Origin: a bacterium
GTDB lineage: Bacteria; Patescibacteriota; Minisyncoccia; JBDRLZ01
Direction: 5' to 3'
Length of the DNA: 41,914 nt
NCBI GenBank assembly: GCA_043812555.1
Contig: JBDRLZ010000010.1
Location: 1-41,914, forward strand
In this document: one piece after another, positions 1 through 41,914 of the stretch
How positions within the stretch are numbered: the first letter of the stretch is position 1
Layout of the letters: every line of letters starts with the position of its first letter
The notes under the pieces: generated by a model
Database searches by the model: none
What the model was told of the DNA's origin: nothing
The model's input: the letters and a program-made list of their open reading frames with translations, nothing else
Position numbers and translations under genes: made by a program

Positions 1-1
1 T

Positions 2-208
2 AAAAAATTCTCAAGAGGCCGCGGCGGCAAAAGATTAAATGTCAATTCCACTGGCTTAGGCCTTTATATTGCCAAGAATATTGTTGAACTGCATAATGGA
101 AGCATTGATGTTTATTCAGAAGGCAAAGACAAAGGCTCTGTATTTACAATTAGCTTGCCGCTAATATTAAAAGAACAAAAATATGAAAAAAAAAGTACTT
201 CTGGTTGA
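2..208 (+). CDS. sensor histidine kinase, C-terminal fragment (HATPase_c); the gene runs off the 5' edge of the window
   Basis: Frame 2 is open from the window edge to TGA at 206-208. It reads KKFSRGRGGKRLNVNSTGLGLYIAKNIVELHNGSIDVYSEGKDKGSVFTISLPL, the G-box region of a kinase ATPase domain. It closely parallels the C-terminus of the complete kinase at 37368-39560. It overlaps the next gene by 26 nt. Confidence 0.75.
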   Translation, partial: KKFSRGRGGKRLNVNSTGLGLYIAKNIVELHNGSIDVYSEGKDKGSVFTISLPLILKEQKYEKKSTSG

Positions 209-569
209 AGATGAATTAATCTTAACCAAAACCTATAAGCTGGCGTTTGAGCAAGCTGGCTATGATGTCATAATTATTGAAAAAGCCGAGATGGCGCTTA
301 AAACTGCTCAACGCGAAAAACCAAATTTAATTGTTTTAGATTTGGTTTTTTATAATTCCCACGGCCAGCTTTCCAAAGAGCCTGGATTTACTGCTTTAAC
401 AGCTTTGAAAAAAAATACAGAAACCAAAGACATCCCAGTTGTGATTTTTACTAATCTTTCGGAAAACGATAGAAACAGAGCAATAGCTCTTGGCGCTCAA
501 GATTATATTACTAAGCTTGAGGCTGTGCCAAAAGAGGTTGTGCACAATGTTGAAAAATTTATTAAATAG
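183..569 (+). CDS. response regulator, receiver (CheY-like) domain only
   Basis: 128 aa. Has the N-terminal acidic pair (LLVEDE), a phospho-acceptor context (LIVLDLVF) and a conserved downstream Lys region. There is no output domain. It follows a kinase gene. Confidence 0.85.
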   Translation: MKKKVLLVEDELILTKTYKLAFEQAGYDVIIIEKAEMALKTAQREKPNLIVLDLVFYNSHGQLSKEPGFTALTALKKNTETKDIPVVIFTNLSENDRNRAIALGAQDYITKLEAVPKEVVHNVEKFIK

Positions 570-584
570 AGTTATTGTACTTTT

Positions 585-1751
585 ATGGACAAAATCAAAG
601 AGCTTTTGTTTCGCGGGGTTGAAGATATAATTGTCCGCACTAATTTGGAAAAAAAATTAAAAGCCGGCGCAAAACTGCGGGTTTATTATGGCATTGACCC
701 AACAAGCCCTCAATTGCACTTAGGCCATTCTGTTGTTTTATGGAAATTGCGCCAGTTCCAGGAATTAGGCCATGAAATAATCTTATTAATCGGTGATTTT
801 ACCGCCCGCATTGGCGATCCAACCGACAGAAACGCTATTCGTAAACCACTTACAGAATCAGAGATTAATAAAAATATGCAAGGGTATCAAAAACAAGCCG
901 GCAAAATTTTGGATATTAATAAAGTAAAAATTAAATACAACAGCCAGTGGCTTTCTGGATTAAACTTTGGGGACATAATCAAAATCGCTTCTTGCTTTAC
1001 TGTTCAGCAAATGCTTGACAGGGACATGTTTCAGAAAAGAATAAAAGAAGACAAGCCGATTGGTTTGCATGAATTTCTTTATCCTTTGATGCAAGGTTAT
1101 GATTCAGCAGCTATGAATGTTGATTTGGAAATTGGCGGCAGTGACCAGCTTTTTAATATGCTGGCCGGCCGACGGCTGCAAAAAATTTATAATAAAAAAG
1201 AAAAAAATGTTTTAACAATAAAGCTATTGCCCGGACTTGACGGCAAAAAAATGAGCAAAACTTTTGATAATTTTATTGCTTTGGATATAGAACCAAACAA
1301 TATGTTCGGCAAAATTATGTCAATGCATGATGAGATTATGCCGGATTATTTTGAGCTAGCTACTCGTTTGCCCCAAGAAGAAATTAAAAAAATCTTGCGG
1401 CAAAAACCAAGAGACGCAAAAGCTAGATTAGCTTTTGAGATAGTTAAATTATATCATTGCGAAAAATCAGCAAAAAAAGCAGAAAAAGAATTTAAAAAAA
1501 TTTTCAAAGAAAAAAAAGCGCCAAGCAAAATGCCTGAAATTAAGTTATCAGTTGTCAGTTATCAGTTATCAGGCTTGTTAGTTAAAACAAAATTAGCTTC
1601 TAGTAAATCAGAAGCTAAAAGACTAATCAAGCAAGGCGCAGTTAAAATTGATAATCAAGTTCTTAAAGACCCAAATCAAAAAATTAAAATTAAAAATAAT
1701 CTAATTATCCAAAAAGGCAAGCTGGGATTTGCAAAAATTAAAGTGGGCTAA
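585..1751 (+). CDS. tyrS: tyrosine--tRNA ligase
   Basis: Class I aaRS signatures HLGH and KMSKT. TyrRS-type N-terminus (YYGIDPTSPQLHLGH). C-terminal S4-like RNA-binding domain (EAKRLIKQGAVKIDN). Confidence 0.93.
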   Translation: MDKIKELLFRGVEDIIVRTNLEKKLKAGAKLRVYYGIDPTSPQLHLGHSVVLWKLRQFQELGHEIILLIGDFTARIGDPTDRNAIRKPLTESEINKNMQGYQKQAGKILDINKVKIKYNSQWLSGLNFGDIIKIASCFTVQQMLDRDMFQKRIKEDKPIGLHEFLYPLMQGYDSAAMNVDLEIGGSDQLFNMLAGRRLQKIYNKKEKNVLTIKLLPGLDGKKMSKTFDNFIALDIEPNNMFGKIMSMHDEIMPDYFELATRLPQEEIKKILRQKPRDAKARLAFEIVKLYHCEKSAKKAEKEFKKIFKEKKAPSKMPEIKLSVVSYQLSGLLVKTKLASSKSEAKRLIKQGAVKIDNQVLKDPNQKIKIKNNLIIQKGKLGFAKIKVG

Positions 1752-1815
1752 GAGGGATTCGAACCCCCGACCGTCCGGATATAAGCCGGATGCTCTGCCA
1801 CTGAGCTATTAGCCC
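1744..1815 (-). tRNA. tRNA-Ile, anticodon UAU (reads AUA)
   Basis: The reverse complement folds as a cloverleaf: GGGCTAA/TA/GCTC-AGTGGCA-GAGC/A/TCCGG-CTTATAT-CCGGA/CGGTC/GGGGG-TTCGAAT-CCCTC/TTAGCCC/A. The anticodon loop CT-TAT-AT gives anticodon TAT. No CCA is encoded. The 3' end overlaps the tyrS stop by 8 nt on the opposite strand. Confidence 0.85.
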
Positions 1816-1820
1816 TCTTG

Positions 1821-1894
1821 TGGGCGCTGGAGGACTCGAACCTCCGACCTCCGCGATGTCAACGCGATGCTCTAACCAGCTGAGCTAAACGCCC
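1821..1894 (-). tRNA. tRNA-Val, anticodon GAC
   Basis: Reverse complement: GGGCGTT/TA/GCTC-AGCTGGTTA-GAGC/A/TCGCG-TTGACAT-CGCGG/AGGTC/GGAGG-TTCGAGT-CCTCC/AGCGCCC/A. This is a canonical cloverleaf with a TTCGAGT T-loop. Confidence 0.9.
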
Positions 1895-1988
1895 GATAAT
1901 TTTTTAATGTTTTTAACAGGTGCTTTCTGCCCCAACCACTTTTAAGCTTTGTAATACATATGTGTAATACATAGAAATAAGAGCTCTT

Positions 1989-2095
1989 CACCCGCCATAA
2001 TTTGGGTGAAAGTATAGTAAACAATAAACAATATATCAAATAATAAACTTTTAGAATGGCTTTCTCAATACATCGACCCAAATTGCGGCGGGTAA
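1989..2095. repeat. 18-nt imperfect inverted repeat pair enclosing a ~65-nt AT-rich core (possible structured RNA or MITE-like remnant)
   Basis: ACCCGCCATAATTTGGGT (about 1990-2007) is nearly complementary to ACCCAAATTGCGGCGGGT (about 2075-2092), with 16 Watson-Crick pairs, one wobble and one mismatch. Each arm can also fold locally (CACCC...GGGTG). Confidence 0.4.
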
Positions 2096-2135
2096 ACGCC
2101 CTGAAATAATATAAAATTATAGCGCAAAAAACTGA

Positions 2136-3098
2136 TTATTGCAAGCCGGAATCCAGTCTGATCATATATAAATAACCAGTTGCTTTATCAGTAAAATATA
2201 ATTTATTTTCAAAAACTAATAAATTCTGCGCGTCAAAAGAGGTTTTAATAATCTCTTTTTTGTTTTTTATGTCCCAAAAAGCATCTTGAGTAATAATAAG
2301 ATTTTTATAATAATCATCAGGCATCAGAATATTTTTATCTAAATTTTGCGGCACAGCGCAATAATCTCCAGCGCATTTATCAGCGATTGTATTATGCGGC
2401 TCAAGTCCGATTGAATAATTGTCAGGCGACTTGAAAATTAAGCCGTAATAAGGACCAATAATTTTTTTAAACGGGTCAATTTGATAAACAATGCCTGGCG
2501 CTTTAATGCTTGGTTTTTGATAAATATAAATATTTTGATTAGCGCAGACTAATTTCAGGTCTCGCATTGCAGTTTGAAAAGCAATTTCTTGTTTTTCGCC
2601 TTCGCCGCTAATTTGGCAGACGCCGAAAGAGCAAAGATAAAATATTTTATTTTTGCAAAAAATCGGTTCTTCAAAATCAACTAAAACAACTTGATTAGTT
2701 TCAAAGTCATAAAAATATTGTTTTTCTTGGGTTTGAATTATTGCTTTTGCGCCTGCTTCTTCCCAAATAACACTTTTTAAGCCAGCAATATCACTGCTGA
2801 TTATTTCCCGTTCTCTGGTGCCGTCTAATGCCATTTCAAAAATATGGCCATTAAGCTTATCAAAATATTTAAGCTTTTGATCAGCAATGGTTAGGCCAAT
2901 AATCGGCCTGGTTGTTAATTGCTGGATCTTTTGCAACTGGGTTGTGTTAATAACAGAACTTGTTATTGGTATTTTTTTTATTGGCGATTCTGTTATTGGC
3001 TTGTCGCTTTTCATGCTTTGCCAAATATTGTAAAGCAAAAACGCTAAAACAAGCACTAAAATAGATATTATTATAATTAGGATTTTTTTTAAATTCAT
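2136..3098 (-). CDS. hypothetical membrane-anchored extracytoplasmic protein
   Basis: 320-aa ORF with a single N-terminal TM helix (ILIIIISILVLVLAFLLYNIW). No catalytic motif recognised. Overlaps the upstream gene by 4 nt. Confidence 0.6.
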   Translation of the reverse strand: MNLKKILIIIISILVLVLAFLLYNIWQSMKSDKPITESPIKKIPITSSVINTTQLQKIQQLTTRPIIGLTIADQKLKYFDKLNGHIFEMALDGTREREIISSDIAGLKSVIWEEAGAKAIIQTQEKQYFYDFETNQVVLVDFEEPIFCKNKIFYLCSFGVCQISGEGEKQEIAFQTAMRDLKLVCANQNIYIYQKPSIKAPGIVYQIDPFKKIIGPYYGLIFKSPDNYSIGLEPHNTIADKCAGDYCAVPQNLDKNILMPDDYYKNLIITQDAFWDIKNKKEIIKTSFDAQNLLVFENKLYFTDKATGYLYMIRLDSGLQ

Positions 3099-3430
3099 GA
3101 TTTGATAAATGGTTCTAAGCCTTCTTTGGTTAATAATCTTCTGATATCAGAATGCGTGATTAAACCGTAAGAAGGCTTATGGCTAAAGCCAATATATTCA
3201 ACTTGTTTATTTTTTGCGCGAACTTTTGCAATGGCTGGAATGAGATCTGTATCTGAAGTTACCAATATCAGTCTATCATATAAATCCTCGTAAGCGCCAA
3301 TCAACATATCAACAGCTATTAAAACATCAACGCCTTTTTCATGATATTTGTCTGTTTTCAACATGTGCCCAAGTTCGATTTTAAAACCCTGCTTTTGCAG
3401 ATTGCTTAAAAGCTTTTGCTGGTTAGCCAT
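3095..3430 (-). CDS. NYN/LabA-like domain protein, N-terminally truncated (possible gene remnant)
   Basis: GVDVLIAVDM...LILVTSDTDLIPAI...VEYIGF aligns with the C-terminal two thirds of the full-length NYN protein at 23170-23673. The N-terminal catalytic-Asp region is absent. I moved the start to ATG 3430 because the GTG at 3448 lies inside a terminator stem. Confidence 0.55.
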   Translation of the reverse strand: MANQQKLLSNLQKQGFKIELGHMLKTDKYHEKGVDVLIAVDMLIGAYEDLYDRLILVTSDTDLIPAIAKVRAKNKQVEYIGFSHKPSYGLITHSDIRRLLTKEGLEPFIKS

Positions 3431-3470
3431 AAAAATTAAACCCCGCACCTACCGAAGTAAGCGCGGGGGG
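3431..3470 (-). terminator. rho-independent terminator (12-bp stem, UUCG tetraloop, U-tract)
   Basis: The minus strand reads CCCCGCGCTTAC-TTCG-GTAGGTGCGGGG followed by TTTAATTTTT. It lies ~90 nt downstream of the pilin gene stop. Confidence 0.75.
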
Positions 3471-3484
3471 AGTTAATTAAAATA

Positions 3485-3529
3485 ATTATAGCAAAAAGAG
3501 TTTTTTTGTCAAGAGTTTGTTGTGGATAA
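3485..3529 (-). promoter_or_regulatory. sigma70-type promoter (TTGACA-16-TATAAT) with a TTATCCACA DnaA-box-like 9-mer 8 nt upstream of the -35
   Basis: Minus strand: TTATCCACA (3529-3521), TTGACA (3512-3507), TATAAT (3490-3485). Confidence 0.6.
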
Positions 3530-3558
3530 ATTTTTGAGATTTTTTTGAGAGACATGAT

Positions 3559-5103
3559 TTATTTTTTTTGTGTTTTTTCACAACAAGTAGCTGGCAGTGG
3601 ATTGGTTCCCCAATCTGTATAAAACTTAATAAAGCTCGCTGGCCCGAGTTGTAGATCACGACATGGTTTATCGCCGCCTGTTGCTTGCTTCCATTCGAAA
3701 ACTTTTTTTTGGCTTTCGTTAAGATATAAATTTAACATATTACATGCTGCGCTCTCGCCAGTTGTTTGCTCATTGCGGCAACAAACAATCTGTTGTTTAC
3801 AACAATCTATATCGGAAATAGCAGGATTGCCTTGTATTTGCTGGCATATGGTCTTATCATCTTCTTTTTTCCAGTCTTTCCCATAAGAGTTTTCGCAAGT
3901 TGCGGCGATACCCTCAACGGCTTCAGCCCATTGGTATTCAGCGCATTGTTTTTTAGCATCACACTTTACAGAAGCATCTTTTGTTGGAGCATTTGGCCAT
4001 CGCATTTGGCAAACTTCTTCCCAAAAGCCAGAAGGCTGTTTCCACTTACCAGGTTTAGTTATATTGTTGCAGCCGCTTGTGTCAGACCAGATATAATCTT
4101 GTAAAACAATGGCGTATTTTCCATCAGGACTATATTCAAAAATAGGTTCTTCGGTTGGCGTTTCTCCTGGTATTTCTCCAGGAAGACTATCGTCTTCAGT
4201 GGTGCATCTTTTGTTTTTCGTGTCACAATGTAGTTTTTTTTCTAGAGGCACATCTGCTTCGCTGTTTTTACATTCTTCGTTTCTTTCGCATGGCTGCCAA
4301 TAATCGCTTCGTACATGACATCTTGCGTCAAAAGAACTATGGCAAACAACTTCCGGAGCATCGTAACAAATATCTGTGCTTATGTTTTCACACTTTTCTC
4401 CATACAAAACCCTCCCATCAAGCGCCCTGTTTGGATTTTTTGGGTCTGGCTTTACAGCTTCGCAGATTTTCGTTGGTATACACGGCGTTTTATCTGTTGT
4501 GTTTGGATCATTGTAGCATTGGCTTTCTGCTGTTTCGCACGAAGCCTGATCTAGATAATTATTTACTTTATTTGCAGGACAAATAAATTTGTCAACGCAT
4601 TCACGGCTATGATAACAATCTAATTTTGTTGCACATATTCCGCCATCCAGCACATCATGCGCCTCATCGCCTGCTTTTGGCTCTTCTGGTAAAAAATCTT
4701 CCCAATTAAAATCACTTGAACTTAATGGCTCAAACCCCGGCAAATGGAGCGTGACTAAGTCTGGATTAATTGTATTTAAAATTAAATAGGAGCAGAGGGC
4801 TAGAACTAGGCCTAATATTGCGTTTTGGATACGGTTTTTGGCTTGGCCAGCCATTGCTTCACTGCCAGCCGCAGTAATATATTGAAACCCGCCAATCATA
4901 ATCATTAACAAAGCCAAAATCCCAGCCGCAGCAATAGCAAAAGTAAAAGCCCATTCAAGAAAACTAACCAATTGTTCTCCAGCGCCAACATTTTCATCGT
5001 ATTTCGGCATATTAAGGCTAAAATCAGCGGCAAAAACAGTCGCGAAGCTTAAAGCTAAAAACGCAAGTCCTAAAACAATAGTTATGAATTTAAAATATTT
5101 CAT
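3559..5103 (-). CDS. T4SS pilin-like (TrbC/VirB2-type, CPR T4SS_pilin family) protein fused to a ~390-aa cysteine-rich C-terminal domain
   Basis: Signal peptide (MKYFKFITIVLGLAFLALSFATVFA). Then the two-helix pilin core LVSFLEWAFTFAIAAAGILALLMIMIGGFQYITAAGSEAMAGQAKNRIQNAILGLVLALCSYLIL. Then a long hydrophilic domain with roughly 30 Cys, including CC pairs. Confidence 0.75.
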   Translation of the reverse strand: MKYFKFITIVLGLAFLALSFATVFAADFSLNMPKYDENVGAGEQLVSFLEWAFTFAIAAAGILALLMIMIGGFQYITAAGSEAMAGQAKNRIQNAILGLVLALCSYLILNTINPDLVTLHLPGFEPLSSSDFNWEDFLPEEPKAGDEAHDVLDGGICATKLDCYHSRECVDKFICPANKVNNYLDQASCETAESQCYNDPNTTDKTPCIPTKICEAVKPDPKNPNRALDGRVLYGEKCENISTDICYDAPEVVCHSSFDARCHVRSDYWQPCERNEECKNSEADVPLEKKLHCDTKNKRCTTEDDSLPGEIPGETPTEEPIFEYSPDGKYAIVLQDYIWSDTSGCNNITKPGKWKQPSGFWEEVCQMRWPNAPTKDASVKCDAKKQCAEYQWAEAVEGIAATCENSYGKDWKKEDDKTICQQIQGNPAISDIDCCKQQIVCCRNEQTTGESAACNMLNLYLNESQKKVFEWKQATGGDKPCRDLQLGPASFIKFYTDWGTNPLPATCCEKTQKK

Positions 5104-5109
5104 GAGTAA

Positions 5110-5163
5110 ATTTCTAATTTCTAATTTTCAATTACTTAATTAGAAATTAAGAATTGAAAATTA
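5110..5163. repeat. AT-rich palindromic repeat, copy 1 (near-perfect hairpin)
   Basis: AATTTCTAATTTCTAATTTTCAATT motif. TAATTTTCAATT (5122-5133) pairs with AATTGAAAATTA (5152-5163). An inner stem pairs CTTAATT with AATTAAG around a 3-nt loop. It sits between the stop of 5161-5784 and the pilin start. Confidence 0.65.
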
Positions 5164-5784
5164 TTTTATTTGGATTGCTACTCTCTCCTGCGCTCTTTCT
5201 AATAAATTATTCGGATTTCTAATCAAAATATCCAATTTATTTGTCCCAGATCCAGAGCCAGACGCAACATCAAGAGTAAAAATATCTGCATTATTATTTT
5301 TAATTTCTTCGTTATTCACAAACCACTGATATTTTAAATTAGAGCTGGTGAAAAAATAGGGGATTGCTTGAAAACTTTTTGTCTGGCCTGGTTTTAAAAT
5401 ATATTCGCGCGAACCAAGATGAACTTTCGGCTCTTGGACTTTAATGCTTGTTGAAGCATAAGAGTCGCCAACTTTGACTCTAATATTATGCTCATAACCA
5501 GGCCATTCTGTAACAACAAAACTAAAGCTGTCTCTGTTTAATCCAGAACTATATTTAATATAATTTCTGTCTAAATACCAATCGTAAATTAGATTTTTTT
5601 GGTTTGTTATTGCAGAAACAGTCAGAGTAGAGCCTCTGACTGGCAATGCCCGGCCTTTGTACCAGTCTGGAACAAGAGTAGAAGAGTGCCAATTTAAGTC
5701 TATTCCTAGCTCTTCTGCTTGAACAGGCACAAGAAACAAGAAACAAATTCCAAGAAACAAGCAAGTTGTAATTATTTTTTTCAT
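5161..5784 (-). CDS. hypothetical secreted protein
   Basis: Signal peptide MKKIITTCLFLGICFLFLVPVQA. The sequence is beta-rich. Part of the T4SS-like operon with a 4-nt overlap to the upstream gene. Confidence 0.6.
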   Translation of the reverse strand: MKKIITTCLFLGICFLFLVPVQAEELGIDLNWHSSTLVPDWYKGRALPVRGSTLTVSAITNQKNLIYDWYLDRNYIKYSSGLNRDSFSFVVTEWPGYEHNIRVKVGDSYASTSIKVQEPKVHLGSREYILKPGQTKSFQAIPYFFTSSNLKYQWFVNNEEIKNNNADIFTLDVASGSGSGTNKLDILIRNPNNLLERAQERVAIQIK

Positions 5785-6230
5785 ATTTTTACGGGATTTT
5801 TTAACATTGCTTTTTGCATAGCGTAAAAAACAAAAGTGCTGATTGTTAATTTTGGAATTGCATCGCCGATAATCGGAATCCAGCCGAACAGCGTTGTCAC
5901 AATTTTATTAACTGCCAAATTCTTTATTAATTTTTGCTTTTTATCAACACTAATGCCGCTTGAACTGCAATAGCTATACCAAACAAAATGCACAATATTA
6001 ATACCTGCTTCTGTCGCGTTCCAAATTGTTCCGCTAATTGCAACCCATACTCCAGCTGTAAGCAAAATCATTATGACATTAAACCAGCCAACAAGATCGC
6101 CAGGAATACTTGTAATCAGCATAAACCACGGAAACTTAACTTCTTCTTTTTGCTCTGTATCTTCAGGTAAATTTTTCTTTGCTTTTTCCCGCAGTTCTTT
6201 TAATCTATTTTTCCAGCTAACTTCACTCAT
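5781..6230 (-). CDS. hypothetical integral membrane protein
   Basis: 149 aa. A charged N-terminus is followed by 3-4 predicted TM segments. Overlaps the VirB4 gene by 8 nt. Confidence 0.6.
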   Translation of the reverse strand: MSEVSWKNRLKELREKAKKNLPEDTEQKEEVKFPWFMLITSIPGDLVGWFNVIMILLTAGVWVAISGTIWNATEAGINIVHFVWYSYCSSSGISVDKKQKLIKNLAVNKIVTTLFGWIPIIGDAIPKLTISTFVFYAMQKAMLKNPVKI

Positions 6231-7980
6231 TTTCTTGTTCTTGCGCTAATTCTTGCTTTGCCTTTTCTATTTCCAGCAACTGGGCTGGGTCAGAAGTGAT
6301 AACCTGGTCTTCAGCATAAGAAGCAACAACTCTGATTGCCGCGTGTTTTGGTCCGGCAAAAAATATTCCTTCGCCAACATTGCCCTCTAAAAGCAGATAT
6401 TTTTCTTCATCAGTCAGATAAAAAGTTTTTTGCAGTTCGTCAATTGCGGCCGGCGACTGCTTCATTAAAAGCCGCAAAGCTGAATTAGTTATAATCGGCT
6501 TGCCATAAGGCGAACTTACAAAATCAGTAATGTCTTGGGTAATTGTTGTTACGCCAAGATAATATTTGCGGGCTCTTTTAACAATACCGAACATAAACGA
6601 AGCGCCATCAGGATATTTCATCATCCACCAGGCCTCATCAACAATTAAAAGCCGCTTTTTTAATTCAGAACGGACCAAATTCCAGATATAATGCAAAATT
6701 AGATACATAGCAATTGGCCGCAATTCTTCTTCCATGTCGCGAATATTAAAGACAATTAATTTGTTTTTAGTTGAAATATTAGTCGGCTGGTTTAAAAATC
6801 CGGAAAAAGTGCCTTCAGTATATTTTTTAAGCCTTAGTCCTAATTCTTCAGCGCCGTCTATGTTGTTTAAAATAGTTTGAAAATCAGACATAGTAGGCAT
6901 TTCTTTGTTCTGCCAGCTTTCTTGAGGAATTATGTCTTTTAAAGCATAGGTCTGGATTAAAGCGCTATCTATAATCGCATCTTGTTCCGGGGTTAGTTTT
7001 GGGCCTTCAGTGGTTTTTTCGCCGAGCATAAGCCGCAAAAGACCAATTAAAGAAACGATATTATTTCTAAAGATATCTTCTGATTTTTCGTTTTCTTTTG
7101 GCTCAGGCAAATCAAACGGATTAATATGGTGCGCCGAAGATAAAGAAATTTTAACAAAAGCGCCGCCAGCTGTTTCAGTTAGATATTGGTATTCGTTTTC
7201 AGGATCAATAATAATCACATCAGTGCCGAGCATTAAAGAACGCAGAATTTCTAGTTTGCACAAATAAGACTTGCCAGCGCCGGAAGTTGCAAAAATTGTA
7301 AAATTAGCGTTTTCTAAGCTAAATCTGTCAAATAAAATTAAGCTGTTATTATGTCGATTAACGCCGTAGAGAATGCCGGTGTCAGAGCTTAAATCTGAAG
7401 AAATAAATGGAAAAGTTGAAGAAAGAGGTTCGGTATTTAAACTATTATGAATTAAGAGTTTGTCTTGAAGAAGCGGCGCAGTGGTTTTAAAGCCAATATC
7501 CATTTGGAATATAGCTGGTTTAATATAAACTAATCGGCTTTCAAAAACTTGCTTGATTCTGTCGCATTTTTTATCTAATTCTTCAATAGAGTTGGCGTAG
7601 ACAGTTATATAAAGCCCGAGCTTGAACATTCTCTCAATGCCTGTTTGGAGCTTGTCGCGCAAATCTTCCATATTTTTAATAGCGGCTTCAAGCTGGGGAT
7701 CGCGAACTTTGCCTTTTTCAGCCTCTGTTGATATTTGCGACTGGACTCTGGCTGTTTGTTTTTGCAAATTTTTTAAAATAACGCTGCTTTCCTCTGGGTA
7801 GATAAAAAGAGAAATGTCTGAACTGGTGTCTAAATTAACAACTGGCTCAAGCCAGCCAGCGTTAAGATAAGCCGGATATTCAAAAACAAAAAGTGTTCGA
7901 GAAAATTTCTCGCCTATTTGCAGATAATTGCTTTCTTTTTTTAAACTAGGCGGAGCAATTTGTTCTAGAAAATTAGTCAT
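6223..7980 (-). CDS. virB4: VirB4/TrbE-family conjugal-transfer-type ATPase, middle plus ATPase domains
   Basis: Walker A (FATSGAGKSY) and Walker B (RLLIVDEAW). The N-terminal IAPPSLKKESNYLQIGEKFSRTLFVFEYPAYLNAGWL matches the mid-region of Gram-positive VirB4 proteins (Tn916 Orf16 / CD1110 type). Confidence 0.9.
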   Translation of the reverse strand: MTNFLEQIAPPSLKKESNYLQIGEKFSRTLFVFEYPAYLNAGWLEPVVNLDTSSDISLFIYPEESSVILKNLQKQTARVQSQISTEAEKGKVRDPQLEAAIKNMEDLRDKLQTGIERMFKLGLYITVYANSIEELDKKCDRIKQVFESRLVYIKPAIFQMDIGFKTTAPLLQDKLLIHNSLNTEPLSSTFPFISSDLSSDTGILYGVNRHNNSLILFDRFSLENANFTIFATSGAGKSYLCKLEILRSLMLGTDVIIIDPENEYQYLTETAGGAFVKISLSSAHHINPFDLPEPKENEKSEDIFRNNIVSLIGLLRLMLGEKTTEGPKLTPEQDAIIDSALIQTYALKDIIPQESWQNKEMPTMSDFQTILNNIDGAEELGLRLKKYTEGTFSGFLNQPTNISTKNKLIVFNIRDMEEELRPIAMYLILHYIWNLVRSELKKRLLIVDEAWWMMKYPDGASFMFGIVKRARKYYLGVTTITQDITDFVSSPYGKPIITNSALRLLMKQSPAAIDELQKTFYLTDEEKYLLLEGNVGEGIFFAGPKHAAIRVVASYAEDQVITSDPAQLLEIEKAKQELAQEQENE

Positions 7981-8581
7981 TGGGGTTATATAAATTATAG
8001 AATAATTCTAAAATATTTTCAGTGTTAAGCGCTTGCAATTTTAAGCCCATTCCAGAAAGGCCGTTGGCAATATGATCAACTCTTTGCCAAAGCTGTTCTT
8101 TGTATCTTGAAAATGCTTCTTCTGTGAAAACAGCTTTTTTGGACGGCTTAAAAATATTTTTAGCTTTCTGCATGACAGATTCTCTTTTTGCTTCAATTGC
8201 GGCAAATGGCACAATAATATAAAACGATTTTTTCATAATATTAGCCATTTCAACCAAGCCCTTAACAAATTCAGAATACTCGGCAGTCTGAATTCTTAAA
8301 AGTTCGTTTGTTTGCGCTTCTTCTTTTGCTTTAAGCATTGTTAAATAACTGCCAATATTTAATTGCCGCGATTGGACAACAATTTGGATTGGAAAATCCA
8401 AAGAGTTTAAAAATTGCTGAAAAGCGTAAACAACTGCTTTTTGCTCTTCTTGCGATTTTAAAGCAAAATTAATAGAAGAAACCATTAAAACAGCGCGCAA
8501 GGCTTTGTTATTCAAAATAATCACGCCGTCTCTAATATCAGCAATGTCTATTATTCGGCTGGTTGATGATTTTATTGGCAT
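7973..8581 (-). CDS. VirB4 N-terminal domain encoded as a separate ORF (split VirB4)
   Basis: IIDIADIRDGVIILNNKALRAVLMVSSINFALKSQEEQKAVVYAFQQFLNSLDFPIQIVVQSRQLN resembles the first ~200 aa of single-chain Gram-positive VirB4 proteins. The stop overlaps the downstream ATG in ATGACTAA. Confidence 0.7.
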   Translation of the reverse strand: MPIKSSTSRIIDIADIRDGVIILNNKALRAVLMVSSINFALKSQEEQKAVVYAFQQFLNSLDFPIQIVVQSRQLNIGSYLTMLKAKEEAQTNELLRIQTAEYSEFVKGLVEMANIMKKSFYIIVPFAAIEAKRESVMQKAKNIFKPSKKAVFTEEAFSRYKEQLWQRVDHIANGLSGMGLKLQALNTENILELFYNLYNPND

Positions 8582-8593
8582 ATTATATTTTAT

Positions 8594-8664
8594 AATTTCT
8601 AATTTCTAATTTTCAATTTCTATTAAATTTTCAATTAATCAATTTTCAAACAGATTGAAAATTG
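8594..8664. repeat. AT-rich palindromic repeat, copy 2
   Basis: AATTTCTAATTTCTAATTTTCAATTTCTATTAAATT (8594-8629), then the hairpin CAATTTTCAA-acaga-TTGAAAATTG (8640-8664). It lies between the PrgI-like stop and the next gene start. Confidence 0.65.
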
Positions 8665-8665
8665 A

Positions 8666-9049
8666 CTATTTGGCATCTAATTTCCAGGCTAGATCGCTTA
8701 ATTGAGGTTTAATTTTAGGCAGAACCTGCTTTATCTCTGCGGGTTTTTCTATTATATCTTTTTTGGATTTTTGCGCTTTTTGAAACAAATATAATTTTGG
8801 CTTAACAAAAAATTTTAAACCGTTAAAAAACAAATAAACTAATGGCCGGCCATTGTATTTATAAAATGCCAGGGCTGCAAACAGAGCGGCGATTGGCAGA
8901 GCAAGAATAATAAATAAAGCCATTGGCGCGAATGTCCATAAAATAAACAAAATTATTGCTCCGGCTAAGCACCATAAAAATTGCTTGAGCGTTAACGGCC
9001 CGATTATTTTGTCTTCAATATGAATAAATTGTGGAACGGAAAATTGCAT
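8666..9049 (-). CDS. PrgI-family / VirB3-like small membrane protein
   Basis: The N-terminus FSVPQFIHIEDKIIGPLTLKQFLWCLAG followed by two TM helices is typical of PrgI-family proteins. It sits directly upstream of VirB4. Confidence 0.6.
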   Translation of the reverse strand: MQFSVPQFIHIEDKIIGPLTLKQFLWCLAGAIILFILWTFAPMALFIILALPIAALFAALAFYKYNGRPLVYLFFNGLKFFVKPKLYLFQKAQKSKKDIIEKPAEIKQVLPKIKPQLSDLAWKLDAK

Positions 9050-9055
9050 TATAAT

Positions 9056-9394
9056 TTATAATATTGTTTCTCTATACTTGTCCGGTTGTTTTGGCTCTCT
9101 AATTTCTACTCCATGTTCGGCTAATTCTTGTTTAATATCTGGTTCTGGATTTATTTTAGCATTTTCTTGGCTAGACACAAAGTCTGTTCCTGTGATTTTG
9201 CTAAAAATTTTCTCGCGCTCTTCTTTGCTGGTTTTAAACGAAAGCGCTGTGTCTATCATCTCTTTTGGCAGAGCTTGGATTTTGGCTGAAAACTTAGCTT
9301 TGTTTTTATTTCTTTTCTGCCATCTTAGCCATTGATCGTTTTCTATGCTTTGAATGGTCCAAGAACGATTTGTTGTTTGAGTATTTTCAGGCAT
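9056..9394 (-). CDS. hypothetical protein
   Basis: 112-aa hydrophilic, Lys/Glu-rich ORF in the operon. No motif recognised. Confidence 0.45.
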   Translation of the reverse strand: MPENTQTTNRSWTIQSIENDQWLRWQKRNKNKAKFSAKIQALPKEMIDTALSFKTSKEEREKIFSKITGTDFVSSQENAKINPEPDIKQELAEHGVEIREPKQPDKYRETIL

Positions 9395-9405
9395 GTTTTT
9401 ATAAA

Positions 9406-9804
9406 TTAAGAAGTAAAAATAATTTTATTATCTTCAAAATATTGCGTGATTTCATATATTCTCTGGGTATTTTCTTGGGTTTGGTTTTTTATGTCCATTG
9501 CCTGGGCTATTTCTAAAATTTTCTGCTGTTTTTGCGGATGATTAAACGCATTAAAAATAGCTTGTTTTTGCTCAAGAATGCCTTGTTTCACAATATGTTC
9601 TATGTCTTTTTTGGTTAGTCCTGCTAAAATTGCTGGTTCTTCTAGAGAGAAAACTTCTAAAAGCAAGGCTCTTGTTTGAGAGATTGATTTGATATAATCT
9701 GCTAAAATCGCTTTTTGCTGAATGGTCTTGATTGGATAGATAAAATGCGGATAAAGAATCCTAGCGATTATATCAACTTCTTCTATTGGTGATATGTTTA
9801 GCAT
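9406..9804 (-). CDS. hypothetical protein
   Basis: 132-aa ORF in the operon. No motif recognised. Confidence 0.45.
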   Translation of the reverse strand: MLNISPIEEVDIIARILYPHFIYPIKTIQQKAILADYIKSISQTRALLLEVFSLEEPAILAGLTKKDIEHIVKQGILEQKQAIFNAFNHPQKQQKILEIAQAMDIKNQTQENTQRIYEITQYFEDNKIIFTS

Positions 9805-9823
9805 AAATTAGCCGGTATAATTT

Positions 9824-11302
9824 TTAATAGTTTTTAATAATTTCTCTTAGAGCTTCTAATAGTTCTTGTTGGGTGGTGCATGTCCTCGCGGTTGTTCCAA
9901 TATTAATTGGATAAAGTGTAGCAATGCGCGCATGTCCTTCTTTGATAAATGCTTTGGCGGCGGCGGCGGCTTTTGCATTTGAAGCACCGCCTGCTACTGC
10001 AGAACCAGTATTAATATCAGGCAATAAATCAGCAGGGACTTTTCCTTCGTGTTCTCCGGCCAAAAAATTAACTTTAGCGCTCTTGGCTCGTTTTTGAGCT
10101 TGTGTTCCTCCTAGTTTATTAACCAGTGGAATTCTTCCAAGCGTTGCGCCGACTGCCGCGTCTCGCATGTAAGATAATCTTGTGCCTAATTTAGCCGCGG
10201 CGCCTGCTTCTTTGCCCTTTGCTCTAGCCGCTTTATAAGATTTTATAGCTTCTTGGACAGAAGTGTACCCGCTTGCTTTTTTCAACCCGGCTTGGGCCAT
10301 GCCGTAAATTTTTGCTCCGCCTTGCACTCCAAATTGCTTAGCCATAAGCAAACCGCCCAAAGTAAAGCCCAAAACCAGAATATATTGAATCAAATTATTG
10401 CCTGTTGAAAAAAACGACGAAACAGACGATTGCAAATTCGGAGCGGCAGTGCCTAAAGAATTTTTAAAGCTGTCAAAGCTGTCAGCTGTGCGCATAGCCA
10501 AGTACAAGAAAAAAGCAAAAGCCGGGGTAAATAATGCCCAGCTGATTAAACTTTTCCACCACTGCCCCCAATACTTTTCTGCTCCGGGAATAACCCGGCA
10601 TAAAAAGGCGGCCGGCGCGAAAATAGCCACAAAAGACAGAACAATTGCTCTGACAACAAGCAGCCCCGCTGCCAGCCAAATAACGATTAATGTCGCTAGC
10701 AAAACAACCACGCCCATAATCATATTGATTAAAAAATTTAGCGCTATATTTCCCGCGCTAACATTATTTCCAGCGGCTTGCCAAACCTTAGCAACGCCCA
10801 AACTGCCGACTAATTTTTGCGACATCTCCCAGTTGCCGACTCCTGATTGTTCAACAAAAAACTTAGTGAACAAATAACTCATGTCTAAGACAACATTAAC
10901 CAAAAGCATGCTGAAATTAACCAAAAGCGCGATAATAACCAGATTAACAAAAAGTTTTTTAGCGCCGTATTTCTCAATGCCTAAAATTGTTGAAATAGCA
11001 ATTGTTAATAATATAAAAATAAAGCTGATATTGGCAAGGTCGCGGATTATTTTCCAGCCCTCTGTAATAATCGGCAGATCGGTAATTTTCCAGCTTAAGA
11101 GCCAATCAAAAAGCGCGCCGCCAATATAAATGCCAAGACTTAATAATTGCATTATTAGCCAGACTATCCAGCCGAGAGTTGCGGTTAATGCTCCAGCAGT
11201 TACCGTGTCCCAGAAACCAGCTTGAGCTCTCGGCAGAAAAACAACAAAAATCAAACCTAAAGTCAGAGTTAAGATAAGAGTAAGTTTTTGATGTTTGGTC
11301 AT
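9824..11302 (-). CDS. VirB6/TrbL-like polytopic membrane protein
   Basis: 492 aa with a signal-like N-terminus, at least 6 TM helices and an Ala/Gly/Lys-rich C-terminal tail. Its position in a VirB4/PrgI locus supports the call. Confidence 0.6.
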   Translation of the reverse strand: MTKHQKLTLILTLTLGLIFVVFLPRAQAGFWDTVTAGALTATLGWIVWLIMQLLSLGIYIGGALFDWLLSWKITDLPIITEGWKIIRDLANISFIFILLTIAISTILGIEKYGAKKLFVNLVIIALLVNFSMLLVNVVLDMSYLFTKFFVEQSGVGNWEMSQKLVGSLGVAKVWQAAGNNVSAGNIALNFLINMIMGVVVLLATLIVIWLAAGLLVVRAIVLSFVAIFAPAAFLCRVIPGAEKYWGQWWKSLISWALFTPAFAFFLYLAMRTADSFDSFKNSLGTAAPNLQSSVSSFFSTGNNLIQYILVLGFTLGGLLMAKQFGVQGGAKIYGMAQAGLKKASGYTSVQEAIKSYKAARAKGKEAGAAAKLGTRLSYMRDAAVGATLGRIPLVNKLGGTQAQKRAKSAKVNFLAGEHEGKVPADLLPDINTGSAVAGGASNAKAAAAAKAFIKEGHARIATLYPINIGTTARTCTTQQELLEALREIIKNY

Positions 11303-11309
11303 CTACCTC

Positions 11310-12557
11310 CTAGTATAGCATAAACTTTTTTAAGTTATAAGGCTGAATAAAGTGGATATCTGGTTTTTCTATTTTTGTTATTTCTTGTAATCCTAAATTT
11401 ATTATAAATCCATTTGCCGGCTTATATTTCTTAACAAAACTTCTTAATCCAGAACTGCTCTTAGCTGATTTCAAATCAAATTTTGCTTCAACAGGAATTA
11501 ATTTTTGCCCTCTCTCAATCACAAAATCAACTTCTGCGCCTTGTCTTGTCCGCCAAAAATGGAGGCCAAATAATTGTTCTTGTTTTAGCAAGAATAATTC
11601 TTTAAAAATGCTATTTTCAAAAAGAGACTCGCGATCCTGCCTAATTTCTGTTCCTTTAAAATCATCTAAAAGATAATTTCTCATGCCATTATCAATAAAA
11701 TAAACTTTGGGATTTTTAATAATTTCTTGTCTTGGGTTTCTAAAATAAGGCGTTAATATAGAGATAATATAAGTTTCTTCAAGCGCCTTAATATAACGAT
11801 AGACAGTGTCTCTGTCTAATTCTGTGTTTGCTGCTAATTCATCTATGTTAATTAATTGACCAATTTGGCCAGCTAAAAGCTTAATTAGTTTATTAAACTT
11901 TGTTTTGTTCTTGATTTTTAAAAAGCCGATTATGTCTTTTTCAATATAGCTTGAATAGATATCGCTTAATACGGATTGTTTTTCGTCATTTGTAGTGCTT
12001 ATCGCCACCCGCGGATAACCGCCCCAGATTATATATTCTTTAAAAAGATCTTTTAGTTCATTTTCGTGAGCTTGATATAGTTTTTTGTTTTTGGCAGATA
12101 AAAATTCTGCAAAAGAAAATGGATACAGATAAAATATTCTTTTTCTGCCAGCTAATGATTCTTTAATTTGAGAGGCAAACTCTAAAGCAGAGGAACCTGT
12201 TAAAACAAGTTTGATATTAAGATTGCTGTCATAAATGCCTTTATAAAATTTGCCTGGGTTTTGCACTGTTTGAGCTTCATCAATAAAAACATAAATTTTT
12301 TGCTTAATGCTTCTGGTTTTCAGAAATTCAATAAATTTTGTTTGGTCCTGAACAATTTCCCAGTCTTTAATAATATCTAAATTATAATACAAAATAAGTT
12401 CTGGGCTTATTTTTTTTGTTTTTTGAAGCCAGCTTTGCAGTTGCCCCAATAAAACGGTTTTGCCAACCTGTCTTGGTCCCAAGATAATGGTCATTTCTTT
12501 TTGCTCAAGATGTCGGGCAACTTTATCTAAAAGCTCTCTTTTGACTATTTTAGGCAT
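11310..12557 (-). CDS. AAA-family ATPase (AAA_14 plus DUF4143 architecture)
   Basis: Walker A (GPRQVGKT) and Walker B-like (VFIDEAQ). The C-terminal part is restriction-endonuclease-like (EVDFVIERG...IPVEAK), as is typical of DUF4143 proteins. Confidence 0.8.
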   Translation of the reverse strand: MPKIVKRELLDKVARHLEQKEMTIILGPRQVGKTVLLGQLQSWLQKTKKISPELILYYNLDIIKDWEIVQDQTKFIEFLKTRSIKQKIYVFIDEAQTVQNPGKFYKGIYDSNLNIKLVLTGSSALEFASQIKESLAGRKRIFYLYPFSFAEFLSAKNKKLYQAHENELKDLFKEYIIWGGYPRVAISTTNDEKQSVLSDIYSSYIEKDIIGFLKIKNKTKFNKLIKLLAGQIGQLINIDELAANTELDRDTVYRYIKALEETYIISILTPYFRNPRQEIIKNPKVYFIDNGMRNYLLDDFKGTEIRQDRESLFENSIFKELFLLKQEQLFGLHFWRTRQGAEVDFVIERGQKLIPVEAKFDLKSAKSSSGLRSFVKKYKPANGFIINLGLQEITKIEKPDIHFIQPYNLKKFMLY

Positions 12558-12565
12558 TAATACCC

Positions 12566-12612
12566 ATTATAGTATAACTATTTGCGGTGTCAAGACTGCA
12601 AATTGTGGATAA
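12566..12612 (-). promoter_or_regulatory. sigma70-type promoter (TTGACA-16-TATAAT) with an upstream TTATCCACA box; predicts a leaderless mRNA
   Basis: Minus strand: TTATCCACA (12612-12604), TTGACA (12593-12588), TATAAT (12571-12566). Only 8 nt separate the -10 from the ATG at 12557, and there is no SD. Confidence 0.6.
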
Positions 12613-12697
12613 ATCAGCATAAAAACCCAAAGCCCGAGTTTCAAAGTTGTTTTTTTTGGTTGGGATTATGGATAGATTGGGGCGTAGGGAGGAAAAT

Positions 12698-15600
12698 CTA
12701 ATAACTCATGCCGCATTTTTTATCAGTTAAATCATCGCCATTCTTGATGCATTTACAAAACTCAAGGTTATCTTTTACTTGCTTTATTTCTTCTTGTGCT
12801 GCTTTAGAAGAGCTTATTCTTTTATAATCCTGTAATAATTGCTCTTCAGCTCCTAAATCAACCAAGCGCTCGGCTTCTGTTTTGTATTTTATTGCAAACT
12901 CTTTAGATTGTTTAATAATTTTTTCGAATTTTTGTTCAACCTTCCAATCGTAGCAACCTGCAGTTTCCGTGCATATTTTTATTTGTATAACTCCTTGTTC
13001 GAGGACTCGATTTCCTTTTTCGTCATATACCCAGTGCGGATAAATTTCATTAATATCAGGAATCGGTTTTGCGTCTTCTCTGTAAAGTTTTGACATTCTT
13101 TTCAACACCTTTTCCCAATATATTTGAGCTTCTAAACTTAATTCGAGACCAAGATCTCCTGTTTTTAATTTATCATTGAGTTTGTCAAGAGATATTTCAT
13201 AAATTGTTTTCATTTCATCTAGTATCTCTTGCTCATATTTCATTGATAACGCAGTATAATACACAAGCCATTGTTGTTGTCTTAATGTGCCGATATTGTT
13301 CCAAATTTCATCATCTAAATTCCAGCCCATCCAACTATCATTGTCTTGCAAATTTATAATATCCTCCATATTAATCATACTATATGGTTTGTTAAATTCA
13401 GGACTCATTTGAATTGAGCCGATTTCTTCTTCAAGCTCTACTAGTTTATTTTCTGCCCAACTGGGCTTTTGGACTTTGCCGCCCATGGCTCTGTATGGTC
13501 GGTTAGTGAGCGTTGCTTGTATTTTGATTATTGTTTTTTGCCAATCGCCATTTCCAAAACAACGAGCTTCTGGGTTTGCTGGTTGGCCGGTGATTGTCGG
13601 GTTTGTTGTGCCTTCGCCAGTGCAAGTTTTTTTCTTTTCATCCCACAGACAAACACCGGTGCTATCATAAGGAATACCTGCAGGATGGCTTTTGTAAGCG
13701 CAATCATCGCTTGTGTCAAGTACCCCCTCTGCTGTACAATCTGCTCCGATTGCATAGTCTGAACAATAACTATTTACTCCTTCGAGTATGTAATCCTTTT
13801 CCAGTTTACATAACTTTCCACAAGAGTCGCATTCCTCTGTGGCTCTTTCGCTCCATCCCGGAAATTTATCATCGCTCTTGCATATTGTTTCACATGTTTT
13901 ATTCTCATCATCTTCACATTTTTTATCTGTGCCGCAATAACGCACTTCACATGCTTCTTCGTCAGCCAGCTCTTTCATTTCTTCACACATTGTTTTTTCC
14001 TGATTTAAACATACTTTCCATTGGCACTTGGCCAATTTTTTTAATTCATCAAGGATTTTATTGGTAACTTCGGCGGCAGTAATACCCAAGCCTTTTAATT
14101 CGTCTCTTTGTTGTCTTTTAATATCAATTGCTTTTTGCAATAAAGTTATGGTGGTGTATTTGCTTCTGTTTTCAGTATCAGACATAATTTCGTCGATACC
14201 AGCATCTTGAGCAAGTCTATTTTCTTGATAAGTTTCGCAAGCTTGTCTTAATTGAGGGTTGTCTTTAAATTGGGCGCAAGGATCTATAGAAAGCTCTTCT
14301 TCTTCATCAGGAGTTAATTTATCAAAGCCCCAGCTAAAAGCCCTAAGTCCTTCTTTAATAATCCTGTTATAACTGGCATTGGCCAGGGCTTTTGTATAAG
14401 CCTCTACTTTTTCCGGTGGCAGTAAATAAGCAGCTGCTCCTGCAGCAGTGAGCTCGCCTTTTTTGCCTTCTGTTGAGAGATATTCTTCTACTAATTTAAG
14501 ATTTTCCTGGACTGCTCGTTTATAATCATCAGTCGCGAATTCACCGACCGAAGAACCCGGGGTTAAAACTTCTTCTCTGGTACAAACAAAACCAATGTTT
14601 TTAAGCAGGGCTATTTCGTTTTCTGTGCCAAATGTGCAAAGATTCAAATTATTCGGCCAATTTGCTGTGCATTCGCTTGTGTTGATTACGCCACATTTTT
14701 GAAACATATCAATTGTCGCCAAATCTACTACATCGTATGTTTCTTTTAAAAATTCTTTTCTAAATGTGTTTCTCACCTTGCGGCAATAAAAATTATCTAA
14801 ACCATTAATAGAATTTATAGTTTCGTCTGAAGGCCAGAGCATCTGGAGAGCCATAAATTCTATAACAGGAAACTTAGTTTCTGCTTCTGCTATTTTTCCC
14901 TCTAACTCGACAAGAGTATTTACCTGCCTAATAAATGTGCGGACTAGATCTGGGTTGCTCCATTCCATGCACTGTTTAGTTGATTTCCAGCCGCCGCTTG
15001 TTTCAAACTCTCTGATTGCTTCTTCTTCAGCTTTTGCAACCTGCACATTTTGAGCATCTATAGTTAATAAATACATGCCGTAAAAATTATTTTGCGGTTG
15101 AGTTATTTTCAGCCAGGAATCCCAGCCGCCTTCAAAATTTTCATAAAAACCTTCAAGATTATTTTCAATATCGCCTAAAGTGCATTCTGCTTCTTTATAA
15201 AATTGTTCTACATCATAGCGCTGGTGAGGCGAAAGAGACAGGGCTAATTCTTTTATTGGATTTTGTAATGGTTTGCATATTTTATCAGAGCCCACAAAAG
15301 TAGTAATAAATTTGGCTCCGGCCGCAGAGCCAGCTTCGCGTATGTAATCTCCTTGATTTTTAATGTACATCGATAGATTCGGCGCGTTTGGGTCCCCTTC
15401 AATTATGCCTGTTAAAGCGTCAACATTAGCATCAAGAAATTGTGTAGTGAATTTTTTGCTGGCTGAAAGAATAGAATTAGCTATTTTTGCTTTCCACCAT
15501 TCTGTATTGGCTAATTTTTGCTCCAAGAGATCTTTAGCCGCGAGATACGCTATATCTTTCATTTCTTTAACTACTGCCCAAATGAATTTACCTACTGTCG

Positions 15601-15742
15601 TAACAGCAGTTAAAAAAGAGGAAGGGCCAAGTGCTTCTGCTTTTTTGGGTCTAATAAGAATATTTAATGAAATATTTGCTAGTATTACCAAGATTAAAAG
15701 CAAAGCAACTGGTTTTTGGAGGTGATTGTTGCTAAAAATCAT
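12698..15742 (-). CDS. large membrane-anchored cysteine-rich surface protein, hypothetical
   Basis: 1014 aa. N-terminal TM anchor (VALLLILVILANISLNIL). The central region is Cys-dense (CQWKVC...CEVRYCGTDKKCEDDENKTCETICK...). No enzymatic motif recognised. Confidence 0.7.
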   Translation of the reverse strand: MIFSNNHLQKPVALLLILVILANISLNILIRPKKAEALGPSSFLTAVTTVGKFIWAVVKEMKDIAYLAAKDLLEQKLANTEWWKAKIANSILSASKKFTTQFLDANVDALTGIIEGDPNAPNLSMYIKNQGDYIREAGSAAGAKFITTFVGSDKICKPLQNPIKELALSLSPHQRYDVEQFYKEAECTLGDIENNLEGFYENFEGGWDSWLKITQPQNNFYGMYLLTIDAQNVQVAKAEEEAIREFETSGGWKSTKQCMEWSNPDLVRTFIRQVNTLVELEGKIAEAETKFPVIEFMALQMLWPSDETINSINGLDNFYCRKVRNTFRKEFLKETYDVVDLATIDMFQKCGVINTSECTANWPNNLNLCTFGTENEIALLKNIGFVCTREEVLTPGSSVGEFATDDYKRAVQENLKLVEEYLSTEGKKGELTAAGAAAYLLPPEKVEAYTKALANASYNRIIKEGLRAFSWGFDKLTPDEEEELSIDPCAQFKDNPQLRQACETYQENRLAQDAGIDEIMSDTENRSKYTTITLLQKAIDIKRQQRDELKGLGITAAEVTNKILDELKKLAKCQWKVCLNQEKTMCEEMKELADEEACEVRYCGTDKKCEDDENKTCETICKSDDKFPGWSERATEECDSCGKLCKLEKDYILEGVNSYCSDYAIGADCTAEGVLDTSDDCAYKSHPAGIPYDSTGVCLWDEKKKTCTGEGTTNPTITGQPANPEARCFGNGDWQKTIIKIQATLTNRPYRAMGGKVQKPSWAENKLVELEEEIGSIQMSPEFNKPYSMINMEDIINLQDNDSWMGWNLDDEIWNNIGTLRQQQWLVYYTALSMKYEQEILDEMKTIYEISLDKLNDKLKTGDLGLELSLEAQIYWEKVLKRMSKLYREDAKPIPDINEIYPHWVYDEKGNRVLEQGVIQIKICTETAGCYDWKVEQKFEKIIKQSKEFAIKYKTEAERLVDLGAEEQLLQDYKRISSSKAAQEEIKQVKDNLEFCKCIKNGDDLTDKKCGMSY

Positions 15743-15747
15743 AATGA

Positions 15748-16572
15748 TTATTTTTGAGCTTTTCTTAATGCTACCATTTTATCAAGCAGGTCGTTCATAG
15801 AAATAAATATATCAGGATATCGTTGCAAAGCTATTATTGCCCTAAGAGAGTCTGTTTCTGTTTCTTCCACTGCTTGATAAATATTGTTCTCAAGCACAAG
15901 CAGAGCGATTTGCTCTTTGTGAATATTTTTCCAAGAAGAGGGAATTGAAATTTTTTTCAATTCTTCCACAATTTTTTTATTGTCTTGAAGCAATTCTTCA
16001 ATCTGAGAAAAGTTCTTTGTGTCTATTGCTTGTTGCATTATTTCAACGCTTGTTTCTGCGCTTTCTGATGATAACAAAAATTCTATTTTAGAACTAAACT
16101 TTTCAAATAAATTATACATTTTAGAAACATATTCTTCAATTGCTTCGGGGCTGTTATTATTTGCAATCTTAATTTCATCATCTGAAATTTCAGGCAAAGG
16201 GAAAACTGTTTCAGGGTCAACACCTGCTTGTTTGAAAGCCTCATCTACAAGCTCTGGGCTTGCTTCCAGATTTGCTACATCAAAATTGGTTAAAAGCGCA
16301 GTAGCCGCTAAACTTTGGCTTAATTTTTTAGTTAAGTTGGTTTCTTCTGGAGCGTTATTGAACTTAATAGGCGAGCTTCCTATTGACGGCATTTGCAATT
16401 TCTCCACACTCTTAGAGCTTTCTTCCTGCTTCTTTTTTTTAGAAAATAAACTAAAAATTTCCCCAAAATCAATTTTTCTATCCTTAAACACCAAAAATCC
16501 GCCAGCGGAAGCGACTGCTAGACACAGGAGGATTGTGAGAGTGATTAGGAGTTTGGGAGATTTTTGATTCAC
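15748..16572 (-). CDS. hypothetical membrane-anchored protein
   Basis: 274 aa. N-terminal TM helix (LLITLTILLCLAVASAGGFLVF) and an acidic helical ectodomain. It is the first gene of the minus-strand block. Confidence 0.6.
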   Translation of the reverse strand: MNQKSPKLLITLTILLCLAVASAGGFLVFKDRKIDFGEIFSLFSKKKKQEESSKSVEKLQMPSIGSSPIKFNNAPEETNLTKKLSQSLAATALLTNFDVANLEASPELVDEAFKQAGVDPETVFPLPEISDDEIKIANNNSPEAIEEYVSKMYNLFEKFSSKIEFLLSSESAETSVEIMQQAIDTKNFSQIEELLQDNKKIVEELKKISIPSSWKNIHKEQIALLVLENNIYQAVEETETDSLRAIIALQRYPDIFISMNDLLDKMVALRKAQK

Positions 16573-16585
16573 AATAATAATTTTT

Positions 16586-16614
16586 AATTTCTAATTTTCA
16601 ATTTCTATTAAATT
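16586..16614. repeat. AT-rich repeat, copy 3 (left arm of an inverted pair)
   Basis: AATTTCTAATTTTCAATTTCTATTAAATT. Confidence 0.65.
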
Positions 16615-16629
16615 ATCAATTTTTAATTT

Positions 16630-16916
16630 TTAAACTTTTTGCTTTTTGTCTAGGGTGTTGGTAATTTTTTGGAATATTAAGTGGAGCTCGTGTGCTTCTT
16701 TCCATAACTCTCTGCATCTTTTTGCTTGTTCAGGCACTGTTTTTGCCAACATCCGCAGCCAATGCTTGTAGCTGATCTAATTAATTGTCTAATTATATCA
16801 CGGTTAATTTCGTCTTTTCTTATTTTTCTAACAAAATCTATTATTTGCTCGCCGAATTTCGCTGTTCTTTCTTCAAGATTATAAGGTTTATCTGTTTTGT
16901 TTGAAAATTTAGTCAT
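16630..16916 (-). pseudogene. four-helix-bundle protein (23S rRNA intervening-sequence protein family), frameshifted or internally deleted
   Basis: The N-terminal 52 aa (YNLEERTAKFGEQIIDFVRKI...RQLIRSATSIG) match the family. The frame then decays (CGCWQKQC...). Family-like C-terminal sequence (ELWKEAHELHLIF) appears in another frame that ends at 16630. Confidence 0.5.
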
Positions 16917-16920
16917 TCAA

Positions 16921-16956
16921 AATTTAATAGAAATTATAAATTGAAAATTAGAAATT
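16921..16956. repeat. AT-rich repeat, copy 4 (right arm, inverted relative to copy 3)
   Basis: AATTTAATAGAAATTATAAATTGAAAATTAGAAATT is the reverse complement of copy 3 apart from a 6-nt insertion. Confidence 0.65.
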
Positions 16957-16966
16957 CATTTTATAA

Positions 16967-17011
16967 AGTATAGCATATTTTAGCTTTTTCCGCAGGTGAA
17001 ATTGTGGATAA
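16967..17011 (-). promoter_or_regulatory. extended -10 promoter (TGCTATACT) with an upstream TTATCCACA box
   Basis: Minus strand: TTATCCACA (17011-17003), TGC-TATACT (16975-16967). The -35 is weak (TGCGGA). Confidence 0.45.
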
Positions 17012-17035
17012 CTTTTAGATTTCACAAAACTACCC

Positions 17036-17680
17036 TTAGCCCACAGATAACTTTTCCCATTGCTTTAAGCTTAAGTCTTCAGGCCTTAAATCAGAGTTAA
17101 TATTAATGGTATTTTTAAGTTTTTTGCGTTTTTGGGAGAATGCTTTTTTAACTAAATTAAAATCTATTTTATAAGGCTTTTTGCGGGGGATTATTTTAAT
17201 AATTGCAGAGTCTACTTTTGGGACTGGTGAAAAAGCGGTTTTTGGCACAAGAGATATTATTTCTGGCTTGCCCCAAGATTGCACAGAAATAGATAAAATA
17301 GAGCCTTTTTTACTGCAAATTCTTTCAGCAACTTCTTTCTGAAGCATATAAACAGAGAAGAAACCGCTAAATTTTCTTAAAATTTTGCCAGTAATATAAT
17401 ACGGCATATTGCCAATAATTTTGTAGTTAGGAGCTGGTAGCTTGTAGTCTAAAATATTTTTGTTAATAATTTGGACTTTTGGGATTTTTAACTTGCTTGC
17501 TAGGTTTTTGTCTAGCTCTACGGCAATGACTTTTTTAACGCGTTTGGCGATTTCGCGCGTTAAAACGCCTTTGCCTGGCCCAATCTCAAGAACTTTGTCG
17601 TTTTTTGACAAATCAGCCGCTTTAATAATTTGGGCTAAAACTTGTTTGTCCACAAGAAAGTATTGACCTAATTTAAGCAT
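17036..17680 (-). CDS. rsmA: 16S rRNA (adenine1518/1519-N6)-dimethyltransferase, short form
   Basis: GQYFLVD, VLEIGPGKGVLT (SAM motif I) and GNMPYYIT (motif IV). 214 aa. Confidence 0.88.
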   Translation of the reverse strand: MLKLGQYFLVDKQVLAQIIKAADLSKNDKVLEIGPGKGVLTREIAKRVKKVIAVELDKNLASKLKIPKVQIINKNILDYKLPAPNYKIIGNMPYYITGKILRKFSGFFSVYMLQKEVAERICSKKGSILSISVQSWGKPEIISLVPKTAFSPVPKVDSAIIKIIPRKKPYKIDFNLVKKAFSQKRKKLKNTININSDLRPEDLSLKQWEKLSVG

Positions 17681-17701
17681 TGTGCTATATTAAAATTAAT
17701 T

Positions 17702-18676
17702 ATGGATCCGGCAAAACGGAGCATCATAGCAATAACTACAGGAGTTATTTTAGTCAACCTAGCTTTTGGCCAGGCCTTTTTATTTACCAAAAAAGAGCAA
17801 AACATTGAACAATTTACTTTGCCGAAAGAAGCAGAACAGCCAATTCGCAATTCCAGTATTTTAGCCGCTTTAATCAGTCCGGAGCTCAAAGATGATAATT
17901 TAGTTATTGTACAGGAAAATAGCATATTAAGCACATCCGCGCCAGCCGCTGTTTCAGGCAAAGAAATAACTAAATACGAGGTTCAACTGGGCGATTCGCC
18001 CTCAACCATTGCCGCCAAGTTCGGTGTTAGCGCTGATACAGTGCTTTGGGCTAATGGCTTAAAAAATGGCGATTTTATTAAACCGGGCGACCAATTAGAC
18101 ATTTTACCAATAACCGGCGTTAAACACAAAGTCCAATCTGGCGATACTTTAAGCAGTATTGCAGTTAAATATAATGCTAATTTAGAAAAAATTATTGCTT
18201 TTAACGAACTAATCTCCAGCGAGCTTGAGCCCGGACAAGCGTTGATCATTCCTGACGGCAGGATTAAAATAGAGATTAAAAAGAGCTATGCCAGCCAAAA
18301 ACTGCCTAACTTGTCTGGTTATTTTGGTTATCCGACAACCGGCCGCATTTCTCAAGGCTTGCATCCATACAATGCGATTGATATTGCTAATACTTGCGGC
18401 ACATTTATTTATGCCGCAGCCGCCGGAGAAATCATTATTGCTGATTCAGATGGCTGGAACGGCGGAGCAGGAAAATATATTAAAATTGAGCATCCTAATG
18501 GCACAGCGACTTTGTATGCCCACTTAAGCCAAATATCAGTTCAAGTCGGCCAAAAGATTGCTAAAGGACAGAAAATTGGTCTTATGGGCTATACTGGCAA
18601 CACAAGACCAGCCGGCCCAGATGGTTGTCATTTACATTTTAGCGTTTACGGAGCTAAAAATCCATTAGCGAAATAG
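17702..18676 (+). CDS. LysM-domain M23 family metallopeptidase (cell-wall hydrolase)
   Basis: N-terminal TM helix. Two LysM repeats (YEVQLGDSPSTIAAKFGV; HKVQSGDTLSSIAVKYNA). M23 signatures (HPYNAIDIA; IEHPNGTATLYAHL; CHLHFSV). Confidence 0.88.
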   Translation: MDPAKRSIIAITTGVILVNLAFGQAFLFTKKEQNIEQFTLPKEAEQPIRNSSILAALISPELKDDNLVIVQENSILSTSAPAAVSGKEITKYEVQLGDSPSTIAAKFGVSADTVLWANGLKNGDFIKPGDQLDILPITGVKHKVQSGDTLSSIAVKYNANLEKIIAFNELISSELEPGQALIIPDGRIKIEIKKSYASQKLPNLSGYFGYPTTGRISQGLHPYNAIDIANTCGTFIYAAAAGEIIIADSDGWNGGAGKYIKIEHPNGTATLYAHLSQISVQVGQKIAKGQKIGLMGYTGNTRPAGPDGCHLHFSVYGAKNPLAK

Positions 18677-20162
18677 ATCTGTATTGCAAAGCTTCAGCAA
18701 TATATTGGGCCTGAATATTATTATCTTGAGCTAAGTCGGCAATTGTCCGGCTTATTTTTAAAATACGATGATATCCTCGCGCTGAAATATGCATTTGGTC
18801 AACTGCTTGGCGCAAAAGCTGTGTGCCATGAGTATCAATTTTGCAAAATTCAGCAATTTGAGCTAAAGACATTTGGCTGTTAATAACAGCTCTTTTTAGT
18901 TGTTTGTTTCTAGCTGATTGGACTCTCTCTTGAATTTGGCTTGATGATTCAGATGTTTTTTCCGAAGCCAGTTTTTTGTATTTTATAGCTGAAACTTCAA
19001 CGCAAAGGTCAATACGATCAAGCAGCGGACCGGACAATTTTTTACGATAGTGTTTAATTGATGAAGCAGAGCAAGTGCATTGATGATAAGGATCTGAAGC
19101 ATAGCCGCAGGGGCACGGATTCATCGCGGCGATTAAAATAAAATTAGCCGGAAAATCAACAGAATAATTGGCTCTGGAAACCGTGATTTTTTTGTCTTCC
19201 AGGGGCTGACGCAAAGCTTCTAAGGCGATTCTTGAAAATTCCGGGAATTCATCTAAAAATAAAACACCATGATGAGCCATGCTGATTTCGCCTGGCTTTG
19301 GCCAAGTTCCTCCGCCAACCAAAGCTATGTTTGAACAAGTATGATGAGGCGCTCGAAACGGCCTCTGCTGGATTAAAGGGCTTTTATTAGACAACAGACC
19401 GGCAATGCTATAAATCTTGCTAACTTCTAAAGCATTCTTCATGGATAATCTTGGCAGTATTGAGGGCATTGCTCGGGCGAGCAGGGTTTTACCAGCGCCA
19501 GGAGGGCCAGAAAGCAAAATATTATGCCCGCCGGCAGCAGCTATTTCTAAGGCTCTTTTAACATGTTCCTGACCTTTAATATAAGCCATATCAAATAAGA
19601 TTTTTTCTTGGAACAGCTTTTGTTTGTGAATATAAGGCTTGATAATGCTTTTTTTATTAAGATGATTAATTAGCTCTTTTAAATTTTTAACTGATATTAT
19701 TTTAATCTTTTTAACCAAGCCAGCTTCAGCCGCGTTTTTAGCTGGCACATAAAGCTCTTGGATTTTTTTCTTTTTTACCAAAATGGCCATTGGCAGAATG
19801 CCGTTAATAGGCCTGATTGAGCCGTCTAAAGATAATTCACCGACAAAGAGTTTGTTTTTTGCATTAAACGCAATTTGCCCGGAAGCTAACAAATAACCCA
19901 AGGCAATTGGCAAATCATAAGCCGGGCCTTGTTTTTTTAAATCAGCTGGCGCTAAATTCACAGTTAAGCAATGGCTTTTTTTGGGCGGCATAGCTCCGCT
20001 ATTTTTTACTGCGGCGCTGACTCTTTGCCGTGATTCCTGGACAGCTGTGTCAGCCAAGCCAACAATTGTAAAATGGTGTAAGCCAGCTGAAATATCAACT
20101 TCAACATCAATTATTTGCGCGTCTAAACCAACGATCGCAGCTGATTTTAATTTAACTGACAT
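18654..20162 (-). CDS. comM: YifB/ComM family Mg-chelatase-like ATPase
   Basis: Lon-like N-domain. AAA+ Walker A (LSGPPGAGKT) and Walker B (VLFLDEFPEF). Cys cluster (NPCPCGY...CTC). Confidence 0.9.
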   Translation of the reverse strand: MSVKLKSAAIVGLDAQIIDVEVDISAGLHHFTIVGLADTAVQESRQRVSAAVKNSGAMPPKKSHCLTVNLAPADLKKQGPAYDLPIALGYLLASGQIAFNAKNKLFVGELSLDGSIRPINGILPMAILVKKKKIQELYVPAKNAAEAGLVKKIKIISVKNLKELINHLNKKSIIKPYIHKQKLFQEKILFDMAYIKGQEHVKRALEIAAAGGHNILLSGPPGAGKTLLARAMPSILPRLSMKNALEVSKIYSIAGLLSNKSPLIQQRPFRAPHHTCSNIALVGGGTWPKPGEISMAHHGVLFLDEFPEFSRIALEALRQPLEDKKITVSRANYSVDFPANFILIAAMNPCPCGYASDPYHQCTCSASSIKHYRKKLSGPLLDRIDLCVEVSAIKYKKLASEKTSESSSQIQERVQSARNKQLKRAVINSQMSLAQIAEFCKIDTHGTQLLRQAVDQMHISARGYHRILKISRTIADLAQDNNIQAQYIAEALQYRSISLMDF

Positions 20163-20511
20163 TTTTTTGTTTGCAATTTAAACAAAGTTCGGTTTCTGGA
20201 ATAACTTCTAGTCTTTTTTCTTGAATAGGTTTTTTGCAATTGATGCAAATACCGTATGTTTTATTTTTGATTCTTTGCAAAGCCTTTTCAATAGACAAAA
20301 GACGGGTTTCTAAATTATATTCAACCGGCAGAGTATCGCCATAAAGAGTAACCTCTAAGGCATTATCATCTTTGGCGCTGCCAAAATCCGGGAAAACAGT
20401 ATCATAATCGCCTTTGAGTTTTTTGTCTTTTTTAGCAAAACGCTTCAGCTCTTTTTTTATAGCTTTGCTCTCTTTTTCTAATTGTTTTTTGATTTTCTTA
20501 AGATCCATCAT
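20152..20511 (-). CDS. DksA/TraR-type C4 zinc-finger protein
   Basis: CINCKKPIQEKRLEVIPETELCLNCK at the C-terminus and a coiled-coil N-terminus. Confidence 0.75.
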   Translation of the reverse strand: MMDLKKIKKQLEKESKAIKKELKRFAKKDKKLKGDYDTVFPDFGSAKDDNALEVTLYGDTLPVEYNLETRLLSIEKALQRIKNKTYGICINCKKPIQEKRLEVIPETELCLNCKQKNVS

Positions 20512-21481
20512 ATAATAAGGCGCTAATAATTAAACGCATATTTTGTTCAGAAGTAGTAATAATCAGCTTATTTTTAATTAAGGCGTAATGCAAGCTTTGG
20601 GACAAGTCATTTGTGTCTTGAAATCTAATCACAATATTAGGATATTCCCAGTTATTTACTTTAAATTTTTCTTTTGGCGGAGCTATATCCAGAAAAAGCC
20701 AAGTTAAGTCCTGGGCCATTGCTTTTTCCCAAAAAACCATTTCAGCCAAACTAGCCAAAGCATCAGAAACCTGCAGAACTAAACCCATTTTTTTATCTGA
20801 AAAAACAATCAGATTATAGTCTTTGTAATTCAAGTCGCGGGGGAGATTAAGAGCATTGTCGGTTTTAGTCTGTATTATCTGTGGGATATTGGGCAAAAGT
20901 CCAGTTTGCGGCTTTGGCGCTGGTTCTGGCTCTGGCTCCGGCTTTGGCGCTGGTTCTGGCTTTACTACTATTTGCTGGCCTGGCAGTTTAAGAAGATAAT
21001 ATCCTCCGAAACCAAGAGACATCAAAATTATTCCTAAAATTAAAATTATTATTGTTTGTTTGAGCTGTCTTGGTTTGTCAGTGTTAACAGATTTTTCGAC
21101 AATTTTAATAACCGGCTTTTCTACTATTTTTTCTACTATTCTTTCAACAGGAACCCTAATTTCTTTAATCACTTCTCTAATAACTGGCTTTTCTACTATT
21201 TTTTCTACTATTCTTTCAACTATTTTTTCAACAGGAACAGGGACTTTGATCTCTTTGATAACTTCTTTAATAATAGGCTTTTCTACTATTCTGATTTTTG
21301 GCTCTTCTTTGGAAATAATAGGCAATTCTTTTGGCGGCGGAGCTTGTTTAAATATTTTAGCTTCTTGAATGTCTTGATTCTGAAAAACAGCCTTTTTTAA
21401 TTTTAGGCTTTGCAAATCATCGCGCATTGTTCTAACAAATATCTTAGGCGCGATAGCTGGTTTTCCTCCTGGCAAAGTCAT
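20498..21481 (-). CDS. repeat-rich single-pass membrane protein, hypothetical
   Basis: Tandem (V/I)EKIVEKPVI(K/R)EVIKEI(K/R)VPV repeats, a TM helix (IIILILGIILMSLGFGGYYL) and a PEPAPKPEPEPEPAPKP linker. The start may be the internal Met at 21427, because 21444-21481 overlaps pnp. Confidence 0.6.
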   Translation of the reverse strand: MTLPGGKPAIAPKIFVRTMRDDLQSLKLKKAVFQNQDIQEAKIFKQAPPPKELPIISKEEPKIRIVEKPIIKEVIKEIKVPVPVEKIVERIVEKIVEKPVIREVIKEIRVPVERIVEKIVEKPVIKIVEKSVNTDKPRQLKQTIIILILGIILMSLGFGGYYLLKLPGQQIVVKPEPAPKPEPEPEPAPKPQTGLLPNIPQIIQTKTDNALNLPRDLNYKDYNLIVFSDKKMGLVLQVSDALASLAEMVFWEKAMAQDLTWLFLDIAPPKEKFKVNNWEYPNIVIRFQDTNDLSQSLHYALIKNKLIITTSEQNMRLIISALLYDGS

Positions 21482-23150
21482 TGGCTTCTTGAATAATTTT
21501 TTGAATCCAGTTAATTGCCCTTTGAGCTTCTTCGGCTTTTTCCGAAGTGATTATTGTTGTTCCGTCGTCTTGAATATCAATATCAACCCCAGTGTTTTCA
21601 GTAATTTCGCGAATGGTTTTTCCTCCTTTGCCAATTATATCACCGATGTTTTTTGGCGGTATCTGGATAGTATAAATCCTAGGGGCAAAAGACGATAGTT
21701 CTTGACGCGGACTCGCAATAACTTTTTGCATTTCGTGCAAAATCTCTAAACGGGCTTTTTTACTTTGGACAAACGCTTTTTGCAATAACTCTAGCTCAAC
21801 ACCAACGGTTTTCACATCCATTTGAAGAGCTGTTATTCCCGAATCTGTTCCGGCTATTTTAAAATCCATTAACCCATAATGGTCTTCCGGCCCTTGGATA
21901 TCAGTTAATATTGTTTTTTTATCTTCGCTTAATCCAAGAGCAATTCCGGCAACAGGTTTTTTTATTGGCACTCCAGCGTCCATTAAAGCTAAAGTAGATG
22001 CGCAGACAGATGCCATTGAAGAGGAGCCGTTAGATGATAATACCTCTGAAACAACTCGGATTGTGTATAAAAATTTTTCTTTATCAGGGATAACATACAT
22101 AAGGGCTCGCTCTGCCAAAGCGCCATGGCCGATTTCCCGCCTGCCCGGTCCGCGCAAAGGAGCGACTTCTTGTACTGAATATGGCGGAAAATTATAATGA
22201 TGCATAAATCGTTTTCTCCCCTCTGTTTCCATTGTTTCTAAAAACTGCTCATCGCTTGGAGGCCCTAAGGTCACAATACTTAAAACTTGAGTTTGGCCCC
22301 TTGTAAAAAGCCCTGATCCATGGGTTCTGGGCAGTAGCCCCACCTCAGCCGATATCGGACGGATATCGGATAAGCCCCTCCCATCGGCTCTTTTTCCGTT
22401 TTTTACTAATTTTTCGGGCTTTTCAGGATCAATAGACAGATCTTGCAGCTCCGGCTCTAATTTAACAGGATTTATATCTTTAATAACTTCTTCTTGAAAA
22501 TCAATGATCTTTTGAACATATTTTGAACCAACTTCAATCGCTCTGATAACATGCTCTTCCTTGGCTTCTTTGGCTTCTCCCTCAAGCATGTTTATCTGAT
22601 TTTTAGGACCTGCAATGACCAAATCTAAATCAGCTTTTTGCCGGCAATTATAAGACGCGTTAAGAATCATTTGTTTATTAATAATAGCAATGCGGCAGGC
22701 TCCAATTGGCCCATCCCATGGAATATTAGAAATTCCTAGGGCCAAAGAAGCGCCAATGATTGCTGGAATATCAGGGTCATTGTCTTCATCAATAGAGAAA
22801 ACAGTGATAATTATTTGGATATCATTGCGAATTCGTTCGTCAAACAGCGGCCTGAGGCACCGATCAACAAGCCTGCCGGTTAAGATTGCTTCATCAGAAG
22901 GTCTGCCTTCTCTTTTAACCCAGCGGCTGCCTTTAATTTTGCCGGCGGCATATAGTTTTTCTTCATAATCAACCATTAATGGCATATAATCTACTTCTTC
23001 CCTTGGTTCTTTGGCCATAACAGCAGTTGCTAAAATTAAAGTGTCGCCGTATCGAACCGTAACAGCGCCATTTGCCTGCCCGGCTAGCTTGCCGATTTCA
23101 ATGATTAAGTCTTTGTTGCCGAATTTTGTTTTATATTGTTTTGGCTCCAT
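21444..23150 (-). CDS. pnp: polyribonucleotide nucleotidyltransferase (PNPase) lacking the C-terminal S1 domain
   Basis: Two RNase PH domains (GQANGAVTVRYGDT...; RADGRGLSDIRPI...THGSGLFTRGQTQ). KH domain (IGDIIGKGGKTIREI). The protein ends ~40 aa after KH. Confidence 0.9.
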   Translation of the reverse strand: MEPKQYKTKFGNKDLIIEIGKLAGQANGAVTVRYGDTLILATAVMAKEPREEVDYMPLMVDYEEKLYAAGKIKGSRWVKREGRPSDEAILTGRLVDRCLRPLFDERIRNDIQIIITVFSIDEDNDPDIPAIIGASLALGISNIPWDGPIGACRIAIINKQMILNASYNCRQKADLDLVIAGPKNQINMLEGEAKEAKEEHVIRAIEVGSKYVQKIIDFQEEVIKDINPVKLEPELQDLSIDPEKPEKLVKNGKRADGRGLSDIRPISAEVGLLPRTHGSGLFTRGQTQVLSIVTLGPPSDEQFLETMETEGRKRFMHHYNFPPYSVQEVAPLRGPGRREIGHGALAERALMYVIPDKEKFLYTIRVVSEVLSSNGSSSMASVCASTLALMDAGVPIKKPVAGIALGLSEDKKTILTDIQGPEDHYGLMDFKIAGTDSGITALQMDVKTVGVELELLQKAFVQSKKARLEILHEMQKVIASPRQELSSFAPRIYTIQIPPKNIGDIIGKGGKTIREITENTGVDIDIQDDGTTIITSEKAEEAQRAINWIQKIIQEANDFARRKTSYRA

Positions 23151-23169
23151 GGGGTTTATAAATTTAATT

Positions 23170-23673
23170 TTATTTTATTAGATATCTCTTTTTTTCCAAG
23201 CTTAGGTCGATAAAATCGTCAGCTGTTTCTATTAATTTATGCGACGCAGACTTGGCAAAAGCAATAACCTCGACTTGTTTGCCTAAATTTTTCAAATATT
23301 CAATTAATGGCACAAAATCGCCATCGCCAGTAATTAAAATAACTACATCTATGGTCTCGGCTAGCCTAATTGCGTCAACCGCTATGCCGACATCCCAGTC
23401 TGCTTTTTTCATGCCGCCTAAGAATATTTGCAGGTCTTTTGTTTTTGTTTCAATGCCAAACTTAGTTAGAGCTTCAAAAAAAGCTTTTTCTTCACCGCTT
23501 TCTGTGCGAATAACATAGGCAATTGCCCTAATAAGCTTGCGGTTGGCAACAGCTGTGCTTAGTATTTCTTTAAAATTAACTTTTGCGCGATACAGGTTCT
23601 TGGCCGAATGATACATATTTTGGACATCAATCAAAACAGCGATTCTTTGTTCTTTATGTTTTATTATGGACAT
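23170..23673 (-). CDS. NYN/LabA-like domain protein (full length)
   Basis: IAVLIDVQNMY, DWDVGIAVDA and VILITGDGDFVPLI motifs. An extended -10 (TGCTATGAT) lies 6 nt upstream of the ATG. Confidence 0.85.
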   Translation of the reverse strand: MSIIKHKEQRIAVLIDVQNMYHSAKNLYRAKVNFKEILSTAVANRKLIRAIAYVIRTESGEEKAFFEALTKFGIETKTKDLQIFLGGMKKADWDVGIAVDAIRLAETIDVVILITGDGDFVPLIEYLKNLGKQVEVIAFAKSASHKLIETADDFIDLSLEKKRYLIK

Positions 23674-23772
23674 GATTTAATCATAGCATAGTTATTATTT
23701 ATCTTCAAGCCCTTGCCTTTTAAAAAGCTTTTTGTTAAAATACTTTTAAGCTTAATAATTATTAAAAAAAAT

Positions 23773-24285
23773 ATGTCTAAAAAAATTATTTTCGTTTTGT
23801 TAGCTCTTTTGGTTCTGCCATTAACTGCCTCAGCGCAGGAAGTTTATTTGTTTATGGGAGAGGGTTGTCCTCATTGCGCCAGCATGGAAGAATTCCTGAC
23901 TGAACTCAAGCAGGAGTATCCTCAAATTGAAATTCATGAATACGAAATTTGGTACAACGAGGAAAACCGCCAGATTGCCGAGCAAATGGCCCAGGAACGC
24001 GGCGTAGAAATTCAAGGAGTGCCAACGCTTTTTATCGGCGATGAAGTAATTATCGGCGATAGGCAAGACCAAGTCCGCTCCGCGGTTGAAAAATTAATTG
24101 CCCAAACGCCAGAAGACAGCAAGCAAGAAAAAAAGGCGCAAGCCGCGGCAATCAATACTTACGGCGCATGGGCTTTAATCGCTTTAATAGCCATTGGTCT
24201 TATTTGGGCGGTTTTAAGCTTAAAAAAACCACAACATGAACCAATTGCAAAAAACGAAGCAGGACTTTCCGAGCCTGAAGAGTAA
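23773..24285 (+). CDS. secreted, C-terminally membrane-anchored thioredoxin/glutaredoxin-like protein (CPHC)
   Basis: Start moved to ATG 23773, giving the signal peptide MSKKIIFVLLALLVLPLTASA. CPHC active site, cis-Pro context (GVPTLFIG) and a C-terminal TM helix (WALIALIAIGLIWAVL). Confidence 0.75.
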   Translation: MSKKIIFVLLALLVLPLTASAQEVYLFMGEGCPHCASMEEFLTELKQEYPQIEIHEYEIWYNEENRQIAEQMAQERGVEIQGVPTLFIGDEVIIGDRQDQVRSAVEKLIAQTPEDSKQEKKAQAAAINTYGAWALIALIAIGLIWAVLSLKKPQHEPIAKNEAGLSEPEE

Positions 24286-25369
24286 AATAATTTATTTTGA
24301 TTCAGCCTGCCAATCTCTGCGGCCAAAACAAGTTATTGAGGCAATAAAAGATTATTATGAAAATTATCCAGCCTGCGCTGGACGCAGTGCCCATAAATGG
24401 GGGCGCAAAGTAACAGAAAAAATTTGGCAAACTCGCCAGAAAATTGCCAAGTTTATTAACGCTAGAAAACCAGAAGAAATTATTTTCACGCGCAACACAA
24501 CTGAAAGCATTAACTTGGTCGCCTCTTGCTTAAAACCAAAAAAAGTTTTAACTACTGACAAAGAGCATAATTCTAATTTAATGCCCTGGCAGATTTTAAA
24601 TTGCGAACACAGAATCTGCAAATTTGATTTAACTGACTTTGTTGAAAAGTCACAGGGCGTTGATTTAATTTCAGTTGTTTATACTTCTAACCTTGACGGC
24701 GAAACAATTAACCTCAACAAAATTAAAAAAAACAATACCTTGCTTTTGGTTGACGGAGCCCAGGCAGTGCCGCATAAGAAAATCGATGTCCAAAAACTTG
24801 GCATTGATTTTTTAGCTTTTTCCGGGCATAAAATGCTCGGGCCTTCTGGAATCGGAGTTTTATACGCTAAAAAAGAACTTTTGGAGAAAATGCCGGTTTT
24901 TATGACTGGCGGGGAAACAGTCCGCTGGACAACTTATAATAAACATGAGCTTTTGCCGCCGCCGGAAAAATTTGAGGCTGGCTTGCAGAATTACGCAGGG
25001 ATTATTGGCTTAGGAACGGCCATTGATTATTTAGATAAAATTATCAACCAAATCACTGACTGCGAATTTGAGCTTAATAAGTTTGCCACAGAAGAACTAA
25101 AAAAACTGCCGGTTAAAATTCTAGGACCGGAAGACCCAAGCCAAAGAGGCAGTATTATTTCTTTTTATTCAGACAAAATGTCTTCGCATCAAATCGCTTT
25201 AATGCTCGACGAAATTGCTAATATCGCGGTTCGTTCGGGCCAATTCTGCTGTCACTCATGGTTTAACGCCAATAAAATAAAAGACGCTGTCCGCGCATCT
25301 TTTTATTTTTATAACAACGCAGAAGAAGTTAAAATTTTTATTGAAACATTAAAAAAAATTTTATATTAA
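24236..25369 (+). CDS. cysteine desulfurase / class V aminotransferase (SufS/NifS-like)
   Basis: FSGHKMLGPSGIGVLY (PLP-Lys), an N-terminal DFPSL...IYFDSACQS and Cys in RSGQFCCHSW. Overlaps the upstream ORF by 50 nt. Confidence 0.85.
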   Translation: MNQLQKTKQDFPSLKSKIIYFDSACQSLRPKQVIEAIKDYYENYPACAGRSAHKWGRKVTEKIWQTRQKIAKFINARKPEEIIFTRNTTESINLVASCLKPKKVLTTDKEHNSNLMPWQILNCEHRICKFDLTDFVEKSQGVDLISVVYTSNLDGETINLNKIKKNNTLLLVDGAQAVPHKKIDVQKLGIDFLAFSGHKMLGPSGIGVLYAKKELLEKMPVFMTGGETVRWTTYNKHELLPPPEKFEAGLQNYAGIIGLGTAIDYLDKIINQITDCEFELNKFATEELKKLPVKILGPEDPSQRGSIISFYSDKMSSHQIALMLDEIANIAVRSGQFCCHSWFNANKIKDAVRASFYFYNNAEEVKIFIETLKKILY

Positions 25370-25454
25370 CCCAAAAATATTGACAAAAAGAACAATTGAA
25401 ATAACTAATTGTTTAAGAATCAAAAAAGCAATTAGTAAATTACCAATGATTTTT

Positions 25455-26600
25455 CTAAAACTTTAATTTACTTATTCTTCTTAACGCTTCCTTGATTCTC
25501 TCTTCTGGTTGAAAAATAGTTGCCCTAACATAACCTTGGCCGCTGGGACCAAAGCCGGAACCGGGCGTGACAATAACATAAGCTTTACTTAATAATTTTT
25601 CAGCAAAACTTTTTGAAGTATAATTTTTTGGGATACTAATCCAGGCATAAGGCGTGTGTTCCAAGCCGAAAACCGGCAGACCTAATTTTTCAAAGCCGCT
25701 TTTTAAAATTTTGGCTCTTTGAGCATAAATTTTCATATTTTGCTTAACTATTTTCTCAACTTCAGGGCTTGTTAAAGCAATAACTCCTGCTTTTTGAATA
25801 TAATTAGAGCAGCCTGAATCCCGATTGTTTCTGAATTTCTTCCAATACTTAACTATCTCTAGATTTTTGGCGGCAAACCAACTTAATCTGTAGCCAGTCA
25901 TACTATAGGGTTTGGAAAAAGAACTAAATTCAAGAGCAATATCTTTGCTTCCAGCAATACTGAAAATGCTTGGCGCTGTTCGCGGCCCAAAATCAGCATA
26001 AGCAATATCAAAAACCAAAAAAGCTTTAATCTGTTGCAATTTTTTGATTAAATTTTTTAAATATTTTTTGGGAGCAATAGCGCCAGTTGGATTATTAGGA
26101 TAACAAAGATAAACCAGACTAATGCTTTTGTCCAAATTATCAAAATCAGGCAAAAAATTATTTTCTTTGGTACAAGCTAGATATTTTATTTTTCTGTTTT
26201 CAAATAAAATTGAATTTTCATAAACCGGATAAGCTGGATCCTGGATAGCAATTAAATCCCCCGGGTTGCTAAAAACTCTAATCGCATCAAACAAATCGGT
26301 TTTTGCGCCAAAGCTGATTAAAATATTCTCTGCCGGCATATTAACTTTAAATCTCTTTTGGTAATACTGCGACAGAGTTTGTCTTAATTCTAACAGGCCT
26401 TCAGAATCAGGATATTTATGATATTTTTCAAGAACTTCTTTGGCCATTGCTTCTCGGATTGGTCTTGGCGTTTCTAAATCAGGATCGCCAATTGCCAAGG
26501 CAATTACATCTTTGCCTTGTTTGATTAACTCATTTTTTTTGAGAACTAATCCTTGAAATAAATAATTTTCTGGTAGCTTTTTGAAATTTTGATTAATCAT
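25455..26600 (-). CDS. class I/II aminotransferase, probably LL-diaminopimelate aminotransferase
   Basis: PLP-Lys motif SFSKPYSMTGYR and NPTG. It is translationally coupled (8-nt overlap) to dapF. Confidence 0.7.
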   Translation of the reverse strand: MINQNFKKLPENYLFQGLVLKKNELIKQGKDVIALAIGDPDLETPRPIREAMAKEVLEKYHKYPDSEGLLELRQTLSQYYQKRFKVNMPAENILISFGAKTDLFDAIRVFSNPGDLIAIQDPAYPVYENSILFENRKIKYLACTKENNFLPDFDNLDKSISLVYLCYPNNPTGAIAPKKYLKNLIKKLQQIKAFLVFDIAYADFGPRTAPSIFSIAGSKDIALEFSSFSKPYSMTGYRLSWFAAKNLEIVKYWKKFRNNRDSGCSNYIQKAGVIALTSPEVEKIVKQNMKIYAQRAKILKSGFEKLGLPVFGLEHTPYAWISIPKNYTSKSFAEKLLSKAYVIVTPGSGFGPSGQGYVRATIFQPEERIKEALRRISKLKF

Positions 26601-27324
26601 ATTTTACTTCTCCCTCAAAAATTTTCTTTGCTGATCCGGTCATATAAATATTATCTTTGATCTCAATTTTTAATTTACCGCCAGGCAAGTGGACATTAAC
26701 TTTATTTTGAGTTTTCTTTTTTAGAAAACTTGCAAAAGCTACGGCGCAAGCACCAGTGCCGCAAGCCAGAGTTGCTCCAGCGCCGCGTTCCCAAACTTTA
26801 ACCTCTAAATTATTTTTATCAATTACTTTAACAAATTCAACATTGGTCTTTTTGGGAAATAATTTAATATTGTTCTCAATCTCTTGACCCTTCTTTTGCC
26901 AATTAAAATCAAAATTTCGAACAAATAAAACCGCATGAGGATTGCCCAGAGAGATTGCTGTTATCTGGCCAAAATTACCAAGATGTTTGGGTTCGCCCAT
27001 ATTAACCTCAACTAAATTATTCTTTAATTTTGTCTCAATTATGCCAGCCAGCGTTTCTACTCTGATTGATTTTTTGTTCATATATTTTGCCAAGCATCTT
27101 ATGGCATTGCCGCACATTTCAGCTTCAGAGCCATCAGGATTAAAAATGCGCATCTGGCAATCTCCTTTCGTGCCAGGCAAAATTAAAATTAGTCCATCAG
27201 CGCCAATACCAAAATGCCGGTCACATAATTTTTTAGACAAAAAAGAAGGGTTTTTGATTTTCCCCTCCAAATCACCAACTAAAACAAAGTCGTTGCCTAA
27301 TCCGTGCCATTTTTGAAATTTCAT
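26593..27324 (-). CDS. dapF: diaminopimelate epimerase
   Basis: GLGNDF plus both catalytic Cys motifs (MCGNAIRC; ACGTGACA). Confidence 0.9.
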   Translation of the reverse strand: MKFQKWHGLGNDFVLVGDLEGKIKNPSFLSKKLCDRHFGIGADGLILILPGTKGDCQMRIFNPDGSEAEMCGNAIRCLAKYMNKKSIRVETLAGIIETKLKNNLVEVNMGEPKHLGNFGQITAISLGNPHAVLFVRNFDFNWQKKGQEIENNIKLFPKKTNVEFVKVIDKNNLEVKVWERGAGATLACGTGACAVAFASFLKKKTQNKVNVHLPGGKLKIEIKDNIYMTGSAKKIFEGEVKYD

Positions 27325-27332
27325 TAAGAGTA

Positions 27333-27361
27333 ATTATAAAATAAAAATAACAGAGGGTCAA
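27333..27361 (-). promoter_or_regulatory. sigma70-type promoter (TTGACC-17-TATAAT) placed 8 nt from the dapF ATG (leaderless)
   Basis: Minus strand: TTGACC (27361-27356), TATAAT (27338-27333), ATG at 27324. No SD. Confidence 0.6.
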
Positions 27362-27481
27362 TGGATTGTTAGGCTAATATACCTATTGAAATTTTGTCAA
27401 GGCTAAAAGCTAATTTTATTTTTAAATTTGTTTAAAATTTAATATTATGCTATTATATGGATAAAGTAAGAATAAAACAAA

Positions 27482-28180
27482 ATGGCTAAACTAATTTTTG
27501 ATATTGAAACAATTGGCGAAGCTTTTGACGAACTTGACGAAACAACTCAAGGAGTCTTGACTCGCTGGATCAAAAAAGAGTCTAAAGACGATGAAGAATA
27601 CCAAGCTCGGCTTGAAGATTTAAAGCAAGGCCTTGGCTTTTCGCCTTTAACAGGCGAAATAGCGGCTATCGGCGTTCTGGATTATGACAAAAGCCAAGGA
27701 GCTGTTTTGTACCAGGCGCCTGGTGAAAAAAATAAAGACATAGAAGAAGAAAAAACAAAGTTCAAACAGATGACTGAAAAGCAAATGCTTGAAAATTTCT
27801 GGTCAGGAGCAAAAGAATACAAAGAACTTATTAGTTTTAACGGACGAGCTTTTGATGTGCCTTTTTTAATGATAAGGTCGGCAATTTATAAAGTTAAGCC
27901 GAGTATAAATTTAATGCCTTATCGCTATGCCCAAAACACTAATCATATAGATTTGCTGGATCAATTAACTTTTTTCGGCGCAATGCAAAAAAAAGGCACT
28001 CTCCATTTGTGGTGCCGGGCATTTGGCATTAAAAGCCCAAAGATTGACGGCGTAAGCGGCGATGATGTTGCTTTGCTTTTTAAGCAAAAAAAATATTTGG
28101 ATATTGCTAAATACAACAGCCGCGACCTAGAAGCAACTAAAGAACTTTATGATTATTGGCAAAGATATTTGAGATTTTAA
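27482..28180 (+). CDS. RNase H-fold 3'-5' exonuclease (PolB-exonuclease-like family)
   Basis: Exo motifs FDIETIG, ISFNGRAFDVPFL and YNSRDLEATKELY. Confidence 0.7.
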   Translation: MAKLIFDIETIGEAFDELDETTQGVLTRWIKKESKDDEEYQARLEDLKQGLGFSPLTGEIAAIGVLDYDKSQGAVLYQAPGEKNKDIEEEKTKFKQMTEKQMLENFWSGAKEYKELISFNGRAFDVPFLMIRSAIYKVKPSINLMPYRYAQNTNHIDLLDQLTFFGAMQKKGTLHLWCRAFGIKSPKIDGVSGDDVALLFKQKKYLDIAKYNSRDLEATKELYDYWQRYLRF

Positions 28181-29307
28181 TTTTTAATTGGCATAATCAG
28201 ATAAAGATAATCTTTGTCTTTCGGTCTTTTGCCTGGTTCGGTAAATGGCTTTAATAAAGCTGGTGTTTTGTCGTCATTAATACCCAACTCAACAACATCA
28301 GTCAAAATATTCTGCAAGCCGTCAAGCAAATAACGATAATTAAAAATAATTGTATTTTGCGAGCCATTAAGTTTGATTTTAACTTGCGAAACATTACTGC
28401 CTTTGTCGTCAGATTCTGCTTTAATTTCCAAAACAGCATTGCGTCCTGTGTTTTTAAAAGATAACTTAATTTCATCTGTTCTGCCGGCAAAAAGCGAAGC
28501 AGATTTTACAGCGCTTAATAATTCGCTGGTTGAAGCTATGGCTTGTGTTTTTGATTTCTTAGGAATAATCTGTTCGTAATCAGGATACTGGCCTTCAATC
28601 AAACGGGAAACAAGATTAATATTATCAAGCTTGAAAAGAACTTGATTTTCGCCCAGAACAATTTCCACCTCTCCTTCCTGCTCGCCAAAAACCCTAATTA
28701 GCTCATAAATAGTTCTGCTCGGCACAATAATCGAAATAGGCTGGCCGAGTTTCTTATTGGTATTTTGAATTCTTTTTTCAGCTAACCGATAACTATCAGT
28801 TGCCGCAATCTTTATTTCCTGATTACTAAAACAAATAAAGACTCCTGATATTTCAGGCCTGGTTTGAGAAACAGCTGTTGCTGGAGTTACTTGGCTGAAG
28901 GCCCGGTATAAGACAGGAATCGGCAAACTAACTAGTGGTTTTTCTTTAATTTTAGGAATCAAGGGAAAGTCTTTAGAGCTTAAGCCCTTAATACTTGCTT
29001 TAAACGACTCGCATTTGAGATTTAAATTATTTCCGCGGCCTAAAATATCGATTTTCTTGTTTGGCAGAGAATTAACAAAACTGCTTAAAAGCCGAGCTGG
29101 TATTGTTATGCTGCCATGTGTCTGAATTTGAGCTCCAAGCCAGTAAATAATGCCAATTTCTAAATCAGTGGCTGAAAGCTTTAAACGGCCTTTATCAGTT
29201 TCTAAAAGAATATTCGCTAAAATTGGCAAAGTACTTGTCTTTGAAATTGCTTTTTCTGTTATGTTTAAGGCTTTGTTAAAATTTGTTTGCATGCAAGATA
29301 GTTTCAT
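28177..29307 (-). CDS. dnaN: DNA polymerase III subunit beta (sliding clamp)
   Basis: 376 aa. Typical N-terminus (L..ANILLETDKGRLKLSATDLEIGI) and PDYEQIIP motif. Directly downstream of dnaA. Confidence 0.92.
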   Translation of the reverse strand: MKLSCMQTNFNKALNITEKAISKTSTLPILANILLETDKGRLKLSATDLEIGIIYWLGAQIQTHGSITIPARLLSSFVNSLPNKKIDILGRGNNLNLKCESFKASIKGLSSKDFPLIPKIKEKPLVSLPIPVLYRAFSQVTPATAVSQTRPEISGVFICFSNQEIKIAATDSYRLAEKRIQNTNKKLGQPISIIVPSRTIYELIRVFGEQEGEVEIVLGENQVLFKLDNINLVSRLIEGQYPDYEQIIPKKSKTQAIASTSELLSAVKSASLFAGRTDEIKLSFKNTGRNAVLEIKAESDDKGSNVSQVKIKLNGSQNTIIFNYRYLLDGLQNILTDVVELGINDDKTPALLKPFTEPGKRPKDKDYLYLIMPIKN

Positions 29308-29348
29308 AATTTTTTTAATTAATAATATAGTAGTATTAGTAGAGGCTG

Positions 29349-30704
29349 TTAATTTGTGTATAACTTTTCTTTTATTAAATTAATTTCCTGTTCCAGAGAC
29401 TCATTTTTGAGCATTTCTTTTTTTATTTTTTTATAAGCGTGGATAGCGGTTGTGTGATCTCTTTGACCTAATTCCTGACCAATGCTCGGATAAGAAGTAT
29501 TCAACTCGCTGCGCATTAAATACATAGCAATCTGGCGTGGTTTGACAATATCTCTTTGCCGGCTTCTTTTTGACAAGTCTTTTATGTGGATATCATAGAA
29601 TTCAGCAACTTTCTTAGTTATTTGTTTTGTTGTTATAATCTTGGAACGGGGTTTAGAAACAATAGAACTCAGCATTTTGATAGCTTCGTTAAGCTTGGGC
29701 AGGCTGTTGTGAATCTGGGAATAAGCCAGAATGCAATTAAGAGCGCCTTCAAGTTCACGAATATTGTCTTGAACATTAGCAGCGATATATTCAAGAATCT
29801 TATTATCCAAATTTATTTTTCTCTCTCCTGTTTTTTTTCTTATAATAGCCAGCCTTGTTTCAAAATCAGGCGTGCTAATATCAGCAATCATCCCGCCCTC
29901 AAACCTTGAGCGCAGACGCTCCTCTAGTGTTCTGATCGCTTTTGGCGGCCGGTCTGAAGAAATAACTATTTGTTTATTGTCATTATAAAGGGCGTTAAAT
30001 GTGTGGAAAAATTCTTCTTGGGTTGTTTCTTTGCCGCTGATAAACTGAATATCATCAATAAGCAGAATATCGGTTTGCCTGTAAATTTCTTTAAAATTTT
30101 TTGTTTGCTTGTGCTGGATAGCGTCAACTAATTCGTTTGTAAATCTTTCAGATGGGACATAGCTAACTCTTTTTTTAGGGCCTTGCCGGGCAAGTTCGTT
30201 ACCGATTGCCTGCAAAAGATGGGTTTTGCCGAGCCCGACTCCGCCGTAAATAAAAAGAGGATTATAGCTTTTACCTAGATTTTTACAGACTGCCAAGCTG
30301 GCTGCATAAGCTATTTCATTAAAATGTCCAACAATAAAGTTGTCAAAAGTATAACGATGGTTGAGGCTGATATTCGGGATATTTGATGCGAGCGTGTCTT
30401 GAGTAATTTCTGTTTTTTTCTCTTCGGCGATAAAAGTTCTTGGCCGGCCAATCGCATATTTTATTTCTCTAATATCTGGGTAAAACTTTTGGATAACTCT
30501 GAGGATAAGCTTGTGATATTTATTCTCGAGCCATTCTTTGGTAAAACCATTGGGCACAGAAATTAAAATTTCTTTTTTGTCCTGCTCTTCTATGGATGTG
30601 TCTTTGAACCAAGTAACAAAGTTAGCGCTTGAAACCTGCAATTCCAGTTCACCCAAGATTGTTTGCCAAAGCTCTTTGTTGTTCATTAATAAATATTTTA
30701 TCAT
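29349..30704 (-). CDS. dnaA: chromosomal replication initiator protein DnaA
   Basis: Walker A (GGVGLGKTHLL), Walker B (LLIDDIQF), sensor motifs, and a domain IV DNA-binding signature (RDHTTAIHAY). The start could also be the Met at 30686. Confidence 0.95.
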   Translation of the reverse strand: MIKYLLMNNKELWQTILGELELQVSSANFVTWFKDTSIEEQDKKEILISVPNGFTKEWLENKYHKLILRVIQKFYPDIREIKYAIGRPRTFIAEEKKTEITQDTLASNIPNISLNHRYTFDNFIVGHFNEIAYAASLAVCKNLGKSYNPLFIYGGVGLGKTHLLQAIGNELARQGPKKRVSYVPSERFTNELVDAIQHKQTKNFKEIYRQTDILLIDDIQFISGKETTQEEFFHTFNALYNDNKQIVISSDRPPKAIRTLEERLRSRFEGGMIADISTPDFETRLAIIRKKTGERKINLDNKILEYIAANVQDNIRELEGALNCILAYSQIHNSLPKLNEAIKMLSSIVSKPRSKIITTKQITKKVAEFYDIHIKDLSKRSRQRDIVKPRQIAMYLMRSELNTSYPSIGQELGQRDHTTAIHAYKKIKKEMLKNESLEQEINLIKEKLYTN

Positions 30705-30732
30705 AAATTTTTAAAATAGCAAATTTTGCTTT

Positions 30733-30763
30733 TGTGTTTAAGCTGTTGATGAAATGTGAATAA
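30733..30763. promoter_or_regulatory. two relaxed DnaA-box-like 9-mers upstream of dnaA
   Basis: TGTGAATAA (30755-30763, reverse complement TTATTCACA) fits TTATNCACA. TGTGTTTAA (30733-30741) has one mismatch. Confidence 0.3.
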
Positions 30764-30784
30764 GGCCGTTAGATGGCTAAAACA

Positions 30785-30820
30785 CTTTACAAATTTAATG
30801 AGGTATGGTAGGGTGAAAAT
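30785..30820 (+). promoter_or_regulatory. promoter/operator-like element, copy 1 (TTTACA-17-TAGGGT with TGn extension)
   Basis: CTTTACAAATTTaatgAGGTaTGGTAGGGTGAAAAT. 31 of 36 nt are identical to 36383-36418. Confidence 0.55.
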
Positions 30821-30887
30821 GCTAGTATTTGCTAGCGTTTTTAAATTTCAGCAGTTCTTTGAAAACTTAAAAAGGGAGGTTGTGGAA

Positions 30888-31850
30888 GTGCTTTATTCAG
30901 ACGAACAAAGGTTTTGCAGTTATTGTATTAATCCGGCAGATTTAGGAGTTTTAAACCCAACCACAGGCAAGATATTAAATTTCCATTCTGGTAATGACGA
31001 TTTATTTTGTGAAATTTGTTATGAGATATTTAGAGATAATAAATTTCCAGAAAGGTCGTATTTTGACCAGGAATGGAATGATTATTTGTCAGCTCGTCCC
31101 AAATTATTATTTGCTTATTCTGGTGGCTTGGATAGCACCGTAGTTTTAGCTCTTCTGGTAGAGTCGTGCAGGCAAAAAAATATTGATTTGGAAATATTCA
31201 CTATCAAAACTGGGGTTAAGGGGAGCAAAACTCATAATAATATTGATGCTGTGCTTAATTGGCTTAATATAAGAGATAATCATTTTTATGTTGATATTCA
31301 AGATGAAAATCAAGACAGTGGGGTTTCAACATTGAATGTTTATTTGCAATGCTTTAAAGCAGGCATATTGCCTTGCGGCAAGATATGCAATTCAATAATA
31401 GACCATGTATATCAGAGTATAATGCAAGAGCGCGGACATAAAGAGTTGATAACTGGCGGAGACACTCCAAAGCTTAATAAATTCAGAAAATATTCTTTAT
31501 TTTGGGAAAAATCAAATGGATTGGTTGTTGTTCGAGGGGGCTATGCGTTTAATCTTTCAAAAAAGTTTAACAGAGACTTTGTTGAAGAGCATAATATTCC
31601 GTGGATTAATCCTGAATGCGGCGGATATGACACTGATTGTTTGGTGCCAGGAGCTTTTTTTAGGAGAAAACTGCAAGGAAATAGAAAGATTTCTCTAAAA
31701 AAAGTGATTTCTGAATTTCCAATTATTTTGGATTATTTAGCGGAAAGGGCGAGATTTGGAGTTTATGATCGAAATGAAGCTTTATTTTTACTGACCCATG
31801 TTGATATTGCGAGCCTGTCCTCATATGAGGAATTTAATCAGATATCTTAA
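30888..31850 (+). CDS. PP-loop (adenine nucleotide alpha-hydrolase) ATPase with an N-terminal CxxC...CxxC zinc ribbon
   Basis: SGGLDST PP-loop, N-terminal CSYC-x27-CEIC and an internal PCGKICNS. I chose GTG 30888 as the start because AGGGAGG lies 8 nt upstream. In-frame ATG 30819 and GTG 30756 are alternatives. Confidence 0.75.
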   Translation: MLYSDEQRFCSYCINPADLGVLNPTTGKILNFHSGNDDLFCEICYEIFRDNKFPERSYFDQEWNDYLSARPKLLFAYSGGLDSTVVLALLVESCRQKNIDLEIFTIKTGVKGSKTHNNIDAVLNWLNIRDNHFYVDIQDENQDSGVSTLNVYLQCFKAGILPCGKICNSIIDHVYQSIMQERGHKELITGGDTPKLNKFRKYSLFWEKSNGLVVVRGGYAFNLSKKFNRDFVEEHNIPWINPECGGYDTDCLVPGAFFRRKLQGNRKISLKKVISEFPIILDYLAERARFGVYDRNEALFLLTHVDIASLSSYEEFNQIS

Positions 31851-31864
31851 AGGAGTTGATATTA

Positions 31865-33115
31865 ATGGAAGCAAAGCTGTTGCATCATCTAGGCGTTCCT
31901 TGCATTGCTTCAATAAGAGATTTTGATAAAAATCCATATCAAGAAGATAAAATTTTTTATCTAAACCCCGAAGCTATCATTCGGTATGAACCAGAAGGAG
32001 CAACAATAATACCGCCAATGTTCTATTCTTCTTTTCTTTGGGTTGATGAAGATTTGGCAAATTTATTAAAAAGAAAAGGAGTTCAAGCAAAAGGTGTTCC
32101 ACGGGGAGCAATTTCTCTTTTACTAGAAAACAAGGTTATTTTAGAGAATCAATCCAGTAGGTCATTTAGAGAATTTCATGTTGATGTCAGTGGTTTACCA
32201 ACGCAAGTCCTTCTTGATGTCACTTCTGCATGCACTTGCAACTGCGTTGCCTGTTATCATACTAAGGATTTAATCGGGCATATGCCCTCTATTGAAGACC
32301 TTAAAAGAAGAATCGCAAAGCTAAGGCAGTTAGGGTTAGGATTATTTGAGGTTACGGGCGGAGAGCCATTTCTCAGAGATGATTTGAATTTAATACTAAG
32401 TTATATTTATGATCTGGGATTGCATTTCTATGTGGTCACAAACGGCGAATTATTAACCAGCATAAAGCCAGAAATGATTAATATTTTAAAGCGCGGCTTG
32501 GGAGTTGCAGTTAGCTTGGACGGAGTCGGGGCTTTGCATGACGGCATCAGACAAAATCCTGGTTTGTATGATAAACTAATAAGAGGTTTGGACTTGCTTT
32601 TTTTAGAAGGAATACAAATTTATTTAATTTCAACTATTAATGAGATTAATATAGGTTGTATTTCAGAAATGATACAAGTTGCCAAGAAATACGAAACAAC
32701 ACTGCATATCCGTCCGACTATCAGGACTGGGAACGCATTGATTAATAATTTAGGAAGTGTTGATTTGCGGGAGCAACTCCAGCCATTTTTAAGAGACGAG
32801 AATGTTAGAAATGGTTTGCTTAGCACTAAAAAAAGCATACCGCTAGCCAAGTATTATGGTTGTGGTATAAGAAAGAGAATTTCTGTCAACAGCAAAGGAT
32901 TGCTATATCCTTGTGTTATGGACAGAGATAGCAGTTGTGATAATATTAAAAATTACACAAGAGAAAATTTAGTAAAAACTTTAAAAACCGAAACAAGCTA
33001 TTTTCTTGATGCACACAATAAATGCCGAGAATGTGGGGTGAACCAAAAACAAGATATAGTTTGCGGAGGATTTTGCAGGTTTTCTAATTCTTATGCAAAA
33101 GGAATAAAGCCATGA
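31865..33115 (+). CDS. radical SAM/SPASM peptide-maturase-like enzyme 1, with a ~110-aa N-terminal extension (possible fused RRE)
   Basis: CTCNCVAC (CxxxCxxC). C-terminal Cys motifs (GCGIRKRISVNSKGLLYPC...CRECG...CGGFC). Start at ATG 31865, 9 nt after AAGGAG. Confidence 0.85.
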   Translation: MEAKLLHHLGVPCIASIRDFDKNPYQEDKIFYLNPEAIIRYEPEGATIIPPMFYSSFLWVDEDLANLLKRKGVQAKGVPRGAISLLLENKVILENQSSRSFREFHVDVSGLPTQVLLDVTSACTCNCVACYHTKDLIGHMPSIEDLKRRIAKLRQLGLGLFEVTGGEPFLRDDLNLILSYIYDLGLHFYVVTNGELLTSIKPEMINILKRGLGVAVSLDGVGALHDGIRQNPGLYDKLIRGLDLLFLEGIQIYLISTINEINIGCISEMIQVAKKYETTLHIRPTIRTGNALINNLGSVDLREQLQPFLRDENVRNGLLSTKKSIPLAKYYGCGIRKRISVNSKGLLYPCVMDRDSSCDNIKNYTRENLVKTLKTETSYFLDAHNKCRECGVNQKQDIVCGGFCRFSNSYAKGIKP

Positions 33116-33873
33116 AAGACAGAAATACAACTCAACAAAACAACTACCATGTAATTGCTCGTTTTTATGACGACTTAATGGGTGAGAAAAAATATTTAAT
33201 TTGGGGTGATATAATTGCAGATGTTGTCGCAAAATATAAAATTCCAAAAGGTATTTGTATTGATGTTGCTTGCGGAACAGGCAACATCTCTCAAATATTG
33301 TTAAAGCAAGGATTTGCAGTCGTGGGAGTTGACAGGTCAAAGTACATGCTAGCGATAGCTAAAAAAAAATTACCTCAAGTTGATTTTGTATGTTCAGATA
33401 TTCGCGATTTTGAATTAAAACAGAAGAATGAGGTGGTATTTGCGGTCTCTTTTTATGACTCTTTGAATTATTTGCTGACAGATAAAGATATACTATCTGC
33501 TTTTCAGGCTATTGCTAGAAATATGCCTTCAGGAACTATTTTTCTGTTTGATATGAACACGAGAGAGCACATACTGGTCTCTCAAAAGAATAAACCAAGA
33601 GTGTTTGAATATGATGATTTTTATTCTATCTTTCGCTTTGGCGGAGAAAATCGGATTTGGACGATTGATATGGATTTTTTCATCAAACAGCCTGATGGCA
33701 AATTTCAGCTAATTAAAGAACATCACAAAGAGAGAGCTTATGATGAAAAAGACACGACTCCCTTGTTTCAGAAAGTTGGCTTTGAATTACTAGAAGTTCG
33801 TAGTGAAAACAAGGTCTATGAGGATGGTAAAGAACATTTAAGTAGATTATATTTTATTGTTAAGAGGAGGTGA
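33112..33873 (+). CDS. class I SAM-dependent methyltransferase 1
   Basis: Motif I CIDVACGTGNIS and post-I VVGVDRS. ATGA overlap with the upstream gene. Confidence 0.85.
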   Translation: MKDRNTTQQNNYHVIARFYDDLMGEKKYLIWGDIIADVVAKYKIPKGICIDVACGTGNISQILLKQGFAVVGVDRSKYMLAIAKKKLPQVDFVCSDIRDFELKQKNEVVFAVSFYDSLNYLLTDKDILSAFQAIARNMPSGTIFLFDMNTREHILVSQKNKPRVFEYDDFYSIFRFGGENRIWTIDMDFFIKQPDGKFQLIKEHHKERAYDEKDTTPLFQKVGFELLEVRSENKVYEDGKEHLSRLYFIVKRR

Positions 33874-33878
33874 TATAA

Positions 33879-34007
33879 TTGAAAATCCGACAGTCAAAAA
33901 AGGCAGTCAACAAGCAGAATGTTAACAAAGCAAAACTTAAGCAGGTTAACTGGAAGATGTCGGTAGCAAACTTTTTAAAGAACGGGTGTTTAATAAACGG
34001 AGATTAA
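33879..34007 (+). CDS. candidate RiPP precursor peptide (42 aa, TTG start), absent from the supplied ORF track
   Basis: AGGAGGTGA sits 5-8 nt upstream of TTG 33879. Translation: (M)KIRQSKKAVNKQNVNKAKLKQVNWKMSVANFLKNGCLINGD. The N-terminal part is Lys-rich and leader-like, and a single Cys lies near the C-terminus. A hairpin terminator follows. Confidence 0.5.
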   Translation: MKIRQSKKAVNKQNVNKAKLKQVNWKMSVANFLKNGCLINGD

Positions 34008-34034
34008 AAATAAATCTGTTCTTTAAAAAATAAT

Positions 34035-34081
34035 CAGCCTTTCTGTTGTAGTAAATTAAGCAGAAAGGCTGTCCTTATTTT
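34035..34081 (+). terminator. intra-operon rho-independent terminator/attenuator after the small ORF
   Basis: CAGCCTTTCTG (34035-34045) pairs perfectly with CAGAAAGGCTG (34061-34071). TCCTTATTTT follows. Confidence 0.7.
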
Positions 34082-34096
34082 AGGGAGGCGAATAAA

Positions 34097-34318
34097 ATGC
34101 TTAACCCAAGAGTTAGCTTTGCAGAGAAAAACGGAGTTTGTGCTATTTATTTAGACTTTGATTTTTGGTTTTTGTGGGATGAGCCAGCAATTTGGTTTAA
34201 AAAAATCGCTGAGTCTCCTACAACTACAACATTGTCTAATTCTGATATCCCAGACGACTTTATGGAGTTTCTAAAAACAAATCAAATCTTGATTAAGGAG
34301 ATGATCCAAGATGTTTGA
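34097..34318 (+). CDS. PqqD-like small protein (candidate stand-alone RiPP recognition element)
   Basis: 73 aa with AGGGAGG 8 nt upstream. The pattern RVSFAEKNGVCAIYLDFDFWFLWDEPAIWFKKI resembles the PqqD beta-strand/helix core. Overlaps the next rSAM gene by 8 nt. Confidence 0.55.
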   Translation: MLNPRVSFAEKNGVCAIYLDFDFWFLWDEPAIWFKKIAESPTTTTLSNSDIPDDFMEFLKTNQILIKEMIQDV

Positions 34319-35384
34319 TATGTGCGGATTCAGCTATAATGAATTATTCAATCTGGCTGTTTCCAAGCCAATGATGGCACAGATTAAGCTGACTGATAAC
34401 TGCGAGCAGAATTGTATTTTCTGCATGGCTAGTTGCGATTCTAAAAAGCAAGCAATTGATATGCCCGCTAAAAACTGGTTTAAAATTCTTCTAAAACTGA
34501 AAAACTTAGGAGTGAGCAAGTTGAATTTTACTGGCGGGGAAGTTTTTCTGTATAGCGAAGTCGCAAAGGTATTTGCTTTTGCAAAAGAACAGGGTTTTGT
34601 TATTAGCCCAAGCTCTGATGGATTAACTAGCGTCGTTAAATTTAAAGGTTACATTGATGAAATTTCGTTTTCGGTTCACGGTACAGGCGAAATTCATGAC
34701 AACGTGGTCAGTTGCGAGGGGTCTTTTGAAAAAGTTGCAAAACATATTCAAGAAGCAATTAATTTGGGAATCAGGGTATCGCTGAACACTGTTTTGGCAA
34801 AAGATAATTATAATTACTTTGAAGATGTTTACGACTACTTCAAGGATTTAGGCATTTCTTTTCACTCATTTCCTATTGCAATTAATGCTATTAGCGGTAT
34901 TGATTGCGGTTCGCAGATATTGGATTTAGACAGAGGATTGTTTCTGGACTATTTGGATAAACTAAGAAAGATGTTGCCTGAAAGACTTTCTTGCAAGCAC
35001 GGCCTTGGTGTGATTATGCAAAATAATCCTGAATATTATCAAGAAACAAGAGTGCCATTGCCTGATTGTGCTGGAGGAAAATATAAGCTGGTGATTGAAG
35101 CCGACGGCAGTGTTTATCCATGTAATTTTTTCAGAACGCAAAATTATTATTGTGGAAATATTTTGTATGATAATGAGTTTGAGATTTGGCGTAAAGGCAG
35201 GGGATTTCAGTCTTTTAGAAGATTGATATTAGAAGAAAAAATTCCAAGCAAATGCCGAAGCTGCATTAAAAAATATAAATGCTTTTCTGGATGCAGAGCT
35301 TGGATCCAGAATTACCGACAGGGAGGGTTTTACAATGAAGCAGATTTGCGATGCGAACTTGGGAATGCATATGTTGGAACTTGA
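34311..35384 (+). CDS. radical SAM/SPASM enzyme 2
   Basis: CEQNCIFC cluster. SPASM motif CAGGKYKLVIEADGSVYPC...CRSCIKKYKCFSGC. Confidence 0.88.
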   Translation: MFDMCGFSYNELFNLAVSKPMMAQIKLTDNCEQNCIFCMASCDSKKQAIDMPAKNWFKILLKLKNLGVSKLNFTGGEVFLYSEVAKVFAFAKEQGFVISPSSDGLTSVVKFKGYIDEISFSVHGTGEIHDNVVSCEGSFEKVAKHIQEAINLGIRVSLNTVLAKDNYNYFEDVYDYFKDLGISFHSFPIAINAISGIDCGSQILDLDRGLFLDYLDKLRKMLPERLSCKHGLGVIMQNNPEYYQETRVPLPDCAGGKYKLVIEADGSVYPCNFFRTQNYYCGNILYDNEFEIWRKGRGFQSFRRLILEEKIPSKCRSCIKKYKCFSGCRAWIQNYRQGGFYNEADLRCELGNAYVGT

Positions 35385-36318
35385 AATAACTCACAGGTGC
35401 AATTTGGATTGCAAGATGTGCTATATTTCTGAAAAACGCCAAGTAGATATGCCAACAGAAACTATTAAGCAACTAATTAATTTCGCATTTAAAAATAATG
35501 TTGCCTATTTAGTTATTACTGGTGGCGAAGCTCTTTTGCATCCTGAATTTCCTGAATTATCTAAATATCTTCAGGGTTTAAAAATTAATAGCGCGACAAG
35601 AGTTGTCTTGCATTCAAACAGCATTTTAATTGACGACAATACACTACCGCTGTTAAAGCCTTTTGGCTTAATTCATTTAAGCTTTGATTTAGTGGATTTT
35701 TTGAGAAAAGAGATTAGCCATGTTTTAGATAAGGCTAATCTCTTGAAAGAAGCTGGAATTAATTGTTATCTTTTTGCAACTATCCACAAATGTAATATGC
35801 ATTTGATTGATGAAATAATACAGACATCTCAAAACGAGAAAATAGACCTTGGCTTAAATGTTATGCAACCGAATACTAGAAGTATTGATTATGCTTTATC
35901 TAAACCCGAGTTTTGGCAAGTGAGCAAAAAAATATTTGAGCTAGAAAAACAAGGCTTAATATTGCGCTACACTTGTCCATTGACAGCTATACTGGCAAAT
36001 AAAAAATTAAAAAATTACGGTGGGGTCCAGGGCGGATGCACAGCAGGCATTGCTTCTTGCTCTGTGCTTCCAAATGGCGAAGTTGTGCCGTGCCCATTTT
36101 TTAGAATTCCTGCAGGGAATATTGCAAACGACAGATTAGAAAATATTTGGCTTAAAAGTGATTTATTTGCGGTTTTACGAAACCGGCCTGAATACGCAGA
36201 ACCCTGCGGTTCTTGTGAATATTTATCATTCTGCGGAGGTTGCAGAAGCCGTGCTTATAAAGCACGCGAATCACTTACAGCATGCGACCCAATGTGCCCT
36301 TTTGTTGCGGAGGGATAA
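35335..36318 (+). CDS. radical SAM/SPASM enzyme 3
   Basis: CNLDCKMC cluster. SPASM motif GCTAGIASCSVLPNGEVVPC...CGSCEYLSFCGGC. The start may be Met 35365 or 35371. Overlaps enzyme 2. Confidence 0.88.
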   Translation: MKQICDANLGMHMLELEITHRCNLDCKMCYISEKRQVDMPTETIKQLINFAFKNNVAYLVITGGEALLHPEFPELSKYLQGLKINSATRVVLHSNSILIDDNTLPLLKPFGLIHLSFDLVDFLRKEISHVLDKANLLKEAGINCYLFATIHKCNMHLIDEIIQTSQNEKIDLGLNVMQPNTRSIDYALSKPEFWQVSKKIFELEKQGLILRYTCPLTAILANKKLKNYGGVQGGCTAGIASCSVLPNGEVVPCPFFRIPAGNIANDRLENIWLKSDLFAVLRNRPEYAEPCGSCEYLSFCGGCRSRAYKARESLTACDPMCPFVAEG

Positions 36319-36382
36319 AAGATTAAAAAAACAAACTACTCAGAGTAAAAATTGGCTTTGGGTGGTTTTTTCTTTGACAACC

Positions 36383-36418
36383 CTTTACAAATTTTCCTAG
36401 GTGTGGTAGGGTGAAAAT
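36383..36418 (+). promoter_or_regulatory. promoter/operator-like element, copy 2
   Basis: CTTTACAAATTTtcctAGGTgTGGTAGGGTGAAAAT has the same geometry as copy 1. It lies ~65 nt upstream of the SD-supported ATG 36483. Confidence 0.55.
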
Positions 36419-36482
36419 AAGAGTGAACGTTGAAAATAAAACTTGTGTACTTGGAAAATTCAATATAAAAGGAGGATTTAGA

Positions 36483-37310
36483 ATGTATGCTGATGTTGAT
36501 GCTTTAATAAGGCCCATCCCAGCAGACAAGGAGTTAGAACTACATCCAACAAAGCAAAAATTATTCCAATTATGGGAAGAATATGGCAAGATTAATTACA
36601 ATAATTGGTATAAACTTAGTTTTTTCAAAGAGATTAAAAAAACTCTTGAAGGGATGTTTGTTCCGGTTGGAAACGGCGGGAGTGTGCTGGATGCCGGGTG
36701 CGGACCAGGCACAATGTTCGAGTCTATTTTGAATAAAATGTGGCCGAGAACATTGGTCGGTGCTGATATTTCAAACACTATGCTTAGAAAGGCTGAAAAA
36801 ACAGCGAGAGAGCTGATAAGTCCTCACCTAAAAGTGTTTGACATCAAGAAAATTGATCTAACCGAAACATTGCCATGGGAAGATGACGAATTTGATGCTA
36901 TTGTGTCAAACATCGTGATTTATTACTTGACTGATCCGGGCTGGTCTCATGCAGTTCGCGAGTTTTGCCGCGTCACAAAACATGGAGGACATATTTATGT
37001 TTCCACTCTTTTAGAGGGATGCGATCAGACCGCTCTTATTAAAGAGAATAAATGGAAACTAGAGACGCTTTTTGGCTCGCCCTTTGGATTTATTAATCTT
37101 TTATGGGCGCTAAGACACAAAAAATATCCTGCAATGATCAATGAATGCGCTAAAGAAGCCGGTGTGCGCTATCCAAGCCGTGAAGGACTGTTGAGTCTGT
37201 TAAAAAAGTCAGGAGTAGACGAGATTGTCACCAGAGATATTTTTTGGGGAGCGGGCATAGCTGTCAAAGCTAAGATGAGCAAAATCGCAACAAATTATCG
37301 GCTGAGATAA
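36483..37310 (+). CDS. class I SAM-dependent methyltransferase 2
   Basis: Motif I VLDAGCGPGTM. Start at ATG 36483, 7 nt after AAGGAGG. The ORF-track GTG 36411 lies inside the putative -10 element. Confidence 0.8.
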   Translation: MYADVDALIRPIPADKELELHPTKQKLFQLWEEYGKINYNNWYKLSFFKEIKKTLEGMFVPVGNGGSVLDAGCGPGTMFESILNKMWPRTLVGADISNTMLRKAEKTARELISPHLKVFDIKKIDLTETLPWEDDEFDAIVSNIVIYYLTDPGWSHAVREFCRVTKHGGHIYVSTLLEGCDQTALIKENKWKLETLFGSPFGFINLLWALRHKKYPAMINECAKEAGVRYPSREGLLSLLKKSGVDEIVTRDIFWGAGIAVKAKMSKIATNYRLR

Positions 37311-37341
37311 AATCAACCTATCTCAGCCTTTTCTTTTTTTT
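37300..37341 (+). terminator. rho-independent terminator closing the cluster
   Basis: GGCTGAGATA (37300-37309) pairs with TATCTCAGCC (37319-37328). TTTTCTTTTTTTT follows. Confidence 0.8.
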
Positions 37342-37367
37342 AGACTTGTATTATAATTATTTTTGAG

Positions 37368-39560
37368 ATGGATATTAAGGCTATAATTATATTAGTTGCC
37401 TTTGCTAACCTATTTTTGGGAGGGCTTTTATTTTTCAGAAGCAAAAGAAAAATAACAAACACAGCCTTTGCTTTTGTACCAATCTCTCTCGGTATGTGGT
37501 CTTTTACTTTATATTTTTACGAACGCCCAGTTGTATTTTCAAGCTTTATCTGGATTAAGATTGTTTATTCGATCGTTTTAATCGCTTTTATTCCAAGCTA
37601 TTTCTATTTTGCTTTAATCTTCCCAGAACCGCCAAAACAGAAAAGAAAAGTTTTTTTGCCGATGGCAAGTTATTGCACCTTATCATTGGTTTTTCTTTAT
37701 ATTCTCTGGTTTACTGATTTATGGATTAAAGATGTAATAAAAATTTCCGGACAAGTGGAAACAATTTTGGGCCCGGCTTATTTGTTTTTTTGTATTTTCG
37801 CTAGTTTATTCGGTTTTGCATGGTTTATCGCAATTCTAATCAAAAAATATTTTAAAGCAAAGGGTATTTTAAAAATGCAGCTACGTTATATTTTTGTCGG
37901 GCTTTTCCTCTGCCTTGTTTTTGTAATAATTTTGGACGCAATATTACCTTTGGCCGCAAACAATACCAGATATTTTTGGCTCAGCACTTGCGGCTCTTTA
38001 TTCGCCGTTGCGGCTACAATTTACGCAATCACTCGCTACCGCCTAATGGATGTCCGCTTGATACTTCAAAGAAGCGGGGTTTTTCTGCTGGCTTTAAGTA
38101 TTGTTGTCGGCTTGACTATTTCCTCAATATGGCTAATGGCTCATTTGATGAATTACAGCCCAAATCCAGTTCTGATGATTGGCGGGGCAATGGCCATGGC
38201 TTTAACTATCGCCTTGTTTGTGCCGCTCCGTTCCCGGCTTCAAAAATTAGCTGATAAATTGTTTTTCAAAAAAATTATTTCTTACCAACAAACCCTCAAA
38301 AAAATCTCTGATAAACTCTTAACCATTATTGATCTTGATAAACTGATAAGCTTGCTTGTTGAAACAACCAAAAACACCATGGGCTTGGAAAGAGCTGGGG
38401 TATTATTAAGAGATAATCAAACTAGCCAGTTTAAGATTCAGAAAATCATTGGTTTTAAAGAAGAGAACGGCATTTCTCTGGTCAGAGACAACTTTTTGAC
38501 AGAGCATCTGCAGAAAACAAAAAAGCCGCTTGTTTATGAAGAATTAAAACTGATGATTAGAGATGCGCTAGATGAGCAAATCAGAAATAGCCTTGTTAAT
38601 TTAAGAGATAATATGAAGCGGATTGAGGCAGTACTCTGTCTACCCTTAATTGTCAAAGATAAACTCGAGGGCCTCGTTGTTTTGGGCCGAAAACTATCAG
38701 AAGATGCTTATTCAAGAGAAGATCTAGAAATTCTTGAAATCTTAGCCAATCAAACCTCAATTGCTATAGAAAATGCCCGGCTCTATGCCGAAGTCAATGA
38801 TTTAAAAGAGAATCTTGAAGGGAAAGTTGCTGAGCAGACCAAAAGCATTACCGAGCTCCTGGGTATGAAAACCGAACTCTTGAATACCATTTCCCATCAA
38901 CTGCGCACGCCAACAACTATTTTTAGAAGTATGTTATCAATGATCAGCGAGGGCGATGTGGCTGGAGCGCAGAAAGAACAATTTATCAAAGACTCTTATG
39001 CAGCAGCTAACAGATTATTGTTAATTGTTGACTCAATTATGGAAGCCTCAACTTTTGAAGGCAAACTGCCTGATTTTGAGTTTAAAGCCGCTCAAGTTGA
39101 TGATATTATTCATCAGTCAATGAAGATATTTGAAGTCATTGCCAAAGCTAAGAGAATTGATTTAGCATATCAGAAATCAAAAGAACCCTTGCCAACCATT
39201 ATGGCTGACGAGAATTATCTTAAATCAGCTTTAAACAAACTTATTGACAATGCTATCTGGTATACCAAAGAAAAAGGCAAGGTCACAATCTCAACTGAAC
39301 ATAATAAACAAGGCAAGACAATCTCAATTAAAGTCCAAGACACTGGCATTGGTCTAACCCAAGAAGACAAAGACATTCTCTTCCAGAAGTTCAAAAGAGG
39401 CCGCGGCTCAAAAACAATGAATGTCAACTCATCAGGTTTAAGTCTCTTTATTGCCAAATCAATTGTTGAAGGCCACAAAGGCACAATCCAAGCCAAATCC
39501 GAAGGCGAAGACAGGGGGTCAACTTTTACAATGACTATCCCTGTGTTACAGGAGATCTAA
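37368..39560 (+). CDS. membrane sensor histidine kinase (polytopic N-domain, GAF, HisKA, HATPase_c)
   Basis: About 7 TM helices. GAF-like region (...LCLPLIVKDKLEGLVVLGRK...). H-box ISHQLRTPTT, N-box LIDNAIWYT and G-boxes QDTGIGL / SSGLSLFIAK. Confidence 0.88.
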   Translation: MDIKAIIILVAFANLFLGGLLFFRSKRKITNTAFAFVPISLGMWSFTLYFYERPVVFSSFIWIKIVYSIVLIAFIPSYFYFALIFPEPPKQKRKVFLPMASYCTLSLVFLYILWFTDLWIKDVIKISGQVETILGPAYLFFCIFASLFGFAWFIAILIKKYFKAKGILKMQLRYIFVGLFLCLVFVIILDAILPLAANNTRYFWLSTCGSLFAVAATIYAITRYRLMDVRLILQRSGVFLLALSIVVGLTISSIWLMAHLMNYSPNPVLMIGGAMAMALTIALFVPLRSRLQKLADKLFFKKIISYQQTLKKISDKLLTIIDLDKLISLLVETTKNTMGLERAGVLLRDNQTSQFKIQKIIGFKEENGISLVRDNFLTEHLQKTKKPLVYEELKLMIRDALDEQIRNSLVNLRDNMKRIEAVLCLPLIVKDKLEGLVVLGRKLSEDAYSREDLEILEILANQTSIAIENARLYAEVNDLKENLEGKVAEQTKSITELLGMKTELLNTISHQLRTPTTIFRSMLSMISEGDVAGAQKEQFIKDSYAAANRLLLIVDSIMEASTFEGKLPDFEFKAAQVDDIIHQSMKIFEVIAKAKRIDLAYQKSKEPLPTIMADENYLKSALNKLIDNAIWYTKEKGKVTISTEHNKQGKTISIKVQDTGIGLTQEDKDILFQKFKRGRGSKTMNVNSSGLSLFIAKSIVEGHKGTIQAKSEGEDRGSTFTMTIPVLQEI

Positions 39561-39595
39561 TTTTAAAAAAAAGAAATTAATAATCAACAAAAATT

Positions 39596-39730
39596 ATGAA
39601 AAGAACTTATCAGCCAAAAAAGAGAAAAAGAAAGAGAGAGCACGGGTTTATGGCTCGGAAGAGAACTAAGCCAGGCCGCCGCGTTTTAAAGAGGCGAAGA
39701 GCTAAAGGCAGGAAGAAATTAACTGTTTAG
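39596..39730 (+). CDS. rpmH: 50S ribosomal protein L34, absent from the supplied ORF track
   Basis: Translation: [44 protein letters not shown], a canonical L34 sequence. It precedes rnpA. Confidence 0.92.
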
Positions 39731-39732
39731 TT

Positions 39733-40008
39733 ATGCCTGATTTTCTTTATCTAAAATACAAGCCAAACACTCTCCAGGAAAACCGATTTCGTATAATCGT
39801 GAGTTTAAAAGTTTCTAAAAAAGCTGTTATCCGCAATAAAATCAGGCGGCGAATTAAAGAAATTTTGCGTCAGCTTGAATTGAAGACTGGCTATGATATA
39901 GTTGTTATTACTAATAAAGAGATTATTAACAAGAGCTTTAGAGAGATCAAAGAAAAAATCTTGTTTTTGTTAAGACAAAAGACATTGATGTTTGACATCA
40001 AACAATAA
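39733..40008 (+). CDS. rnpA: ribonuclease P protein component
   Basis: RNR-type motif (AVIRNKIRRRIKE). 91 aa. Directly downstream of rpmH. Confidence 0.85.
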   Translation: MPDFLYLKYKPNTLQENRFRIIVSLKVSKKAVIRNKIRRRIKEILRQLELKTGYDIVVITNKEIINKSFREIKEKILFLLRQKTLMFDIKQ

Positions 40009-40029
40009 TTATTTTATTATATAAATAAT

Positions 40030-40403
40030 ATGCAATTTTATAGTTTTACAACAATTTTTGAGCCGGAAGAAGACAATAAAAATGTTTACAATGCTCGCGT
40101 TCCAGCTTTGTCTGGCTGTTTTTTTTTGGAGACAGCTTAGAAGAGGCGCGCTATAATATTTGCGAAGCAGCTGAGCTTTACTTAGAAGCTCTTTTACAAG
40201 ATGGGGAATCTATACCAAAAGACAAGAAAATAAAAACTGCCAAGAACTCTGTTGTTGAAGAATTAATAGTTGGGGTGGATTTTGATGTTAAAACTGGTTT
40301 TAATTCTTCAGTTCACAAAGGCAGAGATATCCCAAAGGGCACATTGGGTAATATTATTAGGTGCAGCGGTTTAGCCAAAGCAGAATTCTTAAAGTATTTA
40401 TAA
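40030..40403 (+). pseudogene. hicB-like antitoxin gene frameshifted in a T9 run and fused to the tail of a hicA-like toxin gene
   Basis: Frame 1 reads MQFYSFTTIFEPEEDNKNVYNARVPALSGCFF... and stops at 40138. The next frame continues GDSLEEARYNICEAAELYLEALLQDGESIP (HicB core) and ends ...HKGRDIPKGTLGNIIRCSGLAKAEFLKYL (HicA-like C-terminus). Confidence 0.6.
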
Positions 40404-40473
40404 AGAAGAGCAAATCTTGCAATTTTTTAAATAATTTGTTTTAATTGAATTAGCTAAGAAAAAGGAGACAAAC

Positions 40474-41121
40474 ATGGAGCTTTACAAAAAAATGAATCAA
40501 TCAAACACAGCTTTGTTGGTGATTGATATAATAAATTCTTGTGCTCACGAGAAATGTGAAATTCCCGAATGGGGCATTTCTTTTTTCAAGATTAGGGCAA
40601 TGATCCCGAAATTAAAAGACTTTATCGCAGATTATCGGAAGAGCTTTGGAGGATTAGTAATTTTCGCTAACACAACCCCTTGGCAAAAAGAATATTTAAC
40701 CGACAATATTAACGAACTTTATACTGACCCAAAGGCTTGTTATTATTCAAAAGATGATTCTGGTTTTGCAGAAGAATTCTATTTAGTGAGCCCTGAGGCT
40801 CAAGATGTTGTAATAACAAAAAATCATTACGATGTCTTTACAAACAAGAAACTTCAGGGGTTGGCAAAAGAGAAAAGAATCCGTTATTTTATTATCACAG
40901 GCATATTCGGCGATGGTTGTGTTATGGCAAGTATCTGCGGAGGATTCTCACAAGGCTTTAATTTTGTAATTCTTGAAGATTTAATCGAAACCACAGATGT
41001 TAAAATCCGCCAAAGGTTATTGCAAAGCCTCAAAGAATTCACTTGGCCATTTATGTATGGTAAAACCATGGACTCAAAAAAGTTTTTAAGTCAGTATCCA
41101 AAACAACGGCAGATTTTTTGA
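40474..41121 (+). CDS. isochorismatase-family cysteine hydrolase
   Basis: ALLVIDIINSC (catalytic Asp region) and ITGIFGDGCVMAS (catalytic Cys). AAGGAG SD. Confidence 0.85.
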   Translation: MELYKKMNQSNTALLVIDIINSCAHEKCEIPEWGISFFKIRAMIPKLKDFIADYRKSFGGLVIFANTTPWQKEYLTDNINELYTDPKACYYSKDDSGFAEEFYLVSPEAQDVVITKNHYDVFTNKKLQGLAKEKRIRYFIITGIFGDGCVMASICGGFSQGFNFVILEDLIETTDVKIRQRLLQSLKEFTWPFMYGKTMDSKKFLSQYPKQRQIF

Positions 41122-41162
41122 TTTTTTGATCTAACTATGCAAAAAAGCAATTTTGTATAACA

Positions 41163-41188
41163 AAGCAGGATTAAACCCCTGCTTTTTC
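41163..41188 (+). terminator. rho-independent terminator
   Basis: AAGCAGG-attaaacc-CCTGCTT followed by TTTC. Confidence 0.6.
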
Positions 41189-41216
41189 TTGACAAATTCT
41201 ATTTTTACAGTAGTAT
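41189..41216 (+). promoter_or_regulatory. sigma70-type promoter (TTGACA-16-TAGTAT)
   Basis: TTGACA at 41189-41194 and TAGTAT at 41211-41216. Confidence 0.5.
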
Positions 41217-41302
41217 TGTAATTGGCTACACAAGATTATATGGTGTAGTTTTTTAGTTGGAGGACTTGTACCTTCAAAATTTATTTAAAGGAGGTAAGAA
41301 AA

Positions 41303-41863
41303 ATGAAAGCCCTAGTTTTAATTGCAGTAATGACTTCTGCAATTATATTACTACCCTTGAGTGCTCAAGCTGGCTTTTTCTTTGAAAGCCACAACAAGAT
41401 TGTTGACGGCGAAGTCACTCCTGTTCTGAACTTTTACAACACGCATGATATTAACAAAAAAGTTCAGGTATTCGCCTATTGCATGATAGGCAAAACATAT
41501 TGCGAGGGCTATAGTGGGCTGGCATATTCGCCAAGATCATGGCTTCAAATAGGAGCTGGCGGCGGTATGGAAACCGCAGACAGCCCCTGGCGAATTGCTA
41601 CTTTTTTCTGGGCTGGCAAGGGGCCTGTTTCAGCTATTGCATATTATGAAGATGGCGGCAGTGGATACTGGTGGCTTGGGAAAGCTACATACACCATAAA
41701 TAAAATCGTCACTGCTGGTATTTTAGGCAAACGATTTACTGGTGTTGGCCCCTTAGTTGAAATAAGCATTCCTAAAACTCATTTCAAGATTTGGGGATTG
41801 CCAGCTTATGATTTTGAGGACGATACCCAGAAAACAGTGCTTGGCATTTCTCTCAATCTATGA
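41303..41863 (+). CDS. small secreted aromatic-rich, beta-strand-rich protein, hypothetical
   Basis: Signal peptide MKALVLIAVMTSAIILLPLSAQA. Alternating hydrophobic/polar stretches rich in Gly, Tyr and Trp. AAGGAGG SD. Confidence 0.6.
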   Translation: MKALVLIAVMTSAIILLPLSAQAGFFFESHNKIVDGEVTPVLNFYNTHDINKKVQVFAYCMIGKTYCEGYSGLAYSPRSWLQIGAGGGMETADSPWRIATFFWAGKGPVSAIAYYEDGGSGYWWLGKATYTINKIVTAGILGKRFTGVGPLVEISIPKTHFKIWGLPAYDFEDDTQKTVLGISLNL

Positions 41864-41878
41864 TTGAGAGTTGTATTG

Positions 41879-41909
41879 TTGAGGGCATGCTTTAATTAGG
41901 TGCCCTCAA
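41879..41909. terminator. hairpin downstream of the last gene (possible terminator)
   Basis: TTGAGGGCA-tgctttaattagg-TGCCCTCAA. The following T-tract is weak (AATTT). Confidence 0.4.
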
Positions 41910-41914
41910 AATTT

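Follow-up and report, generated by a model that had tools for sequence, protein, structure and literature searches.

Which kind of product is made by the genes at positions 30785-37341 of the window (the whole stretch of DNA that was analysed, 41,914 nucleotides), and is the substrate of their enzymes a peptide? The genes of this block are all co-directional: first that of a PP-loop ATPase, then those of the radical-SAM enzyme rSAM1 and the methyltransferase MT1, an ORF of 42 aa, the gene of a 73-aa protein, those of two more radical-SAM enzymes (rSAM2 and rSAM3), and last that of a second methyltransferase (MT2). The features that a first-pass annotation had described were found where it placed them or a few bases off. 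Our analysis makes it probable that these genes form an operon for RiPP-type peptide maturation, belonging to a family not described before. Its features are as follows.

30785..30820, +, promoter-like element, copy 1: TTTACA-N17-TAGGGT in a 36-nt repeat; 68 nt before the GTG of the PP-loop gene
30888..31850, +, Zn-ribbon PP-loop ATP pyrophosphatase; GTG start after AAAGGGAGG
31856..33115, +, rSAM1, radical-SAM enzyme; C126-x3-C130-x2-C133; likely true start ATG 31865
33112..33873, +, MT1, class I SAM methyltransferase (Pfam Methyltransf_25/11); 4-nt overlap with rSAM1
33879..34007, +, precursor-like gene of a 42-aa peptide, MKIRQSKKAVNKQNVNKAKLKQVNWKMSVANFLKNGCLINGD; starts with TTG, 6 nt after the SD AGGAGGTGAT
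34035..34085, +, hairpin after the peptide gene, 13-bp stem and U-rich tail; -28.4 kcal/mol, z -5.6
34097..34318, +, RRE-fold (PqqD-like) protein of 73 aa; 8-nt overlap with the start of rSAM2
34311..35384, +, rSAM2, radical-SAM/SPASM enzyme, core; C31-x3-C35-x2-C38; Radical_SAM 55.6, SPASM 40.0 bits
35335..36318, +, rSAM3, radical-SAM/SPASM enzyme, core; C22-x3-C26-x2-C29; Radical_SAM 62.8, SPASM 40.8 bits
36333..36378, +, terminator-like hairpin and U-run after rSAM3, closing the conserved operon; z -3.0
36383..36418, +, promoter-like element, copy 2; 65 nt before the start codon of MT2
36411/36483..37310, +, MT2, class I methyltransferase (Pfam); ATG 36483 after AAAGGAGG
37300..37341, +, intrinsic terminator after MT2, 10-bp stem and U-run; z -5.1

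The short peptide gene proposed in the first-pass annotation was recovered as a conserved, precursor-like ORF. Its SD is strong, and a homologous small ORF occurs in all related loci with enough sequence, in 24 distinct versions. The peptide always ends in W-x-[MLI]-x9-C-x2-N-x-[D/N]-stop. Its N-terminus is variable, and only the last 18 residues are conserved and constrained (W-x-[MLI]-x-[VAI]-x2-[FVL]-x4-C-x2-N-x-[D/N]-COOH); in the logo, the invariant positions are W-18, C-6, and N-3, plus D/N-1. Outside the clusters, the motif had no match in 690 kb searched in six frames. The stop position is fixed, with all three stop codons used there, and the invariant residues are encoded by synonymous codons (TGT/TGC 15:8, AAT/AAC 13:10). 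Therefore, this synonymous variation indicates that the ORF is a conserved coding gene, and one that is evidently translated. Furthermore, the peptide is always accompanied by two radical-SAM/SPASM enzymes and one PP-loop ATP pyrophosphatase.

Three radical-SAM/SPASM enzymes had been announced for the block. All three match Pfam Radical_SAM (48-63 bits), and the SPASM assignment stands for rSAM2 and rSAM3 (Pfam cut-off 21.5 bits), whereas rSAM1 has a SPASM-like set of six Cys instead. The latter enzyme, whose candidate start ATG 31865 lies 9 nt after AGGAG, combines a conserved N-terminal extension of ~110 aa with this variant C-terminus, in which C336, C353, C390, C393, C403, and C407 are invariant in 10 orthologues. 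Both rSAM2 and rSAM3 keep complete SPASM Cys motifs, with eight conserved C-terminal Cys in rSAM2 (20 sequences) and seven in rSAM3; the 50-nt overlap between the two genes is the same in homologous loci. Among solved structures, rSAM2 is nearest to PqqE, SkfB, and SuiB, and rSAM3 to these three and CteB, all of them peptide-modifying enzymes. In an NCBIfam search, none of the block's enzymes reached any family cut-off, including those for PqqE, MftC, AhbD/NirJ, anSME, and the sacti- and ranthipeptide maturases. The anSME, AhbD/NirJ, PqqE, and MftC models scored far under their curated cut-offs, so the radical-SAM enzymes do not fall confidently into non-peptide families such as anSME or AhbD/NirJ. 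With a precursor-like ORF and an RRE fold present and these cut-offs unmet, the earlier view that the block matches no nameable RiPP class is sustained.

The 73-aa protein had been called PqqD-like, which is right for its fold but not for its sequence. Sequence searches of Pfam, NCBIfam, and PDB gave no match to it, PqqD included. Its AlphaFold (AF2) model (pLDDT 84.9) has three beta strands followed by helices, and the top Foldseek matches are almost all RREs: McbB and TbiB1 (TM 0.67-0.69, probability 0.96-0.98), and further lasso B1, PbtF, ThcOx, MccB, LynD, and CteB. The family has 46 members found, and the other bacterial loci also carry a small RRE-fold protein translationally coupled to rSAM2. 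When the rSAM1 extension was compared with this family by hhalign, 65 collinear columns were aligned (E 0.001, probability 21%); the extension is possibly RRE-like. The probably archaeal loci retain the invariant Trp although they have no RRE gene. Therefore, this Trp may be a reaction partner and not a recognition residue.

Pfam by itself identifies the PP-loop enzyme weakly: the best model, ATP_bind_3, scores 21.5 bits, under its cut-off of 27, and no Pfam or NCBIfam model lies above cut-off. The assignment is secured by the invariant SGGxDS motif and by a confident AF2 model (pLDDT 95.4) that matches PP-loop enzymes. The GTG start at 30888 agrees with the N-termini of the homologues, of which 106 were found. 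SGGLDS (78-83), C163/C167 (PCGKxCN), and C251 (GGYDTDC) are invariant, conservation of the N-terminal CxxC...CxxC is 90% or higher, and SGGxDS and the conserved Cys persist in remote relatives. The best Foldseek matches (TtuA, MnmA/TrmU, [4Fe-4S]-LarE, NcsA, and N-acetyl-sugar amidotransferase) are weak, with TM 0.35-0.55 and identity 11-20%. The family is tiny, with 26 clusters (E<=1e-30) among 1.84 billion representatives; the enzyme represents a new and narrow subfamily. It retains three Cys placed as in the Fe-S sulfur-transferases TtuA, NcsA, and [4Fe-4S]-LarE. C163, C167, C244, and C251 could also simply bind structural zinc.

The structural neighbours of the PP-loop enzyme act on tRNA or nicotinate nucleotide, which raises the alternative of a non-peptide substrate (a tetrapyrrole, a nucleoside or tRNA, or a lipid), with the short ORF being incidental or regulatory. 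Likewise, the best solved relative of rSAM1 is the nucleoside decarboxylase BlsE, and the best curated matches are AhbD/AhbC for rSAM1 and NirJ2/AhbD for rSAM3 (120 bits; cut-off 500). However, the curated-model scores are 4- to 10-fold under their cut-offs, and no further genes of haem or nucleoside pathways lie in linkage. Besides, the peptide is present in every sufficiently sequenced locus under constraint at the amino-acid level, and the RRE-fold protein is coupled in translation to rSAM2. We therefore regard a non-peptide substrate as very improbable.

The cluster recurs in ultra-small microbes, namely candidate-phyla-radiation (CPR) bacteria and at least one (probable) archaeon. The CPR loci share an identical gene set and order despite only 40-56% protein identity, and a core of peptide, rSAM2, rSAM3, and PP-loop enzyme is kept even in rearranged loci. 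rSAM1 occurs only in type A loci (15, this window included), always with MT1 adjoining it, and in one locus (L058) the two are fused into a single 666-aa protein. This pattern identifies rSAM1 and MT1 as an accessory pair of the system. Since the set recurs and fits no named peptide-product family, the cluster is a promising place to look for new peptide chemistry.

For a peptide-maturation operon, we propose the following course, in which all reactions are assigned by analogy. The 73-aa RRE, and probably the RRE-like extension of rSAM1 too, would recognise the amphipathic W-x-M-x-V-x2-F segment and bind it as a beta strand. In this way, the core, a very short C-terminal G-C-L-I-N-G-D, would be presented to the enzymes. 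rSAM2 and rSAM3, each using a 5'-deoxyadenosyl radical and two auxiliary Fe-S clusters, would then modify the core. One of them would most likely form a thioether that links the invariant Cys to a carbon in either the invariant Asn or the Asp/Asn at the terminus; PapB, which forms Cys/Asp thioethers, is a documented precedent (PMC9413430). Since the peptide offers a single Cys while the radical-SAM enzymes number two or three, one or more of these enzymes should perform non-thioether chemistry. The PP-loop enzyme would convert ATP to AMP and PPi to activate a carboxyl or a carbonyl in the core, and would then replace or trap the activated oxygen; peptides ending in D and those ending in N share just one carboxylate, the C-terminal alpha-carboxylate. 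Because three family-wide Cys are placed as in the sulfur-transferases named above, Fe-S-mediated sulfur insertion, giving a thiocarboxylate or thioamide, is the favoured outcome; intramolecular cyclisation would be the alternative. A further radical modification and a methylation would come from rSAM1 and MT1 in the type A loci, this window among them.

The first-pass annotation reported no exporter or protease and took this to suggest an intracellular peptide-derived cofactor. Near the block, the window indeed holds neither an exporter nor a protease gene, and no leader peptidase is conserved across the related loci, but ABC transporter genes adjoin some related clusters. The flanks in some loci hold ABC-2 permeases with an ABC ATPase, a MacB-type ABC system, or a C39-peptidase gene, which are compatible, at least equally, with a secreted bioactive peptide. 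For a cofactor or small molecule, the radical-SAM enzymes would rebuild no more than the final few residues of a scaffold peptide, as in mycofactocin or PQQ, and a non-dedicated hydrolase would free the product for use inside the cell. In MftA, a short C-terminal core directly follows the recognition segment, and here too the constrained residues form a very short core at the C-terminal end, immediately following such a segment. A discrete PqqD-like RRE, the absence of exporter and protease from the window and most loci, and core residues that are invariant across bacteria and a (probable) archaeon also speak for a cofactor, as do the Amidohydro_2 genes adjoining several non-type-A clusters, which could release the product. 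However, the family is very rare (the 26 clusters given above), the distribution is patchy, and the genomic contexts are unrelated; none of the neighbourhoods has a co-conserved gene for a client oxidoreductase or another consumer; and the MftC and PqqE models score far under their cut-offs. Because some relatives adjoin ABC transporters and mobile-element genes (Rep/recombinase and integrase), the cofactor reading is not favoured, and we consider it rather unlikely. Given the patchy, mobile-looking distribution, an accessory bioactive peptide is somewhat more likely than a cofactor.

If the product is secreted, it could be an antagonistic peptide of the Trojan-horse type directed against an aminoacyl-tRNA synthetase (aaRS), the PP-loop enzyme making an activated or nucleotide-linked C-terminus and adjoining aaRS, GNAT, and S66-peptidase genes giving self-protection. 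The immunity enzymes of microcin C are MccE, a GNAT, and MccF, an S66 peptidase. A ValRS or IleRS gene (above NCBIfam cut-offs) abuts the cluster in L031/L041, L039, L061, and L013, and in L031 cluster and ValRS are bracketed by ABC-2 permeases and an ABC ATPase. The L005 cluster abuts a CysRS-type gene and adjoins a GNAT, with a Peptidase_S66 gene three genes downstream; in L061, a GNAT is fused to rSAM3. However, none of the 15 type A loci, the window included, has an adjacent aaRS, GNAT, or S66 gene. Synthetases are housekeeping genes in dense small genomes, the ValRS adjacency may be synteny inherited within one lineage, the rSAM3-fused GNAT looks more like a tailoring than an immunity enzyme, and an MccB-like E1 enzyme is absent. 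Thus, such a target is improbable.

Two methyltransferases had been counted as parts of the system, but tblastn against all related loci found no MT2 homologue in any of them, and MT2 is specific to the window. MT2 does not belong to the conserved system. Because a terminator-like hairpin with a U-run follows rSAM3 at 36333-36378, MT2 forms a transcription unit of its own. This hairpin was missing from the first-pass map, whose promoter-like element and two terminators were confirmed; the hairpins 3' of the peptide gene and of MT2 are both strong. The former likely acts as a partial terminator and so increases the ratio of peptide to enzyme transcripts; it is not kept in related loci, whose corresponding gaps measure just 6-30 nt. 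The 36-nt element occurs in exactly two copies in the window, with none expected from 100 shuffles, and we infer that it acts as a promoter. Through this shared element, MT2 is possibly co-regulated with the operon.

The present analysis confirms and strengthens the observation of a radical-SAM cluster at 30785-37341 of the window and supports its RiPP-like interpretation. Specifically, the system belongs with the RRE (RiPP recognition element)/radical-SAM peptide-maturation systems, to which it adds a precursor family not described before and a PP-loop enzyme as an obligatory part. Its genes form a tight co-directional block on the + strand, directly after the divergently oriented dnaA (29349-30704) and dnaN:

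30785-30820 and 36383-36418, + strand: two copies of a 36-nt promoter-like element, upstream of the cluster and upstream of MT2, respectively
30888-31850, + strand: Zn-ribbon PP-loop ATPase, with a sub-threshold Pfam PP-loop match only
31856-33115, + strand: radical-SAM enzyme rSAM1 (Pfam Radical_SAM); likely start ATG 31865, 9 nt past AGGAG
33112-33873, + strand: methyltransferase MT1 (Pfam class I methyltransferase domain)
33879-34007, + strand: peptide gene, a 42-aa ORF with a TTG start preceded by AGGAGGTGAT; zero Pfam matches
34097-34318, + strand: 73-aa ORF; zero Pfam matches
34311-35384, + strand: rSAM2 (Pfam Radical_SAM and SPASM)
35335-36318, + strand: rSAM3 (Pfam Radical_SAM and SPASM)
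36483-37310, + strand: methyltransferase MT2, starting at ATG 36483 beyond a gap after rSAM3 (Pfam class I methyltransferase domain)

The 36-nt element (TTTACA-N17-TAGGGT) occurs just twice in the 42-kb window, where none is expected by chance, and its copies agree at 31 of 36 bases. Since it precedes both the cluster and the unrelated MT2, it suggests co-regulation or a site for a common regulator. Hairpins with U-tails lie 3′ of the peptide gene (z -5.6), rSAM3 (36333-36378, z -3.0) and MT2 (z -5.1); therefore, MT2 is its own transcription unit. Furthermore, tblastn with MT2 (query from ATG 36483) found no homologue in any related locus. MT2 is thus ruled out as a component, and only MT1 is left of the two methyltransferases that the first-pass annotation had counted in the system.

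The surroundings of related loci (designated here by L-numbers) were taken from assemblies, GTDB genomes and JGI metagenomes and compared by tblastn and ORF scans; the peptide, rSAM2, rSAM3 and the PP-loop enzyme make up their invariant core. About 14 independent loci, with 40-56% identity, have the gene order of the window (type A: PP-loop, rSAM1, MT1, peptide, small protein, rSAM2, rSAM3). Type B loci (L005, L031/L041, L039 and L061) lack rSAM1 and MT1 and carry peptide, small protein, rSAM2, rSAM3 and PP-loop in this or a permuted order. Divergent versions (L010/L037, L011/L038, L012, L013/L040 and L036) lack the small protein. rSAM1 and MT1 always occur together, and their fusion into a 666-aa protein in L058 (9017-11017) supports joint action. 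All-against-all clustering of flanking ORFs revealed no further gene family common to more than a few loci. With the usual caution on metagenome binning, the divergent RRE-less versions are probably archaeal, because a thermosome gene (L013 466-2121; 765 bits against a cut-off of 400) lies 6 kb from one cluster, an STT3/AglB-type oligosaccharyltransferase gene (L012 6740-9775) lies 2 kb from another, and L010-L013 are archaea by their GTDB names, one of them a Woesearchaeota. In L007 (14441-15398) and L059 (12054-13051), a frameshift or an error in sequencing divides rSAM3 into two ORFs, and some copies may therefore be in decay.

The short ORF is a conserved precursor-like gene: it is present in every related locus with enough sequence, at 27 to 51 aa and with the same 18-residue ending. 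Counting from the C-terminus, W-18, C-6 and N-3 are invariant in the 21 tabulated versions; position -1 is D in 16 and N in five, and position -7 is G in 17. Three more loci fit this pattern; in one version, GPG is appended to the tail. The residues before this ending (8-33 of them) vary freely in number and charge. In a six-frame search of 690 kb, with 14 unrelated control loci among the sequences, the motif's regular expression matched inside the clusters only. Codons at the invariant residues vary synonymously (TGT 15, TGC 8; AAT 13, AAC 10), four Gly codons are used, and all three stop codons occur at one fixed position, with a strong SD in many copies. This synonymous variation and the fixed stop show that selection acts on the peptide as translated and not on an RNA element. 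The peptide matched no sequence model in Pfam, NCBIfam or PDB profile searches. The generic mark of a RiPP, a conserved precursor gene beside modifying enzymes, is found here with constraint at the amino-acid level.

The 73-aa protein diverges rapidly: searching with its sequence alone gave two homologues, and searching with a profile gave 46, all of 61-90 aa and unannotated. Even at E<=10, it matched neither Pfam PqqD nor any PDB sequence, and NCBIfam gave no match. In its AlphaFold model (40-sequence alignment; pLDDT 84.9), three beta strands precede the helices. Foldseek matches of this model in the PDB are nearly all RREs (McbB, lasso B1, PbtF RRE, ThcOx, MccB, LynD and CteB) and are statistically weak (E 0.2-2), as expected at 73 residues; TbiB1 with bound leader matches at TM 0.67-0.69 and probability 0.96-0.98. 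The predicted structure makes the protein an RRE at the fold level only, and the earlier description "PqqD-like" holds for the fold and fails for the sequence. The conserved N-terminal extension of rSAM1 aligns with the 73-aa family collinearly but weakly (hhalign E 0.001, probability 21%), and a PDB profile search with it returned chance matches only; a fused RRE in this extension is plausible from the alignment.

The PP-loop enzyme has 106 homologues of about 300-340 aa, and every one that bears a name is from a Patescibacteria/CPR bin (Falkowbacteria, Moranbacteria, Paceibacterota or Absconditabacterales). An exhaustive search of its HMM against 1.84 billion cluster representatives gave 26 clusters at E<=1e-30 and 45 at E<=1e-10; therefore, the family is very small. 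In an alignment of 30 homologues, an N-terminal CxxC...CxxC ribbon and an invariant SGGxDS are accompanied by invariant C163 and C167 (PCGKxCN) and by C251 with a nearly invariant C244 (CGGYDTDC). Remote full-length relatives retain the ribbon, the PP-loop motif, the CxxxC and the last Cys, i.e., three Cys. The AlphaFold model is confident (pLDDT 95.4), and its best Foldseek neighbours are TtuA, MnmA/TrmU, [4Fe-4S]-LarE, NcsA and a Legionella N-acetyl-sugar amidotransferase (8wex), at TM 0.35-0.55 and 11-20% identity. A PDB profile search reached TilS, LarE, NcsA and TtuA via the PP-loop region only, and the LarE and TilS NCBIfam models gave 16-22 bits against cut-offs of 94-606. On account of the motifs, the confident model and these structural and profile neighbours, we take the enzyme to be an ATP pyrophosphatase of a new subfamily. 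TtuA, NcsA/Ncs6, [4Fe-4S]-LarE and 8wex share with it the PP-loop fold with SGGxDS and the N-terminal Zn ribbon. However, besides the low similarity and with every HMM under its cut-off, the partners here are peptide-modifying enzymes, not tRNA or cofactor genes. Since the CxxxC and one distal Cys, conserved family-wide, sit in positions comparable to the cluster ligands of TtuA, Fe-S-mediated sulfur transfer is attractive by analogy; a structural metal site would fit the three Cys equally. Two remote relatives that keep the ribbon, SGGxDS and the three Cys lie in unrelated contexts, uninformative as to chemistry: around P0160 the gene order is methyltransferase, PP-loop, LuxE, LuxC, and around P0167 (L063 2554-3459) it is radical-SAM, FTCD_C, FolD, PP-loop.

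The first-pass annotation had listed three SPASM enzymes. This stands for rSAM2 and rSAM3, which carry CX3CX2C and a conserved C-terminal motif of 7-8 Cys, match Pfam SPASM at 40 bits and have peptide-modifying PqqE, SkfB, SuiB and CteB as their nearest solved structures. It does not stand for rSAM1, whose C-terminus is a conserved 6-Cys variant (C-x16-C...C-x2-C-x9-C-x3-C) without a Pfam SPASM match, and whose nearest solved structures (BlsE, GDGT-MAS and SkfB) match through the radical-SAM core only. In NCBIfam (June 2026 release, model cut-offs in bits), every match of the three enzymes was generic. The best models were AhbD for rSAM1 (69 bits against 500), PqqE for rSAM2 (82 against 381) and NirJ2/AhbD for rSAM3 (120 against 500). 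Because all scores lie far under the curated cut-offs, none of the enzymes falls confidently in a non-peptide family. Together with the peptide constraint and the RRE fold, these scores bear out the earlier view of a RiPP-like cluster that matches no nameable class.

A role in alternative haem or haem d1 synthesis (AhbC/AhbD/NirJ) would require 500-650 bits, against 120 at best, and linked tetrapyrrole genes (ahb/nir) were absent from the window and the related neighbourhoods examined. anSME (TIGR03942) was rejected at 50.4 bits for rSAM2 and 46.1 for rSAM3 against 349, with no sulfatase gene present. An anti-phage defence system was rejected, as PADLOC returned only generic radical-SAM-core matches to viperin models (40-59 bits) and methyltransferase-domain matches, and so was a phage-borne system, since no relative was found in IMG/VR.

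Mycofactocin offers several parallels. MftA is a short precursor modified at its last few C-terminal residues, as we propose here; a separate small PqqD-type RRE (MftB) stands beside the SPASM radical-SAM enzyme (MftC); a methyltransferase can occur, and a dedicated exporter is usually absent. In contrast, rSAM1-3 score 52.6, 72.9 and 77.6 bits with MftC (TIGR03962; cut-off 265), the C-terminal motif is C-x2-N-x-[D/N] instead of the G-V-Y of MftA, two to three radical-SAM enzymes and a PP-loop ATPase occur, and MftD, MftE and MftF are absent from every neighbourhood. Furthermore, the present system is confined to CPR bacteria and DPANN-like archaea. Membership of the PQQ pathway was likewise rejected. 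Among solved structures, PqqE comes nearest to both rSAM2 and rSAM3 (E about 1e-12 to 1e-13), and PQQ synthesis also uses a discrete RRE partner and starts from a small peptide. However, the PqqE model (TIGR02109) gives rSAM1 35 and rSAM3 71 bits, below the score of rSAM2, and the E-x3-Y motif of PqqA and the PqqB, PqqC and PqqF genes are missing.

The AlbA, SkfB, CteB, PapB, StsB and SCIFF systems likewise apply RRE-guided SPASM radical-SAM enzymes to a Cys-containing core, and SCIFF-type systems are conserved and often lack an exporter. The present system differs in its single invariant core Cys, in the obligatory extra PP-loop ATPase and in the absence of protease and transporter from most loci. 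The best sactipeptide-maturase models were StsB for rSAM1 and rSAM2 (62 and 73 bits) and AlbA for rSAM3 (62 bits). All curated maturase models stayed under cut-off (StsB 62-73 against 625, AlbA 54-62 against 850, PapB 43 against 340), with SkfB, nif11 and SCM maturase models also far below theirs. Sactipeptide/ranthipeptide maturase membership thus fails, and a thioether reaction by the cluster enzymes is possible despite this. The lasso cyclase (asparagine-synthetase/PP-loop type) and MccB of microcin C resemble the system in spending ATP on Asp/Asn or the C-terminal carboxylate of an RRE-bound precursor. As differences, Asn_synthase scores 16.8 bits against 21, lasso B and protease genes are absent, and MccB is an E1/ThiF-type, not a PP-loop, enzyme.

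The most likely route can be proposed from the components that co-occur, the way in which the peptide is constrained, and the observed folds and cofactor-binding motifs. The amphipathic W-x-M-x-V-x2-F segment would be bound by the RRE, and the G-C-x-x-N-x-[D/N] tail would be the core. One SPASM enzyme would tie the single Cys to Asn-3 or the terminal residue, with a precedent in PapB, described as joining Cys to Asp via a thioether (PMC9413430), and the other would carry out another radical reaction. The PP-loop enzyme would adenylate a carboxyl or carbonyl group, followed by sulfur insertion or ring closure; the alpha-carboxylate is the sole carboxylate common to D-ending and N-ending peptides. 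rSAM1 and MT1 would add a further modification in type A loci. Since the invariant Trp persists in RRE-less loci, its role may go beyond recognition to that of a reaction partner.

In its most specific form, which we consider unlikely, this proposal amounts to a new class of peptide-derived product. The C-x-x-N-x-D/N tail would be rebuilt by two SPASM enzymes and an Fe-S PP-loop enzyme, with sulfur insertion or ring closure at the ATP-activated C-terminal carboxyl, into a small cofactor-like or signalling molecule spread horizontally between episymbiotic ultra-small CPR bacteria and DPANN-type archaea. To our knowledge, a SPASM pair combined with an Fe-S-dependent PP-loop enzyme is undescribed for any RiPP. 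No description of this system was found in the searchable literature on CPR radical-SAM/RiPP systems or on PP-loop enzymes with RiPP/SPASM, and a compendium of RiPP radical-SAM enzymes mentions neither Patescibacteria nor PP-loop. No curated model exists for the precursor and RRE families or for the PP-loop subfamily. SPASM radical-SAM enzymes and a PP-loop ATP pyrophosphatase acting on a six-residue C-terminal core offer a defined, testable route to new peptide chemistry, and the minimal set, one peptide and four proteins, is small enough for direct heterologous reconstitution.

The cluster had been read as probably serving an intracellular peptide-derived cofactor, with no exporter or protease. 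Neither is present in the window or in most related loci, but some relatives carry such genes nearby. In L031/L041, two ABC-2 permeases lie directly upstream of the peptide gene and an ABC ATPase downstream, with an rve integrase and a PIN gene further upstream (L031 1528-3277); L059 has an ABC/MacB pair 1.4 kb downstream of the cluster, and L062 a C39-peptidase gene. L001 and L002 share the same cluster sequence in different downstream contexts (beyond about 5700), L002 beside Rep (REP_ORF2-G2P) and a serine recombinase, which, with the L031 integrase, hints at mobility. The nearby transporter and mobile-element genes, together with the rarity of the family, thus favour an accessory, transferable trait somewhat over a cofactor, which is nevertheless conceivable. 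CPR bacteria and DPANN archaea have minimal genomes and presumably little biosynthetic capacity. An operon of five to seven genes, with up to three Fe-S radical enzymes, is intact over 40-55% protein divergence and across the bacteria/archaea divide; therefore, its retention implies that these episymbionts gain something of real value from the product.

Where rSAM1 and MT1 are missing, most loci have class I aaRS genes directly adjoining the cluster; no type A locus, the window included, has them. In four of the loci that lack rSAM1 and MT1, the cluster is followed by Amidohydro_2 genes, which are very divergent from one another:

L031 9198-11714 (L031/L041): ValRS, above the NCBIfam cut-off
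L039 235-3363 and 3392-5806: a pair of IleRS and ValRS genes, both above the NCBIfam cut-off
L061 11742-14180: ValRS, above the NCBIfam cut-off
L013 4312-7191: IleRS, above the NCBIfam cut-off
L005 5978-7510: CysRS-type gene
L005 10948-12380, L013 10882-11796, L039 10290-11225 and L061 9218-11714: Amidohydro_2

The aaRS genes could reflect inherited synteny or a self-resistance copy. A weak Pfam editing-domain match pointed to LeuRS for the 800-840-aa synthetases, and NCBIfam shows them to be ValRS. A GNAT acetyltransferase gene adjoins the cluster in L005 and is fused to rSAM3 (488 aa) in L061; Amidohydro_2 and GNAT may serve as alternatives for tailoring. In L005, a Peptidase_S66 gene also lies three genes further on. 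On the Moranbacteria-like contig of L056, a candidate for another peptide-modifying system is located 1.4 kb upstream of the cluster: a second radical-SAM/SPASM pair (436 and 344 aa; 4088-6603) with a 50-aa ORF after it. Amidohydro_2, class II aaRS and GNAT genes stand just past this candidate.

Elsewhere in the window, type IV secretion-like genes encode a T4SS pilin domain protein and a VirB4/TraG-type ATPase (3559-5103 and 6223-7980, both -), and neighbouring ORFs of 1014 aa (12698-15742, -) and 492 aa (9824-11302, -) have zero Pfam matches. A tRNA-Ile(UAU) gene adjoins a tRNA-Val(GAC) gene (1743-1815 and 1820-1894, both -); the UAU anticodon is unusual in bacteria, where AUA is normally read by a lysidine-modified CAU tRNA.

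Follow-up and report, generated by a model that had tools for sequence, protein, structure and literature searches.

The analysed window, a stretch of bacterial DNA of 41,914 nt, contains at positions 33879-34007 on the plus strand an open reading frame (ORF) of 42 codons plus a stop codon, which is a real, previously uncalled and conserved gene. With a probability of about 85%, this gene encodes the precursor peptide of an uncharacterised radical SAM (rSAM) RiPP-type pathway that is found mainly in Patescibacteria. The initial annotation had put the ORF forward as a candidate precursor for the adjacent rSAM-SPASM enzymes, and this proposal draws sequence-level support from the conservation of the peptide, from its Shine-Dalgarno (SD) signal and from the homologous loci, in which the only genuine small-ORF family besides the peptide is that of the neighbouring 73-aa protein.

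The product of the ORF, MKIRQSKKAVNKQNVNKAKLKQVNWKMSVANFLKNGCLINGD, is read from a TTG codon at 33879, which, according to direct reading of the sequence, lies 5 nt past the TGA stop codon (33871-33873) of a gene for a 253-aa methyltransferase. The SD sequence AGGAGG (33865-33870, plus strand) is located 8 nt 5' of the TTG and abuts this stop codon. No other in-frame start codon is found 5' of the invariant Trp25, and in the two closest relatives (L001 and L007) AGGAGG is likewise followed by a TTG start 8-9 nt downstream. The SD sequence, the TTG and the 42-codon frame were thus all recovered as the initial annotation had described them, and the SD, being strong and correctly spaced, provides the ORF with the translation signal that it needs. 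The three genes downstream of the ORF (34097-34318, 34311-35384 and 35335-36318) are all in the same orientation, and the intergenic gaps within the module are all shorter than 100 nt, so that no further precursor candidate would fit into the window. As had been supposed, the ORF was missed by gene calling: the peptide of the window is missing from the protein database, in which its rSAM and 73-aa neighbours are present. A search of the region 33600-34400 against Rfam detected no known RNA and gave one sub-threshold chance match to a miRNA.

Related loci were collected from contigs carrying homologues of the 357-aa rSAM enzyme (Patescibacteria metagenome bins) and by a scan with an enzyme alignment, for which one genome per species was used; a contig scan with a single rSAM protein as the query returned no match, and the alignment-based scan of the same kind succeeded. 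Each of the 22 non-redundant related loci has a small ORF in this position, just 5' of the genes for a ~70-aa protein and two rSAM-SPASM enzymes, and the peptide persists in loci whose enzyme shares no more than 35-45% identity with that of the window. In every locus with enough upstream DNA, the C-terminus of the peptide follows the pattern W-x-M-x-[VI]-x-x-[FV]-x-x-x-G-C-x-x-N-x-[DN]-stop, which for the 22 loci can be written more closely as W-x-M-x-[VI]-x-x-[FV]-x-x-N-G-C-[LM]-[IV]-N-x-[DN]-stop. In an alignment of 18 peptides, the block contains no indels, and W25, M27, G36, C37 and N40 are invariant. When 5.8 billion proteins were searched with a profile, 68 further peptide clusters came up, all of them unnamed or annotated as "hypothetical" and devoid of Pfam domains, in which the W, M, G, C and N (two residues before the end) are each present in 68 out of 68 peptides. 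A hidden Markov model (HMM) built from these 68 database peptides, with the peptide of the window left out, matched the ORF of the window with 47.1 bits (E = 1.8e-13), and this was the only match to the model among the 1633 stop-to-stop segments of the window. The inspection of rSAM neighbourhoods, a homology check that the initial annotation had suggested, recovers the peptide in every locus with sufficient DNA upstream.

The codon usage of the family indicates that it is the protein, and not merely the nucleotide sequence, that is conserved. Four different codons are used for the invariant Gly36, and two each for Cys37 and Asn40. Pairwise differences at the first, second and third codon positions amount to 1135, 756 and 1749, respectively, the third being the highest, and between the window and locus L025 nine codons differ synonymously and four non-synonymously. 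This synonymous turnover, together with the excess of third-position changes, points to selection on the protein in this frame. The notion that the frame stays open merely by chance in AT-rich intergenic DNA, and that only a terminator hairpin of the upstream methyltransferase operon is functional there, could appeal to the short length of the frame, its TTG start and its omission by the gene finder of the contig; it is nevertheless scarcely credible in view of the HMM E-value, the conservation of the protein alongside strongly diverged enzymes, and the strong SD at the correct spacing.

A census of small ORFs, in which 8292 stop-to-stop segments of 18-100 aa from the 22 non-redundant loci were clustered, showed that the peptide is the most widespread family (22 out of 22 loci), followed by the 73-aa protein (21 out of 22), and that all remaining "families" merely mirror the large rSAM genes in another frame. 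Consequently, no rival conserved small ORF, the finding of which would have spoken against the earlier proposal, emerged from the homologous loci. A second conserved small ORF 3' of the rSAM genes was considered and rejected, as the ORFs called there are mutually unrelated. Look-ups seeded with the peptide instead of the enzyme landed in the same seven-gene module in three cases out of three. No model in Pfam or in NCBIfam (the latter even at E <= 10) matches the peptide, and searches of the literature by motif strings and keywords retrieved no description of this peptide family.

The conserved part of the peptide, as judged by the alignment and column counts, is an 18-codon block from W25 to D42 (33951-34004, plus strand), which in the window reads W-x-M-x-V-x-x-F-x-x-N-G-C-L-I-N-x-D and brings the peptide to an end with NGCLINGD. 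It includes a single cysteine, the invariant Cys37 (TGT, 33987-33989), with an invariant asparagine three residues downstream, and the peptide always ends two residues past this N40. The sequence before the invariant Trp is a different matter: across the family it can be as short as 4 residues (MNENWQMDVQEFEEAGCAVNSD in L014) or as long as 44, and its net charge lies between -6 and +11. The shortest family members are only 22 aa long, and only 18 residues are conserved. The Lys-rich stretch of the peptide of the window is a feature of the lineage, common to some relatives. The initial annotation had viewed this Lys-rich part as a leader and residues ~27-42 as the core. Given the above ranges of length and charge, there is no conserved leader of this kind. 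The conserved block begins at W25, not at S28, and spans residues 25-42; the single cysteine of the proposed core is invariant. The N-terminal half of the 25-42 block is as likely to be a recognition element as it is to be a part of the core. The alternating hydrophobic residues of W-x-M-x-V-x-x-F resemble a beta-strand, and this could be the segment bound by a putative RiPP recognition element (RRE), while N-G-C-L-I-N-x-D/N, at its fixed distance to the stop codon, may be the site of chemistry. A hypervariable N-terminus combined with an invariant C-terminus is the reverse of the arrangement in most antimicrobial RiPPs. By analogy, the peptide resembles PqqA and MftA more closely than it does the diversifying antimicrobial RiPPs.

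The gene following the peptide gene (34097-34318, plus strand) encodes a protein of 73 aa. It has a new SD of its own, GGGAGG at 34083-34088, followed by ATG at 34097, in agreement with the earlier reading of the sequence, and its last 8 nt also belong to the start of the gene that follows. The description of this gene as "PqqD-like" holds at the level of the predicted fold and fails at the level of sequence. Pfam models, including PF05402, gave no match to 19 family members at E <= 10, the PqqD and MftB models of NCBIfam gave none to 21 members at E <= 1, the family profile retrieved no PqqD among PDB sequences, and hhalign detected no relationship between the family and a PqqD-fused rSAM protein. 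Homologues of the protein were few by a word-indexed search (3) and more numerous by exhaustive phmmer (19). A single-sequence AlphaFold model reached a pLDDT of 52, and AlphaFold2 with an alignment of 21 sequences reached 82; the latter model consists of three strands, a helix, a loop and a final helix, with residues 41-50 poorly modelled (pLDDT 56). When this model was compared with the PDB using Foldseek, all of the ten best matches were RRE-containing RiPP proteins, namely the PbtF RRE, ThcOx, TbiB1 with its leader, McbB and a lasso B1 protein; MccB and LynD came after these. Every E-value was 0.17 or worse, a weakness that is expected for so small a domain. For TbiB1, the TM-score against the model was 0.67-0.70 and the Foldseek probability was up to 0.99. 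Based on these predictions, an RRE fold of the 73-aa protein is well indicated. Since the model retrieves almost only RRE domains, a precursor peptide is the best reading of the ORF next to it.

Two rSAM-SPASM enzymes are encoded further downstream on the plus strand. The first (34311-35384, 357 aa) has the Pfam Radical_SAM and SPASM domains and a CxxxCxxC motif starting from residue 31; eight cysteines of its SPASM region are invariant in the alignment. The gene of the second (35335-36318, 327 aa, CxxxCxxC from residue 22) is always found immediately 3' of that of the first in the related loci. The start of the CxxxCxxC motifs at residues 22-31 implies that these two enzymes have no recognition domain of their own. 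The best PDB match of both is PqqE (6c8v in the case of the 357-aa enzyme), and the nearest solved relatives of the pair, PqqE, SkfB, SuiB and CteB, are all peptide-modifying enzymes. The best NCBIfam match of the 357-aa enzyme is also PqqE (TIGR02109), with 82 bits against a cut-off of 381, and other maturase models are also far from their cut-offs: 72.9 bits against 265 for MftC (TIGR03962), 72.5 against 625 for StsB, 53 against 300 for SkfB, 62 against 850 for AlbA and 43 against 340 for PapB. As no rSAM of the module reaches the cut-off of a curated maturase family, no known enzyme can serve as a guide to their chemistry. A tblastn search of the PLSDB plasmids with the rSAM enzyme gave no match at 1e-20.

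A third radical SAM enzyme of 419 aa (31856-33115, plus strand) is encoded upstream of the peptide and is characterised by a CxxxCxxC motif from residue 126 and a Cys-rich C-terminus. Its N-terminus comprises ~115 extra residues, and hhalign aligned this part to the 73-aa family over 67 columns (E = 4.9e-4, probability 32%), which suggests a fused RRE-like domain, a copy of that in the 73-aa protein. The 419-aa enzyme belongs to the full module of 12 rSAM-seeded loci, and in the three peptide-seeded loci a ~420-aa Radical_SAM gene takes up its slot.

Between the peptide gene and the gene for the 73-aa protein, there is a terminator-like hairpin with a T-rich tail, TCCTTATTTT (34035-34081, plus strand; stem 34035-34047 / 34059-34071). 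The initial annotation had reported an 11-bp perfect stem beginning 27 nt past the stop codon of the ORF, with a T-tract behind it. The pairing of 34035-34045 with 34061-34071 is present exactly as reported and is lengthened to 13 bp by RNAfold; the T-tract is interrupted. The 96-nt region folds with -28.4 kcal/mol (z = -5.3), and none of the 200 shuffled sequences folds as well. The window has a single copy of the inverted repeat, none of 100 shuffles contains it, and the possibility that the hairpin is a repeated element was accordingly rejected. The consensus terminator scan omits this hairpin because its loop exceeds the 8-nt limit of the scan. A hairpin with a T-tract is found at the equivalent position in 13 out of 19 loci, the stem sequences being unrelated across clades, and one compensatory change was observed, in which CAGCCTTTCTG of the window and L001 is replaced by CAGCCCTTC... 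in L007, with the 3' arm changed to match. A strong stem was not found in the other six loci, namely L020-L022, L025 and L026, where the gap is 5-23 nt, and L023, which has a gap of 68 nt and a weak fold. A hairpin thus follows the peptide gene in the majority of the loci, and since it is missing from the remainder, it is optional and not obligatory. It probably acts as an attenuator that sets the peptide gene apart from those of the enzymes.

The hairpin also bears on the idea that the peptide is not a substrate at all and instead acts as a regulatory leader or ribosome-arrest peptide, similar to TnaC or SecM, that controls the hairpin and thereby the expression of the rSAM genes. The conserved block at a fixed distance from the stop codon, the stable hairpin and T-tract 27 nt downstream, and the weak outer helix that, in the predicted fold, pairs the post-stop region with the SD of the 73-aa gene would all agree with such a role. 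However, the peptide is equally conserved in the five loci with gaps of 5-23 nt and no hairpin, which argues against its conservation through hairpin regulation. Moreover, the invariant W, M, G, C and N extend across 16 positions and do not crowd at the C-terminal end, and an RRE-fold protein accompanied by two rSAM-SPASM enzymes lacking an RRE needs a peptide substrate, for which no other conserved small ORF is available. Hence, a regulatory leader is very improbable.

The conserved C-terminus might alternatively form a protein-protein interface, if the peptide were a small unmodified subunit, scaffold or chaperone of the rSAM enzymes and neither a substrate nor the source of a product. Such a function would be compatible with the strict co-inheritance of the peptide and the enzymes, with the high conservation of the C-terminus, and with the occurrence of the module in Patescibacteria without a protease or an exporter. 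It is at odds with family members of no more than 22 aa, of which just 18 residues are conserved, and with the adjoining protein, whose predicted fold binds precursor peptides in all of the solved examples. The order of the genes for the peptide, the RRE and the rSAM-SPASM enzyme also fits the precursor systems of PQQ and mycofactocin. A structural or chaperone role of the peptide is therefore considered very unlikely.

According to tblastn synteny, the minimal module consists of the genes for the peptide, the 73-aa protein and the two rSAM-SPASM enzymes, and the full module additionally comprises, upstream, the genes for a PP-loop protein, the 419-aa rSAM enzyme and the 253-aa methyltransferase. 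The full module is found in the window and in most of the Patescibacteria loci. The Firmicute-labelled loci L014-L018 and L024 contain just the minimal module, as do L001 and L007, where a different methyltransferase lies upstream. The full module begins with a gene (30756-31850, plus strand) that encodes a 364-aa protein resembling PP-loop ATP-pyrophosphatases, with a sub-threshold Pfam PP-loop match, an SGGLDS motif at residue 122 and two CxxC pairs; it is kept at 38-52% identity in 11 rSAM-seeded loci, and a ~335-aa gene without a Pfam match occupies its slot in the three peptide-seeded loci. The 253-aa SAM-dependent methyltransferase (33112-33873, plus strand; Pfam Methyltransf_25/11), an accessory tailoring gene, is found directly 5' of the peptide gene with 38-57% identity in 14 rSAM-seeded loci, and a methyltransferase of ~250 aa is present in the same slot of the three peptide-seeded loci. 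A terminator-like hairpin followed by TTTTCTTT (36333-36368, plus strand), identified by the consensus terminator scan, is the probable end of the operon. In the window, the module is followed on its 3' side by the genes for a 299-aa methyltransferase and a 7TM-GAF histidine kinase, and by rpmH-rnpA. The former two were examined as module genes and dismissed: by tblastn, none of the related loci has a homologue of the 299-aa methyltransferase, and matches resembling the kinase (HK730) were limited to L023, where they are downstream of the module.

As regards the fate of the product, no protease, exporter/transporter or immunity gene was found in the conserved module of Patescibacteria. This, together with the tiny precursor, the invariant core with its constant spacing to the stop codon, the discrete predicted RRE and the rSAM-SPASM enzymes, forms the basis for the suggestion that the peptide is processed into a small molecule or cofactor, following the logic of PQQ and mycofactocin. 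Several other observations speak for an accessory peptide, which is possibly secreted, and less for an essential cofactor. The Patescibacteria modules sit amid varied housekeeping genes, such as those for ribosomal proteins in L008, tRNA synthetases in L029 and rnpA in the window. The minimal module of the Butyrivibrio-labelled locus L024 is flanked by genes for an HTH-TPR regulator, an MFS exporter, a relaxase, a resolvase-type HTH protein and an integrase, which point to a mobile, exported product. In L006, a 120-nt deletion takes out the core of the peptide, and in L005 and L007 the second rSAM gene contains a nonsense codon, so the pathway appears to be decaying in two ways within one population. 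Finally, only 18 species-level genomes were matched in the genome scan, a number limited by the pattern used. A cofactor precursor is thus regarded as a minor possibility within the precursor reading.

Based on all of the above, the following pathway can be proposed for the precursor peptide. The peptide would be translated from the TTG at 33879 by means of the AGGAGG SD sequence, and the predicted RRE protein of 73 aa would bind it, probably through W25-x-M27-x-V29-x-x-F32; in solved RRE complexes, the leader peptide joins the sheet of the RRE as a beta-strand. The RRE protein would then present N-G-C-L-I-N-x-D to the two rSAM-SPASM enzymes, which may abstract hydrogen and thereby introduce one or two cross-links or other radical modifications. 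The likeliest of these would be a thioether from Cys37 to a nearby carbon, with Asn40 or Asp/Asn42 as the candidate acceptor. Further tailoring of the product might be carried out by the methyltransferase, the PP-loop enzyme and the third rSAM enzyme. The hairpin and its T-tract are likely to serve as a leaky terminator, as a result of which the message for the precursor would exceed that for the enzymes, and the read-through transcript would run on to the terminator-like hairpin at the probable end of the operon.

Few or no biosynthetic gene clusters are usually reported from Patescibacteria (candidate phyla radiation), whose genomes are very small. In a long-read MAG study, the Patescibacteria MAGs recovered contained no biosynthetic gene clusters (PMC11613949). 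Here, an rSAM peptide pathway of 4-7 genes with up to three rSAM enzymes was found to recur in many Patescibacteria genomes, with a precursor family that has no curated model and a putative recognition protein that matches no PqqD or RRE sequence model of Pfam or NCBIfam. In the compendium of RRE-associated rSAM enzymes, the set with discrete RREs was derived from the neighbours of PF05402 proteins and from RRE-Finder scores (PMC10288494), and the PF05402 route would miss the family of the 73-aa protein. The invariant block of 18 residues represents a defined and testable candidate substrate for the rSAM enzymes. The pairing of a constant core with a changing N-terminus leads one to ask if these bacteria make a common signal or cofactor, and not an antibiotic that diversifies. 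Were the cofactor interpretation true, no earlier example of such a pathway would exist among Patescibacteria, with their reduced metabolism; its recognition protein is one that genome mining based on PF05402 does not see.

Among the known systems, an order of genes in which the peptide is followed by an RRE and an rSAM-SPASM enzyme is familiar from the PQQ and mycofactocin pathways. The similarity to the former lies in the very small precursor (here down to 22 aa), the conserved part of which spans most of the minimal peptide, and in a discrete small putative peptide-binding protein adjoining an rSAM-SPASM enzyme without an RRE. In contrast to the PQQ system, the peptide described here lacks the Glu-x-x-x-Tyr motif of PqqA, the module has no homologues of pqqB and pqqC and contains two or three rSAM enzymes instead of one, the score against PqqE is 82 as opposed to the required 381, and the 73-aa protein matches no PqqD model. 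With the mycofactocin system, it shares the order of the peptide, the (here predicted) RRE protein and the rSAM-SPASM enzyme, as well as a precursor with a variable N-terminus and an invariant C-terminus that contains Gly-Cys at a fixed distance from the stop codon. The C-terminal motif of MftA, as generally known, is I-D-G-x-C-G-V-Y, whereas that of the present family is N-G-C-L-I-N-x-[DN]; in addition, the score against MftC is 72.9 bits compared to the cut-off of 265, and equivalents of MftD, MftE and MftF are absent from the module.

Sactipeptides and ranthipeptides (SboA/AlbA and freyrasin PapA/PapB) likewise combine an rSAM-SPASM enzyme with a Cys-containing peptide, and the Asp/Asn near the cysteine of the present peptide is a possible thioether acceptor. 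A hairpin between the precursor and maturase genes, as found here, has been described for several operons of these classes. The differences are that the peptide has one cysteine and not several, that a separate predicted RRE is available for the two core enzymes, that the enzymes score far below the cut-offs for StsB, AlbA, SkfB and PapB, and that the usual pattern is reversed, the core being conserved and the N-terminus hypervariable. The precursors of the streptococcal NxxC rSAM peptides contain an Asn-x-x-Cys motif; N-x-x-C never occurs at a conserved position in the present family, which has N-G-C and C-x-x-N. The stand-alone RREs represented by TbiB1 and the PbtF RRE, to which the model of the 73-aa protein is structurally nearest, are also small stand-alone winged-helix proteins, and they bind leader peptides as an added beta-strand. 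The 73-aa protein differs from them in being shorter and without detectable sequence similarity, and its partner enzymes are rSAMs, not the proteases and cyclases of lasso peptide systems. Scores below all of the curated cut-offs and the missing PqqA, MftA and NxxC motifs place the system outside those families. Judged by its sequences, it is a member of none of them and would work in the manner of a PQQ-, mycofactocin- or ranthipeptide-type pathway.

The protein encoded by the first gene of the full module (30756–31850) carries SGGLDS, a PP-loop motif, at residue 122, together with two CxxC pairs at residues 54/57 and 85/88. All of its Pfam matches fell under the cut-off, and no sequence relative was found in the PDB. 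This protein is predicted to be an uncharacterised adenylating enzyme that is conserved in the full module. The first ~115 residues of the 419-aa rSAM protein (31856–32200) were aligned by hhalign with the family of the 73-aa protein, which has a predicted RRE fold, over 67 columns (E-value, 4.9e-4; probability, 32%). An L-N-P motif at the start and a closing I/V-P...L-L-x-x-x-x-I-L helix are common to both, and the N-terminal domain is probably a fused RRE-like paralogue.

The context of the initial annotation implied that the 299-aa methyltransferase (GTG start, 36411–37339) is a cluster member, an assignment that did not hold, as its homologue is absent from all of the related loci. The gene has its own hairpin and T-tract (37289–37339), and is probably a separate transcription unit. 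Sensor histidine kinases adjoin the module in three loci: a 7TM-GAF-HisKA kinase in the window (37368–39560), several genes resembling it directly 3' of the module in L023 (9148–15044), and a kinase beside the module in L030 (557–2386). This proximity could reflect either chance or a regulatory link. In the window, the histidine kinase is followed by rpmH and rnpA (39596–40008); thus, the cluster lies near the usual chromosomal origin region.

In L024, a locus from a MAG labelled Butyrivibrio (module and flanking genes, 3690–11723), the minimal module consists of the peptide gene, a homologue of the 73-aa protein, and two rSAM-SPASM genes. An HTH_3+TPR regulator upstream and an MFS exporter downstream flank this module, and the region also holds a MobA/VirD2 relaxase, a resolvase-type HTH protein, and a phage-type integrase, which suggests that the module is carried on a mobile element and that its product is exported.

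The contigs of L005, L006 and L007 represent one population, with an identical first rSAM gene. Compared with that of L007 (375–521), the peptide gene of L006 (3868–3993) has a 120-nt deletion, by which the conserved core is lost. The second rSAM-SPASM gene of L005 and L007 (1850–2839 in L007) carries an in-frame stop in place of Gln123, but the peptide gene is retained in both. The pathway seems to be decaying by two separate routes in this population.

A stand-alone Peptidase_C39 gene was observed 2.3 kb downstream of the L030 module, on the opposite strand (10634–11188). Leader peptides of the double-glycine type are the usual substrates of C39 domains, but a conserved Gly-Gly site is lacking in the peptide family.
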